A stretch of 64,000 bases of DNA, taken from positions 8,357-72,356 of the forward strand of contig JABIBQ010000080.1 of NCBI GenBank assembly GCA_018652685.1, given 5' to 3'. Every line of letters starts with the position of its first letter. The first letter of the stretch is position 1. Below are positions 1-64,000 of the stretch, piece after piece. A program made the translations under genes and the position numbers. The notes beneath the pieces are model-generated. The model was not told the origin of the DNA, did not search any database, and saw nothing but the letters and a program-made list of their open reading frames with translations. The DNA comes from Candidatus Bathyarchaeota archaeon (GTDB lineage: Archaea > Thermoproteota > Bathyarchaeia > TCS64).

Positions 1-3
1 GCG

Positions 4-828
4 ATGACAGTAGACCAGATCCCTATCGGCAGGTTCAGCGTCATAACAAGGCTAACCCAGAAAGCACTGAGATACTATGATACCAAGAAAATACTAGTCC
101 CAAAGGCAAAGGACGGCATCACCGGGTACAGGTACTACACCGGGAACCAGATACAGAGCGGAGTAAAGATCAAACTGCTCACGGGATTAGGCTTCAGCCT
201 AGACGAGATCAGGGAGTACTTGGACGCAGAAGAGTCGGGGAACAAGAGACTTGTCGAGAGGATTCTTGAGGAGAGGCGTATAGAGGCGGAGTCCCAGTTG
301 AACTCTCTCAGCAGGGTCGTGTCGTTGCTCAGGACAGACCAGACAGTGAAAAAAACGATGTCAGAACCAGTTATCAAGGAGACCCAGAAGCTTCGGGTCC
401 TGAGTAAGAGAGATTATGGGCGTTACGATGAGGCAATTGGACGCATGATCGGGGATATTATGAACGTGGTGATGTCACCCGAAAACCAGCGGAACTTTGT
501 TCGCATCACGGGTCCGTTTATGACTGTATACCACGGGGAGGAGGACGCGGAGAAAGGCGCGGATATAGAGGTGGCGGTACCTGTGACTGGTAAAGTCTAC
601 ATCGACGACCCGGAGGTTGAGATCCGAAACCTACAGCCAGCAAGGGTAGTGAGCACCGTGCATCAGGGGGCCTACGAGACAATCAGCCAAGCCTACGAGG
701 TAATATTCAGACACATAGCCGAGAAAGGATACGAGGTTGCGGGCCCAGTGATGGATATCTACCTAAATGACCCAAACCAGGTTGACCCGGACGATATCCT
801 GACGGAGATACAAGTCCAGATCAAGTAA
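4..828 (+). CDS. MerR-family transcriptional regulator with C-terminal GyrI-like effector-binding domain
   Basis: 274-aa ORF. N-terminal MerR HTH signature (IGRFSVITRLTQKALRYYDTKKIL...GYRYY), a helical linker, then a GyrI/BmrR-like C-terminal half. First gene of the + strand DinB/DinB/bshA/Trx string. Confidence 0.8.
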   Translation: MTVDQIPIGRFSVITRLTQKALRYYDTKKILVPKAKDGITGYRYYTGNQIQSGVKIKLLTGLGFSLDEIREYLDAEESGNKRLVERILEERRIEAESQLNSLSRVVSLLRTDQTVKKTMSEPVIKETQKLRVLSKRDYGRYDEAIGRMIGDIMNVVMSPENQRNFVRITGPFMTVYHGEEDAEKGADIEVAVPVTGKVYIDDPEVEIRNLQPARVVSTVHQGAYETISQAYEVIFRHIAEKGYEVAGPVMDIYLNDPNQVDPDDILTEIQVQIK

Positions 829-884
829 CTGTCCTCCATCGAACTCGTTTTAAGACTCCACCACCCCCCTTTTTACGGATTAAA

Positions 885-1343
885 ATGAACGAGAAAGCAT
901 CCATACTGGTCGAGCAGATAGAGTGGATCGTAAGCAGAGTTGAAAGCTCATGCAACGATCTTAGTGACGCGGAGTACAAATGGAAGCCAACTGAGGTTTC
1001 TACCAGCGTCCAGTGGCAGCTCATCCACATTAGCAGGATAATCAACGTTGCCCTACCCAGGCTCATCAAAGGGGTAACAGAGTACACTCCTGAAGGATGG
1101 GCGGAGGATTACCGCGACCAAGATTACCCCGTGGACAAGCTTCTATCAGATATCAAGAAGGGAAAGGAAGTTTCCATCAAGAAACTGAAGAAGGTATCCA
1201 ACGAGGCAATGGACGAGGAGATCCCACTCTGGGGAGGTACAAAACTCAGGAAAGAGGGTTTGTTCGCGTATATCGGTGAGATATACCACCACAGGGGACA
1301 GTTAACCTACATTAGGGGAACCTACAAGAGGCTAAACGAGTAG
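885..1343 (+). CDS. DinB-superfamily protein (DinB_2/YfiT-like, putative metal-dependent thiol transferase)
   Basis: 152-aa ORF. Conserved His positions typical of the DinB four-helix bundle (QLIHISRI ... IYHHRGQLTYIRG). Confidence 0.7.
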   Translation: MNEKASILVEQIEWIVSRVESSCNDLSDAEYKWKPTEVSTSVQWQLIHISRIINVALPRLIKGVTEYTPEGWAEDYRDQDYPVDKLLSDIKKGKEVSIKKLKKVSNEAMDEEIPLWGGTKLRKEGLFAYIGEIYHHRGQLTYIRGTYKRLNE

Positions 1344-1433
1344 CCCACCCACTTTTTTCAGGTTAAAAAACTTACCACAGGTTATAAATTAGTGAACTAG
1401 GGATTCAATAGTACCCAATTTTCGGTGATATAA

Positions 1434-1883
1434 ATGCCAAAAGTAGACAGAATAAAACACTTCGCAACTATGAGCCTAAACAGGCTCGATGGAACAACCA
1501 AGAACCTCACAGAGGATCAGCTAGATTGGAAGAGCTGCTCAGAAGCAAACACAATCAGGAACATCCTCGGCCACCTCATTGGAGAGTGGTACGGCTTCAT
1601 CCCAAAAATCGCTGCAGGCAGTAAAGACGCAGAGGTCGCGGGATACGCGGGAACAGAGGGCAAGAGCCTGGATGAGATCAAGGCAGACTATGAGGCAGGC
1701 AAAGCCAACCTCATGAAGACACTTGACGGAATAAGCGACGAGGACCTCGCCAAAGAGATGGAGTGGTTCATGGGCAAGCAGCCAACAGCCAGATATCTAA
1801 TGATGGGAGTATCCGAGATTCTCCACCACGAGGGCCAGATATCTGCAGTTCTAGGTGTCGAGAAGCGAATCAAGGGCGTTTAA
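1434..1883 (+). CDS. DinB-superfamily protein (second, divergent copy)
   Basis: 149-aa ORF. Motifs ILGHLIGEW ... ILHHEGQISAVLG. Lies in tandem with the first DinB gene. Confidence 0.7.
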   Translation: MPKVDRIKHFATMSLNRLDGTTKNLTEDQLDWKSCSEANTIRNILGHLIGEWYGFIPKIAAGSKDAEVAGYAGTEGKSLDEIKADYEAGKANLMKTLDGISDEDLAKEMEWFMGKQPTARYLMMGVSEILHHEGQISAVLGVEKRIKGV

Positions 1884-1927
1884 GCCCAACCTATTTTTAT
1901 TCAGCCATCAAGGTTAATTGAACCATC

Positions 1928-3034
1928 TTGAAGATTGGAGTCACATGTTACCCCACTGTGGGGGGAAGCGGTATTCTAGGCACAAGACTAGGTGTAGAGT
2001 TCGCCAAGAGAGGACATAGAACACATTTCATTACTCTGGAGACACCTTTTGCGCTCCAGGGAATAGACTATGACTTCGTTAAGGTGCACAGGGTCTCAGT
2101 GGTAGAGTACCCCCTGTTCAAGTACCCACCATACACTGTCGCTCTAGCAACAGAGATGTCGGATGTTACAGATAGTGCAGAACTTGACCTGCTCCACGTA
2201 CACTACAGCCTGCCACACGCAACGGCGGCACAGCTGGCTAGAGAGGTCACGGGCAAGCCATACGTGACCACCCTGCACGGCTCGGATGTCACTATACTGG
2301 GGAACGACCCAGCGTACGAGAGAGTGAATACAATGAGCGTGGAGGCGTCAGACGCCATTACGGCGGTATCCAAGTTCATGGCAGACGAAGCCCATAACAA
2401 CCTGGGCATCGAGAAGAAGATTCATGTCATACCCAACTTTGTGGACAACGAAAAATACCAACCTGCCCCCTGCGAGCTGATAGAGGCTAGGACGGAGGAG
2501 GCCATCACACTCATCCACGTCAGCAACTTCCGTCCGGTGAAGCGGGTGGAGGACATCGTGTACTCCATGTGCGTCATAACAAAGAAGGTACCCAACGCCA
2601 AGCTTATCATAGTTGGCGATGGACCAGACAGGCGCAGGGTTGAGAGACTAATAGACAAACTAGGGCTCAAAAAGAACATCAGGATGATGGGTTTCAGGAG
2701 CGATGTCCCTGATATCCTGAGGTGCGCAGACGCCCTAATTATGGCAAGTGAGACCGAAAGCGCCCCGCTTACGATACTGGAGGGCATGAGCAGCGGGTTA
2801 CCGATTATCGCCACGGATGTCGGAGGCATACCTGAGCAAGTGGAGGACGGGGTCAACGGTTTCCTTGTGCCAGTGAAAAGACCAGACGAAATCGCAGAGG
2901 CCGTGCTGAAGCTCAACGCCGATATCAATCTCCAGACGAAGATGGGTGAGAACTCACGGAAGACCGTGCTCGAAAGGTACACCGTTGACAGGGTACTTGA
3001 CCAGTACATGAAGATCTACGAGTCGGTCATCTAA
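1928..3034 (+). CDS. bshA: GT4 glycosyltransferase, BshA-type (N-acetyl-alpha-D-glucosaminyl L-malate synthase)
   Basis: 368 aa with a TTG start. It appears collinear with B. subtilis BshA as I recall that sequence: MKIGVTCYPTVGGSG, FKYPPY, HVHYSLPHA, TTLHGSDVTILG, IHVSNFRPVKRV, IVGDGPD, E..SAPLTILEGM, GGIPE. Confidence 0.85.
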   Translation: MKIGVTCYPTVGGSGILGTRLGVEFAKRGHRTHFITLETPFALQGIDYDFVKVHRVSVVEYPLFKYPPYTVALATEMSDVTDSAELDLLHVHYSLPHATAAQLAREVTGKPYVTTLHGSDVTILGNDPAYERVNTMSVEASDAITAVSKFMADEAHNNLGIEKKIHVIPNFVDNEKYQPAPCELIEARTEEAITLIHVSNFRPVKRVEDIVYSMCVITKKVPNAKLIIVGDGPDRRRVERLIDKLGLKKNIRMMGFRSDVPDILRCADALIMASETESAPLTILEGMSSGLPIIATDVGGIPEQVEDGVNGFLVPVKRPDEIAEAVLKLNADINLQTKMGENSRKTVLERYTVDRVLDQYMKIYESVI

Positions 3035-3072
3035 CCTAACTAATTATATTCACCCAAATACATGAAGGGGCT

Positions 3073-3660
3073 ATGTCTGATAAGCCAGCATACTACGATA
3101 AAAGAGCGGATTTCTGGAAAAAGTACTGGGATATGGCTCTAACATACGACGATTTCATGAAGATTGACACTGAGAACGCCCCCCGTTGGCACGATTTTAT
3201 GGCGAGAGTCCCGGACCTCAACGACGAGCAGAAGGCAAGACTGCAGGACTACAACAGGATCGTGAAAGTCCTGGTGTACGCTGGTGTCTGGTGCGGTGAC
3301 TGCGTAAGGCAGGGACCTTTATTCAAGAAAATCGCGGATTTCGTCGATGACGTCGAGATCAGGTTCATTGACAGGGACACCAGCGACGAGCTACAGGACG
3401 AGGTCAGGATCCTAGGAGCCACACGTGTACCAATAGTCGTGTTCCTCACAGAGGACTACTGGGAGGTAGGCAGGGAAGGAGACAGGCTCCTCCCGGTCTA
3501 CAGGGCGAAGGCTGCACGTGAGATAGGAAGGGGACAGTCATCAGGTGTGTTGAGCCCCAAGGCTATCGAGGACCAGCTTGACCTCTGGGTGGATATCTTT
3601 GAGAGGGCCATAATAATGACCAAACTCTCCCCGCCCCTGCGAAAGAGGCACAACGACTAG
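3073..3660 (+). CDS. Thioredoxin-fold protein with WCGDC active-site motif (Thioredoxin_9-like architecture)
   Basis: 195 aa. A helical N-terminal region precedes a Trx fold (VLVYAGVWCGDCVRQGP ... RVPIVVF). Located immediately downstream of bshA. Confidence 0.65.
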   Translation: MSDKPAYYDKRADFWKKYWDMALTYDDFMKIDTENAPRWHDFMARVPDLNDEQKARLQDYNRIVKVLVYAGVWCGDCVRQGPLFKKIADFVDDVEIRFIDRDTSDELQDEVRILGATRVPIVVFLTEDYWEVGREGDRLLPVYRAKAAREIGRGQSSGVLSPKAIEDQLDLWVDIFERAIIMTKLSPPLRKRHND

Positions 3661-5411
3661 GTCACGTTGATATAGTACATGGAGCTGTTCGGGGTGTACC
3701 TGTTGTACATCCTGAGATAGGCACCCATTACGTCCTTGGGACCAGTGGCGGCCGCGAGGTCTACCCACATCCAGTTCACTTCTTGTCCGAACTTCTCAGG
3801 GCTGAACCTACCGTAGCAGCATGACAGGTAGTGGTCTATGATCTGGGCCTCTCCCTGTTTCTTCTTCATGGCCTCGATTAGGGGCCTTCTGTCGCCGGGG
3901 TTCCTGAGCTGCTGCTTGATTTCAGCTACAGCGTCCTCATGGACCTTCAACTGCTCGATCAAACTCGTGTACGTTAAGGTAATACTCTCCTCGATACTTT
4001 CATGAGCCCTCCTGATTCCCTCCTCGTCGCCTGTGTTCCTTGCGACAACCCAGTCACTGAGGGTGTTGAAAACAGACTCGCTACTGATGATGGGGTATCC
4101 AGCCTTCTTTATGACGCTGGACTCCAACTCGTTCCAAGGAGTGTTGTAGAATGCCCTTGAGTACCTGAGGAACAGCGGGAATGGCAGTCCCACCCTCCTC
4201 ACGGCGGGGATGACCTCGGCATAATAGCTAGTCTCACCAGGGCCACCGATGTGGCCCACAATGGGGAAGACCGAGTCGGTAATGACCTGCCTGGAGTCCA
4301 CTCTCGGGGTGATCCAGTTAATGATCTCTGATACGTCTGGGTTCTCGGCGTTGACGCTGAAGCTGTACTCTTCCTCGCAGATGGGGCACTTGCCAAGGAG
4401 GTCAGCCGTAGATGAGCCCTCTTTCCTATGATATTTCAACTCGACCCTGATGCGACCGCACTTGGGGTTCATGCATTCAAGGAAGAACGGAACATAATCA
4501 GCGGTCCTCGCTCCGATCCCGGGCTTGTGGCCTGATGCGTCCACCATTGCTTGGGCCTCGTTGCTGGCCTCGATGAACCTCGTCCTAGTGGGCTCCCTGA
4601 GAAGAAGCTCAAAGCCGTTCTGGAACAGAGGCCGCGTCTCTGGCATACTGAACCAAAAGATGGGGAGACCGATATCTGCCTCAAGGTTGGTCAGCGAGCC
4701 GATGATCTTGGTGCTAAACGTGGATACGTTGTCGGTTGAGTAGTACGCGTTCCTGATGATTGAGTATATGTGGTCAAGGTTCTTCTGGACAAGGTCCCTC
4801 TTCTCAGAGGAAAGCTCCTTGAGAATCCCACGGTAGTTGCTGTCGATCTTGTCCATGGTTTTCCTGAACCAGCTCTCACCCGGCAGCTTGACCTCGTATA
4901 TGGAGAGGTTGTTCTGGGTCGGCTGGATCGGGTAGTTCATGTGCAGCCCCTTGGAGCTCGGACTCGGCAGCCTCATGTTGGTTAGCTCGGGCTGGACCCC
5001 ATCGTAGTCCGCGACATAGTAGAGGGGGACGATTTTCTCGTCCATTCCAGCTAAAGATACCGCATACGCTATTTTGTTGAGGACAAGGCTAGGTCCGCCC
5101 ATGAAGTTTGGCTGCTGGCCGGCCTCGACGACGCCGTTGTGCATCCCGTCGATAGCCTCCACGGTCTTTCCCGTCAAAAGCCCCATGCGCCTCATGTTGT
5201 TCTTCATGTGGGCCTTGAGGGACTCCAGCTCGTCGATTGTTTCACCGTACTCACTCCGGACCTTCGGCATCAGGTCGGCGGCCTCCCCCATGGTGTGAGA
5301 GATGTGCCCCCAGAGCTCAGTGGCTAACCCCGATGTTTTCCGTTCAATTACATGGTTTGAGTATATGTTATGCGCCGCTGGCCTGTTGTCCTGTTCGCTC
5401 AAAATATGCAC
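3657..5411 (-). CDS. bshC: BshC-like protein (bacillithiol biosynthesis cysteine-adding enzyme family) with a Cys4 insertion
   Basis: 584 aa with a GTG start. Matches remembered BshC blocks: AGQQPNFMGGPSLVLNKI, PLYYVADYDGV (compare FWVAGEDHD) and HIGGPGETSYYAEV (compare IAGPGEINYW). Same strand as bshB. Confidence 0.75.
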   Translation of the reverse strand: MHILSEQDNRPAAHNIYSNHVIERKTSGLATELWGHISHTMGEAADLMPKVRSEYGETIDELESLKAHMKNNMRRMGLLTGKTVEAIDGMHNGVVEAGQQPNFMGGPSLVLNKIAYAVSLAGMDEKIVPLYYVADYDGVQPELTNMRLPSPSSKGLHMNYPIQPTQNNLSIYEVKLPGESWFRKTMDKIDSNYRGILKELSSEKRDLVQKNLDHIYSIIRNAYYSTDNVSTFSTKIIGSLTNLEADIGLPIFWFSMPETRPLFQNGFELLLREPTRTRFIEASNEAQAMVDASGHKPGIGARTADYVPFFLECMNPKCGRIRVELKYHRKEGSSTADLLGKCPICEEEYSFSVNAENPDVSEIINWITPRVDSRQVITDSVFPIVGHIGGPGETSYYAEVIPAVRRVGLPFPLFLRYSRAFYNTPWNELESSVIKKAGYPIISSESVFNTLSDWVVARNTGDEEGIRRAHESIEESITLTYTSLIEQLKVHEDAVAEIKQQLRNPGDRRPLIEAMKKKQGEAQIIDHYLSCCYGRFSPEKFGQEVNWMWVDLAAATGPKDVMGAYLRMYNRYTPNSSMYYINVT

Positions 5412-5459
5412 CTAGACATTATGGGGTAAACTCGGCAGGGGATTATTAAAACAATTAGC

Positions 5460-6404
5460 CTAGAGCCTCAACAGCTTAGCGGCGTTGTCGTGGAAAATCA
5501 TCCTGATCTCCTCCTCCCTGAGGCCTAACTCGTAGCAGGTCTTCAGCTGCTCCCTCAAGTATTCAACAGAGAAACCCCTGGGGAAGTAGCTACTATCAGT
5601 GCCGAACAGAAGCCTCTCGGGACCCATGGTCTCCATGGCCTTCCTGAAAAGCTTCTTCAGGTCCAGGTCGTAGGGCATCCACCTCATCCACTGGTTTGAG
5701 CCCGATGTGTCGACATAGACGTTGGGGCACTGCCAGCAGAGCTGCAACAGCTCCCTCCAGTAGCAGGCGCCGAAGTGAGGGACTATTAGTTTCAAGGTCG
5801 GAAAATCGCTGAGGACCTTCCAGAACGTGAGGGGGTTCAGATTTCTCAAATCGTATGCGGGTCCGCCGCCTCCCCCCAGGACGCCGAAGTGGGCTAGCAC
5901 CGGGATCTGTAGCTTCTCTGCCACCTCCCAGACGGGGTAAGCCTCCTTACTATCAATGGGCTTCGACTGGCCTGATGCGATGAGCTTGTACCCCTTGAGG
6001 CCCAGCTGCGTGACCGCCCTTTCTAACTCCTCGGCAGCATCCTCCCCGAACAGTGGATGATGTGCAAACCCGGTGAACCGCTCGGGGTGCATCTTGATTA
6101 TCTCGGCTAGATTGTCGTTGCCCCCACCCATCATGAAGTTGACTCGTTCAAGCCCTTTGGCATCCATATCATCAACCCAACGCTGAGCCTGCTCGTGGTC
6201 ATTGTGGATGACGCCATCCTCCGGGGGCTCAAAGGCCCACATGCGCCTCCACTTGTTCCTGTACATGCGCGAGTTCTCAAGGATGATGTCGGCCCTCTCC
6301 TCGCCGTACCTGTCAACCAGTCGTTTCCTTCTGCCGCGACCTCCTGGCCTCTGGACGGGGAAGTGACTGTGAAAATCGATTACTTTGAGTCCGTAGAGGT
6401 TCAT
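5460..6404 (-). CDS. Amidohydro_2-family metal-dependent hydrolase (TIM barrel)
   Basis: 314 aa. Motifs VIDFHSHFP near the N-terminus, then HFG and HFGACYW, and a downstream Asp (FGTDSSYFP). Sits between bshB and bshC with 48-nt gaps on each side. Confidence 0.7.
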   Translation of the reverse strand: MNLYGLKVIDFHSHFPVQRPGGRGRRKRLVDRYGEERADIILENSRMYRNKWRRMWAFEPPEDGVIHNDHEQAQRWVDDMDAKGLERVNFMMGGGNDNLAEIIKMHPERFTGFAHHPLFGEDAAEELERAVTQLGLKGYKLIASGQSKPIDSKEAYPVWEVAEKLQIPVLAHFGVLGGGGGPAYDLRNLNPLTFWKVLSDFPTLKLIVPHFGACYWRELLQLCWQCPNVYVDTSGSNQWMRWMPYDLDLKKLFRKAMETMGPERLLFGTDSSYFPRGFSVEYLREQLKTCYELGLREEEIRMIFHDNAAKLLRL

Positions 6405-6452
6405 GAATACACCTTTCGGAATGTAAAGGCACGAGGCTAGTTATGAATATCG

Positions 6453-7145
6453 TTAAACCAGGAGGGCTGTCGCCTTCTCCAAGTAGAATGGCCCGTCCCT
6501 TGGCAGGGACTCCTCGATGAACGCCTCCGCCAGCTCCACGTCGCACTGCACACCTCTCAGTTCCGCCTTCTTCCTGTTGACCCTCGGGTAGTAGCCCCAC
6601 GGGAACTTGGCGAGCTGGGTGGAATACTGGTTGATAGCCTTTTCCTTTGCATCGTACGAGTTGGTTACATCCACTAGAATGCTAGGGCTCGGGATCAGAG
6701 TGTTGACCTCCATCAGGAGCAGCCGCTCAACTAACCAAGCATCCTCGTACATTGTCGTATGGGCTGCCCACTCTATTGCCTCCTTGACAACCCCGTAGCA
6801 AGATTTGTGTTCCCTGTGATAATCGAATGGCAAGTGAGTGATGATAGTCCCTGGCCTGAAGTCATCGATGTAATCGGCTAACTCCCTGATCAGCTCGGGA
6901 CTTACCTGGATGTCGTCCCTCTCAAGAATATCAGCATCAACATCCAGCGACTGGACGGCGTTGAAGAACTCGTCTCTCCTGTTCCTGGGGTTGCAGGTAA
7001 GGCATAGTACCCGCACCTCCTTGCCTGCGCTGGCATGCTTCGCCAGAGTCCCTCCGCAACCGAAGGTCTCGTCGTCCGGGTGGGAAACGATGGCAAGTAA
7101 ACCGCCTGTCATGGATGAAGAGACGGCGGATACCGTATAAAACAT
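6453..7145 (-). CDS. bshB: PIG-L/LmbE-family N-acetylglucosaminyl deacetylase, BshB-like
   Basis: 230 aa. PIG-L signature LLAIVSHPDDETFGCGGTLAKH plus a downstream HxxH-type region (DYHREHKS). Clustered with bshA and bshC. Confidence 0.75.
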   Translation of the reverse strand: MFYTVSAVSSSMTGGLLAIVSHPDDETFGCGGTLAKHASAGKEVRVLCLTCNPRNRRDEFFNAVQSLDVDADILERDDIQVSPELIRELADYIDDFRPGTIITHLPFDYHREHKSCYGVVKEAIEWAAHTTMYEDAWLVERLLLMEVNTLIPSPSILVDVTNSYDAKEKAINQYSTQLAKFPWGYYPRVNRKKAELRGVQCDVELAEAFIEESLPRDGPFYLEKATALLV

Positions 7146-7315
7146 TGCAGAAAGGACGCTCTTGGAGGGGATTGGGTAGTATCGGGCGGCGGTATAATGA
7201 CGACGAAATGGGTTTTGATTAGTTCAGGTTAAGGCACGGAGCTATAGCTTGATTCGTTGTTCTTAGACCGCGTTAGCCCCTAGCGTTTTCCATGATACAG
7301 AACAGCAGTCTATAG

Positions 7316-7436
7316 CATTAATATATATAATAACATGTCGAATTAAACAACATAGTTATTTTGAAGCATCAAAAATAGAGCGGTATTCTATATGACTGAT
7401 AACTTATGTATGTGCATATTCCTTTTATTACTAAAA
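7316..7436 (+). promoter_or_regulatory. AT-rich promoter region upstream of the pilin gene
   Basis: TATA-like runs ATTAATATATATAATAA (about 7317-7333) and TTTTATTA (about 7423-7430, some 40 nt before ATG 7470). GGAGG lies at 7453-7457. Confidence 0.3.
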
Positions 7437-7469
7437 TCGAGCAAGATGATAAGGAGGCAAAGAGTAAGA

Positions 7470-7934
7470 ATGAATTATCAAGAAAGAAAAGCTGTGAGCC
7501 CAGTGATAGCCACAGTAATACTTGTAGCAGTTGCGATCACCGTCTCGGTAGGAGTTTCTTACTGGATGGGCGGAATTAGCAGCCAGTACACCCAGTTCGA
7601 GAAAATTGAGGTCCAAACAGGATTCGCGACCGCCGTTGCCGGTGGTTGGGATGTCACTATGACCGTCAAGAACAGTGGTTCAGCTGACGCAACAATTACA
7701 CACGTATTCGTCAACGATGTTCCTGTAACCAATCTTGCGGCATCAGCGGTCGTCGCAGGAGAAACAGGGGCAGATGTTCCTGCAACCGGACTTGGTCTAA
7801 CTGCAGGAGAGGCTGGAACGGTAATGGTCTACATCTCATCAAGCTATGGATCGTTGTCAGCGGGTACGACTGTAAACATAAAGCTACACAGCGCAGGCGG
7901 AATGGATTACATCAAGCTAATCAAGCTACCCTAA
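7470..7934 (+). CDS. Archaeal type IV pilin-like protein (class III signal peptide, DUF1628-type N-terminus)
   Basis: The ORF track starts at 7392. ATG 7470 is preceded by GGAGG (7453-7457) and gives MNYQERK/AVSPVIATVILVAVAITV, a typical prepilin N-terminus. The C-terminus is beta-rich. Confidence 0.75.
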   Translation: MNYQERKAVSPVIATVILVAVAITVSVGVSYWMGGISSQYTQFEKIEVQTGFATAVAGGWDVTMTVKNSGSADATITHVFVNDVPVTNLAASAVVAGETGADVPATGLGLTAGEAGTVMVYISSSYGSLSAGTTVNIKLHSAGGMDYIKLIKLP

Positions 7935-8185
7935 TCCAAATTCCTCCCCATTTTTAAAATTTCAATATTTTCTTGGAGGTTTGACCACTGAAGCTCGTAG
8001 AATGGCTAAAAGAAAAAATCAGCACAGCACCAGAGGAAGAAATAGAAGGCGTCATTGTACGAGAAATCAAACCGGAGTACAGGATAATCGATGAGTATGC
8101 GGTCATCGAGCCTCATTCATGTGTAAAAATAGTTTCATCCCCAGAGCTTGGGGAAGGAAAATATTACTTCGTTGAGGAGGCCCCT

Positions 8186-9733
8186 ATGAATAAGGAGCAG
8201 GACGACACATACCAGAAAATGGTCAACATACTCAGCAAGGAGTTCACCTCACCCAAGGGGGAGCACATCGACCCAAAGGAGTATGTTTACGAGCAGGCTG
8301 AGATTATCGCCGAGAAGTATCACAGGACACTTGGGAAGTTTACTATCGAGGAATGGGACAGGGTCTTCTACTATGTAGTGAGAGACCTGACGGGGTACGG
8401 CCCACTCCAGACCATCATGGATGATCCCAATATCGAGGACATCAGCTGTAACGGCATCGACATGCCCCTATATATCTGGCACAGAAACCATGAGAGCATC
8501 CCATCAAACATCATTTTCAAGAGCACCCAGTTACTCAACGATTTTCTAGTCAAGATGGCCCACAAGTCGGGCAAGCACATCAGTAGCGCCCAGCCGGTTC
8601 TCGACGCCATGCTGCCTGAAAAGCACAGGCTGGCGGCGACTTTTATGAACGAGATCAGTATGAAGGGGAGCACCTTCTGTATCAGGAAGTTCCGGGAGGA
8701 GCCCTTCAGCATCGTTGACCTCATGAACGTGGGGACAATAAGCGCACGAATAGCCGCCTACTTCTGGCTAATACTTGAGTACAAGAAGAGCTTCATGATC
8801 GTCGGAGGGACTGGCGCAGGCAAGACCAGCATGCTCAACGCCCTCTTGGGACTCATGAGCCAGAACGACAAGATCGTCACCGTCGAGGAAGTTCCGGAGC
8901 TCAACCCTCCGGCGACAAACTGGACCCAACTCAACAGCAGGGAGAGCTTCAATTTCGGCGACGGCCCTAGTGGAAGCATCAGCCTCTTCGATTTAATCAA
9001 AGTGAGTCTCAGGTACAGGCCAGACTACGTCATAGTTGGTGAGGTCAGGGGAGAGGAGGCGTACGTGCTGTTCCAGGCCCTGGCAACGGGCCACGGTGGA
9101 CTATGTACAATGCACGCGGATAGCATCGACAGGGTGGTTAAACGGCTTACATCGCCACCCATGAACGTCAGCGAGGTGTACATCCCACTGATGAACGTGG
9201 CGCTCTACATCCAGAGGGTAGAATTACCAGGCAACAAGGACGGCAACTCCTTCGGCAGGAGGATTCGCAGCGTCTCTGAGATAGCCGAGTTCGAGGACTA
9301 TAATGAGGTATCCAGGTGGGACCCGAGAAAGGACAAGTTCATCACAATGTTCGAGGACAGCTTCATCATCCAGCAGATTAGCATAACAAGCGGACTATCG
9401 ATATCCCAGCTCATCGAGGAACTTGACACTAGGGAACAATACTTGGAAACAATAGTTGAAAGCGGAATTACGATTCAGTCAGAGGTAGCAGACAGGATCT
9501 CTGGATACCAGAACATCCGTAAATCAATGTTGAACGGGGAGACACCAAAGATCGAAGACCTGTGGGAGGTGGGGCAGTTCAACCCGTTCAGGCTACCTGA
9601 CATCAACGACCTGTTTGAATTCATCCTCAAAGAGGAAAAAAGGAAGGAAATAGAGGAACGTCAACCTGAAAGGGGCAACAACTGGGATGAAATCCAAACG
9701 ATGCTGAACCAACTTCGGGAGGACGCCCAGTAA
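8186..9733 (+). CDS. Type IV pilus/archaellum-type secretion ATPase (FlaI/ArlI-PilB/VirB11 superfamily)
   Basis: Walker A (MIVGGTGAGKTSMLNAL), Asp box/Walker B (PDYVIVGEVRGEEA) and His box (TGHGGLCTMHAD). The reading frame stays open upstream to 7985, so the true start is probably earlier (see the finding at 7985-8185). Confidence 0.9.
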   Translation: MNKEQDDTYQKMVNILSKEFTSPKGEHIDPKEYVYEQAEIIAEKYHRTLGKFTIEEWDRVFYYVVRDLTGYGPLQTIMDDPNIEDISCNGIDMPLYIWHRNHESIPSNIIFKSTQLLNDFLVKMAHKSGKHISSAQPVLDAMLPEKHRLAATFMNEISMKGSTFCIRKFREEPFSIVDLMNVGTISARIAAYFWLILEYKKSFMIVGGTGAGKTSMLNALLGLMSQNDKIVTVEEVPELNPPATNWTQLNSRESFNFGDGPSGSISLFDLIKVSLRYRPDYVIVGEVRGEEAYVLFQALATGHGGLCTMHADSIDRVVKRLTSPPMNVSEVYIPLMNVALYIQRVELPGNKDGNSFGRRIRSVSEIAEFEDYNEVSRWDPRKDKFITMFEDSFIIQQISITSGLSISQLIEELDTREQYLETIVESGITIQSEVADRISGYQNIRKSMLNGETPKIEDLWEVGQFNPFRLPDINDLFEFILKEEKRKEIEERQPERGNNWDEIQTMLNQLREDAQ

Positions 9734-11517
9734 TGGCCCAATTAGATTTCGGCACGGTCCTGAGGGACTACTGCTACGCGTATTTTGGCTGGGCAGGCAA
9801 GGGACTGACCTCGGTTTTTAGGGATATTGAGAAAGACCTTGACGCGGCCAGCATGAGCATCCACCCAGAGGTTTACTTTAGCCTTGTGGGCGTGGTCGCC
9901 ATAATATCAGGAGTTCTGCCCATGGTCGCTTTCGGGTTTATCTCCCTCGGGTTATTCCGATTACCAGCAAGTCTAGGCATATCCCCCATGATTCTATTAC
10001 CAGTCAGTCTTGGACTCCCGCTGGTAATAATCATCGGCAGTACAATCTTTCCCAAGACAGTCTCAAGCGACAAGATGGCCAGCCTTCAGATTGAGATCCC
10101 ATACGCATCAATGTACATCAGCGTCATGGTCAGCGGCGGTCTTAGCCCATTCGAGAGCTTCATCAGGATGAGGGAGATGGACTTGCTGCCAAGCATGAAG
10201 GCTGAAGTGAATAGACTCGAGACCCTGGTCATGACCTCAGGAGCCGACCCCATCACCGCGATGGAACTAGCAGCTAAAACAGTCAATATCAAGGAATACA
10301 AGGAACTTTTGCTGGGATACGCCTCAAGCGTGAGAACCGGGGGGGACACTCTTCACTACCTGTTCAACCAGACAAAAAACATGTTCAGGAGTCTATCCAT
10401 TCAAGTAAGGGCAAAGGGAGAGGCAGCCGCCATGCTCATGGAGGCATACACCATCATCGGGATACTGGGCGTCCTCGGCCTCTTCCTAGTGTTCGTTGTG
10501 GGAATGAGCCTACCCACGGCAGGGGTCAGCATCAGTCCTGAACAGTTCTTCCTGTTCAGCTTCGTGGTTATGCCCGGAATGTCATTCTTGTTCCTGTTCG
10601 CAGGAGACATGGTGCAGTTCAACTATCCGATCAGCAACTGGAAACCATACTACGTGTTCTTTGGTTTTCTTCCGTTCGGAGGACTTTTAGCAACTCAAAT
10701 AGTGCTCCCGTTCTTTAACGAGTCATTCTTGCTTGTCCCCGCGTTGATGAACTCGATTATTTGGGTGAGAACCTCGCTTGGGTTCGCTGAGGGAACCGAG
10801 GCGGCTATCGGAGTTACATTCACTCTTATTTTCGTGGCTATTCCAGGTTGGGTAGCCGATTATTATACCTCGGGCAGGGATGGAAACCTGCAGAACGGTA
10901 TCACCCTATTCCTCAGGGACCTGGTTGAGGTAAGAAAAAGCGGGATGAGCCCAGAGAAAAGCATCGCGGCCTTGTCCGGAAGGAACTACAAGGGGTTCGG
11001 CAGATATCTTAAGGACATCAGCACCAAGATCAACTGGGGCTACCCGCTACGCCAGATATACAAGGAGTTCGCGGCCAGTGCCAACAACTGGCTAGCCCTC
11101 GTCAATATCTACCTGCTCCTGGACACCATCGAGGTGGGAGGGGGGACAGTGGACAGCATCGAGAGCCTCGCCGAGTTCAGCGAATCATCGAAGCAGCTGG
11201 AGGAAGAGAAGAAAGCGGTTCTGATGCCGCTGGTGATAGTTCCATACATCGGTGCAGCGCTCCTGACTGGCACGACGGTCATGTTTCTGGGTTTCTTCGG
11301 AGGCTCAAACCTAGGCGTCAGCATTCAGCAGGTGATGCTTTACAGGGTCTTGCTGACTCCGCTGTCGATTCACTGTTTCACTTTGGGGCTTGTCACGGGT
11401 AAGATAGTGTCTGGGAGAGTTTCGGCAGGTTTCAAGCACGCAGTGATACTCAGCCTTGTCGCACTCGGGGGCATTTGGCTCGTCTCTAGCATGGATATGG
11501 GAGGTGGCTTGATTTAG
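9733..11517 (+). CDS. Polytopic membrane platform protein (FlaJ/ArlJ-TadC, T2SS-F domain family)
   Basis: 594 aa with many TM helices and two cytoplasmic helical T2SSF-like regions. Its ATG overlaps the ATPase stop by 1 nt (TAATG). Confidence 0.85.
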   Translation: MAQLDFGTVLRDYCYAYFGWAGKGLTSVFRDIEKDLDAASMSIHPEVYFSLVGVVAIISGVLPMVAFGFISLGLFRLPASLGISPMILLPVSLGLPLVIIIGSTIFPKTVSSDKMASLQIEIPYASMYISVMVSGGLSPFESFIRMREMDLLPSMKAEVNRLETLVMTSGADPITAMELAAKTVNIKEYKELLLGYASSVRTGGDTLHYLFNQTKNMFRSLSIQVRAKGEAAAMLMEAYTIIGILGVLGLFLVFVVGMSLPTAGVSISPEQFFLFSFVVMPGMSFLFLFAGDMVQFNYPISNWKPYYVFFGFLPFGGLLATQIVLPFFNESFLLVPALMNSIIWVRTSLGFAEGTEAAIGVTFTLIFVAIPGWVADYYTSGRDGNLQNGITLFLRDLVEVRKSGMSPEKSIAALSGRNYKGFGRYLKDISTKINWGYPLRQIYKEFAASANNWLALVNIYLLLDTIEVGGGTVDSIESLAEFSESSKQLEEEKKAVLMPLVIVPYIGAALLTGTTVMFLGFFGGSNLGVSIQQVMLYRVLLTPLSIHCFTLGLVTGKIVSGRVSAGFKHAVILSLVALGGIWLVSSMDMGGGLI

Positions 11518-11948
11518 TGAGTAGAAAAGCACTTTCCCCAGTAATTTCATCATTGATCCTTTCAGCCGCAGTTATAGTCATAGGGGGGGCTGTCTGGTCC
11601 TACTCCGTTGGGGCAGCCACGTCAATAGCTGACGGTTACGTGAATGATACTCTTAATCTTTCAGATGAAGTCACGGAGAGGTTCATGGTAGAACATGTGG
11701 ATATAGACGCCGGACTTGATACTCTATCCGTCTGGGTCTATAATTACTGCTCTCAGAGCATTACAGTTGACACATACATCAAGGACGGCAACATCGTCAT
11801 CGGCTCAACACTTGGGTCAATTATAGAAAAAGGGGACACCTCAATGATCACGATCGAGATCATCCCAAGATCGTCGAATGACGAGGTGTCAATAAAAATA
11901 CACAGCAGGAGGCAGAACGACACGTATGAAACATTCTATGTCCCGTAA
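11517..11948 (+). CDS. Pilin-like protein with class III signal peptide
   Basis: GTG start overlapping the preceding TAG by 1 nt. N-terminus SRK/ALSPVISSLILSAAVIVIGG. Confidence 0.7.
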   Translation: MSRKALSPVISSLILSAAVIVIGGAVWSYSVGAATSIADGYVNDTLNLSDEVTERFMVEHVDIDAGLDTLSVWVYNYCSQSITVDTYIKDGNIVIGSTLGSIIEKGDTSMITIEIIPRSSNDEVSIKIHSRRQNDTYETFYVP

Positions 11949-12675
11949 GAAAAGAAGAGGGATCGCATCGATCCTTGGCACTCTCATATTCATTGGCATC
12001 GTATTCAGCGCATTTGTGCCCATGACCCTGGTCATGAAGCAGGCAGATAATGTATATGAGAGAAAAATCCACGAGGCGACTATCAGTGACATCGATAAAG
12101 GAACAGAGGACGCTATGGTCTATGCATACGGGGAGACGGGTAGTACGGAACTTTCTGTCTTCATAACAAACAAAGGAGTTAACGAACTGACCATCGTCCG
12201 AGTCTGGTTGAACAACAACTCCACCGAAGTATCTGAAACAATAGTCCCGAAAGCTTCCACTGAAATGGGACCTTTCGATGTAACAGATGCAGAGTCCCCC
12301 CTCAAGGTAAAAGTGACGACAGAAAATGGAAACATATTCGAGTGCGATCTTGGTTCGGTGATGTACTCAGAGGTAAATGGTTGGTATACTCCATCATTCG
12401 CAATCAGCGTTATGATAATGAGTGACTGGGGCCAGTATGAGATTATCGTGGAAGACTCCGGGTCTAACGAAGTCGGATATTACAAGTCATCCGGAAACGA
12501 ACACGATGATATATCCAAGACATTCCTTGTGGACGATACCCCCGATACATATGATGTTGAGGTATTGAAGAAAATCGGGGGTGGGTGGAACAATCTAATC
12601 GGACCAGGATATACGGTGAACGTGCCGTCAGCAGCAGGCACTCCCGTCGTAATAGTGGTAACGGATGGAACATAA
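11938..12675 (+). CDS. Pilin-like/minor pilin candidate with class III signal peptide
   Basis: MSRKKRRG/IASILGTLIFIGIVFSAF starts at ATG 11938. An alternative in-frame ATG lies at 11926. Confidence 0.65.
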   Translation: MSRKKRRGIASILGTLIFIGIVFSAFVPMTLVMKQADNVYERKIHEATISDIDKGTEDAMVYAYGETGSTELSVFITNKGVNELTIVRVWLNNNSTEVSETIVPKASTEMGPFDVTDAESPLKVKVTTENGNIFECDLGSVMYSEVNGWYTPSFAISVMIMSDWGQYEIIVEDSGSNEVGYYKSSGNEHDDISKTFLVDDTPDTYDVEVLKKIGGGWNNLIGPGYTVNVPSAAGTPVVIVVTDGT

Positions 12676-14738
12676 TGACTAACAATAAAACAATACTAAT
12701 CGGAACCGCTCTAGCGTTACTACTGATACTATCAAACGGAACCCAGACGGCTCACGCGGAAAGGATTACAATAGAGAAACCTTTCGAGCCAGTAATCATC
12801 GAAGATGGAACAATTCCTCTGAACACAAGATACAGGGCAGACCCATTAGAGATACTCTGCAAGCTAGAGGAGGGAAGAAAATACCACATATACCTCGTTG
12901 GTGAATGGACCACAAAAGTCAATGAATCAAGTGCGATGGATCGTTTAACAGATTATGACATCGAAGTATTTGACTCACAGAACAATTTAATTTCCAGTCA
13001 TACTGAGTCAGCTGGTTTCCCTGAACAAGTTTCCAATGATAAGAACCACCAATATTTCGAGCCGCCAACCACGGATAAGTACCGTTTTGTGATATACAAT
13101 GATCCAGAGGACAGCAGAGGGACCCAAGAGGCAGTATTCATGATCATCGAGCATCTAGAAATGAACAAGAGATATGAGTTGTACCTTGAGGGAAGACCGT
13201 CTCCGTCTGAACCGTATCCCCCTGATTACGTTTGGGCCTATGAATTTTCGACCCCAAATGAGAATTTCCAACTTCATGTTGAGGTTCCCGACCCTGATCC
13301 GAAGAAAAAGGATCACGGTCTTGACATGTATGAGATCAGGTTGTTCCCCATGGCGAATCCGTCTGCAGAGGTTGGATACTACATATCAGGAGTTGGGGTG
13401 CCCGAGGGTAATTTGCTTCAAGGAGGAGTAGAGGGACAATACGGTTTGTACAATACATCGATCTCAGGGAATAGCTTCCCTGATCTGAGGGCCAGTTGCG
13501 AGTACGCAGGAGAGGATATGGACGTGGTATTTGGAAAACCCCAGCACAACGAGACCGAGCTGGTCCTAGAGACAAGAGAGGTATTTTACTACATAGCCAT
13601 GCTTGCCGAGTACTACCACGGAACAATATCATTTTACATCAAGACAGATTACAGGCAGATCAACGTGACCATAATCGAGTCACCAGAGGTCGGGGTCACA
13701 GGAGAGGACCATCGTGTGGTCGCTGAACTTCAAAGCCCAGGGGTAATAACCAGGGCATGGCTCAACTATACAACCGACGGCTGGAGGACTGAGGAAAAGA
13801 TCCAGCTCACAGAGGAATTCGGCTTGTACGAAGGATGGCTGCCGCGGTTTGAGTTGCTCGACAACGTACAGTACAGGATTTATGTCGAGGATGAGATAGA
13901 CAACTCGGGGATGAGTGAGTTAGGGTTCATTGTACTTGACCCTGTCAACCTACGTATTGGAGCAAAACGGCTCGATGTGAACGGGGGAGAATCCATAGAG
14001 ATAGGCGGGAAAGCTGTGGAATCCAGCGAGATCAATCTGAGAATCCAATCCAATGATTTCGAGGAGAACATAAACATAAACGTTGATGATGAGAAAAATT
14101 GGTCGTACATGTTCACCCCCCAAAAGGAGGGCAACTATAACGCCAAGGTGTTCTTTGACGGTGATGACACTCACGATAAGGCTGAGAGCAAAGAGATCAC
14201 ACTCTCGATGGAGAAACAGACCCCAACAATCAACTATGCAATCAACCCCAGGCAGGTTAAGAGGACGAGGGAGTTTGAGGTCTCAGGCACCATCTCTCCA
14301 CACATATCGGGAATATCTGTGAAACTACTATGCATCACACAGACAACAAGCTATGAGTTGGAGACAATCACGATGAGCGACGGTTCGTTCAGCTTTTTTG
14401 TAGTACCAGAAGAAAGCGGAACATGGCAGGTTCTGCCTCAGATATCTGAGTCAAATTTCCAGGAGGGAACCCAGGGCGAGATTAAGGTCTTTGATGTCAT
14501 CGAACTGACGATGAAGGAAAAGGTAACAGCTGCCATACTTCCATTCACGGTATTGCCCATGATCCTGGCTCCCGTTGGACTCGCGGTTGCGGGGTTAGGT
14601 TTGGGCGAGATGAGGACGGGTTTTGTCAGGGGATTGTTTGGCAAAGAATCAGGGAAAGAAGACCCAGATGAGAAAGATGGGGATAAAAAAACCGTCCCTA
14701 AGGGAGCGGTCAGTTACCGCCGCCGAAGCAGCAGATAG
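12675..14738 (+). CDS. Large secreted, C-terminally membrane-anchored surface protein (function unknown)
   Basis: ATG 12675 overlaps the preceding TAA by 1 nt. Signal-peptide-like MTNNKTILIGTALALLLILSNGTQTAHA, a beta-rich body of about 600 aa, a C-terminal TM (AAILPFTVLPMILAPVGLAVAGLGLG) and a charged tail. Confidence 0.6.
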   Translation: MTNNKTILIGTALALLLILSNGTQTAHAERITIEKPFEPVIIEDGTIPLNTRYRADPLEILCKLEEGRKYHIYLVGEWTTKVNESSAMDRLTDYDIEVFDSQNNLISSHTESAGFPEQVSNDKNHQYFEPPTTDKYRFVIYNDPEDSRGTQEAVFMIIEHLEMNKRYELYLEGRPSPSEPYPPDYVWAYEFSTPNENFQLHVEVPDPDPKKKDHGLDMYEIRLFPMANPSAEVGYYISGVGVPEGNLLQGGVEGQYGLYNTSISGNSFPDLRASCEYAGEDMDVVFGKPQHNETELVLETREVFYYIAMLAEYYHGTISFYIKTDYRQINVTIIESPEVGVTGEDHRVVAELQSPGVITRAWLNYTTDGWRTEEKIQLTEEFGLYEGWLPRFELLDNVQYRIYVEDEIDNSGMSELGFIVLDPVNLRIGAKRLDVNGGESIEIGGKAVESSEINLRIQSNDFEENININVDDEKNWSYMFTPQKEGNYNAKVFFDGDDTHDKAESKEITLSMEKQTPTINYAINPRQVKRTREFEVSGTISPHISGISVKLLCITQTTSYELETITMSDGSFSFFVVPEESGTWQVLPQISESNFQEGTQGEIKVFDVIELTMKEKVTAAILPFTVLPMILAPVGLAVAGLGLGEMRTGFVRGLFGKESGKEDPDEKDGDKKTVPKGAVSYRRRSSR

Positions 14739-14759
14739 GTGAGGAAAGATCCTCTCCTA

Positions 14760-16058
14760 TCACTCGACTAGTTTTTTCATGAAATCGCTGTAATCGTCCC
14801 GCTTGATGGTGGGCACAAATCCGTCGATTACTTTCTTGGCGGCAGAGGCATCATTGATGAGCAGGTCTACCACTGTAATCGCCAGTGCCTTGGCTGGCAC
14901 GATGTACTGGCGAATGCTGTCGGTTATCTTGAAGTCCCTGCTATGGCCTGGACCCTCACACCCTCCCATGCCGATGCTTGTTGTGGGCATAATGCAGCTA
15001 TAATCACCCATGTCTGTGCTGCCCGTGCTGTGACCCCTGTGCTTGAGCTCAGCAGCCCCGACGTATTCGGTGCATGCCCCTATGAGCACCTTCTCAAGCT
15101 CGTCATTTCGAGTGTAAGGCATATACCCCGGGTGGTCAAATATCTCCACCTCGGCACCCACGGACATCGCTCCTGCCCTGAGGGCACGATTAACCTTGAC
15201 GTTTGCGTCTTTGATGGCGTCAACCGTCTTTCCCCTGACGTAGCTCTCCATTCGCACATCTGCTGGGACGTTGTTGACGATCTCTCCTCCCTTTGTAATT
15301 ATGGGGTGGACCCTGATGGTGTCCTGGTCACGGAAAGTCTCCCTGTTGGCGTGGATACCCATGAGTCCCATCATGGCGGCGTTCAATGCGTTGATTCCCT
15401 TGTGTGGGCTCCCGCCGGCGTGAGCCTCCCTACCGATATAGCCAACAAGCTTGCCGACGAAGCCGTTGTTGCTGCCACCTACACCGATGAGCTCCATCTG
15501 GTCCATGGCGCTATGGCTTCCGATGGAGATATCAATATCTTTCATGGCCCCCACCCTGATGAACTCCTGCTTGCCACCGAAGAACTCCAGCTTGCCCTCC
15601 TCCCTGAGGCGGTTCCTGTAATCTATCTCGATGTACTCCTCGGCAGGCACGGCAACCATGACAACCTCCCCTGCGAGGTGATCCTTTACGAGATCTAGTC
15701 CGTATCCCGCGCCAAGCATGGCAGCCATCTGGCTGTGGTGTCCGCATGCATGGACGTTTCCTGACGCCGTGTGTGCCTCAGGGTGGACCGGGATGTGGAG
15801 GGCATCGAGCTCACCGACAACCCCCACGGAAGGCCGTGAGCCATCTCCCTTCAGGTACGCCTTGCTCCCAGTAATGGCAATATCCTTCTCGTACCTCCAG
15901 CCCATCGCCTCGTACTTTGCCTCAGTTAGCTCCGCCGTCTTGAACTCCTTGAACCCAAGCTCGGGGTACTTCCATATCGCGTTGGCGTACTCGATTATCT
16001 CGTCAGCCCTGCGGTCGATCTCTGCTAAAACTTTCTTCTTGATCGCTGCCTTGTCCAT
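14760..16058 (-). CDS. M20-family amidohydrolase/peptidase (AbgB/aminoacylase-like)
   Basis: 432 aa. Metal-ligand motif HACGHH, GELDAL, and an M20 dimerisation-domain layout. Confidence 0.8.
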   Translation of the reverse strand: MDKAAIKKKVLAEIDRRADEIIEYANAIWKYPELGFKEFKTAELTEAKYEAMGWRYEKDIAITGSKAYLKGDGSRPSVGVVGELDALHIPVHPEAHTASGNVHACGHHSQMAAMLGAGYGLDLVKDHLAGEVVMVAVPAEEYIEIDYRNRLREEGKLEFFGGKQEFIRVGAMKDIDISIGSHSAMDQMELIGVGGSNNGFVGKLVGYIGREAHAGGSPHKGINALNAAMMGLMGIHANRETFRDQDTIRVHPIITKGGEIVNNVPADVRMESYVRGKTVDAIKDANVKVNRALRAGAMSVGAEVEIFDHPGYMPYTRNDELEKVLIGACTEYVGAAELKHRGHSTGSTDMGDYSCIMPTTSIGMGGCEGPGHSRDFKITDSIRQYIVPAKALAITVVDLLINDASAAKKVIDGFVPTIKRDDYSDFMKKLVE

Positions 16059-16178
16059 ATCTATCGTAATATGAACGGGTCAGCGCGGATTTAAGACGAA
16101 TGTTGGGAACCATTTCAGGACAGCAACATGGAAAAAATCAGAGGAGAGGGCTTGGATGATCCATTACACCTGGGCAGC

Positions 16179-17474
16179 TCACTCGATCATTTTCTGCATG
16201 AACTCGGCGTACTCATCTCTGGGTATAACGGGCTCAAACTGGTCCATGATCTCCTTGGCCTTGACTGCATCATCATAAAGCAAGTCTATAACAGTGATCG
16301 CCAACGCCTTGGCCGGGAGCACGTACAGGTTCACCTTGTCCTCCACGGCGAAAGAGCTGTGGTGATGGCTCCCGCTGACGCCCCCCATCACCAGGTTGGT
16401 TGTGGGGTGGACACAGCTAAAGTCACCCATGTCAGTGCTCCCGCAGCTATGGTCGCCCAGTGGAACAAAGTCAGTGAGAGTCAAGCAATTCTCCCTCAGA
16501 ACGACATCAAGGACAGGGTCCCTGTGGTACGGCATGTATCCTGGCACATCAATGAGCTCGACCTCAGCACCGACTGCCATGGCACCAGCTCTCAGCGCGT
16601 TATTCACTTTCATGTTTGCACCCTTAATGGCTGGAACTGTTGCGCCCCTCACGAAACTCTCCATATGCACATCAGCGGGAACATTGTTGACGATTGAGCC
16701 CGCCTTCGTCAGGATGGGGTGGAACCTGATGTGGTCCTCGTCCCTGAACGTTTCTCTGTTGGCATGGGCGCCCATGATGCCCAGCAGTGCCGCATTCAAC
16801 GCATTGACGGCCTCATCCGGATGGTCCCCGGCATGCGCAGCAATACCCTTGTACTTGGTTAGCTTTGCGATGAAACCGTTCTCCGTGCCCCCCGTACCCA
16901 GCTTTGCCCCTTTTAATGATCCCGTACTGTGGCTGCCGATTGTCATGTCAATATCGTCCATGGCCCCGATGTGGATGAACTCCTGCTTGCCACCCATGAA
17001 CGTGATCTTGCCGTCCTCGACAAGCTTGTTGCGGAAGTCCATCTGGATGAGTTCCTCGGCCGGGACCCCCATCATAACAATATTTCCGTCCAGTTCGTCC
17101 TTGACGACATCGAGGCCGAAACCTGCCGCCAGCATGGCGGTAACCTGGGCGTGGTGCCCGCAGCAGTGGACCCATCCGGTCTTGGGGTCGGCCTCGGGGT
17201 GAGTCGGCACGTCAAGGCTGTCCAGCTCACCGACGATGGCGACGGTTGGCCTCGATCCCTTCTCCTTGAGGTACGCTTTGCTTCCCGTGATACCCAGCTT
17301 GTTCTCGTAGTACCAGCCCATCTTCTCGTACTGAGCCTCAACGTATTCGGCCGTCTTGTACTCCCTGTACCCTACCTCGGGGATCTTCCAGAGATCATCA
17401 CCTATCTTAATTATCTCCTCCGCCCTCGCGTCTATTGCGTCTATGACCCGCCTCTTCAGCGCCTGCTTATCCAT
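16179..17474 (-). CDS. M20-family amidohydrolase/peptidase (tandem paralog)
   Basis: 431 aa. Collinear with the neighbouring M20 ORF over its full length (HCCGHH, GELDSL), at roughly 55-60 percent identity by eye. Confidence 0.8.
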   Translation of the reverse strand: MDKQALKRRVIDAIDARAEEIIKIGDDLWKIPEVGYREYKTAEYVEAQYEKMGWYYENKLGITGSKAYLKEKGSRPTVAIVGELDSLDVPTHPEADPKTGWVHCCGHHAQVTAMLAAGFGLDVVKDELDGNIVMMGVPAEELIQMDFRNKLVEDGKITFMGGKQEFIHIGAMDDIDMTIGSHSTGSLKGAKLGTGGTENGFIAKLTKYKGIAAHAGDHPDEAVNALNAALLGIMGAHANRETFRDEDHIRFHPILTKAGSIVNNVPADVHMESFVRGATVPAIKGANMKVNNALRAGAMAVGAEVELIDVPGYMPYHRDPVLDVVLRENCLTLTDFVPLGDHSCGSTDMGDFSCVHPTTNLVMGGVSGSHHHSSFAVEDKVNLYVLPAKALAITVIDLLYDDAVKAKEIMDQFEPVIPRDEYAEFMQKMIE

Positions 17475-17715
17475 GTTAGACTAGCCCTGTTGATCATAGA
17501 AAAGACATTCTGGGTGAAGATTCACCGTGATATCCCGGGTGGAAAAAGTAACCTTTTTACTAAAAGGAATCGTGGAAGTTATACTGGTGAAGTATTTGAC
17601 CGGCCAAACAATCAGTTGTGTTTTCGAGATTCTGCGATTAAGGCAGAACGAGCCGCCGGTCTACAGGATACCACAGTAAGCCTAACCTGTCTAACGGGTT
17701 GGGCTCAGGAGGGTT

Positions 17716-18531
17716 ATGATGAGTAACAGGGCAATTGAACGTATCAGTTCGCTGATGAATACAAAACGATTCGTGGTAAAGGTGGGCACGAGCAGCATTA
17801 CCGATGAAAACTCAAGGTTGGACGTCGGCAAGGTGGCCATCCTAGTGAGCATGTTGATGAAGGAGGTTAAGAACGGGAGGTCACCGATACTCGTGAGCTC
17901 AGGGGCTATCGGTGCAGGACTCGGCAGGCTTGGTCTACCAAGGCCGGACGAAATGCAGGAACTCCAGGCGGCTGCGGCCGTGGGCCAGGGTATCCTAATG
18001 CAGACGTACGAGTTCTTTTTCAACAACTATGAACAAACCATAGCACAGCTCCTTCTGACGGGCGACGATTTCACTGACCCCGAGAGGAACAGGAACCTGT
18101 CCAACACACTGGAGACCCTCATCAACTGGGGCGTAATCCCCATAATCAACGAGAACGACACCGTTGCGACCCAGGAGATCAAAGTGGGCGATAATGATAC
18201 AATTGCCTCCTACGTCACCATGGCGGTGGACGCGGACCTGCTGGTCATACTGACAGACGTGGACGGGCTGTACACCAGTAACCCATCAGAAGGTAAGGGC
18301 GAGTTCGTCAAGGTCGTGGAAGAAATCACCCCCGAGGTCGAAGGCTGGGCCAGCAAGGCTGGAAAGGGTTTTGGCGGAATGTACACCAAGGTCCAGGCGG
18401 CCAAGAGACTGGCGAAGGAGGGCAAGGCGACGGTGATAGCGAGCAGCGGCGTGCCAGATGCCCTGTCAAAGGTTTTGGTGGGGGAGATTGGCACCCTATT
18501 CATGCCAAGAGGAGATGAGATTGATGAGTGA
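17716..18531 (+). CDS. proB: Glutamate 5-kinase (short form without PUA domain)
   Basis: 271 aa. Motifs RFVVKVGTSSITDE, LVSSGAIGAG, NENDTVA and DNDTIAS. Confidence 0.85.
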   Translation: MMSNRAIERISSLMNTKRFVVKVGTSSITDENSRLDVGKVAILVSMLMKEVKNGRSPILVSSGAIGAGLGRLGLPRPDEMQELQAAAAVGQGILMQTYEFFFNNYEQTIAQLLLTGDDFTDPERNRNLSNTLETLINWGVIPIINENDTVATQEIKVGDNDTIASYVTMAVDADLLVILTDVDGLYTSNPSEGKGEFVKVVEEITPEVEGWASKAGKGFGGMYTKVQAAKRLAKEGKATVIASSGVPDALSKVLVGEIGTLFMPRGDEIDE

Positions 18532-19831
18532 AGTAGTAAACAAGGCGGCGGCAGCCCGACAGGCATCATACGGTCTATCGAAGTTAGACACCGAGGCAAA
18601 GAACGCGGCGTTGAACGCCGTGGCCGATGCCCTCTGGGAACACAGGGAGACCCTGATGGAGGCGAATCAAAGAGACCTGGAGGCAGCTGACGGGATGCTC
18701 CAGAAGGGAGAGATCACTGGGGCCATGATAAAGCGGATGGCCCTTAACACGAGCAAGGTCCAGGGGATCGTTGACATGGTGAAGAGCGTCGCGTCCCTAA
18801 ACGACCCGGTGGGGAAAACCGAATACGCCAGGGAACTGGACGAGGGGCTGGATTTGTTCAGAGTCACCTCGCCACTGGGAGTCGTCGCAGTTATTTTCGA
18901 GTCACGGCCCGATGCCCTTGTCCAGATAGCGAGCCTGTGCCTGAAATCAGGGAACAGCGTGCTCCTCAAGGGCGGCAGCGAAGCCCGCCACAGCAACAGG
19001 AAGCTATACACAATCATCAAGGAAGCCACAGGCGACCTTCCTGATGGTTGGATTCAGATCATGGAGGTAAGGGACGAGGTCACCAAGCTCCTAGAGCTGG
19101 ACGCCTACGTTGACCTGATCATCCCACGTGGTAGCAACGAGTTCGTCAGGTACATCCAGAACAACACCCGCATCCCCGTTCTCGGGCACGCCGACGGGGT
19201 CTGCCACATCTACGTGGACAGCGAGGCTGACCTTGATATGGCTGTGAAGGTCTGCCTCGACGCCAAGATCCAGTACCCATCCGTGTGTAACGCGGTTGAC
19301 ACAATCTTAGTACACGAGGACATAGCAAAGGGCTTCATCGCACCCATGGTCGAAACGCTGTTAGATAAGGCCGTGGAGGTCAGAGGCGGAGAACAGGTGC
19401 TAGAGATCATTAAAGAAGGAGTCAAGGCGGCGACGGATGATGACTGGGGTCACGAGTACCTCGACTACATCGTTGCCTTGAAGATCGTGCCCGACGCCGA
19501 TGAGGCCATCACACACATCAACGGGTATGGCTCGCACCACACAGATGCGATTCTAACTGGTAATGCGGAGACCGCGGTCTACTTCATCGACTCCGTTGAC
19601 TCGGCCAACGTGTTCTGGAACGCATCGACAAGGTTTGCGGACGGGTACAGGTACGGCCTTGGATCAGAGGTGGGCATAAGCACGGGGAAGATACATGCCC
19701 GCGGCCCATCAGGGCTTGAGGGGCTCACCATTTACAGGTACATCCTTAGGGGGGACGGCCACATCGTCGCTGATTACGTCGGAGATGGTGCCAAGAAATA
19801 TACCCATCGTTCGATTGATGAGAAATGGTGA
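18524..19831 (+). CDS. proA: Gamma-glutamyl phosphate reductase
   Basis: ATG 18524 overlaps the proB stop by 8 nt. ALDH-type ProA motifs are present (LIIPRGSNEFVRYI, CNAVDTILVH, HHTDAI, NASTRFADG). Confidence 0.9.
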   Translation: MSEVVNKAAAARQASYGLSKLDTEAKNAALNAVADALWEHRETLMEANQRDLEAADGMLQKGEITGAMIKRMALNTSKVQGIVDMVKSVASLNDPVGKTEYARELDEGLDLFRVTSPLGVVAVIFESRPDALVQIASLCLKSGNSVLLKGGSEARHSNRKLYTIIKEATGDLPDGWIQIMEVRDEVTKLLELDAYVDLIIPRGSNEFVRYIQNNTRIPVLGHADGVCHIYVDSEADLDMAVKVCLDAKIQYPSVCNAVDTILVHEDIAKGFIAPMVETLLDKAVEVRGGEQVLEIIKEGVKAATDDDWGHEYLDYIVALKIVPDADEAITHINGYGSHHTDAILTGNAETAVYFIDSVDSANVFWNASTRFADGYRYGLGSEVGISTGKIHARGPSGLEGLTIYRYILRGDGHIVADYVGDGAKKYTHRSIDEKW

Positions 19832-19986
19832 CCTCGCCAGAGGAGGCCAGAGAGTACACTGACGAGCTTGGGAAGCCCGTTGTCATCAAGGTATAGATAC
19901 AAGTTGGCGGCAGGGGCAATGCGGGAGGCGTAAACTTCTCGGACAACCCGGACGAGGCAGCGGATGACCTCAGGGAGCTCCTCTAA
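19828..19986 (+). pseudogene. Fragment of a succinyl-CoA synthetase beta/ATP-grasp gene (SucC-like) with an internal TAG
   Basis: Translation TSPEEAREYTDELGKPVVIKV*IQVGGRGNAGGVNFSDNPDEAADDLRELL matches the SucC block ..VV.KAQV..GGRGKAGGV.F. The TAG at 19894 sits where SucC has Gln. Only about 52 codons remain. Confidence 0.45.
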
Positions 19987-20522
19987 GCCTCTATTATTTT
20001 TATTAGCTGCTCAAGCATGCGGAAGGTGAGTCCCCAGACAACCTCTCCGTCATACTTGTAAACGTCGCTGTTCCAACCCTTGACATCCTGTTTGGTCCTT
20101 GACTGGACCAGCTCGCTCAGAGGGGCCCAAAGGTATCTTGTAAGCTCGTAATTGAGGCTCACCTCGGGCTCCTCGTCATAGACATACACTATTGGCTGGA
20201 CTTTCATGTTTGTGCGGACGCTGCTGAATATTGGCTTCATGTAACCCAGCTTTGATTTCTCACGGAGATCGATTGCGGTCTCCTCAAGTACCTCGCGAGA
20301 GGCAGTTTCCACCAGGTCTCTGTCATCGTCCCCCCTTTTACCACCAGGGAAGGCCATGTCCCCGCTCCACGGGTCACCCTCGACCTCTGCCCTCTTGACA
20401 AGGAAGAACTCCAGATCGTCGTTGCGCTCCCTGAGGAGTATGGCTACTGCTGCATGTGAGCTCTCCTCCGGTCCATCGAGAAGTTTTCCCCGAAGGCTTG
20501 ATAGTTTCTCATTTGCCCGCAA
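19983..20522 (-). CDS. NUDIX hydrolase (CoA pyrophosphatase-like)
   Basis: Nudix box GGKRGDDDRDLVETASREVLEETAI. The ORF track extends to 20678, which would overlap the divergent mrp gene. TTG 20522 and GTG 20600 are plausible starts, so the start is uncertain. Confidence 0.7.
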   Translation of the reverse strand: MRANEKLSSLRGKLLDGPEESSHAAVAILLRERNDDLEFFLVKRAEVEGDPWSGDMAFPGGKRGDDDRDLVETASREVLEETAIDLREKSKLGYMKPIFSSVRTNMKVQPIVYVYDEEPEVSLNYELTRYLWAPLSELVQSRTKQDVKGWNSDVYKYDGEVVWGLTFRMLEQLIKIIEA

Positions 20523-20704
20523 CGGTGTTCCGTATCTGTGAATGCTCAGGGTATCTAAAATGTTGTGATCAAGTTTGGGAAGACGTAAATAGCATCGCAC
20601 AAACTCAGGAACAATATTTGGAAGGCAACAGATTGACAGAATCCAAGGACATATCGAACCCCTTCGAGCAGAAGGCAAAGCAACAGGAGCTAATCAAGGA
20701 GAAG

Positions 20705-21475
20705 ATGGCCAACGTGAAGCACAAGATAGCCATAATCAGCGGAAAGGGAGGAGTAGGAAAGACCCTCGTTACTGTGAACCTCGCTGCTGCACTAGCAAAG
20801 GGCAGGAAGGGAAAGGTGGGTATACTGGACGCAGATCTCACGGGGCCTTGCGTCCCCAAGATGATGGGTCTGAAGGGCCACAAGATGGAGCTAGGGGCCT
20901 CTGGGATAATGCCAGCTAGGGGATCAGAGGACATCGCCGTGGTCTCCATGGACTTCCTGCTTCCTGACGACGAGGCCCCTGTCATCTGGCGTGGCCCGCT
21001 AAAGATGGGTGCGATCAGGCAGTTCCTCGGTGAAGTAGCCTGGGGTGACCTTGATTACCTGCTCATAGATCTCCCACCAGGCACCGGGGATGAGAGCCTC
21101 AGCGTCCTGCAGCTGTTACCTGAGCTGTCCGGCGTTATCATAATCACTATCCCAAGCGAGGTGAGTCAGGCGGTGGTGAAGAAGGCTGTGACCTTCGCCC
21201 GTCAGATGAAAGTTCCAATACTCGGAATCGTCGAGAACATGAGTGGGCTTGTCTGCCCCCACTGCGGAGAGGTCATCAACGTCTTCAGCAAGGGAGGAGG
21301 GGCCAAGGTCTCGAAAGAGATGGGTGTAGAACTCATAGGGAGTATCCCCATGGATCCTAAGGTCGCATTGGATAGCGACAATGGTGTGCCATTCATCTAC
21401 TCTCATCCCGATTCCCCTGCAGCTGAAGCCTTCAAAGTCGTGGTCGAGAGAATTGAGGGACAAGTGAAGAAATAA
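20705..21475 (+). CDS. Mrp/NBP35/ApbC-family Fe-S cluster carrier ATPase
   Basis: Motifs KIAIISGKGGVGKT, LLIDLPPGTGDE and CPHCGEVINVF. ATG 20705 or TTG 20633 is the likely start; the ORF-track start at 20456 is implausible. Confidence 0.85.
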   Translation: MANVKHKIAIISGKGGVGKTLVTVNLAAALAKGRKGKVGILDADLTGPCVPKMMGLKGHKMELGASGIMPARGSEDIAVVSMDFLLPDDEAPVIWRGPLKMGAIRQFLGEVAWGDLDYLLIDLPPGTGDESLSVLQLLPELSGVIIITIPSEVSQAVVKKAVTFARQMKVPILGIVENMSGLVCPHCGEVINVFSKGGGAKVSKEMGVELIGSIPMDPKVALDSDNGVPFIYSHPDSPAAEAFKVVVERIEGQVKK

Positions 21476-21681
21476 GGGAAAAGGTAGTTGGTCCGGTAGC
21501 GGACAATACTGGAATCACGGTGTCGGAGCATTTCGGAAAAGCCCCGTTTTTCGCGTTATTTGATATCGACGAGGTTTGCGGTAAGTGCATCAAGGCGTGT
21601 GTTTATTCACCCCGCCTAGCAAAACTTTTTGAGATTCCAGAGGTTCAACTATTCAACGGTGTCTGCTATACGAATCCCTGA
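21469..21681 (+). pseudogene. Possible remnant of a NifX/NifB-domain (dinitrogenase FeMo-cofactor-binding-like) gene
   Basis: The open frame reads KVVGPVADNTGITVSEHFGKAPFFALFDIDE, the typical N-terminal block of these small proteins. It has no canonical start before that block and diverges after about 30 residues. Confidence 0.3.
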
Positions 21682-21716
21682 TTAGCGATTATAAAAACCT
21701 AAAAGAGAAGAGGGAG

Positions 21717-22514
21717 CTAGAGCTCCACTTCCTCGCCCGCCTGACCTGGTTTCCAGCCCTTGATGTGGGCATGAGCTGCGTTTACACCGTTCCTGAGGTA
21801 CGCTGTGTCGCTGTTTACGGCGCAGAACAGGAAGCCCCTGTCGATGGCCTCGTTGATGTTGGTGGGACCTGGTGTTGTGAAACAGTGCATCCCTGGAGCT
21901 ACCCCGGCGTCCTTGCCTGCCTCAACGATTCTGTCAAGGGTCTTGAGGAACACGGGGTTGGTATAATCCCTGTGGATTCCCATGTCAAGGCTCAGGTCGC
22001 TGGGGCCCACGAAGCAGGCGTCCACGCCCTCGACACTGAATATCTCATCGATGTTCTCTACGCCCTTGGCGGTCTCGATCATGACGACGCACAGAGTCTC
22101 ATCGTTCGCCGATGCGAAGTAATCTGGGTCACGGAATGCAGCCAGCCTGGGCCCTGCTCCCCTCTCTCCCCACGGAGGATATTTCATGAGCCTCACCATG
22201 TCCTCGGCCTGCTCCTTTGTCTCGATCCGAGGACTAACGATCCCCGTAGCGCCTGCGTCCATTACCTTCTTGATCCAGACGAGGTCATGCCATGGTATCC
22301 TGCACATTGGCATGCACTTGTCCCTGCCCCATAGCATAGACTGAACCATGAAGTGGTATGTCTCAGGGCCGAACGCGCTGTGCTCCATGTCGCAGACCAG
22401 CCAGTCCCAGCCCATGTCGGCCAGGTACATGGTCATATCGGGGTGACCAACGGTCACCCATGTGCCCAGGGCCGGCGTCCCGGCCTTGAGCTTGCGCTTT
22501 ACAAGGTTCTTCAT
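21717..22514 (-). CDS. HpcH/HpaI-family 2-keto-3-deoxy acid aldolase
   Basis: 265 aa. Motifs LGTWVTVGHPDMTMYLADMGWDWLVCDMEHS, RIPW, MIET and FVGPSDLS. Confidence 0.85.
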   Translation of the reverse strand: MKNLVKRKLKAGTPALGTWVTVGHPDMTMYLADMGWDWLVCDMEHSAFGPETYHFMVQSMLWGRDKCMPMCRIPWHDLVWIKKVMDAGATGIVSPRIETKEQAEDMVRLMKYPPWGERGAGPRLAAFRDPDYFASANDETLCVVMIETAKGVENIDEIFSVEGVDACFVGPSDLSLDMGIHRDYTNPVFLKTLDRIVEAGKDAGVAPGMHCFTTPGPTNINEAIDRGFLFCAVNSDTAYLRNGVNAAHAHIKGWKPGQAGEEVEL

Positions 22515-22580
22515 GGTTGAACCGGTAACCCCTGTGGATAAAAAACCGTCGAGAGAAAGACTTGAATCGACGCGACTGGA

Positions 22581-23012
22581 ATGATAGCTGTGGTCAAGAT
22601 GGAGGGCTGGGTCTACGCGTTGATTGCCGTGGTTGTATGGGGATTTGAAGCGATAATAGTTAGGGCAGCCGGGGACGGCGTGGACCCTCTTGTGGGAACA
22701 GGGATTGGATGTATTGCCGCGGGACTTGTTTTCGCAGTCTACCTGGGCGCCACTGGGAGGATAAACTCGGACATGCTAAACCGGACCGGGTTCTATTACG
22801 GGATAGCCGGAGTGACCAGCTTCGCGATCGGCCATTACTTCTATTACACGGCCATCAACAAATCTGGGGCATCTCTCAGCGCCAGTCTGGTTGCTACTTA
22901 CCCGCTGCTAACCGTTGTTATGGCGTGGCTGTTATTTGGCGAGCAGATCACATTGAAGAGCGGAATAGGCACCCTCCTCATAGTGATTGGCGGGCTGCTA
23001 TTGTTTGTTTGA
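22581..23012 (+). CDS. Small EamA/DMT-type membrane protein (single EamA domain)
   Basis: 143 aa with 4-5 TM helices and a DMT-like C-terminal GxxLIxxG motif (GIGTLLIVIGGLLL). Confidence 0.6.
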   Translation: MIAVVKMEGWVYALIAVVVWGFEAIIVRAAGDGVDPLVGTGIGCIAAGLVFAVYLGATGRINSDMLNRTGFYYGIAGVTSFAIGHYFYYTAINKSGASLSASLVATYPLLTVVMAWLLFGEQITLKSGIGTLLIVIGGLLLFV

Positions 23013-23072
23013 CCGCTGCAAATTGTATCGGTTTGTTAAAAAAAGGCAATCCGATACAATTTTGAATCGGTT

Positions 23073-24917
23073 TTAGAGGTCCTCGAACACCGGACCAATA
23101 CCCAGCCCCTCAAGCGTCTCTTTTGTGGGCACGCCAGCCTCGGGGTCCCAGCCCATCTTCTCGTAGTAGTTCCTCAGCATCTCGTCCCAGTGGGGCTGGA
23201 TGCTGATTCCCTCGGTAGGCCCGTCAATCGGGGTTGACCCGTACCTGAACGAAGGCTTGTCGTGCTCCGCTGAAAGCCCTGTCTGGAGGTTGTACATCCT
23301 CATGAGGTTTACCGCCCTCCTACCGATGTCCCACGCCTCGTCTGGATCCATGTCCCAACCCGTGGCCGCTGAAATTGCCGCAGCTAGCCGTTCATGGTTC
23401 ATCCTAGTGTTGAATCTGCACGTCAATGCGCTGTCCTCCAGCTGCATCAGTCCCTTGGTCCTGGCTACCTCACTGCTGACATTGATGGGGTGGGCTGGTC
23501 CCTGCGCATCGGGGTTCATGGCACTCATGTGCGTCTCGATGGTGCCGGTTCCACTGACGCAGGTGTCGAACATCTCAGCCCACCTGTTCCTGTGGTCGTG
23601 GCCCCTTGGGCTGTTACCCTTCATGGTGTAGATGGCCGCTTCCGCCGCCTTACCTCCAAGCTTTTCTGATGCCTTCTTGACTCCCTCGGCCAGTAGGTCA
23701 CCGAAGCCCTCGCGGCCCGCCGTAATCCTGAGAATCCTTTCCGCACCCTCGGCATCTCCCCAGCCCGTCTTGAACCCTACCTGCTCCTCGGTGAGCCATC
23801 CGTCCTCCATGCCCTCCATAACCCAGCCTACAAGCCACCCGGCCTCATTGTTATCGAAACCAAGCCTATCGGTGAGTCCGCTGAGCATCATTGTGGCCTC
23901 GACATCGGTTATCCCGACCACAGGGCCCCATGCCGCCATCTGCTCGTACTCGGGCTCGTCCACCATGCACTTGTACTTACCCTCCTTTACTTCAAACATC
24001 GTCGCGTGGAGAAGCCTGCAGCCCCAGCAGGGAACCCTAGCTATCTGGTAGTTATCCCTCAACGTGGGCTCCACAAAGTCCTTGATTTCCTCGTCCGAGA
24101 CCCCCCAGTCGAAGGTTTTATAGTTCTTCACAGGGAGGCCGCCGCTCTGTCCCTTCCACATGTTGGCGACACCGCCGATAGTGCCTCTGAAGTACTCAAC
24201 GTCCTCGAATATCTCCTGGGAAATCTTCTGGAGAGCAGTTCTGTCATTGACTTCCTGCTTCGCGCTGCCCCTGAATGTGATGATTGCCTTGATCTTCTTG
24301 CTTCCGAGGACGCCGCCTGTGCCATTGTGACTTGCGCTATGGCCGTGGTCAACGAATGTCCCTGCCCACCTGGATTTCGTCTCCCCCGCTGGGCCGATGG
24401 ATAGAACACTTGCCCCCCGGTTCTTGACACCATAGAGCTCAAGGAGCTTGTCAGTTGTCTCGTAAGTATCTAGGCCCATGATTTCTGAGGCGTCCCGGAT
24501 ATCTACCTTTCCGTCCTTGATGGAGATATAGCTCCATTCGGGTGCCTGGCCGGTCAGTATGATGTTGTCATAGCCACTGAACTTGAGGTACGCCGCGAAC
24601 AGCCCGTTTGCTTGACAACTGGTCGCCCCACCCGTCAGCGCGCCTTTGGTTACGACGCTGATGGTCCCGCTTCCGCCAATCGATGTCCCGCTCAACGGCC
24701 CCGTCCCTATGAAGTACATGTTCCGAGGGTCATCGTACTCGATGTCCCTCGGCACCTCGTCGTAGAGGAACTTGACGCCCAGGGCTGTCCCGCCCAAGTA
24801 TTTCCTGAGGAAAGCCTCTTCATAGACCTCCTCCGTTACTTTCCCATCATTGAGGTTGATCCTTAATGTTTTACCCGCGTAGCCACCTATATCAGCCATA
24901 AAACTCACCTTATCCAT
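23073..24917 (-). CDS. aor: Aldehyde:ferredoxin oxidoreductase family (tungstopterin enzyme)
   Basis: 614 aa. N-terminus GYAGKTLRINLNDGKVTEE...FLRKYLGGTALGVKFLY, and an AOR-type domain 2/3 layout. Confidence 0.9.
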   Translation of the reverse strand: MDKVSFMADIGGYAGKTLRINLNDGKVTEEVYEEAFLRKYLGGTALGVKFLYDEVPRDIEYDDPRNMYFIGTGPLSGTSIGGSGTISVVTKGALTGGATSCQANGLFAAYLKFSGYDNIILTGQAPEWSYISIKDGKVDIRDASEIMGLDTYETTDKLLELYGVKNRGASVLSIGPAGETKSRWAGTFVDHGHSASHNGTGGVLGSKKIKAIITFRGSAKQEVNDRTALQKISQEIFEDVEYFRGTIGGVANMWKGQSGGLPVKNYKTFDWGVSDEEIKDFVEPTLRDNYQIARVPCWGCRLLHATMFEVKEGKYKCMVDEPEYEQMAAWGPVVGITDVEATMMLSGLTDRLGFDNNEAGWLVGWVMEGMEDGWLTEEQVGFKTGWGDAEGAERILRITAGREGFGDLLAEGVKKASEKLGGKAAEAAIYTMKGNSPRGHDHRNRWAEMFDTCVSGTGTIETHMSAMNPDAQGPAHPINVSSEVARTKGLMQLEDSALTCRFNTRMNHERLAAAISAATGWDMDPDEAWDIGRRAVNLMRMYNLQTGLSAEHDKPSFRYGSTPIDGPTEGISIQPHWDEMLRNYYEKMGWDPEAGVPTKETLEGLGIGPVFEDL

Positions 24918-24952
24918 GACGTGATAACTGGAAAAGGATTACGACAAGCACG

Positions 24953-25243
24953 GTGAAACAAATGAATGTGAGAGTTAGGCTCTACGGGATGGCATACAAC
25001 GAGGTTGGCACCCGCGAGTTAAGTGTAGAGTTGATCGATGACTTAACGGTAAATGACCTCCTATCAATCATCGTGGAGAGGTACCCCTCCCTAACCAAAC
25101 TCATCTATGACGATGAGGGAGTTTTCAGGGAGTACCTTGAGGTGGCAGTTAACAAGACTGATATCATCGGGCTGGATGGTTTGGACTCGGTGCTGAAGGA
25201 AAGCGATATAGTGTTAATCATGCCCCCGATTGGCGGTGGCTAG
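24953..25243 (+). CDS. MoaD/ThiS-family ubiquitin-like small protein (C-terminal GG)
   Basis: 96 aa from the GTG, or 93 aa from ATG 24962. Beta-grasp pattern, ending in IMPPIGGG. Confidence 0.75.
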   Translation: MKQMNVRVRLYGMAYNEVGTRELSVELIDDLTVNDLLSIIVERYPSLTKLIYDDEGVFREYLEVAVNKTDIIGLDGLDSVLKESDIVLIMPPIGGG

Positions 25244-25590
25244 CCTATTATGGGAGTCAGGTCAAACCTGAATGCTATCTTGAGCGCGTAAAGCACCACA
25301 ACCGCGATGACGTTCTGAACTGCCAAGATATAGTATCCCTGATTCTCCTTCGAGAAATACAACCCCGCGACGATTGGTGGGACTGCGATTATGTACCACA
25401 GTGCCCAGTAAAGGAGGAAAACCATGTTCAGGAACGCGACCACAGTTAACTGAAGGAGGTCCAAACCAGCGGGCAGGACATTCTGGGTCAGGTAAACGAT
25501 GATGGCAGAAACAACTGACATCGCCGTGATTATGAGGTTGAGCTGTGTCCAGCGGGGAAGAATCCGTTTGATAAGCCCCTTGAAGTCCAT
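25240..25590 (-). CDS. Small integral membrane protein, unknown function
   Basis: 116 aa with about 4 predicted TM helices. Preferred over the overlapping Arg/Pro-rich frame at 25262-25738. Confidence 0.5.
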   Translation of the reverse strand: MDFKGLIKRILPRWTQLNLIITAMSVVSAIIVYLTQNVLPAGLDLLQLTVVAFLNMVFLLYWALWYIIAVPPIVAGLYFSKENQGYYILAVQNVIAVVVLYALKIAFRFDLTPIIG

Positions 25591-25622
25591 CCAGCAAAAG
25601 ACGAAGGGGTAGGATAAAGGGG

Positions 25623-27422
25623 TTAGGCTTTCTGCTCAGGAGGATTTGGGTCAACCCAGCTGAACTTTTTCTCAAGGGTTGCGCTGTAATAATTACGCCA
25701 ATCGTACTCCACCTTCTTACCCCACTCGAAGTAGACACGTGGGTCCACGTAGCTCTTGAGGCTAGTCCCCAGGTTATAATCCTTGGTCATCTCTTTGGCC
25801 TTGATCTGCAACCCAGCCTTCTCGATACCTTCCTTGTCCTTATGCTGCCGGGTCGCCATCCGCTCTTTGAGCTTTGCTATCGCGTCCCTGTGCTTCTGTT
25901 TGGTCTCCCTGATGCGCTTCCTGCCGTTCTTAATGACATTCTTCTTGCTGGCAATTCGGTTCTTGACGCCCTTCACCGCTTTCTCGGCCTTCTCCTTCAC
26001 AACCAACTCCGCCTTGTATTCAACAAGCTTGGCCTTGTCCGTCTCCAGCTTTGCCTCGTACTTTGCGACGCGATCGATGTACCTCTTATTGGTGTCCTTG
26101 ATGCGTTGCTTGTACTTCTTGATGTTTTCTCTGGCCCTCTGCTTCCTGGTCTTGAGGCGTTCCTTCTGGCGACCCAGGCTTTCTGCCCACGAAGCTGAGA
26201 TCGCCCTCTTGTGGTTACACGTCATGGCAGCCTCCAAGTTGGCAATCGTTGCAACGTGTTTCTTGTAATAATCAGGGGCATTGTCCGGAATATTCATGGA
26301 CTTGAGCTTGGATTGCACCGCATCGGTAGCGTGGCAAGTCCTGAAGACCTTGGCGGAGATTCCCTCCATGACCTCGTCAAGGAACTCGCTTACGACGCTG
26401 CTATTTACCTCGCTGAACAGGGGACCGTCCTTGCTGGCGCCCATAAACTCCTGGAGGTTAGCGGTTATCTGGTTGTCCAGCTTTGCGGTGAGTACCAGCC
26501 TGATACTGTCCTTTCCTAGGAAATCGAATGTAACCGAGCCGTCCTCGTTGACACAGATGTGCTCTGCCCTGAGGCTTGAGGCCCCGACCGTGTCCGCCTC
26601 CTCGGCCTCGTCCTTCTCGTCGCCAACCCTGAATTTTAAATCGTTGATGAGGTAGCAGACCGTAGCGGTCTTTCTCCGCTTAACCGTCTCGTCCACGAGA
26701 TTTGCCTTGATGTGATTCCTGATCTTTCTCAGGTTCTTCCTCAACTCGATGGCCTTGTTGAACTTGGCTATCTCGGTTTTCTGCTTGACGGGGCTGCTGT
26801 CGTGTGGCCAGACGTACTTCATCTTCTCAGTCAACTTGTCCTTCCACTTAGCGACCCAGATGCTATCTGGGTCCCAGTCCACCCTGAGCCAGTCACCCTC
26901 TGGAAGGGGAACATCCCTGCTGTGGTTAAGTATGACATCATTGTGCCTGGGGCCCTCCTTCCACTTGCCCCTGAAGGGGTGTTCGCCCCTTCCCATGAAT
27001 ATGCTGCTAGGCTCAACCATGTAGTTGCCCAGCTCGCATCGGTCGCCGTCGATGATCGCGTAGCCGTACTTTTCCTTGTTGGCCTCGCGGATCACCTTTC
27101 TTTCCGCCGCGAGGAGTTTCTTCTCCTCACGTGGTAACGCTTTCTTGAACTCTCTTTCGGCTACCACGTCGGCGTATATTTCTGAGTAATCTACGTCAAC
27201 ATGCCGAATCTTCTCTCCCATTAACTCGCTGAGGCCGTTGTGGAAATTCTTTTTGAAAACAGGGTCATCCACGTAGGGAGTTCCGATTTTCTTCGCCCAA
27301 GCAACGATACGCTCCTCCTCGACTGGCTTAAGTTTACGTAGTTCTCCTTTGATTATCACTGAATACCCCCTTGGTTCGTATATAGGAGGTACCATGACGC
27401 CGTTATGATGCATTGATTCCAT
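25623..27422 (-). CDS. Eukaryote-type DNA topoisomerase IB
   Basis: 599 aa. HNGVMVPPIYEP aligns to the human TOP1 core. All five catalytic-pentad contexts are visible (FRVGDEK, FDFLGKDSIR, AKVFRT, TCNHKR, LGTSLKSYVDPR). The Tyr codon is at 25749-25751. A long Lys/Glu-rich coiled-coil linker precedes it. Confidence 0.9.
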   Translation of the reverse strand: MESMHHNGVMVPPIYEPRGYSVIIKGELRKLKPVEEERIVAWAKKIGTPYVDDPVFKKNFHNGLSELMGEKIRHVDVDYSEIYADVVAEREFKKALPREEKKLLAAERKVIREANKEKYGYAIIDGDRCELGNYMVEPSSIFMGRGEHPFRGKWKEGPRHNDVILNHSRDVPLPEGDWLRVDWDPDSIWVAKWKDKLTEKMKYVWPHDSSPVKQKTEIAKFNKAIELRKNLRKIRNHIKANLVDETVKRRKTATVCYLINDLKFRVGDEKDEAEEADTVGASSLRAEHICVNEDGSVTFDFLGKDSIRLVLTAKLDNQITANLQEFMGASKDGPLFSEVNSSVVSEFLDEVMEGISAKVFRTCHATDAVQSKLKSMNIPDNAPDYYKKHVATIANLEAAMTCNHKRAISASWAESLGRQKERLKTRKQRARENIKKYKQRIKDTNKRYIDRVAKYEAKLETDKAKLVEYKAELVVKEKAEKAVKGVKNRIASKKNVIKNGRKRIRETKQKHRDAIAKLKERMATRQHKDKEGIEKAGLQIKAKEMTKDYNLGTSLKSYVDPRVYFEWGKKVEYDWRNYYSATLEKKFSWVDPNPPEQKA

Positions 27423-27535
27423 TCTACGACCTCTAATAGCTTTGATATGATTCCCCGTTTTTTTTAAAGGTTTTTAACAGAGTCCCGGAACCGCGCATAC
27501 AAGTAACGGTAATATGGCACCATGCTGATACGGTT

Positions 27536-28492
27536 TTGATGTCAGAAGGAGGACGGATCCAGAAGGACGACCTCAAGAGCGTCCTGCTGCTGGTTATAAT
27601 GTTCATCTCAGTGATAGGTGGACGGGAGATCGGGAACTTTTACTCCAGCTTCCGGGACATCTCCAACCTCAAGGTCTTCTTCGAGGTCCAGGAGGAGGAG
27701 CTTTCTAGGTACCTGAGGAACACTGTTGATGGAATAGAGACTGACCTTAAGATCGGCTACTCCGTCGCCTCGCTCAGGGTTGACACCTCGGAGGACCTCG
27801 TCACCACGACGCCCGATTATATCAAACGGTGGATCATTGGAGTAACGGTGAGCCCTATTACAGTCAATCAGCCCGAGGCGTCAAATGTGGAGTTAGAGAT
27901 GCTGGTGGAGGACCAGTTGGTGGACCAGGATACCTACGAGTACCCCAAGGAGAAGATCAGTTACATCGGACTCCGTGATAAAAGCATACAGATTGAGATC
28001 GATGACACCGAGCTACTGAGGCAATTAGTATCAGAAGCGGCAGAGACGTACGCAGGTGAGGTCAAGGTGGAGTTCAGAGGCAGGGTTCATGTCCATCTGT
28101 TGTTCCTTGATACTTGGTTGCCGTTCCAGGTAAGCCGCCATACCCTGGTGAGCATCCCACGTCTACAATACATTGACTCAGAGTGGCAGAGTATGTCAGG
28201 TGAGAATATTGAGACGATTGAAGCTGGTTCCAGTGGCTACATCGGGCTTGATGTGAGCAATCCAACCCGCATCCACAGCCTCCAGGAGGAAATGGTTTGC
28301 GAGTTCTTCAAGGACGGCTCTGATGAGCCTGTTACCTCTGTGATTAAGGAGGTCAACATGCCCCCGTTGAATACAGGTCAGTACGTCTTCCAGTTCAGCT
28401 TCACCGAGCCAGGTGTCTACAGGTACAGGATTCAATCGGGAGGAAGGACCATTGTTGAGGCTTCTGATTCACGGACGATAGTAGTGGATTAA
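27536..28492 (+). CDS. N-terminally anchored hypothetical protein (beta-rich ectodomain)
   Basis: 318 aa with a TTG start and a single N-terminal TM (SVLLLVIMFISVIGG). No recognisable catalytic motif. Confidence 0.5.
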   Translation: MMSEGGRIQKDDLKSVLLLVIMFISVIGGREIGNFYSSFRDISNLKVFFEVQEEELSRYLRNTVDGIETDLKIGYSVASLRVDTSEDLVTTTPDYIKRWIIGVTVSPITVNQPEASNVELEMLVEDQLVDQDTYEYPKEKISYIGLRDKSIQIEIDDTELLRQLVSEAAETYAGEVKVEFRGRVHVHLLFLDTWLPFQVSRHTLVSIPRLQYIDSEWQSMSGENIETIEAGSSGYIGLDVSNPTRIHSLQEEMVCEFFKDGSDEPVTSVIKEVNMPPLNTGQYVFQFSFTEPGVYRYRIQSGGRTIVEASDSRTIVVD

Positions 28493-28569
28493 TTTAGTAT
28501 CAACCGACTATTTCTTATATATAATAAAAGTCAAATTATTATAGGGCAAGTTTTCATTATGGGGAGTTC

Positions 28570-29835
28570 ATGTTGGGGACTGAGAGAGAAGTAGACCACA
28601 AGACTCTCGCAATTGATATCCTCCAGTCATTGAACAGGGCCTCCAGCAGGATGGACGCGATAAGGGAAATCCTGATGCACCTGAAAAGACACCTGAAGGT
28701 TTCAGCCACCGCCATCAGGCTCCAGGAGGGACAAGACTACCCCTACTTCGTTTTCGACGGGTTTAGTGACATGCACATCGAGATGGAGAACAGCCTATGC
28801 GGGAGGGACTCCGAAGGAAATATCCTCGTGGATGAGTCAGGTGAGCCGCTCCTAGAATGCATGTGCGGGAAGGTTTTACGGGGAAATACCTCTCCAGACC
28901 AGCCCTTCTTCACCGAGTACGGCAGCTTCTGGTCAAACAACACGGATAACCTACTCGCAGATTCCGACCCTGCGGCTTTGGGTGAAACGAGAGACGTATG
29001 TAACGCGCAGGGATATCTATCTGTGGCCCTACTACCCCTGAAAAATAAAGATGGGACCATCGGGCTTCTCCAGCTCAACGACATGGAGCCAAACAGGTTC
29101 AGCGAAGATTTGATCTGGTTCCTAGAGGGCATCGGTGAAAGCATCGGTATCGCTCTGGCACACCTCGAAGAGGAGAATAGGAGAAAGGAAGTAGAGGTGG
29201 AGCGCAGGCGGCTTCTTTACCAGTATAGACTCAGGATCAGCCAGCTGGATACCCTGTACAGGATCAGCAAAATCCATGAGAACAAAGACATCTCACTGGA
29301 CGAAACGCTGAACATGATAGCCACCCTGATCCCTGGGGCGTTGCAGCACCCTGACATCGCGGTGGCCCTGCTAACCGTCGAGGATAGAAAGTACCCTACT
29401 GACCAGAAAGTTGAGCTGGGTTACAGGTACAGCGCAATAATCCAGTCATACGGGGTTGTTCTGGGTACTCTCGCTATTAGCTACACGGAGCAGATGCCGA
29501 AGGAGTTCAAGGGTCCTTTCCTGGAAGAGGAAATCCAGCTCGTGAACCTGATAGCCGAGACGGTCTCAAGGATCGTCGAGCAGTCCAAGGGAGGGGACTG
29601 GAACAGGTCAATCGACCAGTACGCTCTGGTAATGGACAAGGACGAGATAAGCCACATTATGAAGCTGGTAGTAGAGGATACAGCCATAGGAGAGATGGAC
29701 AGGGAGGAGTACGACATCAACGATGTGCCAACTGACACGTCCCAGACAATGGACTCGTACATCAAGCTCAGCCACACCCTGGAGGTAAACAGGGATTTGA
29801 TCCAGAAACTCAAAAACCTGCTGAGCGGGGAGTAG
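28570..29835 (+). CDS. GAF-domain protein without recognisable output domain
   Basis: 421 aa with two GAF-like halves. The first contains the LECMCGKVL motif common in archaeal GAF sensors. The C-terminus is acidic. Confidence 0.6.
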   Translation: MLGTEREVDHKTLAIDILQSLNRASSRMDAIREILMHLKRHLKVSATAIRLQEGQDYPYFVFDGFSDMHIEMENSLCGRDSEGNILVDESGEPLLECMCGKVLRGNTSPDQPFFTEYGSFWSNNTDNLLADSDPAALGETRDVCNAQGYLSVALLPLKNKDGTIGLLQLNDMEPNRFSEDLIWFLEGIGESIGIALAHLEEENRRKEVEVERRRLLYQYRLRISQLDTLYRISKIHENKDISLDETLNMIATLIPGALQHPDIAVALLTVEDRKYPTDQKVELGYRYSAIIQSYGVVLGTLAISYTEQMPKEFKGPFLEEEIQLVNLIAETVSRIVEQSKGGDWNRSIDQYALVMDKDEISHIMKLVVEDTAIGEMDREEYDINDVPTDTSQTMDSYIKLSHTLEVNRDLIQKLKNLLSGE

Positions 29836-29865
29836 CTTAAAACTCCCCAAGGATGATTTATTTCC

Positions 29866-31479
29866 ATGGTTTTACCCGATGATCTATGCGCCGATCTGGC
29901 GTTTTTAAATGGAAAAGTGTTCACCCTTGACGGCCATGGTCGAACAGTACAGGCCGTCTCGGTGAGGAACGGGAAGATTTTGCAAGTTGGTTCAGACGAA
30001 CACGTGAAAGAGTCAACGGGCGACAGGACCAAGATAGTTGACCTGAACGGCATGACGATGCTCCCTGGACTCATCGACAGCCACATGCACCCTGGCGGGA
30101 GCTGGGGGGCTTATCTGATCAGGGGCGTCGCGTGTGGACCGCATTTCAACTCCGTCGAGGGGATGCTTGAAGCCATCAGGGAAAAAGTCCAGGATACTCC
30201 CCCTGGGAACTGGGTCCTCGGGTATCGGATGGATGACGTTAAGATGGGGCGGTACCCCACGAGGGGGGAGCTAGACGAGGTTTCCCCGGAGAACCCCCTC
30301 TACGTCCAGAGAAGGGATGGTCATAACGGGGTGGCCAACAGCCTGGCACTTGCAGAGGCTAACATAACAAGGGACACCCCGGACCCCCATCATGGTAAGA
30401 TCGAGAAGGACGCGGACGGCGAACCCAACGGACTGCTGAGGGAGACCGCAAAGGACATGGTCTACCACATCATGCCCCCGTACAGTTTCGATGAGTTCTA
30501 CAAAGGGCTCCAGATAGTGTTCGATGAATGCATCAGCCTGGGACTCACCAGCATCCACGCCAGCATGGTGAGCCCGTTGGAGTTCAAGGCCATGCAGAAA
30601 CTGAAGAAGAATGGAAAACTGGGTATCCGGGTAGCTGTCCACATCAGCGGAAGGGACGAGGGCATGGTGGAGGGGGCGATAGCCGCAGGAATACTAACAC
30701 CTTTCGGGGACGACTGGCTCAAGATCACCGAGGCGGAGTGGGTCTTCGATACCAGCACAAGCGGCAGGACTGCAGCCTACTACGAGCCATACGTCGGCGA
30801 ACCAGACAACACCGGGATTCTCCTGTACGACCAGGATGACATCGAGAGGCGGGTCTGGGAGGCCCATGAGGCGGGAATCAGGGTCGGATTGGACGGTGTA
30901 GGAGACAGGGGCATCGATAGATCGCTGGACGCCATCGAGAAGGCTCTGGAGAAGCAGCCAAGAGAGGACCACAGGCACAGGATCGAGCACTGCTGCTACG
31001 TTACCCCTGCGATACAAGACAGGTTACTCAAGCTGAACGTGATTGATGCATCTGCAACCGGGTTCCACCACGACCTTGGAGACGCCTACAAGACCAACAG
31101 GGGCGAGGAGGCCATGAAGTACATGTGGCCTCACAGAACTCTCATCGACAGGGGTATCCCTGCACCTGGCCACAGCGACGCCAGTATCTGCGACGCCAAC
31201 CCGTGGCTCGCCATTTACAGCATGGTAACGAGAAAGACCAGCAGTGGGGACGTCCTCTACGCGCCTGAGGGCGTGAAGCCATTGGAGGCAATCAAGGCAT
31301 ACTCCATTGACGGAGCATACGCCGCGTGGGAGGAAGACATCAAGGGAACCATCGAGCCCGGCAAGCTAGCGGACATGGTGGTCGTTGACAGAGACCCAAC
31401 GGGGATAGAGCCCGATGAGATCAGGAACATCAAGAATCTGATGACTATTGTGGCGGGAAGAATAGTTTACGAGACCTAA
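29866..31479 (+). CDS. Amidohydro_3-family metal-dependent hydrolase (YtcJ-like)
   Basis: 537 aa. Motifs LPGLIDSHMHPGG, a central HA...IEHC region, and C-terminal GHSDA and DMVVVDRDP. Confidence 0.8.
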   Translation: MVLPDDLCADLAFLNGKVFTLDGHGRTVQAVSVRNGKILQVGSDEHVKESTGDRTKIVDLNGMTMLPGLIDSHMHPGGSWGAYLIRGVACGPHFNSVEGMLEAIREKVQDTPPGNWVLGYRMDDVKMGRYPTRGELDEVSPENPLYVQRRDGHNGVANSLALAEANITRDTPDPHHGKIEKDADGEPNGLLRETAKDMVYHIMPPYSFDEFYKGLQIVFDECISLGLTSIHASMVSPLEFKAMQKLKKNGKLGIRVAVHISGRDEGMVEGAIAAGILTPFGDDWLKITEAEWVFDTSTSGRTAAYYEPYVGEPDNTGILLYDQDDIERRVWEAHEAGIRVGLDGVGDRGIDRSLDAIEKALEKQPREDHRHRIEHCCYVTPAIQDRLLKLNVIDASATGFHHDLGDAYKTNRGEEAMKYMWPHRTLIDRGIPAPGHSDASICDANPWLAIYSMVTRKTSSGDVLYAPEGVKPLEAIKAYSIDGAYAAWEEDIKGTIEPGKLADMVVVDRDPTGIEPDEIRNIKNLMTIVAGRIVYET

Positions 31480-31689
31480 GGCCAAACTCGGGAAAAAATC
31501 CCCGCCTTGCCTGCCATTGGTACTCAAATGGACTTGATTATACGCATAAGATGTGCCCTTTACCATAAATTAGGTAACCGGCAAAGCAAGGTGATAGTTT
31601 AAAAGCAACCACATGGATAAGTCGGCGTCTCCCTGACACATTGACAATCAATGATTGCCATTGTTTTCCTTCCAGACAGGGAGATATTC

Positions 31690-32460
31690 TTATCGGATAA
31701 CTGGCGTAGCCTTGGCCCAGTACTTCTCGTATAGGTCCTTGGCCCAGATATGCACTTGCGGGTCCTCGCTGACGAAGCCCCTGTAATCCATCCTTCCCTC
31801 GTTGGTGGGGAACCCAATCGCAGCCACCTTGCTCTCGTTGAGGGCCAGGAAAACGTTCACCTTGTCTGTCTTCCTTACCTGGAACTGCCCGCGATTAACG
31901 GCGTCCGCTATCACGGTGCCCCTATCGAACTCAGGGGGTACCACAATATCAGTTGGTTCAAGGAGCCTGAACTCTACACCCCGGGTCAGGGCATCTTCCC
32001 ATGCAGGTATGGCCGTGAGGATGTACTTGTCGGTGAGCCTGTAGATGTACTCCTGGGACTCCCTACCCATCTGCTCGATGAGGTGGAATATCACCATGAT
32101 GTCGTCGATGAACCTCGCCTCCCCAAGCTCCCCTATCCTCGACACGAACTCGGGGGGTATGCCAGTAAGGTCGTGGGTCTGGAAATAGGCTCTGTGGTTA
32201 CTGGTAAACATGAAGCCCTCGATCTGGGTCAGGGAAAGCTCGCCGTACCCGGTGAGGCTGTGGGTTCCGTTTGGATTCTTTTTAGTCAATCCCGTCTCCC
32301 CTAGCCTAGCCAGGTGTCTACTGGTCTCCTGGGTTGTGAGATCAAGCTCCCTGCTGAGGGCGGTGACCGTCATGTGGTCCTGCTGCAAGCGTTTGAGTAT
32401 GCGCAGTCTATCCTCGTTGCTGAACTCGAAGAACAAGGCACAGAGGCTTTCAATTGACAT
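31690..32460 (-). CDS. ArsR-type winged-helix regulator with DUF1724-like C-terminal domain
   Basis: 256 aa. N-terminal wHTH (NEDRLRILKRLQQDHMTVTALSRELDLTTQETSRHLARL). Confidence 0.7.
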   Translation of the reverse strand: MSIESLCALFFEFSNEDRLRILKRLQQDHMTVTALSRELDLTTQETSRHLARLGETGLTKKNPNGTHSLTGYGELSLTQIEGFMFTSNHRAYFQTHDLTGIPPEFVSRIGELGEARFIDDIMVIFHLIEQMGRESQEYIYRLTDKYILTAIPAWEDALTRGVEFRLLEPTDIVVPPEFDRGTVIADAVNRGQFQVRKTDKVNVFLALNESKVAAIGFPTNEGRMDYRGFVSEDPQVHIWAKDLYEKYWAKATPVIR

Positions 32461-32552
32461 GGAACATATCTCCTATTTTTTCATCATTGATATTATTATC
32501 CCTAAATCATTCATGCAATGGGGTTAAACGGGTTTCCCTACAACACTGACTC

Positions 32553-32780
32553 ATGAGACACAGTTTCTCCGTTCAGATGAGTTCCACCGAGAGCGTATCG
32601 GATCTGGTGATAAACAGGAAGAAGGACAGGCTATTCATCGAAGGCGAGCTGGGGAAGATCGAGGAGGTGGAGTACATCGAGGGCAAGGTTCTTACAATCA
32701 CTGGCGAGAACGGTGTTCTCAGGATTGACATATGCAGGGAGACCCTGCAAAACGCGTTGACCCCGAAAGGAAAAACCTAG
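32553..32780 (+). CDS. Small hypothetical protein
   Basis: 75-aa ORF divergent from the ArsR-type regulator, with no motif recognised. Coding status is uncertain. Confidence 0.35.
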   Translation: MRHSFSVQMSSTESVSDLVINRKKDRLFIEGELGKIEEVEYIEGKVLTITGENGVLRIDICRETLQNALTPKGKT

Positions 32781-32822
32781 GGTTATGTACTTCAACGAAT
32801 ACTGATCATGCAGTAAAAATCG

Positions 32823-33917
32823 GTGATTGAATTGAAGAGACCATTTGACTGGAAAATCTTGACCATCATCATGGCAGCATTCATCATTCTCATCGTGATG
32901 AACACATGGGCGGAAACAGACACTCCCCCAGAGGCCGCAGATCTTTCAGGTTACTGGCCGACGGACGGCTGGAAGTACGCCACACCAGAGCAGATGGGTT
33001 TGGATCCCAAGCCGTTGCAGGACATGGTCGATACCATCGAGTCAAGCTCGTTTAGCGTGGACAGTGTTATGGTCATCAAGGACGGATACGTCGTGCTTGA
33101 CGAGTACTTCGGCGGTTACGAGAAGGGAGAGCAACACATCATATACAGCTGTACCAAGAGCGTCGTATCCACAATCTTCGGAATCGCCCACGATAACGGA
33201 TTGATACCGGACCTTGACACAATGCTTCGTGTTATCTACCCGGATATAATCCCAGAGAATCCTGGAGATTGGAAGAACTCCATCACCCTCAGGGATCTCC
33301 TCATGATGTCAGGAGGTTTTGACGCGAGGGACAGCTGGCTCTACCAGTGGGAGGGTCTTGACGGGCTGCACGAGGCTGATGATGCTGTTGAGTACATGCT
33401 GGACCTGCCCATGAATTTTGAGCCGGGAAGCCGGTTCGAGTACACAAACGGGGTCAGTCACCTCCTCAGCTGCATCATTACCGAGCAGACAGGGGTTTCG
33501 GCAGCCGAGTACGCGGAAGAGCACTTGTTCGGTCCGCTGGGCATCAACGATTATACGTGGGAGGCCGACTCCCAGGGAAGGAACTGGGGTGACACCAGGA
33601 TATACTTCAATCCACACGACATGGCCAAGATAGGCTTCCTTTTCCTCAACTACGGGGAGTGGGACGGTGAGCAGGTTATCTCAGAGGAGTGGGTCAGGGA
33701 GGCCACGACACATAGAATCGACGCCAACATACTGGATGGGTACGGCTACCAGTGGTGGGTCGGGGATGGGTATTATCTTGCATTGGGCTACCAGGGGCAG
33801 TTCATTTTTGTCTACCCCGAGCATGATTTGATAATCGTCTTTACCAGCAGTTCACCGGAGACCTTTGATTACGCCATCAACCTACCTAATAAGTACGTTT
33901 TACCCGCGTTGGACTAG
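32823..33917 (+). CDS. Beta-lactamase/PBP-like serine hydrolase (class C-type fold), membrane anchored
   Basis: 364 aa with a GTG start, an N-terminal TM, an SxxK motif (SCTKS) and a YxN motif (EYTNG). Confidence 0.75.
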   Translation: MIELKRPFDWKILTIIMAAFIILIVMNTWAETDTPPEAADLSGYWPTDGWKYATPEQMGLDPKPLQDMVDTIESSSFSVDSVMVIKDGYVVLDEYFGGYEKGEQHIIYSCTKSVVSTIFGIAHDNGLIPDLDTMLRVIYPDIIPENPGDWKNSITLRDLLMMSGGFDARDSWLYQWEGLDGLHEADDAVEYMLDLPMNFEPGSRFEYTNGVSHLLSCIITEQTGVSAAEYAEEHLFGPLGINDYTWEADSQGRNWGDTRIYFNPHDMAKIGFLFLNYGEWDGEQVISEEWVREATTHRIDANILDGYGYQWWVGDGYYLALGYQGQFIFVYPEHDLIIVFTSSSPETFDYAINLPNKYVLPALD

Positions 33918-34534
33918 TCTTCGGCGTCCAGATCAGCGAAAAGCTGCTCGATGATCATTTGCTCGCGTCGTTTCGTGAGGATCTCGTGCCAGTATAGCTG
34001 ACTGCTCGCGGTCAGTAACGCGCCCATGACACTGACCTCGGTGATGAACATGCCCAACTCTTGATAACCAGTGGAGCCCAGGGAGAAGTATGGGTGGATG
34101 AACTCGAATGTGGTCATGACCATCCCGAACGCGAACACCACGTTGAGCAGTATCAGGGCGCCTGTGAGGAAAGAGCCGTACTTGGTGTAGGGCCAATCAG
34201 TCAACGACACGACTATCAGGAAAAGGGAGAGCACCGCGTAGAGTATGCCAAAGCCCCCCAACCTTTCTATCCTTACCCTCAGGACGTTCATCACGAGGAA
34301 AATGAGCATCGTTCCGCTGTTCCATAAGCCGAGGAACTTGAATGGTTCCTTGCTGTCCCTCCAGAGCCACACCCAGCTGAAGCAAAGGGTGATCGGGATG
34401 ACCCCGAAGCTTGTTACCTTGAGTATGATATATGTGAGTATGTTGTCAAGGCTCAGGTTGAACATGATGAACAACGCGGACGCCAGCCCAAGGACCATGA
34501 TAGTCGCAAAGTTCCTGAGATAAATCCTTCTCAC
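33914..34534 (-). CDS. Polytopic membrane protein, unknown function
   Basis: 206 aa with about 6 TM helices and an acidic C-terminal tail. Confidence 0.5.
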   Translation of the reverse strand: MRRIYLRNFATIMVLGLASALFIMFNLSLDNILTYIILKVTSFGVIPITLCFSWVWLWRDSKEPFKFLGLWNSGTMLIFLVMNVLRVRIERLGGFGILYAVLSLFLIVVSLTDWPYTKYGSFLTGALILLNVVFAFGMVMTTFEFIHPYFSLGSTGYQELGMFITEVSVMGALLTASSQLYWHEILTKRREQMIIEQLFADLDAED

Positions 34535-34569
34535 ACTTTCAAGTTGATCTGATGGATAATAAGAGGTTG

Positions 34570-35187
34570 CTAAGGGAGCTTGGATGCCGTGAGGTCAGCC
34601 GCTATCTCAAGGGCTTTGGCAGAGTCAAGGAGGCTCATGGATGGGTTCCTTGACCCCACTGCGTTCTCCGGGAGTCTAGGGACGTGTATGAATCCCCCGG
34701 GTATGCCCAGGTTCTTCTCGGCGATATAGTCCATGAGGTGGTAGAACACGAGGTTGCACCCCTGGGTACCGGCGGAGTTGCTGATATGGGCTGGTATCCC
34801 TTCATCCTTAATCTTCTCAACGATCTCCCTGACTGGAAGTGTTGACCAGTATGCAGTTGGTCCATCGGGATTCAGGGCCTGGTCCAACCGCTCATAACCA
34901 AAGTTGACCCTGCCGTCGGCACTGCCTACGTTGATGGCGACGCGTTCGACGGGGATGTCTGTGGCGATGCTTGAGACGCCTGTACAGATCACGGCGGCTG
35001 GCTGATGCTTGTCAACGAGACCCCTGATGATGTCCCTGACCTCGGCGTACTTCATAGGCATCTCCTCGATAACCACCTCGTACCCGTTGTACTCCATCCC
35101 CTCAAGGAGCCTGATGGCCTCCATGCTGGGGTTTCTCTTCATATCAAGGAACGGCTCGTAGCCTGTCAGCAGAATCTTGCCTTTCAT
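34570..35187 (-). CDS. pcp: Pyroglutamyl-peptidase I (pyrrolidone-carboxylate peptidase)
   Basis: 205 aa. Motifs ILLTGYEPF, and the catalytic-Cys context AGTQGCNLVFYH. Confidence 0.85.
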   Translation of the reverse strand: MKGKILLTGYEPFLDMKRNPSMEAIRLLEGMEYNGYEVVIEEMPMKYAEVRDIIRGLVDKHQPAAVICTGVSSIATDIPVERVAINVGSADGRVNFGYERLDQALNPDGPTAYWSTLPVREIVEKIKDEGIPAHISNSAGTQGCNLVFYHLMDYIAEKNLGIPGGFIHVPRLPENAVGSRNPSMSLLDSAKALEIAADLTASKLP

Positions 35188-35270
35188 AGTAGCTTGGTAA
35201 AGTGGCTGAGGTTATTTAGATTTTGAGAAAAAGGAGATAACTTCAAAATACAGTATTCGAATCTTCTACT

Positions 35271-35630
35271 ATGGACATAACAACAATCATTACTCAAATC
35301 ATTGGAGAACTGATTATCTCGGCACCAGCCCTCTGGTTAGCTGGGAGATGGAGGGTGGGAGCCGAGAGGGCAAAGTTCACCGATGCACTGTGGATTACAG
35401 CCGTTGGCGTGGTCGTGAGCGTGGCCACCAACGAGTTCGTTGGTGCGGGTATCGGTAGCATCATCCAGCTTGTTGTGTATCTCTACTTGGTGCAGAAATA
35501 CTACGAGACTGACTGGGTTAACGCTGCCGTAATAGCAGTGGTAACCGTGGTTATCCTTTTCGTGGCCACTATTGTCCTGGCCATGGTTGGGATAGCAATA
35601 CTAGGGCCAGGTCTAGCGGGTTTAGTCTAA
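35271..35630 (+). CDS. Small membrane protein, unknown function
   Basis: 119 aa with 3-4 TM helices. Confidence 0.45.
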   Translation: MDITTIITQIIGELIISAPALWLAGRWRVGAERAKFTDALWITAVGVVVSVATNEFVGAGIGSIIQLVVYLYLVQKYYETDWVNAAVIAVVTVVILFVATIVLAMVGIAILGPGLAGLV

Positions 35631-35685
35631 TACTACTCCTTTTTTCCAATATAACCTCAAATCTTTGTTTACGCTATCATAAGGG

Positions 35686-36099
35686 ATGAACATGGACCAG
35701 TTCAAACTAGGAATGCATGTGGGCGAGATCAAGGCTTGGTGTGAGGCGGTCAAGAATGACGCGAAGGGAATGAGCCTCAGTGCGCCGTTCAAGCCAGAGG
35801 ACTATGAGACTCTTTTGCCCTACATGGTGGAGCACTCTGAGAGGAATGGAGTTAACTTTTACCACGAGAAAGAACTCATCGCCACGGATCTGTTCGGGGA
35901 CATGGACCTGTCGAGCATCTGGGTCTTCGTCATTTACAGGAGGCCCGAGACTCTGGAGAAATACCTCAAGCTGAAAGAGGACAAGGAGAAGCTGCTGGAG
36001 TCTGGAAGCTACGAGGGAGATACCAGAAAGGACATAGCTGTCCACTTTGGCAGGCTCCTCGGGTACAGCGACGCGATGATACACGCTCGGTGGAGCTAG
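35686..36099 (+). CDS. Hypothetical cytoplasmic protein
   Basis: 137-aa ORF with no motif recognised. Confidence 0.45.
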   Translation: MNMDQFKLGMHVGEIKAWCEAVKNDAKGMSLSAPFKPEDYETLLPYMVEHSERNGVNFYHEKELIATDLFGDMDLSSIWVFVIYRRPETLEKYLKLKEDKEKLLESGSYEGDTRKDIAVHFGRLLGYSDAMIHARWS

Positions 36100-37343
36100 G
36101 ACATCAGTTTCTTCAGGTACGCCACGAAGAGATCGATCTCCTCCTCGGTGTTGTAGAAGTGCGGGCTTACCCGCACCCCACCATAACCAGCCTGATACTT
36201 CATGGTTGGCCCCCTCACCTGCTTAATTGGGCGTCCCCTGAGCTGGGCGGTGGTTTTCCTGTCAAGTTCGTCGCTACCCGTCGTATACATCGTCAGGGCG
36301 TGCCTGTGGGTGTTCAACGCGTCTGGCTCTGGATCCGCCGGAGTCTTCACCTTACATCCGATCTCCTCAAGCTCCTCGCTGAGGTAGAGCCCCAGCCGCA
36401 TGTTCCGCCTCTCTATGTTCTCCTTACCCAGCCCGTTCAGCCACTTGAGGACGGCGTGCCAAGCCCAAATCTCGTCAGTCGCTGTAGTTCCCTGCTCAAA
36501 CCGCTGGGCAGTTTTCGGGAACGGGTAATCATAAGTCTTGACGCTGTCGTGGTCAGCTGCCCCGAACGGGAACTTGTCGAACCCGGTGATGCCCGGCCCC
36601 TTGTCCACGTTGATATAGCTCCAGAAGCTTGGCAGAAGCTCCTCGCACAGGCTCTGTTTCACGTACAGGAACCCCGCCTCAGGTGGGCCGCACTGCCACT
36701 TGTAGCTACCAGTGACCATAAAATCCACGTCATCGTCGTGAAGGTCAACCACCTTGGAGCCAATGGTCTGGACCGCGTCGTCCAGGACATACGTGCCCCT
36801 CTCGTGAGCGATTTCACAGACCTGCTTGACATCGTATGTGAACCCGCTGCCCACGCTGGTCCTGTTAATGACTACCAGTCGGGTGTTCTCGTCAACAGCA
36901 TTCTCCATGTCCTCCCGCATGATCCTGCCGTCCCTGTGCTTGATTACCCTGAGTTCGACCCCGTGCCTATTCAACGAGAGGAGCGTGTGGCCGGTGCTGG
37001 GGTACGCCTGGTCGGTCATCACCACGTTGTCACCCTTGTTCCATGGCTCGTTGTAGCCCAGCGTGTCCTTGATTATGTTTATCCCCTGAACCACCCTGCT
37101 GGTGATGCATAACTCGTCGGGTGAAGCCCCTACAAGCTTGGCTCCTTCCTCCCTTGCCAGTGGGTCTTTCTCGCTGAACCACGCGTGGTCTGTGCCACCA
37201 AGTGTGCTACCGTACCTCCTCCTGTTCCAGCACTCCATCACGGCGTTGTAGTTCACGAGGTTGAAGGGGGCGCTGCCGGCTGCCCCCAGGTATATCATAT
37301 CATCGATGTGGGGAAAGTTCTCCCTGATCTTATCGACGTTCAT
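36096..37343 (-). CDS. Class V PLP-dependent aminotransferase/cysteine desulfurase-like enzyme
   Basis: The likely start is ATG 37343 (MNVDKIRENFPHI...). PLP-Lys context TGSYKWQCGPPEAGFLYV. Confidence 0.8.
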   Translation of the reverse strand: MNVDKIRENFPHIDDMIYLGAAGSAPFNLVNYNAVMECWNRRRYGSTLGGTDHAWFSEKDPLAREEGAKLVGASPDELCITSRVVQGINIIKDTLGYNEPWNKGDNVVMTDQAYPSTGHTLLSLNRHGVELRVIKHRDGRIMREDMENAVDENTRLVVINRTSVGSGFTYDVKQVCEIAHERGTYVLDDAVQTIGSKVVDLHDDDVDFMVTGSYKWQCGPPEAGFLYVKQSLCEELLPSFWSYINVDKGPGITGFDKFPFGAADHDSVKTYDYPFPKTAQRFEQGTTATDEIWAWHAVLKWLNGLGKENIERRNMRLGLYLSEELEEIGCKVKTPADPEPDALNTHRHALTMYTTGSDELDRKTTAQLRGRPIKQVRGPTMKYQAGYGGVRVSPHFYNTEEEIDLFVAYLKKLMS

Positions 37344-37413
37344 GCAATAACAGTGAAAGACGAGTTGATAACGCCATCGACAAAAAGAAAAGGCGAGAAC
37401 CTGACGTATTGCC

Positions 37414-37803
37414 ATGGTTCCTGAGATCAACGGCGGACTCATGTTCATGTACTACGATGGCATCGGTGAGGCAGCAAGGTTCTACGAGGAGATACTGGGC
37501 TTCGAGTTGAAGCTGGACCGGGACTGGGTCAAGATCTACAAGTACGCATCTGATTGCCATGTGGGCCTCGTTGATGTCAGCATGGGGAGCCACAAGGTGA
37601 TGGAGGAGAAATCGGCGAGGCTCCAGCTAATGGTCAGTGACGCCCAGGCGTGGCACGATTACGTCAAGAGGAAGGGTCTCAAGCCCAGTAAGGACGAGCT
37701 CAAGGAGGGCGTGAAGCTGCACATCAAGGCATTCTCGGTCACTGACCCAGGCGGCTACACGGTTGAGTTCTGCGAGTACACGACCCCCTACGGGGACGCC
37801 TAG
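37414..37803 (+). CDS. VOC/glyoxalase-bleomycin resistance family protein
   Basis: 129 aa. Motifs FYEEILGF.L and the C-terminal DPGGYTVEF. Confidence 0.7.
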   Translation: MVPEINGGLMFMYYDGIGEAARFYEEILGFELKLDRDWVKIYKYASDCHVGLVDVSMGSHKVMEEKSARLQLMVSDAQAWHDYVKRKGLKPSKDELKEGVKLHIKAFSVTDPGGYTVEFCEYTTPYGDA

Positions 37804-38954
37804 AGATTCGTCACGACCTCGATTATCTTCTCAACATCCGATGATCTATTCCAGAACCCTACCGCTACCCTGACCACAGGAGGGTCGAGTGCACCAACTG
37901 TCCTCGTGAAAATGTAGTGCTTTCTGAACTCATCGACCATCTGTTTAGGATCAACGCCCTTGACCCTGAAGCTAAGGAGGCTGTTCTGATCCCTCGCTGA
38001 TACCAGATCGACCTTGGAGATATCGTTGAGACCATCCCAAAGAGCCCCGTATAGCATAGTAGTTCTCTTTACTATGAATGGGAGAGAAATCTCATCCATG
38101 ATCCACTCGGTGGCAGCAGTCCCTCCCTGGATGACGGGCAACGGGCGCGTGCTCACCTCGTACCTCTGGGCGGAGTCGGGGTAGGTCAGCTCTCCCGACC
38201 CGTGGTGAGCGTCACTGAATACCCCGGAATATGTGGGTTCGATCACTTCCATAGCGTCCTTTGACACGTAGAGCGCCCCTGCCCCGTCAGGCCCGCACAG
38301 GAATTTGTGCCTCGCCAGGGCATAGCCGTCCACATCCAGCTTCTTGACATCGACGAAACTGGTGCCGACTGCCTGGATGCCGTCCGCTAATAGAAGAGAA
38401 TCGTGTTCATGAGCCAATCTGGATGCCTCTTTCAGGTCAACCCTGCCACCTGTAGCGAAGTTGACATCGCTGAGGAGTACCATCCTCGTCTTGTCGCTGA
38501 TCTTCTCGGATAGCTGTTCCAGTGTGCCTTCGAACTGGTTGATGTACGTTAACTTGACCCCTCTGCGCTTCGCCAGGATCATCAGCGGAACCTTCGCGGC
38601 TGGATTCTCAAGGCTCCCGGCGATTATCTCGTCGCCTGGCTTCCAATCGTAGCCCCACATGAAGATGTTCATCCCGGTGGTCGTGGAATCGCAGAGGGCA
38701 ATTTCATCAGGGTTGGAGCCTATGAATCTCGATAGCACCTTCTTTGCCGCTGCCACTACCTCGCTGTACCGGGCTAAACCTGAGCCTTTGTCCCTCATAG
38801 CGTCAGGGTCATCGCCCCTGCTGGATGATTCTGATGAATAACCATCTCTGATACTCAAGCGTGCAGCCTGGCAGAGTGGGCCCCATGAGCCTGCGTTGAG
38901 AGCGATGATTTCATCAGACATGTGTAGTTCTTTCCGGATGTCCTCGATGTTCAT
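37800..38954 (-). CDS. Class V PLP-dependent aminotransferase/cysteine desulfurase-like enzyme (second copy)
   Basis: 384 aa. PLP-Lys context ALARHKFLCGPDGAGALYV. Confidence 0.8.
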   Translation of the reverse strand: MNIEDIRKELHMSDEIIALNAGSWGPLCQAARLSIRDGYSSESSSRGDDPDAMRDKGSGLARYSEVVAAAKKVLSRFIGSNPDEIALCDSTTTGMNIFMWGYDWKPGDEIIAGSLENPAAKVPLMILAKRRGVKLTYINQFEGTLEQLSEKISDKTRMVLLSDVNFATGGRVDLKEASRLAHEHDSLLLADGIQAVGTSFVDVKKLDVDGYALARHKFLCGPDGAGALYVSKDAMEVIEPTYSGVFSDAHHGSGELTYPDSAQRYEVSTRPLPVIQGGTAATEWIMDEISLPFIVKRTTMLYGALWDGLNDISKVDLVSARDQNSLLSFRVKGVDPKQMVDEFRKHYIFTRTVGALDPPVVRVAVGFWNRSSDVEKIIEVVTNL

Positions 38955-38986
38955 GGGATAGAGATATCCTCTGAGAGTAAGGAATT

Positions 38987-39090
38987 TACGCCTGTTTTCT
39001 GGGGAAAGGGTTACAGGACCCCCGCGCGCAACCTGAATTAGGCTCAGGTACTATTAACTTGGACCATAAATTACCAGATACGCCTGTTTT
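38987..39090. repeat. Two copies of the 12-mer TACGCCTGTTTT in a divergent intergenic region
   Basis: Exact direct copies at 38987-38998 and 39079-39090, between the class V aminotransferase (minus) and the MFS gene (plus). Confidence 0.45.
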
Positions 39091-39140
39091 TTCAATAACT
39101 ATATCTAAGTCGATCCCACTCGGTTAATGCTGATATCACC

Positions 39141-40406
39141 TTGAGTGAAGATGAGCCAGGATTCATATCAAAAGCAATGGCACCGTTCCTCGTATTGTTT
39201 ACGGGCCAGGCATTCAGCCTGTTCGGCAGCAGACTCGTCCAGTTCGCCCTCGTCTGGCACCTCACAGAGTTGACAAAATCACCGTCGGTGCTCGCCACGG
39301 CCAGCATAGCCGCATTGCTCCCGCAGGTCTTCATCGGACCATTCGCAGGCGCACTGGTTGACCGTTGGAACAGGAGGGTAGTGATGATGGTCGCGGATTC
39401 ACTTATCGCCCTGTCTATTCTGTTCCTTGCATTCATGTTCAGCGTTGGAAGGGTCGAGGTGTGGCACATCTACGCAGTAATGATGTTCAGGGCAGCAGGG
39501 GGAGCTTTCCAGTGGCCTGCAATGCAGGCGTCAACGAGCATGATGGTACCGAAGAAGCACCTGTCGCGAGTGGCCGGGATAAACCAGAGCTTCAGCGGAC
39601 TCGTCGCTATCAGCGCTCCGCCACTAGGCGCGCTTCTCCTTGAGATAATGCCCATCGAGTATGTTCTATCAATTGATGTGTTGACGGCCATTTTCGCGGT
39701 CGGCCCACTTTTGTTCATCACAGTTCCTCAGCCCGAGCACACTGGCGATAAGGCGAGTGGGGTCCTGGGTGACATGAAGGAGGGATTCCAGTGGATTTTC
39801 AAGCAGAAGGGTTTGCTCGTCATCATGTTGATGAGTCTCTGCATAAATATGGTCACCACACCGACTTTCACGATGCTTCCGCTTCTCATCACCGAGTTTT
39901 TCAAGGGAGGGGCCATCGAGCTTGCCTGGGTTCAATCAGCCAACGGGCTCGGGATGATACTGGGAGGAATAACCTTGGGCGTCTGGGGAGGGTTCAAGAG
40001 CAAGATCAACACCGCATTCTCAGGATTATTTATGGCGAGTCTAGGGCTCTTGGTGTTCAGCAGGACTCCAGCAGATAAGCTCTGGATCGGGATTGCCGCG
40101 ATGTTCGTATTCGGTTTCATGAACTCAATCGCCAACAGTAGCTTCTTCTCGGTGCTTCAAGCGCTGATCCCGCACGATATGCAGGGAAGGGTGTTCACGT
40201 TGATAATGAGCACAAGCGTTGCGGTTTCACCGCTGGGGCTTGCACTCGCGGGACCCATTGTTGAGCTCACAGGGCTCAGGTTCTGGTTCGTGATATCCGG
40301 CGTCGTCTTCATGATCGGTAGCTTTGTGGGATTCACGGTCCCTCAGGTCAAAACGTTGGAGGCGGACTGGGAGAAACAGATGGCCGAGACAGAGGACGCG
40401 GAATAA
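39141..40406 (+). CDS. MFS transporter (EntS/MFS_3-like)
   Basis: About 12 TM helices and motif A GALVDRWNRR. The start is TTG 39141 or ATG 39177. Confidence 0.8.
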   Translation: MSEDEPGFISKAMAPFLVLFTGQAFSLFGSRLVQFALVWHLTELTKSPSVLATASIAALLPQVFIGPFAGALVDRWNRRVVMMVADSLIALSILFLAFMFSVGRVEVWHIYAVMMFRAAGGAFQWPAMQASTSMMVPKKHLSRVAGINQSFSGLVAISAPPLGALLLEIMPIEYVLSIDVLTAIFAVGPLLFITVPQPEHTGDKASGVLGDMKEGFQWIFKQKGLLVIMLMSLCINMVTTPTFTMLPLLITEFFKGGAIELAWVQSANGLGMILGGITLGVWGGFKSKINTAFSGLFMASLGLLVFSRTPADKLWIGIAAMFVFGFMNSIANSSFFSVLQALIPHDMQGRVFTLIMSTSVAVSPLGLALAGPIVELTGLRFWFVISGVVFMIGSFVGFTVPQVKTLEADWEKQMAETEDAE

Positions 40407-40437
40407 CCTTATCACGCGTCGTTCCGACGTACTCTTT

Positions 40438-41265
40438 ATGAGAACCATCCAGTTAGGCCAGTCCAAACTCAGGGTATCCAGGTTAATCTACGGCTCGGAG
40501 CCGTTCAACCTCAAGAAGGGGCCCGACGGCGACAGGAACCAGGGGGATAAGACTCCCGAACAGGCGGCCGAGATACTAAAGGAAGCACTTGAACTGGGCG
40601 TCAACGTATGGGACACGAGTGACGATTACGGTACACACCCCCATCTCAGGGAAGCTCTGAATATAGTCAAGCGCAGTGACGTGTTTATCGCGGACAAGTC
40701 CAACGCGTTGACTGAGAAGGATGGCTGGGCTGCCCTTGAGTTCTCAAACAAGTCCCTTGGCACGGATTACGTCGATATCATGTTCCTGCACAACGTCCTG
40801 AACGAGGGCGTTGACCGAAAAGATTCTGCCGGCAAACCATATCGCGCTGGAAACCTCAAGGAAAGGATGGGGGCTCTCGGTGCCTGGGTAGAGGCAAAGG
40901 AATCTGGGGCAGTGAGGGCGACAGCACTCTCGACCCACAGCACAAAGGTACTCAGGCAGGTCCTCGATGTCCCAGAGATCGATATCGTGTGTACCACCTT
41001 GAACATGGCGGGGGCTGTAATAGATGACGGCACTCTTGAGGAGCACATCGAGGCCATAAGGGCCCTGAAAGAGGATGGCAGGGGCATCTATGTCATTAAG
41101 GTTCTACATGCTGGAAGGCTCAGGAACAGCGCGGCGGACGCGGTACGCTGGGCGTACCAGTTCCACGAGATAGTTGACGCGTGGAACATCGGGATGTACG
41201 ACATGAACGATGTGTGGTCAAACCTCGACATGATGGAGGAGTGCCTCCCTCTACATAGCGGATAA
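40438..41265 (+). CDS. Aldo/keto reductase
   Basis: ATG 40438 gives MRTIQLGQSKLRVSRLIYGS... followed by DTSDDYG. The ORF-track extension to 40324 overlaps the MFS gene and is Arg-rich. Confidence 0.8.
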   Translation: MRTIQLGQSKLRVSRLIYGSEPFNLKKGPDGDRNQGDKTPEQAAEILKEALELGVNVWDTSDDYGTHPHLREALNIVKRSDVFIADKSNALTEKDGWAALEFSNKSLGTDYVDIMFLHNVLNEGVDRKDSAGKPYRAGNLKERMGALGAWVEAKESGAVRATALSTHSTKVLRQVLDVPEIDIVCTTLNMAGAVIDDGTLEEHIEAIRALKEDGRGIYVIKVLHAGRLRNSAADAVRWAYQFHEIVDAWNIGMYDMNDVWSNLDMMEECLPLHSG

Positions 41266-41308
41266 TATTTATCTCACTTGAACGTCAACCAGATAGGTTC
41301 TGATAGAA

Positions 41309-42505
41309 GTGCAGTCCATCAGCAAGTATCTTGCCCTAGAGGGTAACATCCGTGTGCTCGCGGCGCAGACGTTCGTGAGTCAGATTGGACTGGGTATGTT
41401 CTACGTGATCTGGCAGCCATACCTGCTCAGCACGGGTATCACGGTGAGCCAACTGGGCCTCGTCCAGACCATGATCAACATCAGCACAGCGGTGGGACTG
41501 ATTGTCTGGGGGCAGGTCAGCGACAAGATCGGCAGAAAACCAGGCGTGATTGGCAGCGCCATCTGCAGGACTCTGGCGATATTGGTGCTCATCGTCTCGG
41601 GTCACTATTACGCGTTGATGGTGTTTGGGTTCTTTATCGGGTTCAGCGCCATGTTCATGATAGGGAACCCGGCCAGGAACGCGTTGATCGCTGAGTCCGT
41701 GGAGTCATCCAAGACGGCAACGGCACTCAGCACACTGATAACCATCAGCCAGGGCATCAGCACCCTTGTGGCAGGTGCAGGGGGCTATATCGCGCTCAAG
41801 ATGGGATACATGCCCATATTCTATGTGACGGTGGCTGGGGACTTGATTGGAAGCTTCCTGTTATGGAAGTACATCGAGGAGACCCATACACCAGAGAGCA
41901 ATGACACCGAGCAAGCCTCCCTGTCGCAGCAGATCAGGGACATGCTTGTTCCCGAGAGGACATATCTAACGCTCTACATCTCGATGCTCCTTCAAGGGTT
42001 CAGCTACGCCGTGGCGTACAGCCTCTTCTATGGCGCACTGACAGACACATACGGTTTCTCGACTTTCCAGCTGGGCCTGCTGAGCACCAGCTTCAACCTC
42101 GTATGGGCGGTGGACTCGATACCGCTCGGAAAGCTCGTTGATAGAATTGGCCATGTAAACGGGATGATAATGAGTTTCGCCATGGCGTTTGTCTCAGTTA
42201 TGGGCTTTATTTTGTTCAATCGGATCGAGTTCTTCATAATATTCAACGGGTTCAGCGCCATCGACATCGGTTTCTGGATGCCGTCATACATGAGCTTCGT
42301 GACGGGGCTGGTGCCTCAGGACAAGAGAAGCACTGTCATGGGGAAACTGGACGCCTACGGCAGGCTCGGTGCTATTCCTGCGCCCTGGCTGGGCGGTTTA
42401 CTCTACGAAAACTACGGCTTCGACGCGCCCCTCTACGTCCAGGCTGTCATTCTCGTGATAAATGCCGCAATTATCAACAGCCTTAGAGGCCGAGATAGCT
42501 CCTGA
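41309..42505 (+). CDS. MFS transporter
   Basis: 398 aa with a GTG start, 12 TM helices and motif A GQVSDKIGRK. Confidence 0.8.
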   Translation: MQSISKYLALEGNIRVLAAQTFVSQIGLGMFYVIWQPYLLSTGITVSQLGLVQTMINISTAVGLIVWGQVSDKIGRKPGVIGSAICRTLAILVLIVSGHYYALMVFGFFIGFSAMFMIGNPARNALIAESVESSKTATALSTLITISQGISTLVAGAGGYIALKMGYMPIFYVTVAGDLIGSFLLWKYIEETHTPESNDTEQASLSQQIRDMLVPERTYLTLYISMLLQGFSYAVAYSLFYGALTDTYGFSTFQLGLLSTSFNLVWAVDSIPLGKLVDRIGHVNGMIMSFAMAFVSVMGFILFNRIEFFIIFNGFSAIDIGFWMPSYMSFVTGLVPQDKRSTVMGKLDAYGRLGAIPAPWLGGLLYENYGFDAPLYVQAVILVINAAIINSLRGRDSS

Positions 42506-43046
42506 TCTCCAATTGTATATCAACAAGGGATTGGTCTCCGTCTATTACCGTCCACTCCTTCCGCTGTGCCAACCCAAGCACCCTGCCCCTGACCTTTGTG
42601 AGCCTCTCAAGGGACTCGAACATCTCCTTCTCGTCCCTGTTCTCCTCGATCCTTCTGTGGGCCTCCTCCGGTGTCACGTCAATAAAGAACATGTGGTCCC
42701 CGTTGGGCATCGTGATCTTGAAGACCATGTAGGCTAGTCTGTGGAGTGGGCTAGGAAGGTATGCGGTTCCCATCAGGTACCTGACGAACACCACATAGTC
42801 CACCTTGGACCACCTGTGGTAGAGAACAGACCTGATAACGTCGAGCATGTAGAGGACACTGGCCATTATCCTCGCCCAGGAGCCCTCCTTGAGCAAGTAC
42901 TCCCTTCCTTTCCTTCCAAGATAATTGTCGTCGCTGGGGTGGGACCTCATGACGTAGGTCATGCCAAGCCCCTCGATGTAGCTACACAGGTTCTCGGCCT
43001 GGGTGGTCTTACCAGAACCGTCAAGGCCGTCTAATACGATGAACAT
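42483..43046 (-). CDS. Thymidylate kinase-family P-loop kinase
   Basis: 187 aa. P-loop FIVLDGLDGSGKTT and a Tmk-like VRYLMGTAYL block. Its 3-prime end overlaps the convergent MFS gene by 23 nt. Confidence 0.65.
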   Translation of the reverse strand: MFIVLDGLDGSGKTTQAENLCSYIEGLGMTYVMRSHPSDDNYLGRKGREYLLKEGSWARIMASVLYMLDVIRSVLYHRWSKVDYVVFVRYLMGTAYLPSPLHRLAYMVFKITMPNGDHMFFIDVTPEEAHRRIEENRDEKEMFESLERLTKVRGRVLGLAQRKEWTVIDGDQSLVDIQLEIRSYLGL

Positions 43047-43750
43047 CAGATGCTCCCTCCCGTGGCGATGAAGGTGATTGCCCCCAATAAAGGAACGAAG
43101 ATGTTGTCGAGCCCTCTAGGGCAGACCGCCTCAACGATAGTCGAAAAGAGGGACACCGCGAAAATAGGTACCAATTGTGATCCGAGGGTGAACCCGTAGA
43201 TGCCTGAGAAATAGGCCATGCCCAGTGTCAGGCTCACAAGGCTTCCAGTGAACATTCCAATAGAGCCCTGGACTGATTTCTCCTCAAAGACCTTGAACTT
43301 GATTGAGCCATACTTCGTGCCAATCAGGGCGGCGGAGCTGTCACCATAGGCCATCGGGAAGATTCCTGCCGCGACAATGTACGGGGTGGCACCATAGAAG
43401 TAGGCGAGGATAGTGTAACTGATGGCATACATGAGGGGGCCCGTGCTGTGTCCCACTTCCGTCAACTCCCCTAGATTACCCAGCCTGTCAAGTAAGTTTT
43501 GGAGTGGAGAATATGGTGTTGCGAGGAAGGTCACCACGATGAAAGTTCCCGCGACGAGGACGGGGTAGATGGCATCCGTGAAATAGGGCATGATGAGAGG
43601 CAGGTTCCCGATCATCGCATGGAGGAACTTGCGACTAATCGTTGGGCTGATGATGTCAGCCCTCTTCAAGACCCCGGAAAAGATGATGATGGATATGACG
43701 TAGAGGTAACAGGCAGCCATGACCACAAGGTTAGAGCCAGTACTCGCCAT
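43046..43750 (-). CDS. CTP-dependent polyprenol (dolichol/phytol) kinase / cytidylyltransferase family membrane protein
   Basis: 234 aa, polytopic. Motifs SRKFLH and YGDSSAALIGTKYG...KSVQGSIGMF. Its stop overlaps the start of the downstream kinase gene by 1 nt. Confidence 0.65.
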   Translation of the reverse strand: MASTGSNLVVMAACYLYVISIIIFSGVLKRADIISPTISRKFLHAMIGNLPLIMPYFTDAIYPVLVAGTFIVVTFLATPYSPLQNLLDRLGNLGELTEVGHSTGPLMYAISYTILAYFYGATPYIVAAGIFPMAYGDSSAALIGTKYGSIKFKVFEEKSVQGSIGMFTGSLVSLTLGMAYFSGIYGFTLGSQLVPIFAVSLFSTIVEAVCPRGLDNIFVPLLGAITFIATGGSI

Positions 43751-43781
43751 AGCTTATCCCGTGTAGAGTTCCACTGATAAA

Positions 43782-44756
43782 CTATTGGCGCAGGGGGAAC
43801 TCCACGGTACTCTGCTCCCGCACGATGTGAGGTGGCCTCTCGCCCTTGAGGTAGCTCAGCACGTTGCCAGTGGAACGTATAGCCATCTTCTTCCTCGTCT
43901 CCCATGACGCAGAGGCGATATGGGGGGTCGCTAGAACGTTGGGCATCGACAGCAGCGTGTTATCAAGAGGTGTAGGCTCTTTCTCGAACACATCCAGTGC
44001 CGCCCCAGCGATCTTTCCGTTCCTGAGGGCATCAACTAGAGCCGACTCATTGATCACGGGCCCTCTACTTGTGTTCACGATGAGTGAACTTGTCTTCATC
44101 TTCTCCAACTCCTCGGACCCGATAATTCCCCTTGAGCTCGGGTTCAGGTCCACGTGTATCGTGAGGATATCGCTTTTCTCTAAAAGCTTGTCAAAGATGA
44201 CGTACTCGACGCCATACTTTTCTTCTAACTTCTTCTTTCTGATCAGATCATGGTAGATGACTTTCATGGGGAACCCCCTTGATCGCATAAGAACCTCAAG
44301 CCCGATTCTTCCGAGTCCGAGAATCCCAAGGGTTTTGCCCTCGGTGTCCCACCCGAAGGGAACAGCACCCTCGCGTTTTGCCCATCGTGTCCTGACATGT
44401 GAGTTTGCATATGGAATGTGTTTGTAGTAACCGAGGATCAGGGCCCAGGTATGGTCAGCGCCCCCGCTGCTGAGCACCTCAGGCGTATGCGTGACCATAA
44501 TACCACGCTGCGTACACTCCTCGACATCAACGGAGTCATATCCTACGCCGAAACGGGCAACCAGTTTGAGGTCGGGTGCCTTGTCCAGGAACCCAGCGTT
44601 TATGGGCTCGGTTCCAACGAGTATTGCCACAACGCCTTCCAGCTTGTCATCATACGGTCGCCTGACGTATTCCACGTCAGCGTACTCCTTGAGGGCATCA
44701 GAGACGTCCTCCGGGATGTTCTTGGTATCGGGGCTGATCAGAACTTTAGGTCTCAT
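43782..44756 (-). CDS. D-isomer-specific 2-hydroxyacid dehydrogenase (glyoxylate/hydroxypyruvate reductase-like)
   Basis: 324 aa. NAD motif GKTLGILGLGRIG, and the catalytic region NTSRG...LDV...EP...PH. Confidence 0.85.
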   Translation of the reverse strand: MRPKVLISPDTKNIPEDVSDALKEYADVEYVRRPYDDKLEGVVAILVGTEPINAGFLDKAPDLKLVARFGVGYDSVDVEECTQRGIMVTHTPEVLSSGGADHTWALILGYYKHIPYANSHVRTRWAKREGAVPFGWDTEGKTLGILGLGRIGLEVLMRSRGFPMKVIYHDLIRKKKLEEKYGVEYVIFDKLLEKSDILTIHVDLNPSSRGIIGSEELEKMKTSSLIVNTSRGPVINESALVDALRNGKIAGAALDVFEKEPTPLDNTLLSMPNVLATPHIASASWETRKKMAIRSTGNVLSYLKGERPPHIVREQSTVEFPLRQ

Positions 44757-44773
44757 GTAAATAGAGTTGTCCG

Positions 44774-44859
44774 GGTAGGATAAGAGAATGCCCGTTGCAC
44801 GGATAACCCCGTGCTTACTGTAAACAGTAAGTATTGTAAATATTATTCTGGTAGGATAA
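44774..44859. promoter_or_regulatory. Direct repeats flanking two adjacent inverted repeats in a divergent promoter region
   Basis: GGTAGGATAA occurs at 44774-44783 and 44850-44859. The inverted repeats are GCACGG-N6-CCGTGC (44797-44814) and CTTACTG-TAAA-CAGTAAG (44814-44831). Confidence 0.35.
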
Positions 44860-44891
44860 ATGCCTAATTTTATATCGGATTACCCCGACTG

Positions 44892-46193
44892 GTGGGCATT
44901 ATGACCCAAAATCAATCTATCAAGGATCGCTGGGATAACATGTACTTCGGCTGGAAGACGGTTATCGCCGGCGCTATCATTGCCTGTTGGGGATACGGGA
45001 GCTGGTACTACGGTATGGGCGCTTTGCTCCTCCCACTCACCCAGGAATTCGGATGGACTAGGACCCAGTTAACCCTGGCCTTCAGCATGCGCAGCATTGA
45101 GGGCGGCCTTGAGGGCCCTATCGGTGGCTGGCTCATCGACAGGTACGGCGAGCGGAAGATAACGATCATATCCACTATAATCGCATGTGTTGGCCTCGTA
45201 GCGGTCCTCTACGTGAAGACCATCTGGCAGTTCGTCATCGTCTGGGGTTTCATCGTAAGCCTCGGATTCAACCTGGGCCTCTATGACACGGTCAACAGCG
45301 CAGTGGCCAAATGGTTCCACAGGGACAGGAGCAGGGCCATCGGCATTGTCACAATCGGCGGTGGACTGGGTGCACCTGTAATCGTGCCAATCATGGCCTT
45401 CATTATCCAAGATTATGGCTGGAGGTCAGCCCTGATCTTCGTAATCGTTTCAACAGCGGCCCTGTGCATCCCATTGGCGTGGTTCTTCATGAAGGACCAC
45501 CCCCCAGAGTTCTACGGTATGTTACCCGACGGCGATCACCTCAGGGTGAAAGAGGGCGAGGAACCAACGAAGGTAGACTATGGCTATGACTTTACTCCAA
45601 AGGAGGCATTGAAGACCAAGAGTTTCTGGATGATGCTCGTAGCATTCATGCTCAACGGTGGGACCCTAGCAATGATCACCATCCACCAGATGGCGTTCCA
45701 CCAGAGCCTTGGCATCGACGCACTGGCGGCGGCTGGTATTCTCGGGCTCATGGCCACCATTAGCCTTGGAGGACGGTTCCTCACTGTCACACTGGGTAAC
45801 AAGTACACCGAAAGGCAGTATATCATGCTGGGGTACACCCTGCGAACCATCGGGTTAGTCATCTTCATCTACGCGAGGACGATCCCGATCATAATGATAT
45901 TCGCACTGTTCTACGGCGTCGGGTACGGCATCACTATCCCATCCCAGACGAGCCTCAGAGCCAACTATTTCGGTAGGAAGGCGTACGCGACAATCACTGG
46001 GTACACGACAATGTTCGGTGCCATCACTAACGTGGCCTACCCAGTGTTTGCGGCGTGGATCTACGATACGACCGGCAGCTACATCCAGGCGTTCTGGATA
46101 GTTACAGCACTACAGGCATTCGCCATCGTGTTTATGTACCTGGCCAAGAAGCCTGAGCCACCAATCGGCGTGGTCGCACCAGTCTCTATCTAG
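44892..46193 (+). CDS. MFS transporter (oxalate/formate antiporter-like)
   Basis: 433 aa with a GTG start, 12 TM helices and motif GGWLIDRYGERK. Confidence 0.8.
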   Translation: MGIMTQNQSIKDRWDNMYFGWKTVIAGAIIACWGYGSWYYGMGALLLPLTQEFGWTRTQLTLAFSMRSIEGGLEGPIGGWLIDRYGERKITIISTIIACVGLVAVLYVKTIWQFVIVWGFIVSLGFNLGLYDTVNSAVAKWFHRDRSRAIGIVTIGGGLGAPVIVPIMAFIIQDYGWRSALIFVIVSTAALCIPLAWFFMKDHPPEFYGMLPDGDHLRVKEGEEPTKVDYGYDFTPKEALKTKSFWMMLVAFMLNGGTLAMITIHQMAFHQSLGIDALAAAGILGLMATISLGGRFLTVTLGNKYTERQYIMLGYTLRTIGLVIFIYARTIPIIMIFALFYGVGYGITIPSQTSLRANYFGRKAYATITGYTTMFGAITNVAYPVFAAWIYDTTGSYIQAFWIVTALQAFAIVFMYLAKKPEPPIGVVAPVSI

Positions 46194-46197
46194 ACCA

Positions 46198-46222
46198 TTT
46201 TTTAATGGGACTCTTGGAGTCC
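46198..46222 (+). terminator. Oligo-T tract plus short hairpin after the MFS gene
   Basis: A T6 run (46198-46203) begins 5 nt after the TAG. It is followed by the hairpin GGACTC-TTG-GAGTCC (46208-46222) and a further T-rich stretch. Confidence 0.3.
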
Positions 46223-46392
46223 TGAATATTTTTACAACTTTGGAAAATTCATTTTCTCGGAAAACAATCAAACATTGTAATCGAAAATATCAAAGCTCAA
46301 AGAGGGATTTACCCAAGAATTCTAGGAAAAAACTTGCAGAAATAATGAGGCCAATTATTGAGAGTGGAATGAGTATAGAATAAGAATGGGGA

Positions 46393-47766
46393 TTAGACCT
46401 GAGCCTTCTCAGGCTCATGGACCAGGAACTGGACCATCAGCGCGCTCATGAACAAGGCTACACTTGTGATCTGCCAGACCAAGGTTGGGCTGTAAGCGTA
46501 TACCTGTCCGCCTACCCATGCGCCGAGAGCTGCTGGAGGGAAGATCAAGAACCCTCCGCCCCAGAAGTTACCCCAGCTGATCTGGACTCCACGCTCACCT
46601 AGAAGGCTGTAAAGCCTTCCACGACGCTCCCTCGGGATCATGTTGGCGATCAGTGTGCTGAAACCAGGGATCATGATCTTGTTGCATAGCGCGATCATGG
46701 TTATTATTCCCGTCACTGCCCAGAAACCGTTAGCATACTGGAACACGAAGATTATGAAAGGAGCAACAATCATCCCCGCCATAACTGATTTTTTTGGGCC
46801 CCACTTATCCACTGCACCTCCGAGAGGGAGGGCGAATATTAGGGCGACCACTCCGCTCCACAGGTTGACGTTCCCCCATTCCTGGATGCTTATGCCCACG
46901 ATATCTTTGGCATATAGTGACCAGAAAGGTGCGCTCATCGCGACGAAGAAAGCCGCTATCACCTCGATTAGGACGATTGTTTTCAGTGACCTATCCATCC
47001 ACTTGACAGAATCAACGATGCTTGCATAGCTCTGCTTGAGCACGGATAGAGTATCGCCCCACGAGTAAGACTCTGATTCGTCTTCCTCAATGGTCTCGGT
47101 AAGATATTTCAACCTGAGCCAGGCAACAACGAGACCGGTGCCAAACGCAACGGTCCAAGCCAGTTTGACTGCTTTGATCAGTGCGAGGTCTTCTGAAAGT
47201 CCAGAGGTAGCTTGATAATAACCGATCAGGCGACCACCAATGACTGGAGCCAGGATACGGATAGCCTGAGGCACCGCCATCATGATGGCAAAACCTTTCC
47301 CTCTGACGCCTGGTGGCAGGCTGTCGCTACTCAGCGCGTTCATCGCGGGCATGTAGAAGAGTAGAAGCTGAGAGAGGAATTGGCCAAGAGCCAAGGTCTG
47401 CCAGTCATTAGCTATAATGAACGGGATATGGGCGAAGGCGTAAAGCACCGTACTATACCCGATGAGTTTTACCCTGCCCGATTTGTCAGCCAAGAAGCCA
47501 CCAACGGGATAAAGGAACATACCAGCAAGGATCCCGATACTGCTGATGAAGCCGATGTCCTGCTTCGTTCCCCCTATCGCCTCGATATAGTAGCTAAAAT
47601 AGGGGTAGACGATGCTTGTGCTGAGGCTCCAAAGCAGCCTGCATATTATGAGTATCTTGATGTTGCCCTGGATGAACCAGAACATACCTTTCTTTTCCTG
47701 TTCGCTTATGGCTGTCATTGTAGTCTCACCTCTGGTAGCCTGATCGGGGTGTTCCCCCTTCTCCAC
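46393..47766 (-). CDS. MFS transporter
   Basis: 457 aa (alternative ATG at 47718), 12 TM helices and motif GGFLADKSGR. Confidence 0.8.
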   Translation of the reverse strand: MEKGEHPDQATRGETTMTAISEQEKKGMFWFIQGNIKILIICRLLWSLSTSIVYPYFSYYIEAIGGTKQDIGFISSIGILAGMFLYPVGGFLADKSGRVKLIGYSTVLYAFAHIPFIIANDWQTLALGQFLSQLLLFYMPAMNALSSDSLPPGVRGKGFAIMMAVPQAIRILAPVIGGRLIGYYQATSGLSEDLALIKAVKLAWTVAFGTGLVVAWLRLKYLTETIEEDESESYSWGDTLSVLKQSYASIVDSVKWMDRSLKTIVLIEVIAAFFVAMSAPFWSLYAKDIVGISIQEWGNVNLWSGVVALIFALPLGGAVDKWGPKKSVMAGMIVAPFIIFVFQYANGFWAVTGIITMIALCNKIMIPGFSTLIANMIPRERRGRLYSLLGERGVQISWGNFWGGGFLIFPPAALGAWVGGQVYAYSPTLVWQITSVALFMSALMVQFLVHEPEKAQV

Positions 47767-47879
47767 AGCCCCAGAATTTCAAACAGGGGGCGCAGGTATA
47801 ACTATTAAACATTGTTACAACGCTACATGTATCTGTACCAAAAACGATTTGAAAATAGATAGGGGTTAGAAAAAAATCG

Positions 47880-49040
47880 CTAATATTTTGGGATGGAAGG
47901 ATCCACATCGTCGGCCCACCCATGAAGGCCGCCCACGAGGTTTCTGAGCTTCGTGAACCCTGATTCTCGTAACTGATTCAAAGCTCTGGCGCTGCGAATC
48001 CCTGTGCGACATATTAGCACGATGTCATCTGCCGTGTCAAGCTCATTCATCCTAGCCAGGACGTCTCCTTCAGGAATGAAAGTAGAGCCCGTGATGTGAC
48101 AGATATCCCATTCGTGGGGCTCCCTCACGTCGACCAAGACGACCTTGCCTTCCCTCTGGAGCTCGGAGTTGAGATCACTCGGAGTGATATTCCAATCAGC
48201 CCCCAATTCCTCGACGTGGGCCTCCTCGCTTCCCATTGATATCCCGCAAAACTGCTCATAGTCAATCAGCTCGTGGATAGTCGGGTTCTCCCCGCATATA
48301 GGGCAGTCCGGGTCTTTCATTGGCTTGACCTCCCTCCACCTCATATCGAGGGCGTTGAACAGGAGCAACCTCCCGATGAGAGGGTCACCTGAACCTAGTA
48401 TCTGCTTGATTACCTCCGTTGCCTGTATCGTCCCCATTATTCCCGGAAGAATTCCTAGGACCCCACCCTCAGCGCAGCTCGGGACCATACCCGGTGGCGG
48501 TGGCTCTGGATATAGGCAGCGATAACACGGCCCTTTCTCGGCGTGGAACACAGATGCCTGCCCCTCGAACCTGAATATGCTTGCGTACACGTTGGGCTTC
48601 CCAAGGAGCACGCAGACATCGTTTGTCAGATACCTCGTCGGGAAGTTGTCTGTGCCGTCTGCTATCACGTCATAATCCCTGCAGATATCCATGGCGTTGG
48701 CCGATGAGAACATCGCCTCGTGCAACACGATCTCAATCTCGGGGTTGATAGCACGCAGTTTCTCAGCCGCTGACTCAAGCTTTGGCCTCCCAACGTCGGC
48801 TGTATGGTGAAGGATCTGCCGTTGAAGGTTGCTGAAGTCAACCACATCAAAATCAACGAGGCCGATACGCCCAACTCCCGCGGCTGCGAGGTACATGGCC
48901 AAAGGAGACCCTAGGCCGCCTACTCCGATGCAGAGCACGCTGGCCTCCTTGAGTTTTTTCTGACCGGCCAAGCCGACCTCAGGCATTATGAGGTGCCTGC
49001 TGTACCTCAGTATCTCCTGGTGGGATAACTCCGTGACCAA
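47880..49040 (-). CDS. E1-like adenylyltransferase (MoeB/ThiF/UbaA family) fused to a C-terminal rhodanese domain
   Basis: 386 aa with a TTG start. Motifs RYSRHLIMPEVG, GVGGLGSP and DFDVVDFSNLQRQ, paired CxxC zinc motifs (CYRC, CPIC), and the rhodanese loop CRTGIRS. Confidence 0.85.
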   Translation of the reverse strand: MVTELSHQEILRYSRHLIMPEVGLAGQKKLKEASVLCIGVGGLGSPLAMYLAAAGVGRIGLVDFDVVDFSNLQRQILHHTADVGRPKLESAAEKLRAINPEIEIVLHEAMFSSANAMDICRDYDVIADGTDNFPTRYLTNDVCVLLGKPNVYASIFRFEGQASVFHAEKGPCYRCLYPEPPPPGMVPSCAEGGVLGILPGIMGTIQATEVIKQILGSGDPLIGRLLLFNALDMRWREVKPMKDPDCPICGENPTIHELIDYEQFCGISMGSEEAHVEELGADWNITPSDLNSELQREGKVVLVDVREPHEWDICHITGSTFIPEGDVLARMNELDTADDIVLICRTGIRSARALNQLRESGFTKLRNLVGGLHGWADDVDPSIPKY

Positions 49041-49043
49041 ATG

Positions 49044-49322
49044 CTAGCCTCCACTAACGGCGGGTATCAATGATACCTCGTCTTTGTTTGCCAGCTCGGT
49101 GTCCAGTTTCTTGAGGAAACGGTAGTCCCTGCCGTTGACGTATATGTTGATGAAACGTCTGGGCTTGCCGTTGGCGTCGTAGAGTTTTTCGTTGAAAGCC
49201 CCACCGTATCTGGTTGAAAGCCCGGTTAGGACCTCAGATAGGGATGATGCCTCTACCTCAATGTTTGTAACGCCCGCAACAGCTGCGAGCGCACCGGATA
49301 ACGAGACCGTTACAGTTGACAT
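49044..49322 (-). CDS. MoaD/ThiS/SAMP-type ubiquitin-like sulfur carrier/modifier (C-terminal GG)
   Basis: 92 aa ending in SLIPAVSGG. It lies 3 nt upstream of the E1-like gene on the same strand. Confidence 0.75.
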   Translation of the reverse strand: MSTVTVSLSGALAAVAGVTNIEVEASSLSEVLTGLSTRYGGAFNEKLYDANGKPRRFINIYVNGRDYRFLKKLDTELANKDEVSLIPAVSGG

Positions 49323-49536
49323 GGTCTAGCCTCCTTTGTGTTTGATTTTCTCTGCTGTGTAACTGGTTCCACGGTATGATTTCGTACAAGCGATCCGTAG
49401 ATGTTCCCGGTCAGGCGTGTTGAGCGCCTGTAAATATAACTGAGTGTCGATTCCTCCTGATAGTGTCCCTCCTACATCCAATCCGATATTAATATAGTTC
49501 TATCAATAATAATCCTAATGGAATAATAGGGAGGGG

Positions 49537-49794
49537 TTATTTCTTGGTGACCTTGAACGTGACCAGGTTCCACCTGTCAGGGCACTCATATTTCCACTCG
49601 TCGTTGTTGTACCAGGGTATCTGTCCACCGTAGCACATGTTCATCAGTGTTGGGAACATATCGTGGTAACAGTACCCGCAGATGCCTCCCGTCTTGTGGG
49701 TATTAACCTCAAACTTGTCCCCCACTTTGTGGCCGGCGCTGCAGTCCTTGAGCACGCTGACCACTTCAGCCTCGTATATCGGTTCTTCAGCCAT
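49537..49794 (-). CDS. TIGR04076-like small Cys-rich protein
   Basis: The likely start is ATG 49794. The pattern G.KF......GGICGYCYHDMFP....M.YGG..PW.......ECPD....V.F.V resembles that family as I recall it. Confidence 0.6.
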   Translation of the reverse strand: MAEEPIYEAEVVSVLKDCSAGHKVGDKFEVNTHKTGGICGYCYHDMFPTLMNMCYGGQIPWYNNDEWKYECPDRWNLVTFKVTKK

Positions 49795-49877
49795 GTGTAT
49801 CATGTATCCAAGACATCTTGAGTTGATAACTGTTTTAGAGGCCATCACCCAGATGAGCCTCAAGGATTACGAGTAAT

Positions 49878-51170
49878 TTATGGACGGAGGAGTTTCTCTT
49901 TCTTCCTCGAGGGCTCTTCGACCCCGACCATGAACAGTGCTACGGCTATGAGCCCTGTTATGGCACTCACCCTGAAAGGCCAGATGGGGCCAAGGTTGTT
50001 CCACAGCCAGCTGCCTGCGAGGGAAGCTGGCGCTGCAACCACACCTGTGATAGTGCCGATGGTTCCCATCACGGTTGCCCGCTTCTCCTTTGGTACCAAA
50101 TCTGCGACTAATGCCTGCCAAGCCGGTCCACCTGCGTTGCCCATCCTGCCTCCACCTCCAAATGCCTCGGATAGTGAGTTCGTAGCTTGAGCCAGGAGGT
50201 ACTGGGGGAAGTTACCTGCAAGTGTTGTTCCGAACATGGAGAGAGGTGTGAGGAACCTGGATAGGCTGATGATGGGTTTCCTTCCGACGCGGTCGGAGAT
50301 CATTCCCCCTGGCATTGACAGCGCCGATGTGATGATTCCTCCTATGGTTGTAACTAGTCCGAGCTGGGTGTAGGATAGCCCGATTACCTCTTGTGCGTAG
50401 ATTGGCACCAAAGAGAACACCATCCTCGCCCCGAAGGCACTCAGGACTGCTACAAGCACCATTACCCACACGTTCTTACCGAGGGTCATGGTCTCAACGA
50501 CCTGCTCCTTGATGGGGAGTCGCTTCTTGGCCCTGCCCTTCATCTCCTCCTCGTCGAACAGTGTCTCCGTGATTATCCTGTAGCGGGCATAGGTCACGAC
50601 GGCGTTGATGAATATGCTGAGGAACATGAACAGTCTGAAACCCTCGGCTGGCCCCATCCTGTCGAACAGGTACCCACCTATGATTGGACTGAATATCCGG
50701 GGGGTCGATGTGATCATCCTGAACGCCCCGTACCCGGCTCCTCTCTCGTCCTCGGGTAGGCTGTCGGCTATTATCGCGTTGAATGCCGGCATGTATATGC
50801 TGGTCACGCCGTTCAGGAGGAGGGCGGGTATCATCGTGACCCAGTCGGTAGCCCACAGATACAGCATGGGCGTGAATATCCTGAGGGCCGTACCGTACAC
50901 GATGATCTTTCGCCTGCCGAATCTGTCGGCTATGACACCGCCAGGTAACTGGAAGAGGAGGCGCTCAGATTGGCCCAGCATTGATAGGAACGAGATAGCC
51001 CAAACGCTTGCACCTAGGACATCCTTCAAATAGAGTGACCAGAATGGCCTCCACCCCGCGTCACAGAGGGTGATCATGCTGGTGGTGATTGCGATGGTTG
51101 TAATGTTCTTGCTGCTGAAAACCAGTTTTATGGTTTGCCAATATGATCTTTTTCCGGACAAAAATTGCAC
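49878..51170 (-). CDS. MFS transporter
   Basis: 430 aa with 12 TM helices and motif GGVIADRFGRRK. Confidence 0.8.
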   Translation of the reverse strand: MQFLSGKRSYWQTIKLVFSSKNITTIAITTSMITLCDAGWRPFWSLYLKDVLGASVWAISFLSMLGQSERLLFQLPGGVIADRFGRRKIIVYGTALRIFTPMLYLWATDWVTMIPALLLNGVTSIYMPAFNAIIADSLPEDERGAGYGAFRMITSTPRIFSPIIGGYLFDRMGPAEGFRLFMFLSIFINAVVTYARYRIITETLFDEEEMKGRAKKRLPIKEQVVETMTLGKNVWVMVLVAVLSAFGARMVFSLVPIYAQEVIGLSYTQLGLVTTIGGIITSALSMPGGMISDRVGRKPIISLSRFLTPLSMFGTTLAGNFPQYLLAQATNSLSEAFGGGGRMGNAGGPAWQALVADLVPKEKRATVMGTIGTITGVVAAPASLAGSWLWNNLGPIWPFRVSAITGLIAVALFMVGVEEPSRKKEKLLRP

Positions 51171-51243
51171 CTAGATGATACCTTACACTCCATTGTTACG
51201 GTATAAGGCTTTGTAGCGAAAATAATGGGTTTGAAAAAAAGGT

Positions 51244-53799
51244 TTAGCCCAGGAGGCTGTTGAAGAGCAACTTGAACGTTCCGTGAGTCTGGCACCTGTG
51301 CTGCACCCTTGGCCCCATGAGGACAACATGTCCCTCTCCAACGTGGGCGTAGATGGCAGCGATCTTGTCTGCGATCTTCTCCTCACCCACCAGCCAGCCC
51401 GACTCCAGGATATCACTGTCAGGGTAAACCGCGAGTACTTCGTACATGTGGTTGTTGGGCCCTGGGTTGACCTTGAAAGCAGGGCTGCCCCAGAATAGGG
51501 CCAGCGCATCCTCGGGCATACCGTAGGCGGCAGGGTGGGTGTTCTCAACCTCGACGCGGAGGGTGCTGCCTGGGCAGTGGAACTCCTTGGCCCCCAGCCC
51601 CTTCACAGTGTCAGTGATTGGCAAGTCGAGGGCTTCGATGGCGTACCCCGTGGACGCACCTATCGTGTACATGGTACCACCTGCCTTGGTCCACTCGACC
51701 AGCTTCTCCTTTCCCTCATCCCCGAGTCCTGTCTCGTACTCCGGTGGGTAGACCGTGAGCGGCCAACCCGGTCGGGTCTCAGCCCACCACTTCTTCATAT
51801 CGTCACCTCCGGCTAACATCTCCTTAGAGTCGTGGGCCAGAATGATGACGTCGTACTCGCCCAGGTCTCCCTCCTTGATGTCCTTGTCGTTGAGTAGGGT
51901 GTAATCGAAGCAGAACTGCTCAAGGACGAGTCGTGTCCAGCCCATGTCCATGTTTCCGCCCCAGAGCCTGTGGTACATGCCCACCTTGAGGCTCTTGACG
52001 TCCTCCATCTCTGCCTCAAGCTCGGCCAGTGCGTGGAAGGTGACGCCGATGTGAGTGGCAACCTCGTTTAACTTCTCCTCGTAGCCTGCTGCGACCACGA
52101 AACAGCCTGCAGGTAGTTCATGGTCACCTGCGATCACCGGCTCAAGGATGCGCTTGATGGGCACGCCCTGCTTCAGCAACAGGTTTACCGCCTTGAAAGA
52201 GGCGTTCTCTCTGGTGTCCAGCAGGTAACCAACCTTGCTGTCCTCGTCTACATAGCCCACCGGTGCCTTGTACTCGGTGACTGGCTCAACCTGGAACTCG
52301 CTCAGGTAATCAGCCGCGTGAACATTGACGCCCATGAACTCCGCCATTGTGTCAGTGGCGGTGTCGTAGGGCCTGTTGGGTGTGCCGTCCCCCATCCTCG
52401 TGAAGCTGTTGTCAGGGAACCTCGTCCTGGTCAGCAGGGTCTTGATGAGCCCTGACTTCGGCTGGGCCAACGGGATCAGGTAGCTGCCCGCGCCGTGGAT
52501 GTAGCCGTCAGCAGTGAAGGGCTCGTTGGCCCGGTAGATGCTCAGCCCCTGGACAAGTAGCTTCTCTATCATGAGCTCCGCGGTCCTCGGGTCGTGCTGA
52601 TCCTCCGGGACCACGATGACCTGGGGTGATCCCTCGCCTCCCCTCTCGGTCTGCCTGATGGCCTTTTGGTACTGGTTCCAGAGCACAGTCTCTCTGTTCC
52701 TGGCAACGTGATCTAGAAGGGCCCATGCGGCGATCTTTTGCTGCTCCACGATGTCCCTCAGTGTCCACCAGCCTCCCGGCCAGGGGTTTGGGAAGTTTGT
52801 TGAAGGCTTGTAGTGAGGCATCATCCTTGTACCAACGAGGCTTTTCTCAACCGTCTCGGCCTTTAGTTGCTCTGGGTGGATGTAAAGAGGCGTGGCCAGC
52901 TTAGCGCTCGCCGACTCCGTGAGCATGGACGGGATGTTGTGGTAGATGCCTATCCAGTGGTAGCCCATGTGTGCCCATCCGCTGAAGATTGCGGCGTTGA
53001 CTATGCCTGATTTCCCCTCTTGCTCAAGCTTGTACGCCATATGGCTGCCATACCACTGGAGCTCCCTCCACACAAGGGGGTCGCCGTGGGGGTGGATGGG
53101 GTCACTGTAGGGTGCAACGTATAGCCGTGCGCCGTATGAGCCCATGTGGTGGTGGTCCTGGTACGCCTGTGGCGGCCAGTCCTTGAACATGACTTCAGCC
53201 AGGTACTGGCTCTCCACGGTGTTAGTCATGAACGCGTCCCTGTTATTGTCGTGGCCGCAGTACTTGTGGTACAGATCCGGCGGTGAGCCTCCCTCGTACT
53301 CGGTGTCAATCCACTGGTTGTACCAGTCCGTGACCATGATCTGGCCGTCGGGGTTGAAGCTGGGCACGATGATGCTGATGACCTCGTCTCTGATTCGCTT
53401 CGCTTCCTCGTCCTCGCGTGTGACCTGGTCGTATGCCAGCTCGGGTGCCATCTGGGTGCCGCCGATCTCGGTGGCGTGGAGGCTCATAGTTTGAACGATT
53501 ACTGCTTTCCCCTCGGCGATGAGGCTACTGATCTCGTCTATGGCTCTGTTCTGGGGGTCGGTGATGGACTTGTTGACCTCCTGGAGCCTGTCCATGTTGG
53601 AGAGGTTCTCCTCGCTGCTGATGTAGGCAACTAGGAACGGGTTCCCCTCGGTGGTGTCACCTGAGTTAACCACCTTGATCCTGTCAGACTCCTCCTGGAG
53701 GAGGTTGAAGTACTCTACGATCTTGTTCCACCGGGCGATCTTGCGGTCGGCTCCAAGCCTGTGACCGAAGAAATCCTCGGGGCGCGTGATTTTTGCCAT
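51244..53799 (-). CDS. Large M14-family metallocarboxypeptidase-like protein with C-terminal extension
   Basis: 851 aa. Zn-carboxypeptidase-like blocks LHATEIGG, SFNPDGQ and QDHHHMG. No signal peptide. Confidence 0.7.
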   Translation of the reverse strand: MAKITRPEDFFGHRLGADRKIARWNKIVEYFNLLQEESDRIKVVNSGDTTEGNPFLVAYISSEENLSNMDRLQEVNKSITDPQNRAIDEISSLIAEGKAVIVQTMSLHATEIGGTQMAPELAYDQVTREDEEAKRIRDEVISIIVPSFNPDGQIMVTDWYNQWIDTEYEGGSPPDLYHKYCGHDNNRDAFMTNTVESQYLAEVMFKDWPPQAYQDHHHMGSYGARLYVAPYSDPIHPHGDPLVWRELQWYGSHMAYKLEQEGKSGIVNAAIFSGWAHMGYHWIGIYHNIPSMLTESASAKLATPLYIHPEQLKAETVEKSLVGTRMMPHYKPSTNFPNPWPGGWWTLRDIVEQQKIAAWALLDHVARNRETVLWNQYQKAIRQTERGGEGSPQVIVVPEDQHDPRTAELMIEKLLVQGLSIYRANEPFTADGYIHGAGSYLIPLAQPKSGLIKTLLTRTRFPDNSFTRMGDGTPNRPYDTATDTMAEFMGVNVHAADYLSEFQVEPVTEYKAPVGYVDEDSKVGYLLDTRENASFKAVNLLLKQGVPIKRILEPVIAGDHELPAGCFVVAAGYEEKLNEVATHIGVTFHALAELEAEMEDVKSLKVGMYHRLWGGNMDMGWTRLVLEQFCFDYTLLNDKDIKEGDLGEYDVIILAHDSKEMLAGGDDMKKWWAETRPGWPLTVYPPEYETGLGDEGKEKLVEWTKAGGTMYTIGASTGYAIEALDLPITDTVKGLGAKEFHCPGSTLRVEVENTHPAAYGMPEDALALFWGSPAFKVNPGPNNHMYEVLAVYPDSDILESGWLVGEEKIADKIAAIYAHVGEGHVVLMGPRVQHRCQTHGTFKLLFNSLLG

Positions 53800-53862
53800 G
53801 CATCAAAGGGGACGGTTTGAGAATTTAGGGTTACTCATGACGGAAATGTTACAAATATCTAG

Positions 53863-54327
53863 CTAGGACCGGAGCCTCGCAACCTTGGCTCCGTTCACCC
53901 GCTTCATCTCCTCTGTGGACGTGTATGTGAGGGCGTTGCCTGATCCCCCACCAGAGTAGACTTTCTCCTTCTCAAGCACCTTGGGGTCCATCAGAAACGT
54001 TGCCTCATACCCGAAAGCAGGTGTCCCTCCCACGGGGTATCCTGTGAGCTCAAGTATCTCACCCGGCTCGGCGATCCTCGGTCTTGGGATTCCAAGTGCT
54101 TTACCGACCCTGCTGGTGCTTGCTCTATGCTCACCCTTGACGATGGCCACGACTAGTTTACCGCCCATGGTCACCATGCAGATGCTCTTGACGAAATCCT
54201 CGGGCTCGGCTCCGACAGCGGCAGCCGCCTCAGCAACGCTGTGGGTTGAATGAGTGAACGATATCACCTCGGCCTTTACCCCGTTCTCGACGATGTACGC
54301 CCGGAGTTTGTCCTCGAACTGGCTCAT
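53863..54327 (-). CDS. YbaK/ProX-type aminoacyl-tRNA editing domain protein
   Basis: The likely start is ATG 54327 (MSQFEDKL...). Motifs GGKLVVAIVKGEHR and TGYPVGGTPAFG. Confidence 0.7.
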   Translation of the reverse strand: MSQFEDKLRAYIVENGVKAEVISFTHSTHSVAEAAAAVGAEPEDFVKSICMVTMGGKLVVAIVKGEHRASTSRVGKALGIPRPRIAEPGEILELTGYPVGGTPAFGYEATFLMDPKVLEKEKVYSGGGSGNALTYTSTEEMKRVNGAKVARLRS

Positions 54328-54494
54328 AGTACAAGATAACCCCGTGTCACGCTTTACGGTTTCCCACCTTGCAAGCGTTAATGCTGCCTGCAATAGTGGT
54401 GTCTAAGGCATTCTTCGTCAAACGCCGAAACGCGGTTCGTTGAGTGGCGACAACGTTTATATCTGATAGCTTAAGCTGTAACCGCTGATCACAC

Positions 54495-54692
54495 ATGGAG
54501 CAGTTGAAGAAGATCACTAACATGGACAAGGTAACACTCGCACTATTGCTGGAAGAGGGAAAGGCGAGAATCAGTGACATACAGTTCCACGTGACCCTGA
54601 GCAAGAGGCAGATCAGGTCGGCTCTCACCACTCTGGTTAGGCAGGGAATGGTCATCTACGAGATATCCACCGCTAGCTACATGCTAGTCTAG
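54495..54692 (+). CDS. Small winged-helix DNA-binding protein candidate
   Basis: 65 aa with an HTH-like pattern (ARISDIQFHVTLSKRQIRSALTTLVRQGMV). An AT-rich TATA-like sequence lies upstream. Confidence 0.45.
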   Translation: MEQLKKITNMDKVTLALLLEEGKARISDIQFHVTLSKRQIRSALTTLVRQGMVIYEISTASYMLV

Positions 54693-54735
54693 TTCTTTCG
54701 ATAAACCTAAACTGGCGGAACACGTTTTCTCCGCC

Positions 54736-55683
54736 ATGGACCCAGTAGTCTACGCCGAGGCAGCGTTCAGACACCCATTGAAGGCTGAGAAAGGGGATAG
54801 AGCCCTCATAGTTTACGAGGCGGACAGGTACAAGATGGCAGAGCCATTCATTGGGGCGGCCAAGACTCTGGGCCTTGAGACACTTCTGGTTAGGCTTCCA
54901 GCGCCCGACCAAGCGAGATTAGGGATTGAGGAAGAAATTCGCGAGACAATCAAATCGTTCAAACCGGATACCTGCGTCAACGTCATCCGTTACAGGGATA
55001 CCGAGACGAGTTTCAGATCCGAGTTGCTTGCAACAGAGAGACTTTCAGTTAAGACCGTCGGCCACAGCCCGGGAGGCACACCTGACATGTTTATCGACGG
55101 CGGCCTCGCGTTGACAGACGATAACTACTTTGAGATGTACTCCTGGATGGACAATCTTGTAGCTCAAACCAAAGGGGCTGACAGCGTCCACATCACCGCC
55201 CCAAACGGCACTGATTTCACGGTCGGTCTCAGGGACAGCTTCTTCAGACCCGAGACGATGAACCTGCCAACTGGTCAGGTGAGCTGCGTCCCTCCCGAGA
55301 CGGGTACACTTGATGGTAGAATTGTCTGCATCCACGGCGGCACTGGGGCGATGAGGCTTGATGCCCCGGTTGTCCTAGATGCCGTGAAAGGCTCAGTAAA
55401 TTCGATTGATTGCAACGACCCTGAGCTACTGGAAATGGTTTCAACCGAGTTCAACAGGGACCTGGGGGCTCGGATGACCAACGAGATCGGTATCGGAGCG
55501 AACAGGATGGCAAAGGTCAGGATGAACCCCCTTGACGCCGAAAAGAACAGGGGCTCCATCAGCATCGGATTCGGCGGTCCACACAACGACTCCGTGGCAC
55601 AGCTCAACCTCCTGATCCCCAGGGCCACCGCTGTGATAACCAGGAATGGCGTGGAGACCACCATCGTATCCCCTACCCACTAG
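54736..55683 (+). CDS. M29 (aminopeptidase T/S)-like protein
   Basis: 315 aa. Blocks NLPTGQVSCVPPE..DGRIV, EIGIGAN and DAEKNRGSISIGFG resemble M29 signatures. Confidence 0.55.
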   Translation: MDPVVYAEAAFRHPLKAEKGDRALIVYEADRYKMAEPFIGAAKTLGLETLLVRLPAPDQARLGIEEEIRETIKSFKPDTCVNVIRYRDTETSFRSELLATERLSVKTVGHSPGGTPDMFIDGGLALTDDNYFEMYSWMDNLVAQTKGADSVHITAPNGTDFTVGLRDSFFRPETMNLPTGQVSCVPPETGTLDGRIVCIHGGTGAMRLDAPVVLDAVKGSVNSIDCNDPELLEMVSTEFNRDLGARMTNEIGIGANRMAKVRMNPLDAEKNRGSISIGFGGPHNDSVAQLNLLIPRATAVITRNGVETTIVSPTH

Positions 55684-55720
55684 TTGACCGCAAGAGGTAA
55701 ACACTCGCGGCATCAACTCA

Positions 55721-56908
55721 TTGGACAAGATGGTGAATGAGACTAAAAGCAACAGGCTCATCCTGCCATCGCTTCTCATAGCGACGCTGAGCACCTACCC
55801 ACCGTCAATCGTGGCCTCGGTGCTGCTCACGGAGATCAGTAAAGATCTTAACGTCCCCATCGGGATCGGCGGACAGATCAGGACAGCCGCCAGCATGGTC
55901 GCGTTCATCGGCAGCATCGCGATGACGTTCATAGCGGCCCGGTACAATTACAAGCGCCTCCTCACGGTTGGGCTCCTAGTGATAGCCGCCTCGGCTGTGA
56001 CCAGCAGCCTTGCCCCCAGCTTCTCCGTGCTGCTCCTGTCAACGGTTCTGACGGGGGCGGGCATGGCAATAGTGGTACCCATGACAACGACCCTCATCGC
56101 GGAGTACTTCCCGCTAGCCGAGCAAGGGCGGGCCATGAGCCTCCTCGGGGTAGGAGGCGGCTTTGGGTTCCTGTTAGGTGGGACGATAGTAGGGCAACTA
56201 GCCGCAGTCGGTGGCTGGAGACTCGCATATATCGGGTTTGCGGGGACTCTTGGTGCGCTTGGATTGATAATCACTTATTTTACCCTCCCGGACACGGAGA
56301 ACAAGGGAGTAAAGGATATTACATCCGGGGTACGGGAGATCGTATCAAATAGGAGCGCCATCGGTTGCCTCGTGAGCAACCTCCTCGCATCGGCTGGCAT
56401 CCAGGGGGTCTACTTCTGGTGCTTCAGCTTCATCAAGGAGACATTCCAGACAAGCACGGTGCAGACGGGATACATCTTCACCGGTACGGCGGTTATGTTC
56501 ATCACTGGTAGCTACCTGACATCCCGCGTCCTCTCCAGACTAGGGCCGAAGCTCACTGTCACACTTGGGTTGATTGGCACCAGCGTATGCACTGTGGTGT
56601 ACAACATCTCACCCACGTTATCAATTGCAACCGTAGCCATACTTACTGGCAACCTCCTCGATTCATTCAGGTACAACGCCCACAACACCCTCAGCCTCGG
56701 ACAGACCGAGTCAAAGGGCTCCATGATGAGCCTCCACAACGCTGCGTCAAACCTCGGCTACTCCATTGGGAGCGCACTTGGGGTCTTACTGCTGGTGTCC
56801 AACTGGCTGACACTGGGCACGATACTGACGGCCATGTCCCTCACTGCTGCAGCAACGATACTGGCAGTCGTCAAACTGCCAGACTCAGAAATCGTATTAG
56901 ACCAATAA
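55721..56908 (+). CDS. MFS transporter
   Basis: 395 aa with a TTG start and 12 TM helices. Confidence 0.75.
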   Translation: MDKMVNETKSNRLILPSLLIATLSTYPPSIVASVLLTEISKDLNVPIGIGGQIRTAASMVAFIGSIAMTFIAARYNYKRLLTVGLLVIAASAVTSSLAPSFSVLLLSTVLTGAGMAIVVPMTTTLIAEYFPLAEQGRAMSLLGVGGGFGFLLGGTIVGQLAAVGGWRLAYIGFAGTLGALGLIITYFTLPDTENKGVKDITSGVREIVSNRSAIGCLVSNLLASAGIQGVYFWCFSFIKETFQTSTVQTGYIFTGTAVMFITGSYLTSRVLSRLGPKLTVTLGLIGTSVCTVVYNISPTLSIATVAILTGNLLDSFRYNAHNTLSLGQTESKGSMMSLHNAASNLGYSIGSALGVLLLVSNWLTLGTILTAMSLTAAATILAVVKLPDSEIVLDQ

Positions 56909-56916
56909 AAGTGGGA

Positions 56917-58080
56917 TTACTCCCAGAACTTTTCAGGGGGCACCTGTTTTCCGTAGCCCATGAAGTCATCAGACCAGGCCCAGAACTTGTTCAGCGCGGG
57001 CACATTACGGATGAACCACTTGACCACGTCGTGGTGTAAACCAGGCTTCTTGTTGAACGAGCAGACCCTGAAGCAGATGCCGCACCCTGATTCGACCACG
57101 CTCCAGTGGTCAAGGCATCCCTCGGCGTCCACGTACCACTTGAGTGCTCCGGGGTTGTTGGCGTCACTCACGGTCTCGTAGCTGCGCCTTCCGCTGGATA
57201 TTGATTGACTCGGGCACATTTCTGCACATTTCTTGCAGTCCTCGCAGAACTCCACAATCCCCCCGGGGGCCATGGCGCTCTGAGCAAGTGGCAGGTCGGT
57301 GAATATCTTGAGTATCCTGCACATGCTTCCATGCTTCCAAGTAATGAGCCTGCCATGTCTACCTAGATGTCCAAGACCTGCCTGAATGGCCATAGGGACA
57401 CTCACAGCTGTGTCATTTCCGCAGGGGACGGCGTGGTACCCGAGGCCCCTGATGAACTCGGCCACCATCCCACCGAGGATATGCATTTGGCTGTATCCAA
57501 GGCCTGAAACGGACTCGGTTGCCGATGGCGTATGCATGAAGTTCTCCAGATCCATGGGGACCGTCAACACGATGACCCATTTGTGGCTCTCCGGGATGAC
57601 CGCCTTCTCTTCGGTGGTGTACCCCTCCTCCACGTCCTCAAAGACGATGGGCTTGCCGTACCTGGTGTGGCTGTAGACCCATCGCTTGTCAAGAGGCGTG
57701 AACCCAGTGTCCCCTGCACCGTAGAACTTACACGCCTTGCGCACTGCCTTTGCCGCTTCTTCTGGAGTTGACTCCCATTTACCTACCCCGGGATACTTCT
57801 TGGCCTTCCCGAGGCTCTGCCACTTGTAAAACCCCTTATCCTGGGTATGGCTCTCCCCGAAAGGCGTCTCGTACATCCCTGCTGCGTCGTGGAACGCATA
57901 ATCAAGCAAGCTGAACCCCTTCCTACCTGATAGTATCCTGCCCGCCCTGGACTCCAGAGAGGTGAACTGAAGCAGTTTGCCCGTCTTCTTGAATGCCTGG
58001 CCGAACGCGGTATCCCTCGCGTCGAACCTCTCGTACTCGTCCTTAACGGGGTACAGCTCGTCAAAGGATTTCTTGGCCAT
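56917..58080 (-). CDS. Reductive dehalogenase-family protein (RdhA-like, no TAT signal, no RdhB partner)
   Basis: The likely start is ATG 58080 (GTG 58089 is possible). Blocks FYGAGDTGFTPLDKRWVYSH and GLGHLGRHGRLIT...IFTDLPL, and two Fe-S motifs: CEDCKKCAEMCP and C-x10-CGICFRVC. Confidence 0.7.
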   Translation of the reverse strand: MAKKSFDELYPVKDEYERFDARDTAFGQAFKKTGKLLQFTSLESRAGRILSGRKGFSLLDYAFHDAAGMYETPFGESHTQDKGFYKWQSLGKAKKYPGVGKWESTPEEAAKAVRKACKFYGAGDTGFTPLDKRWVYSHTRYGKPIVFEDVEEGYTTEEKAVIPESHKWVIVLTVPMDLENFMHTPSATESVSGLGYSQMHILGGMVAEFIRGLGYHAVPCGNDTAVSVPMAIQAGLGHLGRHGRLITWKHGSMCRILKIFTDLPLAQSAMAPGGIVEFCEDCKKCAEMCPSQSISSGRRSYETVSDANNPGALKWYVDAEGCLDHWSVVESGCGICFRVCSFNKKPGLHHDVVKWFIRNVPALNKFWAWSDDFMGYGKQVPPEKFWE

Positions 58081-58088
58081 TTTAATCA

Positions 58089-59471
58089 CTAGAACACGAT
58101 GTGGTGCTTGATGCGTTTAGCCGCATCAGCGACATGGCTCACAACCGCCTCGGCGTCAATGGTCGGGAAGGTACCGTTGTCGTATACCATTTTCCCGTTT
58201 ACCATGGTCCAGACCGTGTCCCTGCCTCCTGAGCCCGCGTATACGAGGGTCTCTAGCGGCTCGTAGAGCGGCGTCAGGAAGTGGTTGCCCTTGATCTTTA
58301 CGGCTGTGAGGTCGGCCAGCTGTCCTGGTTGTACAGTGCCCAGATCGTCGTGCCCTAACATCTTTGCGCCGGTTACAGTTGCCATCTTGAACGCGTCAAG
58401 GTGGCTCACCGCGTCGGCCTTCATCTTATTAATCCTCTGGAGGAGGACAGCCTGCCTCATGTCCCTGTACATGTCCAGGCTATCGTTCTGGGGGGCACCG
58501 TCAGTGCCTATCCCGACGTCCACGCCTTTCTCCAGTAGTTCAACAAGTGGTAACACGCCGATTGCACATATCTGGTTACAGCTTGGCATATGTGAAATGC
58601 TTGCTCCTGTCTCCTTGACCATGTCCATCTCGGCCTCGGCCATCCAGATACAATGGGCCAGGCTCGTCCTCTCATCAAGTATGCCTAAGTTGTAAGCCAT
58701 TGCAACGCTCCCAACGTAACCTGTGTCTCGCTGGACTATCTTGATCTCCGGTGATGTACCCGCCCAGTGGAGATGGTAACGAGTATCGTAGTCATCTGCC
58801 ATCTTCTTGAGCTCGACAAGTGCCTCGTTTGTGCATCCACCGACTGTTCTCTTGCCGCCTGATGGGCCGACCCATGCCTGGACAAGGTCGTCCGGTTTCT
58901 CCTTCTTCCATGCATCGAGGAAAACTTTCGTCTCCCCGAGCTCCTGGGCCATGTCCTTGCCCACGTGTCCCTGGTCGATGGTGCTGAAGTCCTCGGCTCC
59001 CTTGGCTATGGCTCCCCTGAGCCCGAACTCGTGGAGGGCGTGGGCCATGGTTAGGCTGTGGCGTTTTGCGAAGTTGACGCTGTGTTCAATAAGGGCCGTA
59101 GAGCCGCTGCTGGCGGCCTCCATGGCGGTGATAAGGGTCAGCGACCTGTACAGCTCCTCGCCCTCGTCCTCCATTGCCTTGGCCGTGGGGAAGACTAGCC
59201 TGTCACACCACTCGTGGAACGGGAAATCATGGCCCAATCCACGCATCATAGTCTCGTGGATGTGGGTGTGAGTGTTGATGAGCCCGGGTAGGATAGCCTG
59301 ACCCGTGCAGTCACGTTCCTCGTCGATGATGTGGTCAGCCTTTAGTTTCTCGTAAGGGCCTACATCGATTATCCTGTCGCCTTTGATCAGCACCGAATAT
59401 TTCTCGTTGATAATGGACGCGCCTTGAATGACATAGTCAGCGTCCCTAAGAACCAGCGTTTTATCGCTCAT
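58089..59471 (-). CDS. Amidohydro_1-family hydrolase (TRZ/ATZ chlorohydrolase / MtaD-type deaminase group)
   Basis: The likely start is ATG 59471. Motifs ILPGLINTHTHIHE, a central HL.W/HC region, and C-terminal GTDG and LADLT. Confidence 0.8.
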   Translation of the reverse strand: MSDKTLVLRDADYVIQGASIINEKYSVLIKGDRIIDVGPYEKLKADHIIDEERDCTGQAILPGLINTHTHIHETMMRGLGHDFPFHEWCDRLVFPTAKAMEDEGEELYRSLTLITAMEAASSGSTALIEHSVNFAKRHSLTMAHALHEFGLRGAIAKGAEDFSTIDQGHVGKDMAQELGETKVFLDAWKKEKPDDLVQAWVGPSGGKRTVGGCTNEALVELKKMADDYDTRYHLHWAGTSPEIKIVQRDTGYVGSVAMAYNLGILDERTSLAHCIWMAEAEMDMVKETGASISHMPSCNQICAIGVLPLVELLEKGVDVGIGTDGAPQNDSLDMYRDMRQAVLLQRINKMKADAVSHLDAFKMATVTGAKMLGHDDLGTVQPGQLADLTAVKIKGNHFLTPLYEPLETLVYAGSGGRDTVWTMVNGKMVYDNGTFPTIDAEAVVSHVADAAKRIKHHIVF

Positions 59472-59589
59472 GCTGTATCTCCTGCGGTTCGCGTATTTGA
59501 AACCAACTGGATGAACTCTACACACGGATATTATCCGGTCACGTTTCTGTACATACGCAGATTATTCACCCTTGAAACTGGGTGAAGCC

Positions 59590-60831
59590 TCAGGGGCCCT
59601 CTTTTGGCTTCAATAATAGAAGGATGAGCAAGGTACCAACAGTGTTCATCAGGAAACTCGCGTAGAATGGGGCTTCGGGTGAGACATTGTCGGTGAGGTA
59701 GCCACCCACATAACTAGCCGGCGTACCGATGATGCTCACGAAAGTACCCATGAGGCCCATCATCCTGGCCCTCCCCTCGGCTGGAGTCATGTCGGCCACC
59801 AGTGCCTGCCAGACGGGGCCACCCCTGACCCTCATGAAAGTCCCGCCAAGGCCGGAACCGATGCTGCCTGTAACTCGGAAAGCCCCCAGTGTGAGCACAC
59901 TACTGCTCAGGGGGATTCCGATAGTGCTGAGGCTTGCTATGACCCTGCTAATGATCACTGTCTGTTTCCGGCCTATCCTATCACTGAGCACTCCACCGGG
60001 GAGGGTCAGGAACAGGGAAACCATACTCACGACTGTGCTGATAGCCCCGTACTCGGTCTTGGAGAGCCCCATGACGTTGATAACATATGGAACCGTGAAG
60101 CTGAAGACCATCCTTACAGAGAAGGAGCTGAGCCCGGCGACGACGGTTAACACCCACGCTTCCCTTGGCATCGACCCGAGTTCACGGATGCTACCAAGAT
60201 TGAGATCTAATTGTGTGTCCTTTCTCGCGTCAGGAAGCAATGTCTCTTCGAGGAATAACCAGTAGACCACGGCACTGAGAGCGGACATCCCGATTACCCC
60301 TGTTAATACCACTCTTACGCCTGGTATGACGCCGAAATGATCCATTATCATGCCACCGACGATACCAGAAAACACGTTTGGTATCTTCCCTACGAAACTT
60401 ATCGCCGCAAACCCGGCCCCCCGTTTATCAGTGGGTAGGCTTTCCGCGATCAAGGCGTTCATGGCGCCCCTGCTCAGAGATGCGGCCGAGGAGAGTATCA
60501 TCGCTGGTGCCAATTGAATCCATTCCCCTGCGAACAGGTAGATGAGGGGTGCCCCAAAGCTAAGAACAGCCGCGGCGATGATGACCCGCTTCCTGCCGTA
60601 CCTATCAGCAAGTACGCCCCCCGGGATCTGGAAGAACATCCCACCCAGGGTCTCCACCATCACAAGCAGGCCGAGGATCTCATTTGTCGCCCCCAACTCA
60701 AGGATAAAGAGGCTCTTATACGGCCACCAGAGCCAAGCGAGGAACATGCTCAGGGTCTGGGTGAGCATGACGATTACGATATTTCGGTTATCAAGGAACT
60801 CGCGTACGCCCTGGAGTGACACAGTTAACAC
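59590..60831 (-). CDS. MFS transporter
   Basis: 413 aa with 12 TM helices and motif GGVLADRYGRKR. Confidence 0.8.
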   Translation of the reverse strand: MLTVSLQGVREFLDNRNIVIVMLTQTLSMFLAWLWWPYKSLFILELGATNEILGLLVMVETLGGMFFQIPGGVLADRYGRKRVIIAAAVLSFGAPLIYLFAGEWIQLAPAMILSSAASLSRGAMNALIAESLPTDKRGAGFAAISFVGKIPNVFSGIVGGMIMDHFGVIPGVRVVLTGVIGMSALSAVVYWLFLEETLLPDARKDTQLDLNLGSIRELGSMPREAWVLTVVAGLSSFSVRMVFSFTVPYVINVMGLSKTEYGAISTVVSMVSLFLTLPGGVLSDRIGRKQTVIISRVIASLSTIGIPLSSSVLTLGAFRVTGSIGSGLGGTFMRVRGGPVWQALVADMTPAEGRARMMGLMGTFVSIIGTPASYVGGYLTDNVSPEAPFYASFLMNTVGTLLILLLLKPKEGP

Positions 60832-60879
60832 GGGTATGACTGGTATAAAAAATGGGCTTGATGTGGACTAGATGGCCAA

Positions 60880-62058
60880 TCAGGACGGGTCTTCCCGTAT
60901 AGCCCAGACCGAGTAGACGGCGTTCAAGGACAGTGCGATGACCACGAACCATATGCTGACACCCGACCCCATGGTCTGGTATAGGTACCCTACTGTCGGC
61001 GTCGAGATCAGGCCTCCGATGTTCTCTGCCTCTGAGTACAGCCCCATGATTAACCCTGAGCGATCCTTGCTCATCACAGAGATGAGGTGGAGCATCATGC
61101 TGGTATCTGCTGCGGCCCAGCTCAATCCCTGCAACACCCCGACGAAGTACATGAGGTAGATTCCACCAGTGTACATGAGTGCTAGGTAGCTTGTAACCCA
61201 TCCCAGGAGCGACGCGATTATGAGCTTCTTGTTTCCAAGCCGGTCACAGAGGTCTCCCAGGATCGACCGCCCAGCTGCTCCTGCAAATCGGAATATACTG
61301 AAGAATGCGCCTATCTGTGACTCTGATGCGGCATAGATGGGGGACTCGTTGAGAAATACTGGGAGGAAGTTATGGAGAAAGCCCATGTTGAAGAAGAATA
61401 AACCTCTGACGCTAAAGATCCTGAGGATTGGCCCAGTCAGGATACTCCTCAGGTCGCCGAACCCGTTTCCCGTTGATTTTGATTCAGGTTCCTCGTACTT
61501 GATCGAAAACACAGCAAACATACCCACGAGCCCTATTGCGGCGGCTATGTAGAAGGGAAGGTCATACCCGAAGACCTCCGAGATGTATCCACCGATTAGT
61601 GGGCTAACCATGCCACCGAAACCGATTACTGACATGTATCTGCCATATGCCTTACCACGATCCTCTGACGGGAGCAGTTCCGCGGTCAATGCCTTCATCG
61701 GTATGCTGTACGCCGACATGATGCTTGTCTTCAGGAACTCCAGGACCATAAAGAAACCCAGCCCAGTCGCCATCGGGTAGACACCGTAGAGGATAGTAGT
61801 AAGCAGCAGGGAGCCAGCCAACATCCACCGTTTGTTCCACCTGTCTGCTATAACCCCCATGAACGGCTCCCATATGAACCACCCCAGCATCGATGCGGTG
61901 CCAAGGAGCCCAATCTGGGCCAAGGTTAGCCCTTGGCTGCGGACGAATAGGCTCAGGATGGGTGATATAATGCCCCCACGGAAGTTTGTGGTGAGCTGTA
62001 CGATCATGAGCATCAACAGCGAACGCTGCCTGTCCAAGGGTTTAGCCATGACCATCAA
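60880..62058 (-). CDS. MFS transporter
   Basis: 392 aa with 12 TM helices and motif GVIADRWNKR. Confidence 0.8.
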   Translation of the reverse strand: MMVMAKPLDRQRSLLMLMIVQLTTNFRGGIISPILSLFVRSQGLTLAQIGLLGTASMLGWFIWEPFMGVIADRWNKRWMLAGSLLLTTILYGVYPMATGLGFFMVLEFLKTSIMSAYSIPMKALTAELLPSEDRGKAYGRYMSVIGFGGMVSPLIGGYISEVFGYDLPFYIAAAIGLVGMFAVFSIKYEEPESKSTGNGFGDLRSILTGPILRIFSVRGLFFFNMGFLHNFLPVFLNESPIYAASESQIGAFFSIFRFAGAAGRSILGDLCDRLGNKKLIIASLLGWVTSYLALMYTGGIYLMYFVGVLQGLSWAAADTSMMLHLISVMSKDRSGLIMGLYSEAENIGGLISTPTVGYLYQTMGSGVSIWFVVIALSLNAVYSVWAIREDPS

Positions 62059-62095
62059 AAACGAGTGGTCGGCTTAAAAAAGGTGTTAATATAAA

Positions 62096-63052
62096 CTAGG
62101 CGACTTGTGGAACTAGCTCGGCAGCGTCAACGTGGACCTTTTCGAGGGCGTTCTTGAGACCTCTGTACCTGTTCCTCAGTGTAACCTCTGTGGTCCCTGC
62201 CGCTTTCGCTATGACCCTTTGGACGCGCTTCTCGCCCGTCTCCTGGCAGGCCATGTATAGGGCAGCCGCGGCTAGACCCCTTGGGTCCTTGCCTGTCAAC
62301 TCCCTCATCTCGTCGGCCTTTCTAAGGATCCTGATGGCAGTCTGCTCGGTTAGCTGGGTCACCTTGAGGTGTCCCGCGATGCTGGGCACGAACTTGTAGG
62401 GCCCGTCTACCGGCGGCCTGAGCTTTAGCTCCCTGTGGAGTAGCCTGTATGTCATGGCCACCTCGCTGTGTAGCCGTTTGCTGGCCTTGCTGACTTCCTT
62501 AAGTGGTCTGGGTATGCCCATAACCCTGCATGCGGCGTAGATGCTGGCGGCAACGAACGCGTCGATGCTCCTTCCTCGAATGAGGTCTTTCAGCAGTGCC
62601 TTCCTGTAGATGAGGGCGGCGTTCTCCTTGACGCTCCTCGGCAGATGCAGATCGCTTGTGAGCCTGTCAAGCTCAGCCATGGCGATGCTCAGGTTCCTTG
62701 CGTGTGTCTCGTTTACCTTGCTCCTGTTGTCCTGGCGCTGGAGCCTCCGCATCCTGCGCTGAGTCTCAAAGTCCAGTCGTTTCCCTGAGGCGTCCTTGTC
62801 TCCCTTGATGACCGTTGATAGGCCCTTGTCGTAGATGCTGTAGCTGTAGCCTGTCCCTGTCCTTCTTCTGTCGTTTTCCTGCAGGTTGAATACTCTGTAC
62901 TCGGGGCCGAGGTCCACGATGATATCAGTTACCACTAGACCACATGAAGCGCAGACACGTTCCCCCGTCTGTCTGTCGTTCACTATTTTGCTGCCTCCGC
63001 AGTGGGGGCAATTGGACGCAGTGTCCTCGTTTTCTATATTTACTCGGTTCAC
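62096..63052 (-). CDS. tfb: Transcription initiation factor IIB (TFB)
   Basis: 318 aa with a GTG start preceded by GGAGG. Zn ribbon CPHCGGSKIV...RVCASCGLVV, a B-finger/linker and two cyclin-fold repeats. Confidence 0.92.
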   Translation of the reverse strand: MNRVNIENEDTASNCPHCGGSKIVNDRQTGERVCASCGLVVTDIIVDLGPEYRVFNLQENDRRRTGTGYSYSIYDKGLSTVIKGDKDASGKRLDFETQRRMRRLQRQDNRSKVNETHARNLSIAMAELDRLTSDLHLPRSVKENAALIYRKALLKDLIRGRSIDAFVAASIYAACRVMGIPRPLKEVSKASKRLHSEVAMTYRLLHRELKLRPPVDGPYKFVPSIAGHLKVTQLTEQTAIRILRKADEMRELTGKDPRGLAAAALYMACQETGEKRVQRVIAKAAGTTEVTLRNRYRGLKNALEKVHVDAAELVPQVA

Positions 63053-63077
63053 TTTCTTTCCTCCTAAAAGTTATACC

Positions 63078-63096
63078 TATGGGTATTTTACCCATA
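63078..63096. promoter_or_regulatory. Perfect 8-3-8 palindrome in the tfb upstream region
   Basis: TATGGGTA-TTT-TACCCATA lies 26-44 nt upstream of the tfb GTG. A TTTATAAG (minus-strand) TATA-like element lies about 30 nt further upstream. Confidence 0.4.
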
Positions 63097-63268
63097 TTAC
63101 ATTGAAATCTTCTACGACATCGCTTATAAATGTTACTTTCTTCATGTGTTCTCGTTGATATCTTCCCCATAATATAAAACAAGTTCTGGACAGGGAGTTC
63201 ATACTGGACCGCTGATCTTTTCGTCAACCAGACTTTGGCGAATGAGATAGGAAAAAAGGATCAGAGGA

Positions 63269-64000
63269 TTAGCTGCTTATCCTCTTGATGAACGCTTTAA
63301 CCAGCGCCACGGTGTTCTTGATGTCCTCCTCGGTTGTAATGCCGCATGGGCCGTGGATATACCTGCCGGGATTGGCGATGACTCCGCTGGGGATGCCCGC
63401 CTTTGTCAGATGGATGCTACCCGCGTCTGTCCCGCCGCTGGGTATCTTCTTGTACTGGTAGGGTATGCCCTCGGCGGCCGCCGCCTCTTGGATACAGCCC
63501 AGAACTTTAGGGTGGGTGATGACGCTCCTATCGGCGATTGTTACTACCGGCCCCTTGTGCAGTCCCGCACTCTGCTTGTGAGGCGCTACTCCTGGCATGT
63601 CCATGGCGAACGTGTTCTCCAAGGCTAACCCGTAGTCGGGGTCAACCTGCCACGCGGCGGTCTTGCTGCCTCTGAGTCCCACTTCTTCCTGGACGGTTCC
63701 CACGGCGACGACGTTGTAGGGCTTGTCCTTAACCCACTTGAACACCTCACACATCACATAACAGCCGACCCTGTCGTCGAACGCCTTGCCCCAGAGGAAT
63801 CCGTCGCCCAGGTCCTTGAACTGGACATCAAAGACGCCCTTCATGCCAATGTATGCTCCCTTAGCCTCGGCCATCTCGCGGGTTGACGCGCCTATGTCCA
63901 GGAACAGCTGGTCAGAGGGTATCGCAGCCTTCCTTTCAGCGGCGCTGAGGACGTGCGGAGGTTTTGTGCCGAGGATACCGTATAGGTTCCCCTTCTTGCC
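63269..64000 (-). CDS. M42-family (TET/FrvX-type) aminopeptidase, 5-prime end outside the window
   Basis: The frame is open from 63269 to the window edge. Motifs AFDDRVGC, GTVQEEVGLRGS and GGTDAG. Confidence 0.8.
   Translation of the reverse strand, partial: GKKGNLYGILGTKPPHVLSAAERKAAIPSDQLFLDIGASTREMAEAKGAYIGMKGVFDVQFKDLGDGFLWGKAFDDRVGCYVMCEVFKWVKDKPYNVVAVGTVQEEVGLRGSKTAAWQVDPDYGLALENTFAMDMPGVAPHKQSAGLHKGPVVTIADRSVITHPKVLGCIQEAAAAEGIPYQYKKIPSGGTDAGSIHLTKAGIPSGVIANPGRYIHGPCGITTEEDIKNTVALVKAFIKRISS

Follow-up and report, generated by a model that had tools for sequence, protein, structure and literature searches.

The closest described systems to the locus reported here are the bacillithiol pathway of Bacillota, Deinococcus and Chlorobi (B. 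subtilis, S. aureus, C. tepidum), in which BshA, BshB and BshC act, and the mycothiol pathway of Actinomycetota, MshA-MshB-MshC-MshD. The bacillithiol pathway has been shown experimentally only in bacteria, and the BshC reaction has yet to be reconstituted in vitro, so that 'cysteine ligase' is a conjectural label even for the reference enzyme (PMC5790435). Matches to BshA and BshC in archaea were already noted in a 2020 review, and BshC-like and BshA genes of Asgard archaea have been noted as InterPro matches (PMC7278568); bacillithiol has been detected in no archaeon, and the searchable literature holds no experimental work on the pathway in archaea (PMC7278568). GenBank already calls the archaeal homologues discussed below BshC. 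This naming, the review matches and the canonical bsh operons of other Bathyarchaeota were missed by the first-pass annotation of this DNA.

The locus and its proposed pathway

The window, a stretch of 64,000 nucleotides, is archaeal as had been claimed: its nearest homologues are named Candidatus Bathyarchaeota or Bathyarchaeia, and a TFB gene lies at 62096-63052. An eight-gene Bathyarchaeia cluster within it (Table 1) is very probably the maker and user of a bacillithiol-like protective thiol, all activities being predicted; its core of three enzymes includes two unusual variants. All eight genes are present at the coordinates first given for them, together with the quoted motifs, which were re-read from the DNA (GQQPNFMGGP, YYVADYDG, GGPGETSY, HPDD(E) and WCGDC), and both Pfam and NCBIfam back the family assignments of the eight ORFs. 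The genes form two convergent transcription units, bshB–(amidohydrolase)–bshC-like against bshA–DinB–DinB.

Table 1. Genes of the thiol cluster, in window positions
Gene product	Position	Strand	Basis of assignment
MerR/GyrI-like regulator	4-828	+	Pfam
DinB protein 1	885-1343	+	Pfam
DinB protein 2	1434-1883	+	Pfam
BshA-type GT4	1928-3034	+	NCBIfam equivalog
WCGDC thioredoxin-fold protein	3073-3660	+	Pfam Thioredoxin_9
584-aa BshC-like protein	3657-5411	-	Pfam, NCBIfam, structure
Amidohydro_2	5460-6404	-	Pfam
PIG-L deacetylase	6453-7145	-	Pfam, NCBIfam

The reading we consider likely is that the cluster, inherited vertically, serves to make and use Cys-hexosamine-malate, a low-molecular-weight thiol of the bacillithiol type. 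The BshA-type GT4 would move an N-acetylhexosamine from a UDP-sugar onto L-malate, the PIG-L zinc deacetylase would take off the acetyl group, and the BshC-like enzyme, whose class-I-aaRS-like Rossmann core is accompanied by a coiled-coil hairpin and a Cys4 zinc ribbon, would join cysteine to the free amine. The two DinB-family proteins would conjugate electrophiles to the thiol and the WCGDC protein would deal with mixed disulfides; the Amidohydro_2 enzyme may work alongside BshC or on the BshC product, and the MerR/GyrI-like protein may tie expression to a small-molecule signal. Each enzymatic activity and the regulatory link are predicted, as is the sugar, which may be GlcN or GalN. What was observed directly is the assignment of families and folds, the conservation of catalytic residues and the co-conservation of the genes.

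The three core enzymes

Among the three core proteins only the GT4 reaches an NCBIfam equivalog cut-off, scoring 408.8 bits against TIGR03999 (BshA; cut-off 273.7). Against the PDB it matches BshA structures at E values of 4e-90 to 6e-80, the next GT4 at 6e-21 and MshA at 3e-14, and it is a BshA-type enzyme and putative HexNAc-malate synthase, with every other GT4 far more distant than the solved BshA structures. Residues H117, N170, K205, E277 and E285 are conserved and align with H118, N171, K209, E280 and E288 of S. aureus BshA, as listed in PMC10361700. The sugar-binding loop is a variant, E277-S-A-P280 (2756-2767) for the canonical ESFG, and H117-G-S119 replaces the canonical HGT.

The PIG-L protein (Pfam PIG-L, 74.2 bits) scores 72.8 bits against NCBIfam BshB1, under the cut-off of 182.5 but still its best family match, and 54.4 bits against BshB2; its top PDB matches are BshB 6P2T (5.5e-10), TT1542 and BC1534. 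The motifs HPDD and HREH lie at 7071-7082 and 6807-6818, and the true start is probably Met12. Across 34 orthologues H22, D24, D25, H110 and H113 are conserved, aligning with H12, D14, D15 and the HxxH of BC1534, which suggests a BshB-like zinc deacetylase, putatively a HexNAc-malate deacetylase.

The 584-aa protein matches a single family, BshC: it scores 51.1 bits against PF10079 (gathering score 27) and 47.1 bits against TIGR03998, under the cut-off of 265.8, with no match to PF24850, the Pfam model of the BshC coiled coil. Its family profile matches PDB 4WBD (E 4.4e-11), and the AlphaFold model (pLDDT 92.7) finds B. subtilis BshC, 4WBD, as its top Foldseek match over the full length (E 4.9e-19, TM 0.67/0.72, 588 columns). 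The motifs GQQ..GGP and GGPGE.SY lie at 5091-5120 and 4224-4247, and a Cys4 zinc ribbon (C313, C318, C342, C345; 4377-4475), missing in canonical BshC, is invariant in Bathyarchaeia and Heimdall. By its model the protein is a structural homologue of BshC, and it is a putative cysteine-adding enzyme; it belongs to an archaeal clade of Bathyarchaeia and Asgard. The first-pass annotation had read this ORF as BshC, letting that assignment stand or fall with the NCBIfam model, and the PIG-L protein as BshB; both fall under their cut-offs and are divergent relatives of BshC and BshB, not equivalogs. Its larger proposal, a bacillithiol-type cluster with detoxification and redox partners, is supported by the equivalog-level BshA, the BshB matches of the PIG-L protein, the structural homology to BshC and the co-conservation of two DinB genes with the three core genes.

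Accessory genes

The regulator carries a MerR-family HTH fused to a GyrI-like small-molecule-binding domain, a BmrR-like architecture (MerR_1 46.4 bits, GyrI-like 68.8 bits, both over the gathering score), and is a probable ligand-responsive regulator of the neighbourhood. Its gene adjoins the cluster in two related loci (L003, L039), lies 1-1.5 kb off in three more (L011, L017, L037), and in a relative at 78% identity (L048) is arranged divergently to two more GyrI-like genes beyond the position of the window's left edge.

Both DinB proteins are putative thiol S-transferases by sequence. DinB protein 1 (DinB_2 35.6 bits, DinB 30.7 bits) gives weak mycothiol S-transferase matches (NCBIfam MST_Rv0443, 28.5 bits against a cut-off of 170; PDB 8FX9/8F5V, E ~1e-3), with conservation of H48, H135 and H136 at 95% or more among 24 orthologues, and its neighbourhood with bshA is conserved. 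A TATA-like element, TTTTAAGA, lies about 30 nt 5' of its ATG. DinB protein 2 (DinB_2 47.7 bits; MST 27.8 bits, gathering score 27) keeps H47, H131, H132 and C35 at no less than 95% across 27 orthologues, and its gene directly adjoins bshA in most loci that reach far enough.

The thioredoxin-fold protein (PF14595, Thioredoxin_9, 69.1 bits; active site WCGDC at 3289-3303) conserves W73, C74, D76 and C77 in 17 orthologues and is an accessory, putative thiol-disulfide oxidoreductase found only in the sub-clade nearest the window, in loci with 51-89% BshC identity. NCBIfam models for the bacilliredoxins BrxA, BrxB and BrxC find no match among the cluster proteins, and the cluster holds no thiol-disulfide reductase gene, the Bdr/YpdA type included, so that calling the module self-contained was an overstatement. 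The statement that its partners are not those of Bacillus is half true, failing for the DinB/YfiT-type proteins, which are the Bacillus type of S-transferase. The Amidohydro_2 protein (PF04909, 153 bits), a member of the TIM-barrel metal-dependent hydrolase/decarboxylase superfamily, conserves H12-x-H14, H172, H210 and D270, and its top PDB match is the uncharacterised BB4693 (3IRS). Its gene, a conserved accessory, lies immediately upstream of the bshC-like gene.

Conservation, origin and alternative products

Of 43 independent bathyarchaeal loci, 30 have the BshA, PIG-L and BshC-like genes clustered, and contig ends cut the remaining 13; the core order is kept in these 30 MAG loci, at BshC identities as low as 46%, and the clustering is not due to chance. 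The conservation in related archaea that the first pass had asked about extends to the three core genes and both DinB genes. In one complete genome that carries this type of cluster, no PIG-L gene lies next to it. It seems highly improbable that the region is, as first suggested, a genomic island gained recently from bacteria. The MerR/GyrI and DinB families occur mostly in bacteria, the GT4 is slightly nearer B. anthracis BshA (about 40% identity, to a hand-transcribed sequence) than Heimdall BshA (35%), and two related contigs (L010, L014) were binned as bacteria. Against a recent transfer, the GC content of the cluster (49-55%) lies within the window's range, the cluster is syntenic across Bathyarchaeia and shares its flanking pilus genes with the closer relatives, ribosomal-protein genes surround it in the complete genome CP070640.1, and the BshC-like gene falls within the archaeal clade common with Asgard; the simplest account of the two 'bacterial' contigs, which are short and at 53-54% identity show the bathyarchaeal synteny, is mis-binning. 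Chromosomal, vertical inheritance in Bathyarchaeia is part of the best explanation.

The product might instead be a C4 epimer or other sugar variant (Cys-GalN-malate), BshA using UDP-GalNAc and the deacetylase and ligase being adapted to that intermediate, a reading that we hold as tentative. All 35 bathyarchaeal BshA proteins of this cluster type carry ES[AST]P or ENAP, with Pro for the canonical Gly and the Phe lost, whereas ESFG is kept in Heimdall, Bacillus and canonical-operon Bathyarchaeota, the last pairing it with HGT where the window type pairs ESAP with HGS. In S. aureus BshA the backbone NH of the loop Gly hydrogen-bonds the sugar C3/C4 hydroxyls (PMC10361700). Gly is found in gluco-donor enzymes (solved BshA structures; WaaG, 'EAAG'), and the sugar may be GalN because in three further GT4 enzymes Pro at this position goes with galactose-type donors: PglA (8DVZ, 'EGFP'), E. 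coli WaaB ('EGFP') and the N. meningitidis W polymerase, whose P310G variant, in the account given by PMC10361700 citing Claus 2009, takes UDP-Glc as donor in place of UDP-Gal. The GT4 nevertheless scores above the cut-off of the BshA equivalog model, the Pro rule is a set of three analogies and not BshA biochemistry, and in Heimdall an ESFG BshA accompanies this same archaeal type of BshC, so that BshC divergence does not follow the sugar loop. Less probable still, and unlikely in our view, is a non-thiol glycoconjugate, with a modified amino-sugar destined for a glycan or natural product and the BshC-like protein as a general amino-sugar amide ligase adding something other than cysteine. The sub-threshold BshC score and the unproven chemistry of BshC (PMC5790435) would allow it, and the nearest non-BshC sister family, which has the Cys4 ribbon, has as its neighbours genes for PIG-L, a DegT aminotransferase, a luciferase-like monooxygenase, GT2 and an epimerase; since PIG-L, DegT, GT2 and epimerase are sugar-modification genes, relatives may make non-thiol glycoconjugates. 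The window protein, however, retains the BshC-specific GQQ..GGP and GGPGE..Y absent from that family, its partners (a BshA equivalog, two thiol-transferase-type DinB proteins and a CxxC thioredoxin-fold protein) are not glycan-assembly genes, and the same accessory genes lie beside canonical bshCBA in other Bathyarchaeota. Counted against the thiol pathway are the sub-cut-off PIG-L and BshC-like scores, the unmatched PF24850, the lack of a reductase in the cluster, the complete genome without adjacent PIG-L, the unreconstituted BshC (PMC5790435), the sister family among sugar genes and the lack of detected archaeal bacillithiol (PMC7278568).

Comparison with known thiol systems

The bacterial bacillithiol system has the same three families in the same logical order, and DinB/YfiT-type putative S-transferases are common to both. 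The window differs in its archaeal host, in having BshA at equivalog level but BshB and BshC far under their cut-offs, in the Cys4 ribbon and the ESAP loop, and in partners, Thioredoxin_9 and Amidohydro_2 rather than Brx and Bdr/YpdA-type proteins; its core genes are clustered, whereas in B. subtilis bshC lies in a separate operon (PMC4360819). Mycothiol synthesis likewise runs from a GT4 to a PIG-L deacetylase and then cysteine ligation, with DinB-family S-transferases, but the window GT4 scores 69.9 bits against MshA (cut-off 462.5) and the PIG-L protein 37.8 bits against MshB (cut-off 224), and NCBIfam finds neither an MshC-type CysRS paralogue nor an MshD acetyltransferase in the cluster.

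Asgard BshC proteins (Heimdallarchaeota, Promethearchaeota) are of the same archaeal clade, at 28-29% identity, with the Cys4 and BshC motifs in common, and a BshA-equivalog GT4 (in Heimdallarchaeota also over the cut-off) lies within a few kb, as in the window. Unlike the window, these loci have an ESFG BshA, a coiled-coil region 32 residues shorter and no adjacent PIG-L, DinB, Amidohydro_2 or Thioredoxin_9 gene; in Heimdallarchaeota a TrxR-like flavoprotein adjoins the BshC-type gene.

Other Bathyarchaeota, of the same class and with the same pathway logic, carry a canonical bshC-bshB-bshA operon (type I: L052, L053/CP070835.1, L055, L057) whose proteins score above each of the three NCBIfam cut-offs (BshC 436, BshB1 239, BshA 468 bits). 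Among the matches listed no large contig carries both cluster types, which weakly hints at mutual exclusion. The type I core enzymes share only 24-36% identity with those of the window, their BshC lacks Cys4, and the genes are co-directional rather than in two convergent units. New here are the archaeal Cys4 BshC clade, these canonical operons, the ESAP loop of BshA and the placing of Amidohydro_2 upstream of bshC in both cluster types. In L052 and L053 canonical bshC has an Amidohydro_2 orthologue just upstream (62-64% identity; a 77-aa fragment in L055), and since type I has orthologous Amidohydro_2 (62%) and DinB (43%) partners, the same accessory module appears to serve both core sets.

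Organisation of the cluster and its host

Eight open reading frames occupy positions 4-7145 of the window, forming two convergent units whose stop codons overlap by 4 nt and leaving short intergenic gaps of 38-90 nt. All eight genes lie where the first-pass annotation had placed them, the motifs that it quoted (GQQPNFMGGP, GGPGETSY, HPDD, HREH and WCGDC) were re-read directly from the window DNA, and the Pfam family of every protein is the one originally named. The central reading, that an archaeal chromosome here carries a gene cluster for making a bacillithiol-type thiol and for detoxification, is upheld, although we infer all functions of the cluster from sequence. The archaeal host is confirmed by the closest homologues of the 584-aa BshC-like protein, which are 88-90% identical and come from metagenome-assembled genomes of Candidatus Bathyarchaeota or Bathyarchaeia, and by a TFB gene in the window. 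The regulator joins an N-terminal MerR helix-turn-helix to a C-terminal GyrI-like domain, the architecture of BmrR-like proteins.

The PIG-L ORF as annotated (window 7112-7145 in part) opens 11 codons upstream of Met12 (codon 7110-7112), which is the likelier start since the alignments with homologues all begin at about residue 15. The segment directly adjoining the cluster, window 7392-14738, is an archaeal type IV pilus or archaellum-like locus with class III signal-peptide pilins. An Rfam scan of the entire window returned no RNA family.

Coordinates of the features discussed, in the window unless a related genome locus (L-number) is named; type I denotes the canonical bshC-bshB-bshA operon of other Bathyarchaeota
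Feature	Position	Strand	Basis or setting
MerR/GyrI-like regulator	4-828	+	Pfam MerR_1 46.4 bits (residues 8-75), GyrI-like 68.8 bits (residues 121-274)
DinB-family protein (DinB1)	885-1343	+	Pfam
DinB-family protein (DinB2)	1434-1883	+	Pfam
GT4 glycosyltransferase, BshA-type	1928-3034	+	Pfam, NCBIfam
Thioredoxin_9 protein with WCGDC	3073-3660	+	Pfam
584-aa BshC-like protein	3657-5411	-	Pfam PF10079
Amidohydro_2	5460-6404	-	Pfam
PIG-L deacetylase	6453-7145	-	Pfam PF02585
FlaI-like gene	8186-9733		pilus/archaellum-like locus
FlaJ-like gene	9733-11517		pilus/archaellum-like locus
Serine beta-lactamase-family protein	32823-33917		
ThiF + rhodanese fusion (MoeB/Uba4-like sulfur-carrier activator)	47880-49040		
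TFB gene	62096-63052		
Type I locus L052	6001-10961		
Type I locus L053	6846-11403		CP070835.1
Further type I loci L055, L056, L057			

Assignment of the three core enzymes

Model scores and structure matches together indicate one BshA equivalog and two divergent relatives of the remaining pathway enzymes. The GT4 protein scores 408.8 bits against the NCBIfam thiol_BshA model (cut-off 273.7), the next-best NCBIfam model reaching 160.8 bits, and it matches five PDB entries for BshA at E-values of 4e-90 to 6e-80, with other GT4 structures at 6e-21 or weaker. Its earlier identification stands, as the score is above the equivalog cut-off and far over that of the MshA model, and by these comparisons the protein is a BshA equivalog.

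The other two enzymes did not pass the equivalog models that had been proposed as checks. The PIG-L protein reaches 72.8 bits with BshB1 (TIGR04001, cut-off 182.5) and 54.4 bits with BshB2 (TIGR04000, cut-off 195.25), and it passes Pfam PF02585 (74.2 bits, gathering score 28.2). Residues H22, D24, D25, H110 and H113 are conserved, corresponding in the alignment to H12/D14/D15 and the HxxH motif of BC1534, and the best PDB matches are the BshB structure 6P2T (5.5e-10), TT1542 and BC1534. Judged by its sequence matches, the protein is a true yet divergent relative of BshB.

The 584-aa protein likewise falls short of the thiol_BshC model (TIGR03998, 47.1 bits, cut-off 265.8), its sole NCBIfam match, but it still belongs to the BshC superfamily by Pfam, fold and motifs. 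It passes PF10079 (Rossmann-like_BshC, 51.1 bits, gathering score 27) and carries both the GQQ..GGP and GGPGE..Y motifs. As a single sequence it matched only B. subtilis BshC (4WBD) in the PDB, and weakly (E 0.005), while a profile of 14 family sequences reached the same entry at E 4.4e-11. An AlphaFold2 model from a 30-sequence alignment (pLDDT 92.7, pTM 0.93) again had 4WBD as its best Foldseek match (E 4.9e-19, TM 0.67/0.72, 588 columns), class I LysRS being second. The coiled-coil domain PF24850 (CC_BshC) gave no match in the protein at E <= 0.01; the model has long paired helices at residues 463-501 and 509-533, and its C-terminus lies inside the Foldseek alignment. The 584-aa protein is a true yet divergent BshC relative.

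Alternative readings and inheritance

Glycosyltransferases and PIG-L deacetylases of related type also serve the mycothiol pathway, and the assignment between the two was made by ranking model scores. On the MshA model the GT4 protein reaches 69.9 bits (cut-off 462.5), with a structural match at 3e-14, and on the MshB model the PIG-L protein reaches 37.8 bits (cut-off 224.35), with a match at about 4e-3. These scores are far under those of the Bsh models, and the cluster encodes neither MshC nor MshD, so that a mycothiol pathway was rejected in favour of the bacillithiol-type one.

The first-pass annotation had also suggested that the module may have been acquired from bacteria. As a recent event this finds no favour: the GC content of the cluster (49-55%) is inside the window's own range, synteny is kept in relatives, and ribosomal-protein genes surround the cluster in CP070640.1, a complete genome. 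Conservation was assessed by tblastn of the window proteins against 45 related genome loci, of which 41 bear a Bathyarchaeota or Bathyarchaeia title, one comes from an unclassified archaeon and two come from Heimdallarchaeota. The two loci binned with bacteria, short contigs assigned to Krumholzibacteriaceae (DATKWN010000061.1) and Desulfaltia (DATKWY010000193.1), carry the cluster at 53-54% identity with the gene order of Bathyarchaeia and are probably mis-binned. The core is co-conserved, occurring in 30 bathyarchaeal loci at BshC identities down to 46%, and 13 others end at a contig edge. In this core, bshB, Amidohydro_2 where present, and the bshC-like gene read in one direction and meet bshA, DinB2 and DinB1 reading in the other. 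Accessory genes are nested by relatedness, measured as BshC identity: the core stands alone at 46-49%, Amidohydro_2 is added at 48-54%, Thioredoxin_9 is further added at 51-89%, and the MerR/GyrI gene adjoins the cluster in the closest relatives only. The flanking pilus genes are syntenic as well in the closer relatives, as T2SSE and T2SSF in a 78% relative (L048). The conserved order, the nested accessories and the ribosomal-protein setting point to long vertical inheritance and argue against a recent horizontally transferred island.

In L048, the interval corresponding to the region beyond the window's left edge (L048:15486-19876) diverges from the MerR/GyrI gene and encodes two stand-alone GyrI-like proteins, a protein resembling class A beta-lactamases, a TPR protein and a DNA glycosylase of the Fpg/Nei type. 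These genes suggest that the window cuts a larger xenobiotic/damage-response neighbourhood.

An altered sugar-binding loop in BshA

In the account of PMC10361700, S. aureus BshA is described as using H118, T120, N171, K209, E280-S-F-G283 and E288, with the backbone NH of the loop glycine contacting the C3 and C4 hydroxyls of the sugar. The window BshA keeps H117, N170, K205, E277 and E285 (equivalent to H118, N171, K209, E280 and E288), but it has S119 in place of T120 (H117-G-S119 at window 2276-2284, not HGT) and E277-S-A-P280 (window 2756-2767) instead of the GlcNAc-binding ESFG. The motif E-[SN]-[AST]-P, as ES[AST]P or ENAP, is found in 35 of 35 bathyarchaeal BshA proteins of the window's cluster type, and the T120 counterpart is replaced in every such orthologue; ESFG and HGT are found in BshA of Heimdallarchaeota, Bacillus and type I Bathyarchaeota.

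Proline occupies the aligned loop position in PglA (8DVZ, donor UDP-GalNAc) and E. coli WaaB (donor UDP-Gal), and glycine occupies it in WaaG (UDP-Glc) and in the solved BshA structures. The N. meningitidis W polymerase also has proline in this loop, and its P310G substitution changes the donor from UDP-Gal to UDP-Glc, as PMC10361700 relates, citing Claus 2009. By analogy, the donor of the window BshA may be UDP-GalNAc and its product a galactosamine analogue of bacillithiol, a lead and not a proof.

A four-cysteine clade of BshC relatives

Four cysteines of the BshC-like protein (C313, C318, C342 and C345) are invariant among the Bathyarchaeia and Heimdall sequences and sit in a beta-rich subdomain of the AlphaFold2 model; B. 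subtilis BshC has no cysteines across the aligned segment. Among 1.84 billion representatives searched with a profile, 1145 relatives were found at E <= 1e-3, which an alignment of full-length members split into three tiers. Tier 1 is an archaeal clade in which the four cysteines accompany the BshC motifs, including members named Heimdallarchaeota and Promethearchaeota. Tier 2, an unannotated family, keeps the cysteines, has GGxGGY in place of GGPGE, and gave no significant match to the Pfam or NCBIfam BshC models, only a weak PF10079 signal. Tier 3 is canonical BshC without the four cysteines, its representatives scoring 373-536 bits on TIGR03998. One tier 2 member (L046:2894-7755, JGI contig Ga0556603_000004) adjoins PIG-L and DegT aminotransferase genes, in a neighbourhood that also has luciferase-like monooxygenase, GT2 and epimerase genes, and the family may represent a separate system for amino-sugar ligation.

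At the two Heimdallarchaeota loci a GT4 gene above the BshA cut-off (322 and 287 bits) lies within a few kb of the tier 1 gene. Divergently adjacent to the BshC-like gene is a 310-aa TrxR-like flavoprotein (L044:6881-7819, L045:6972-7904; 161 and 144 bits on TIGR01292, below its cut-off of 343), a candidate for reducing the disulfide of the thiol.

Accessory genes

Both DinB proteins are above the gathering score for DinB_2 and have conserved histidines. Their matches to mycothiol S-transferases are weak (Pfam MST 24.1 and 27.8, gathering score 27; NCBIfam MST_Rv0443 28.5, cut-off 170), and their features are consistent with putative thiol S-transferases like BstA/YfiT of Bacillus. The WCGDC protein belongs to Pfam Thioredoxin_9 and otherwise matches generic thioredoxin NCBIfam models below their cut-offs; a literature search on Thioredoxin_9 (PF14595) found nothing relevant. 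PDB searches with the two DinB, the thioredoxin-fold and the Amidohydro_2 proteins gave weak or uncharacterised matches only.

The module had been called self-contained, which is not demonstrable. No cluster protein matched the NCBIfam models for bacilliredoxins (BrxA/BrxB, BrxC) or Bdr/YpdA, the cluster holds no flavoprotein or disulfide reductase, and a scan of ten further ORFs of the window (270-390 aa) found no TrxR/YpdA-like reductase.

The Amidohydro_2 protein has an intact HxH/H/H/D metal site, its nearest PDB structure being uncharacterised, and is better conserved than the Bsh proteins. Both cluster types place its gene directly 5' of bshC, if not in every genome, and this recurrent place suggests a tie to the BshC step.

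A canonical operon in other Bathyarchaeota

Following the Amidohydro_2 homologues led to L052, a locus of the second type, in which a bshC-bshB-bshA operon is flanked by Amidohydro_2 (62% identical to that of the window) and DinB (43%). The L052 proteins pass all three NCBIfam cut-offs (BshC 436.1, BshB1 239.1 and BshA 468.2 bits), and the core enzymes of the window are only 24-36% identical to them. Relatives of this BshC (57-81% identity) are named Candidatus Bathyarchaeota, with one Bathyarchaeia, on contigs as long as 1.9 Mb. In CP070835.1 the operon lies amid archaeal housekeeping genes (DNA polymerase B, S12/S7, EF-1 alpha), and it is also present in CP070765.1, CP070749.1 and a JGI contig. 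On sequence comparison, Bathyarchaeota hold two cluster types with a common accessory module. Among the matches listed, no large contig has both types, a weak hint of mutual exclusion.

In complete Bathyarchaeota genomes some type I clusters show apparent partial decay: among the genes called are fragments of Amidohydro_2 (77 aa) and DinB (78 aa), and an 85-aa gene stands in the place of bshA (L055:3656-3889; L056:3591-3824, 6225-6480). In one type I locus a gene for cysteinyl-tRNA synthetase (L057:7445-8869) follows bshA at a distance of about 100 nt (bshC-bshB-bshA-cysS), a suggestive neighbour because it is not known which activated cysteine donor BshC uses.

Comparison with known bacillithiol systems

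For enzymology, the final step in making bacillithiol is still an unsolved problem: the BshC reaction has never been reconstituted in vitro, and a missing partner or substrate is possible (PMC5790435). The window variant could address this problem through three handles, namely the putative zinc-ribbon BshC clade, the Amidohydro_2 neighbour and the donor-specificity loop that predicts another sugar. We entertain, as a rather unlikely proposal, that Bathyarchaeia of the window's type make an undescribed galactosamine (or otherwise sugar-altered) analogue of bacillithiol. In such a route a BshA variant with the ESAP loop would use UDP-GalNAc, the divergent deacetylase would act next, and the archaeal zinc-ribbon BshC would follow, with Amidohydro_2 serving as the missing partner of BshC or as an enzyme that processes its co-substrate; if true, that role could explain why the BshC reaction has never been reconstituted.

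The basic pathway is already known, and archaeal bsh genes have been annotated and briefly noted in the literature. In metagenome-assembled Bathyarchaeota genomes both protein types already bear the name BshC through the automatic annotation of GenBank, and a 2020 review counted InterPro hits in archaea, 39 each for BshA and BshC and mostly Asgard, in a domain where bacillithiol has never been detected (PMC7278568). A search for bacillithiol with Bathyarchaeota or Asgard found nothing relevant beyond that review and a 2025 RefSeq survey, which reported no archaeon with a complete pathway (PMC12719100), a claim that the complete type I operons contradict. The new element is a divergent cluster type beside the canonical one within one archaeal class, with a zinc-ribbon BshC clade common to Asgard, an ESAP sugar loop and a recurrent Amidohydro_2 partner. 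Complete bsh-type clusters are widespread, in two forms, among Bathyarchaeia, which are abundant in sediment and soil, and a major archaeal lineage therefore probably uses a sugar-cysteine thiol buffer.

Follow-up and report, generated by a model that had tools for sequence, protein, structure and literature searches.

In the stretch of Bathyarchaeia DNA analysed here (64 kb, referred to as the window), a gene for a protein of the reductive dehalogenase (RdhA) type follows an amidohydrolase gene, and two MFS transporter genes lie upstream on the same strand. This raises the question of whether the two enzymes serve one pathway and whether the transporters belong to it. The initial annotation had read all four genes as a single uptake-plus-transformation module; of this interpretation the RdhA identity, its cytoplasmic type and the link between the enzymes stood, while the four-gene module did not. 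The four minus-strand open reading frames were confirmed at the coordinates of Table 1, with family assignments backed by Pfam and NCBIfam, and the spacers between them include 48 and 118 nt.

Table 1. Features of the amidohydrolase-RdhA locus in window coordinates.
Feature	Position	Strand	Remarks
MFS transporter, convergent	55721..56908	+	ends 8 nt from RdhA stop
Stem-loop TGGGAGTAATCCCA, then CTTTTATTGG	56902..56925	-	overlaps RdhA stop codon; candidate 3' end of operon
RdhA-like gene	56917..58080	-	ATG 58080, 387 aa; GTG 58089 start, 390 aa
Second cluster motif C322-x10-C333-x2-C336-x3-C340	57061..57117	-	aligns with PceA second-cluster cysteines
First [4Fe-4S] motif C279-x2-C282-x2-C285-x3-C289-P290	57211..57246	-	direct reading; PF13484 and PF12838 matched
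Y196, N222, R255 codons	57316..57495	-	PceA Tyr246, Asn272, Arg305 (residue alignment to 4uqu)
SD-like GTGAT	58085..58089	-	overlaps amidohydrolase stop, 4 nt 5' of ATG 58080; candidate
COG0402 (Amidohydro_1) metal hydrolase, divergent	58089..59471	-	460 aa, start ATG 59471
H233-L-H235-W-A-G238	58758..58775	-	strand-5 metal ligand; Gly for canonical HxxE Glu
H68-T-H70-I-H72-E73	59253..59270	-	HxH metal ligands and subfamily-specific Glu73
TATA-like box TTTCAAATA	59494..59502	-	-31 to -23 of ATG 59471
MFS transporter (proximal)	59590..60831	-	PF07690, 7.9e-54
TATA-like TTTTTTATA	60844-60852	-	upstream of proximal MFS gene
MFS transporter (distal)	60880..62058	-	PF07690, 2.3e-47
TATA-like TTTATATTAA	62086-62095	-	upstream of distal MFS gene

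The junction between the two enzyme genes reads ...GTG TTC TAG TGATTAAA ATG, with the amidohydrolase stop at 58091-58089 and the RdhA start at 58080. The gap is thus 8 nt, and the alternative start GTG 58089 has one base in common with the stop, both as annotated. The SD-like GTGAT, which may be complementary to the 16S rRNA 3' end, is a candidate internal ribosome-binding site for RdhA. Comparison with related loci (window TAGTGATTAAAATG, L007 TAGTGATCGCCATG, L003/L004 TAGGTGGTAATTTG) showed that this SD-like junction is conserved, with a spacing of 8 nt in all of them. Upstream of the amidohydrolase, the box TTTCAAATA, which occurs once in the window, recurs with an unchanged offset in L001, L003, L006 and L010, that is in five lineages including the window, and is likely the promoter of a leaderless amidohydrolase-RdhA transcript. 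Since this box falls inside the longer ORF starting at GTG 59525, that start is disfavoured. The stem-loop at the RdhA stop codon is a candidate for the 3' end of the operon; it matches a consensus only, and terminator-like sites in the region did not outnumber the shuffled expectation.

All RdhA orthologues of at least 74 % identity with upstream DNA kept (window, L001, L003-L007 and L010) have a same-strand amidohydrolase gene upstream. About 45 Bathyarchaeia RdhA paralogues at 49-63 % identity are not paired with an amidohydrolase; among Bathyarchaeia paralogues only the orthologue group of the window is so paired, which is a new point. In L003, both flanks differ from those of the window and the 8-nt junction is still kept; a xanthine-dehydrogenase-type Mo hydroxylase and DUF169 are found close to this pair. 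The two genes are not tightly coupled everywhere: L001, L006 and L010 have an inserted gene, intact or decayed, between them, and the RdhA gene has its own conserved upstream sequence there. In L001 and L006, AMP-phosphorylase, RuBisCO and IF-2B-family genes are located just beyond TFB.

The pairing was also found in a second clade (L166/167, L171/172), in which an amidohydrolase of 64-65 % identity lies 19-24 nt upstream of an RdhA of 58-59 % identity. Next to this pair lie a Bmp-type (nucleoside-type) ABC importer, an HD hydrolase and a uridine-phosphorylase-like gene, which scores 233 bits with TIGR01718 (cutoff 280); no such nucleoside-type neighbours were seen in the window. On L170, a contig labelled Deltaproteobacteria, a 55 %-identical amidohydrolase lies between two distant RdhA genes. 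In the NJ tree, the two RdhA clades linked to an amidohydrolase do not group as sisters; they have only two distinctive residues in common and need not share one specificity. With an RDH model score of 226.9 bits for the RdhA protein and a gene pair that recurs in independent contigs, the annotated locus is more than chance. The proposed functional link between the enzymes is backed by the retention of the pair in rearranged contexts, by the second clade and by the bacterial-type contig.

The amidohydrolase matched PF01979 (6.6e-48) but reached no NCBIfam equivalog cutoff, with DadD as the best match (285 bits vs 522). Its AF2 model (pLDDT 91.7) gave Foldseek TM values of 0.88-0.90 to Vcz, MTA deaminases, TrzN and AtzA. 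Identity falls from at least 51 % within the subfamily to about 31 % to canonical MtaD/DadD, and clustering at 50 % leaves a single representative of the subfamily, set apart as scores fall from 771 to 492 bits. The HTHIHE motif, previously assigned to the AtzA/TrzA/MtaD group, is present at residues 68-73, but only its HxH is shared with that group; the Glu that comes next is subfamily-specific, and the protein lacks the catalytic Glu of the canonical HxxE. Glu73 aligns with Gln73 of Vcz, a substrate-binding residue that contacts the substrate and whose Q73A exchange is inactivating (PMC10481359); Glu is found here in 73 of 75 subfamily members, whereas canonical enzymes have Met or Gln. Gly238 stands at the position of the catalytic Glu237, and the E237A variant of Vcz is inactive (PMC10481359). 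Members of at least 51 % identity carry AG[TN], apart from one with AAN. In a motif census of 151 sequences (the best 150 representatives at 50 % identity and the window protein), Glu was found at the HxxE position in 141, and the combination of Gly238 and Glu73 only in the window protein and the subfamily representative. Judged by these alignments, the amidohydrolase belongs to a small, new COG0402 subfamily with Gly in place of the catalytic Glu and Glu in place of the substrate-binding Gln. As the canonical catalytic Glu is lost, it is uncertain whether this hydrolase deaminates at all. An ordinary MtaD was rejected (identity of about 31 %, scores below all equivalog cutoffs, HxxE Glu lost).

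The two enzymes might nevertheless have no pathway in common, the amidohydrolase being a lineage-specific housekeeping deaminase variant (for MTA, 5'-deoxyadenosine or a base) whose adjacency to one of many RdhA paralogues is inherited gene order. JGI annotates its relatives as MTA/SAH deaminase, DadD is its best NCBIfam match, and the genomes with closely paired loci are fairly near relatives of one another (amidohydrolase identity 79-96 %). Moreover, several subfamily members are without an RdhA neighbour (L168, L173/174, L175, L176, L169 and the P0153 contig), so that the subfamily has a function of its own. We consider this explanation unlikely, though not negligible, as the protein shares no more than about 31 % identity with canonical archaeal MtaD/DadD, falls below every equivalog cutoff and lacks the catalytic Glu needed by such deaminases. 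Further, the pair outlasts the full replacement of both flanks in L003, the pairing recurs in the 64 %-identity clade and in the bacterial-type contig with a different RdhA, and the 8-nt SD-containing junction is conserved.

The RdhA-like protein passed TIGR02486 (226.9 bits, cutoff 160.35), failed the QueG model (48.6 bits, cutoff 200) and matched PF13486. In the PDB, its sequence matched PceA best (8q4h, 7.7e-54; 4uqu, 3e-51), with weaker matches to NpRdhA (1e-13) and QueG (2e-5), and the AF2 model (pLDDT 83.9) gave Foldseek TMq values of ~0.76 for PceA, 0.66 for NpRdhA and 0.3 for QueG. The family blocks GAGDTGFTPLDKRWVYSH and GLGHLGRHGRLIT as well as the two Fe-S motifs described before were found, the latter by direct reading. 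Profile scores, sequence matches and the PceA-like fold uphold the assignment to RdhA rather than QueG, and the window protein is a genuine RdhA-family member. Besides the PceA equivalents listed in Table 1, PceA Trp376 aligns with the conserved W326. Across 29 family members, no exchange occurs at N222, R255 or any of the eight Fe-S cysteines, and conservation of Y196 is at least 90 %; equivalents of PceA Tyr246/Asn272/Arg305 are also reported as conserved in Asgard RDases (PMC6737245). The protein would bind a corrinoid; no genes for corrinoid synthesis or uptake were found within the 64-kb window. The large, multi-copy Bathyarchaeia family of which the protein is a member already carries the annotation reductive dehalogenase in public MAGs. 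The earlier statement that archaeal RdhA enzymes are essentially uncharacterised is partly outdated, given that the Bathyarchaeota RDase A0A523SNE5 is listed among heterologously expressed active enzymes (PMC13101508) and that archaeal RDases without Tat and RdhB are already described (PMC12660952, PMC6737245).

In a further, quite unlikely reading, the pair is linked but the RdhA homologue is no dehalogenase: it would use its corrinoid and Fe-S chemistry to reduce an N-heterocycle or nucleoside by two electrons in some other way (a deoxygenation, for instance, or an epoxide-type reduction as in QueG), and the rewired amidohydrolase would carry out a neighbouring step. Against it, the score is far over the RDH cutoff and far under that of QueG, the PceA Tyr/Arg/Asn set tied to dehalogenation is retained, and PceA is much nearer in fold than QueG; PMC13101508 also lists as an active dehalogenase a Bathyarchaeota RDase that may or may not be close to the window orthologue. 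Compatible with such a reduction are the sister family QueG, which reduces a modified 7-deazapurine nucleoside and is matched by residues 229-299 of the window RdhA, the nucleoside-type importer and uridine-phosphorylase-like neighbour in the second clade, the Mo hydroxylase and DUF169 near the L003 pair, and the non-canonical amidohydrolase active site.

A co-transcribed unit of four genes, with the two MFS transporters taking up what the enzymes act on, is distinctly improbable. In its favour, the four genes share one strand and have only short spacers between them, MFS genes recur beside Bathyarchaeia RdhA paralogues (cluster C2, 8 loci), and the Thor-type subfamily member L169 has an MFS gene upstream. 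Against this, a separate TATA-like box precedes the amidohydrolase gene and each of the two MFS genes, and the proximal and distal MFS genes are probably separate transcription units. In L006 the proximal MFS gene lies behind an opposite-strand DUF6144 gene, and it is absent in L001 and L003. The distal one is syntenic with TFB in L001 and L006, in both of which DUF6144 separates the MFS genes from the enzyme pair, and does not accompany the pair in L003, L166 and L171, where no MFS gene adjoins it. Eight MFS genes were counted at 39-62 kb of the window (about 25 kb); MFS adjacency is therefore not specific and is expected from density alone. The convergent MFS gene was also found in L006, L007 and L008 (cluster C8).

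No RR was found in the first 60 residues of the window RdhA and no membrane segment in the protein (maximum 19-residue hydropathy 0.93). Beside the gene there is neither free space nor a small ORF for rdhB, because the convergent MFS gene ends so close to the RdhA stop. These residue, hydropathy and ORF checks bear out the annotated lack of a Tat signal and an RdhB anchor gene, and with it the cytoplasmic, non-respiratory type. Although the respiratory PceA enzymes are nearer to it in sequence and fold than NpRdhA is, a role in organohalide respiration is highly improbable, since a Tat signal, membrane segment, rdhB gene or quinol-linked partner is lacking in the neighbourhood and most marine RDases as well as the archaeal ones are reported without Tat and RdhB (PMC12660952, PMC6737245).

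The reading we favour, with about even confidence, is that of a two-gene, leaderless and non-respiratory catabolic or salvage operon for a halogenated amino-N-heterocycle, with the MFS genes outside the unit. The TATA-like box lying 23-31 nt ahead of ATG 59471 would direct synthesis of a leaderless mRNA. Its first gene would encode a mononuclear-metal hydrolase of the COG0402 deaminase/chlorohydrolase fold with rewired acid-base machinery, Gly replacing the strand-5 Glu and a new Glu standing at the substrate-contact position after HxH. Translation of the second gene would start 8 nt past the first stop, behind the GTGAT, and give a soluble cytoplasmic RdhA, in which electrons from a low-potential cytoplasmic donor would pass through two [4Fe-4S] clusters to the corrinoid and carbon-halogen cleavage would proceed by PceA-type Tyr/Arg/Asn chemistry. 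Both enzymes would act successively on one imported compound; we infer their co-transcription, the electron donor and the order of the two reactions. A heterocycle as substrate is suggested by the solved structures nearest to the amidohydrolase (isocytosine/8-oxoguanine deaminases, MTA deaminases, triazine hydrolases) and by the AMP-phosphorylase, RuBisCO and IF-2B-family genes in L001 and L006; the likeliest candidate is a halogenated amino-N-heterocycle, for instance a pyrimidine or purine base or nucleoside that carries a halogen. Once dehalogenated and deaminated (or hydrolysed), the compound would pass into salvage or catabolism, and the reduction step could double as electron sink. If this reading is true, the pair hints at natural substrates of the widespread RdhA enzymes in a sediment archaeon (Bathyarchaeia).

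Among known systems, the isocytosine/8-oxoguanine deaminase clade (Vcz 7ww2/8is4, 3hpa, Pa0142) is the best profile and fold match of the amidohydrolase (245 and 232 bits; TM 0.88-0.90). Both have the ligands H68, H70, H235 and D324, the water-orienting His273, a similar HCPxxN motif and nearly identical residue numbering, but they differ in Glu237 to Gly238 and Gln73 to Glu73, and identity is only about 25 %. MtaD/DadD (MTA, SAH and 5'-deoxyadenosine deaminases) and AtzA/TrzN, the names used for it by automatic annotation, have the same fold and HxH...H...D metal site; all keep the HxxE Glu, which the subfamily lacks.

For the RdhA, PceA of Sulfurospirillum multivorans (4uqu) and of the Desulfitobacterium RDH complex (8q4h) is the best sequence and fold match, with the two Fe-S motifs, the Tyr/Asn/Arg/Trp residues and the core that binds corrinoid in PceA in common. 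Unlike PceA, the window protein is cytoplasmic, without Tat signal and RdhB partner, has a shorter N-terminus (387 aa vs 464-503; first ~90 residues unaligned) and is only about 27-28 % identical to the PceA type in structural alignments. The archaeal and marine-sediment RDases that lack Tat and RdhB (Loki/Thorarchaeota, Bathyarchaeia) agree with it in architecture, PceA residues and the inferred cytoplasmic non-respiratory role, but no amidohydrolase partner is described for them (PMC6737245, PMC12660952, PMC13101508), whereas the window RdhA has one. BhbA and NpRdhA carry a fused reductase module and are distant from the window RdhA (53.9 bits, TMq 0.66). In the bromoxynil pathway, a nitrilase reportedly acts first and BhbA second, a logic of hydrolase plus RdhA. 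For BhbA, PMC13101508 cites Chen et al. 2013. The window pair resembles this pathway and NpRdhA in that a hydrolase and a non-respiratory RdhA would jointly degrade one halogenated aromatic or heterocycle in the cytoplasm, the partner hydrolase being of the COG0402 fold instead of a nitrilase.

The four minus-strand open reading frames proposed in the initial annotation as two MFS transporters, an amidohydrolase and a reductive-dehalogenase-like (RdhA) gene were found in the window, and their families were assigned by Pfam and NCBIfam (see table). The junction of the latter two genes also reads as described there: in GTG TTC TAG TGATTAAA ATG, the gap to ATG 58080 is 8 nt, with a 1-base overlap if GTG 58089 is used. 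On its other side, the RdhA gene is followed by a convergent MFS gene, with 8 nt separating the end of the latter from the RdhA stop codon. The window is archaeal, as it encodes a TFB and the closest RdhA relatives (90-91 % identity) belong to MAGs labelled Candidatus Bathyarchaeota or Bathyarchaeia. No genes for the synthesis or uptake of corrinoids were detected among the approximately 55 window ORFs scanned against Pfam; a PF01656 'CbiA' match was rejected as a corrinoid gene, since it represents an Mrp/NUBPL-type P-loop ATPase.

Positions of the amidohydrolase-RdhA pair, its putative promoter elements and further features in the window
Feature	Position	Strand	Assignment
DinB-family proteins	885-1343 and 1434-1883		
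BshA	1928-3034		TIGR03999, 408.8 bits vs 273.7, above equivalog cutoff
Thioredoxin-like protein	3073-3660		
BshC-like protein	3657-5411		divergent
Amidohydro_2 protein	5460-6404		
BshB/PIG-L-like protein	6453-7145		divergent
P-loop ATPase	20456-21475		PF01656 'CbiA' match
DNA topoisomerase IB	25623-27422	-	Topoisom_I_N, Topoisom_I, Topo_C_assoc; no NCBIfam model
Amidohydro_3 protein	29866-31479		
ArsR/FilR1-type regulator	31690-32460		
Beta-lactamase-family protein	32823-33917		
315-aa ORF	54736-55683	+	weak M29 or NicX-like matches; no NCBIfam match
Reductive dehalogenase (RdhA)	56917-58080	-	Pfam and NCBIfam
Amidohydro_1 protein	58089-59471	-	Pfam and NCBIfam
TATA-like box TTTCAAATA	59494-59502		upstream of amidohydrolase
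MFS transporter	59590-60831	-	Pfam and NCBIfam
TATA-like box TTTTTTATA	60844-60852		upstream of MFS 59590-60831
MFS transporter	60880-62058	-	Pfam and NCBIfam
TATA-like box TTTATATTAA	62086-62095		upstream of MFS 60880-62058
TFB	62096-63052		

The RdhA protein scored 226.9 bits against TIGR02486 (cutoff 160.35) and 65.8 bits against PF13486 (cutoff 24.3), and it contains the peptide blocks and both Fe-S motifs that had been reported for it. The cysteines of the two [4Fe-4S] motifs, C279xxC282xxC285xxxC289P and C322-x10-C333xxC336xxxC340, are invariant in 29 relatives. Y196, N222, R255 and W326, which correspond to Tyr246, Asn272, Arg305 and Trp376 of the respiratory dehalogenase PceA in an alignment with 4uqu, are invariant or nearly so across the same relatives. 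The best matches among solved structures were two PceA enzymes, one from the Desulfitobacterium RDH complex (8q4h, 7.7e-54) and one from S. multivorans (4uqu, 3e-51), with the catabolic enzyme NpRdhA (1e-13) and QueG (2e-5) far behind. Likewise, a Foldseek comparison of the AlphaFold (AF2) model (pLDDT 83.9, pTM 0.87) gave E-values of 1e-23 to 1e-25 and a TMq of approximately 0.76 for PceA, and a TMq of only about 0.3 for QueG. Family scores, PceA-type residues and the PceA-like fold argue for an RdhA and against a protein that groups with QueG or in which the RdhA core is missing, the outcome by which the initial annotation would have had to be abandoned. QueG itself was rejected, as TIGR00276 reached 48.6 bits against a cutoff of 200 and matched residues 229-299 only. 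By analogy with the conserved core common to PceA, the protein is predicted to bind a corrinoid and to reduce carbon-halogen bonds.

The N-terminus of RdhA is charged and non-hydrophobic, no RR motif occurs in its first 60 residues, and the most hydrophobic 19-residue stretch scores 0.93, which together point to neither a Tat signal nor a membrane segment. A small hydrophobic ORF (rdhB) was not found on either flank; with the convergent MFS gene on one side and the amidohydrolase on the other, each 8 nt away, there is no space for one. The lack of a Tat signal and of rdhB had been noted from the sequence and is borne out, and a function in organohalide respiration was therefore rejected. The fused C-terminal reductase module (flavin/NAD and 2Fe-2S) characteristic of NpRdhA and BhbA was not found in the 387-aa protein either, whose domains are Dehalogenase and Fer4 only.

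The amidohydrolase matched PF01979 with 164 bits, and TM scores to COG0402 structures were 0.87-0.90. In profile and fold comparisons the isocytosine/8-oxoguanine deaminase clade (3hpa; Vcz, 7ww2/8is4) was nearest, followed by MTA deaminases, TrzN and AtzA. The invariant residues H68, H70, H235, H273 and D324 align with His68, His70, His234, His271 and Asp322 of Vcz, where His271 orients water and the other four are Zn ligands (PMC10481359). Vcz further depends on Glu237 as the catalytic acid and on Gln73, which contacts the substrate, the E237A and Q73A variants being inactive (PMC10481359). At these two positions the window protein carries Gly238 and Glu73, respectively. The HxxE motif of strand 5 thereby lacks its catalytic Glu, which is kept in Vcz, 3hpa (HtHlaE), 3lnp (HlhE), 4f0r (HihE) and AtzA (HmaE); canonical enzymes have Glu at the position of Gly238 and Met or Gln at that of Glu73. 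Subfamily members of at least 51 % identity show AG[TN] at the Gly238 site (AAN in one), and Glu73 is present in 73 of 75 members. When the window protein was aligned with the 150 best representatives at 50 % identity, the strand-5 Glu was found in 141 of the 151 sequences, and Gly238 was combined with Glu73 only in the window protein and the representative of its own subfamily. The HTHIHE motif had been assigned to the AtzA/TrzA/MtaD group; this holds for its HxH part, but the final Glu is the hallmark of the subfamily itself.

Identity is at least 51 % inside this subfamily of approximately 460 aa and falls to about 31 % for the canonical 430-aa MtaD/DadD. The amidohydrolase stayed under every NCBIfam equivalog cutoff, including those for MtaD, DadD, 8-oxoguanine deaminase, guanine deaminase and SsnA; DadD scored best (285 bits vs 522), followed by PRK06038 (271 vs 609) and 8-oxoguanine deaminase (217 vs 532). 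An exhaustive search that covered 1.84 billion representatives at 50 % identity recovered the whole subfamily as one representative (771 bits); the next ones scored 492, 465 and 418 bits, after which scores run on continuously near 330 bits in a set of more than 33,000 relatives. A metagenome scan with the amidohydrolase alignment yielded at least 80 loci, nearly all of which, among the matches listed, were canonical MtaD-like proteins of approximately 30 % identity. Low identity, scores under the cutoffs and the missing strand-5 Glu led us to reject an ordinary MtaD. Gly238 and Glu73 suggest a relocated catalytic acid or an altered chemistry, and the automatic label 'MTA/SAH deaminase' is for this reason probably wrong for the subfamily.

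The TATA-like box TTTCAAATA is located at -31 to -23 of ATG 59471. It occurs once in the 64-kb window and was found at the same offset in L001, L003, L006 and L010 (L-numbers denote loci or contigs of relatives compared with the window). As far as can be judged from sequence, this spacing is that of an archaeal TATA box from which a leaderless mRNA would start, and the position of the box favours ATG 59471 over GTG 59525 as start of the amidohydrolase. Immediately before the start of RdhA, the window, L007 and L003 have GTGAT or GGTGGT, which overlaps the amidohydrolase stop codon and fits a candidate internal Shine-Dalgarno site, and a stem-loop with a T-run overlapping the RdhA stop codon is a candidate 3' end. 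A scan with a sigma-70 promoter and terminator model, which is unsuited to archaea, gave counts not above shuffled expectation, and the stem-loop at the RdhA stop codon is the single site retained from it.

The initial annotation had extended this unit to a co-transcribed operon of four genes. However, each MFS gene has a TATA-like box of its own, an opposite-strand DUF6144 gene lies between the MFS genes and the pair in L001 and L006, and no MFS gene is next to the pair in L003, L166 and L171. The four-gene operon appears unsupported in view of these separate boxes and of the loss or separation of the MFS genes in these five loci, and we conclude that a two-gene amidohydrolase-RdhA unit is the predicted functional core. 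The DUF6144 gene (L001 5555-6271 and L006 4941-5678, both on the minus strand) has no NCBIfam match and is absent from the 118-nt spacer of the window. In L010, L006 and L001 the pair is split by an inserted gene, and RdhA has its own conserved upstream sequence. The inserted gene appears intact in L010 (8436-10000) and truncated in L006 (7228-8000), where the JGI annotation gives a faint Glycos_transf_2 match, and in L001 (7842-8000) only a 156-nt remnant is left; this series looks like decay in progress.

Eight MFS genes are encoded between 39 and 62 kb of the window (39141-62058, approximately 25 kb; at 39141, 41309, 44892, 46393, 49878, 55721, 59590 and 60880), interspersed with peptidases (M14, M42 and an M29/NicX-like ORF) and a YbaK/tRNA_edit protein. 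The 315-aa ORF is conserved near the pair in L006 (10398-11345). Elsewhere, the window harbors a bacillithiol-type thiol biosynthesis cluster (885-7145) in an archaeal host, a eukaryote-type DNA topoisomerase IB and a group of three genes (29866-33917), whose regulator is of the same family as the divergent regulator beside RdhA paralogues at other loci.

The pairing of RdhA with the amidohydrolase was surveyed in 79 genomic loci with RdhA relatives and several metagenome contigs. In every locus with an RdhA of at least 74 % identity and retained upstream DNA (the window, L001, L003, L004, L005, L006, L007 and L010), a window-type amidohydrolase was located directly upstream on the same strand. 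None was present within 10 kb of approximately 45 Bathyarchaeia RdhA paralogues of 49-63 % identity. In L003 both flanks are wholly unlike those of the window and comprise another RdhA, which is divergent, together with a methyltransferase, DUF169 and a xanthine-dehydrogenase-type enzyme; the 8-nt junction of the pair was kept despite the replaced flanks.

A search from the amidohydrolase side together with contig look-ups reached a second paired clade (L166/167 and L171/172) as well as unpaired loci. In the second clade, an amidohydrolase of 64-65 % identity lies 19-24 nt upstream of an RdhA of 58-59 % identity, and the pair adjoins a Bmp-type ABC importer, a uridine-phosphorylase-like gene (TIGR01718, 233 bits vs cutoff 280) and a small HD hydrolase. 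On the bacterial-type contig L170, an amidohydrolase of 55 % identity is placed between two distant RdhA genes. No RdhA neighbour was found for the subfamily members of L168 and L173/174 (both Loki-type), L175, L169 and L176 (both Thor-type) and the P0153 contig. Since paired clades and contigs occur alongside unpaired members, the link between RdhA and the amidohydrolase is recurrent, not obligatory. The two RdhA clades linked to the amidohydrolase do not group as sisters in an NJ tree; as this tree carries no bootstrap values, independent recruitment and divergence are indistinguishable in it. Distinctively they share D81 and M253 only, so a common specificity group is unsupported.

Several further neighborhoods were observed during the survey. 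The Promethearchaeota (Loki-type) subfamily member without RdhA (L168, 2596-8511) adjoins an MtmB-like methyltransferase, two corrinoid proteins, a RACo-type reductive activator and a URO-D-like methyltransferase. Metagenome contig L086 (3-2763) encodes two tandem subfamily genes, whose products share 56 % and 76 % identity with the window amidohydrolase. At L049 (448-3462), an RdhA paralogue (51 % identical) is preceded at 571 nt by a different Amidohydro_1 gene of only 24 % identity, which keeps the Glu in its strand-5 motif (HAGE).

The RdhA family is large, with more than 1300 matches of 387-390 aa, and Bathyarchaeia MAGs contain several copies, in some cases as tandem arrays. Arrays of 2-3 paralogues and conserved modules were located at L016, L026 and L028, at L017-L025, L031 and L032, and at L029, L033, L034 and L038. 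One module, conserved at 7 loci, consists of a divergent ArsR/FilR1-type regulator followed by RdhA, an M20 peptidase and an α/β-hydrolase, and another combines RdhA with a nitroreductase and a γ-glutamyltranspeptidase (3-4 loci); DUF169 and MFS transporters are further recurrent partners. Assembly DATLAV01 (L014, L027, L044 and L049), labelled 'Patescibacteria group bacterium', contains at least four Bathyarchaeia-type RdhA paralogues (51-62 % identity), which suggests that it is mis-binned or that its taxonomic label is wrong.

Combining these data, we propose that the operon yields a cytoplasmic RdhA, which would be reduced by a soluble low-potential donor and remove a halogen by PceA-type chemistry, and a rewired COG0402 hydrolase, which would deaminate or hydrolyse the same molecule before or after this step. 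Almost without known exception, the COG0402 enzymes characterised to date act on amidine-type N-heterocycles or related groups, and the profile and fold matches found here agree with this. Together with the nucleoside uptake and phosphorolysis genes of the sister clade and the AMP-phosphorylase, RuBisCO and IF-2B-family genes near the pair in L001 and L006, this points to a halogenated amino-N-heterocycle as the likely substrate. We give the complete scheme an even chance of being correct, and have greater confidence that the amidohydrolase and RdhA act in one pathway. As less likely rivals we considered a corrinoid reductase that does not dehalogenate, two enzymes with no link in function, the four-gene module and a respiratory role. 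A more specific version is speculative and, in our estimation, rather unlikely: the pair would be devoted to the processing of halogenated nucleobases or nucleosides, RdhA would be the first RDase specific for a halogenated pyrimidine or purine, and the amidohydrolase would be a new type of COG0402 enzyme with the catalytic acid shifted from strand 5 (HxxE) into the loop that follows HxH (HxHxxE).

If true, this reading would identify one natural substrate class of the cytoplasmic Tat-less RdhAs. Genes for these enzymes abound in anoxic marine sediments, Bathyarchaeia and Asgard archaea, yet the natural substrates and physiological role of the enzymes are enigmatic. The conserved and tightly coupled partner enzyme narrows the search for RdhA substrates to amino or halo N-heterocycles, and the nucleoside uptake and phosphorolysis genes beside the sister-clade pair translate this into a concrete, inexpensive compound panel. 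A subfamily without the supposedly essential catalytic Glu and with a Glu at a substrate-contact position would also be a clear example of how an active site can be rewired within a well-studied superfamily.

Overall, the observations of the initial annotation are confirmed, and its interpretation holds in part. Taken alone, the window RdhA is of a known kind, since archaeal RDases without Tat signal and RdhB have already been described. Those of Asgard archaea have the same three conserved residues, equivalent to PceA Tyr246, Asn272 and Arg305 (PMC6737245), Tat and RdhB are missing in approximately 95 % of marine RDases, with Bathyarchaeia named among the carriers (PMC12660952), and the Bathyarchaeota RDase A0A523SNE5 is listed among heterologously expressed active enzymes (PMC13101508). 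Public records already name members of the family reductive dehalogenase; a literature search combining 'reductive dehalogenase' with 'halogenated nucleoside' returned nothing. NpRdhA is a weaker relative of the window protein (53.9 bits, TMq 0.66). What is new here is the coupling of one RdhA orthologue group to an unrecognised amidohydrolase subfamily, the missing catalytic Glu of this subfamily and the nucleoside-type context of the sister clade.
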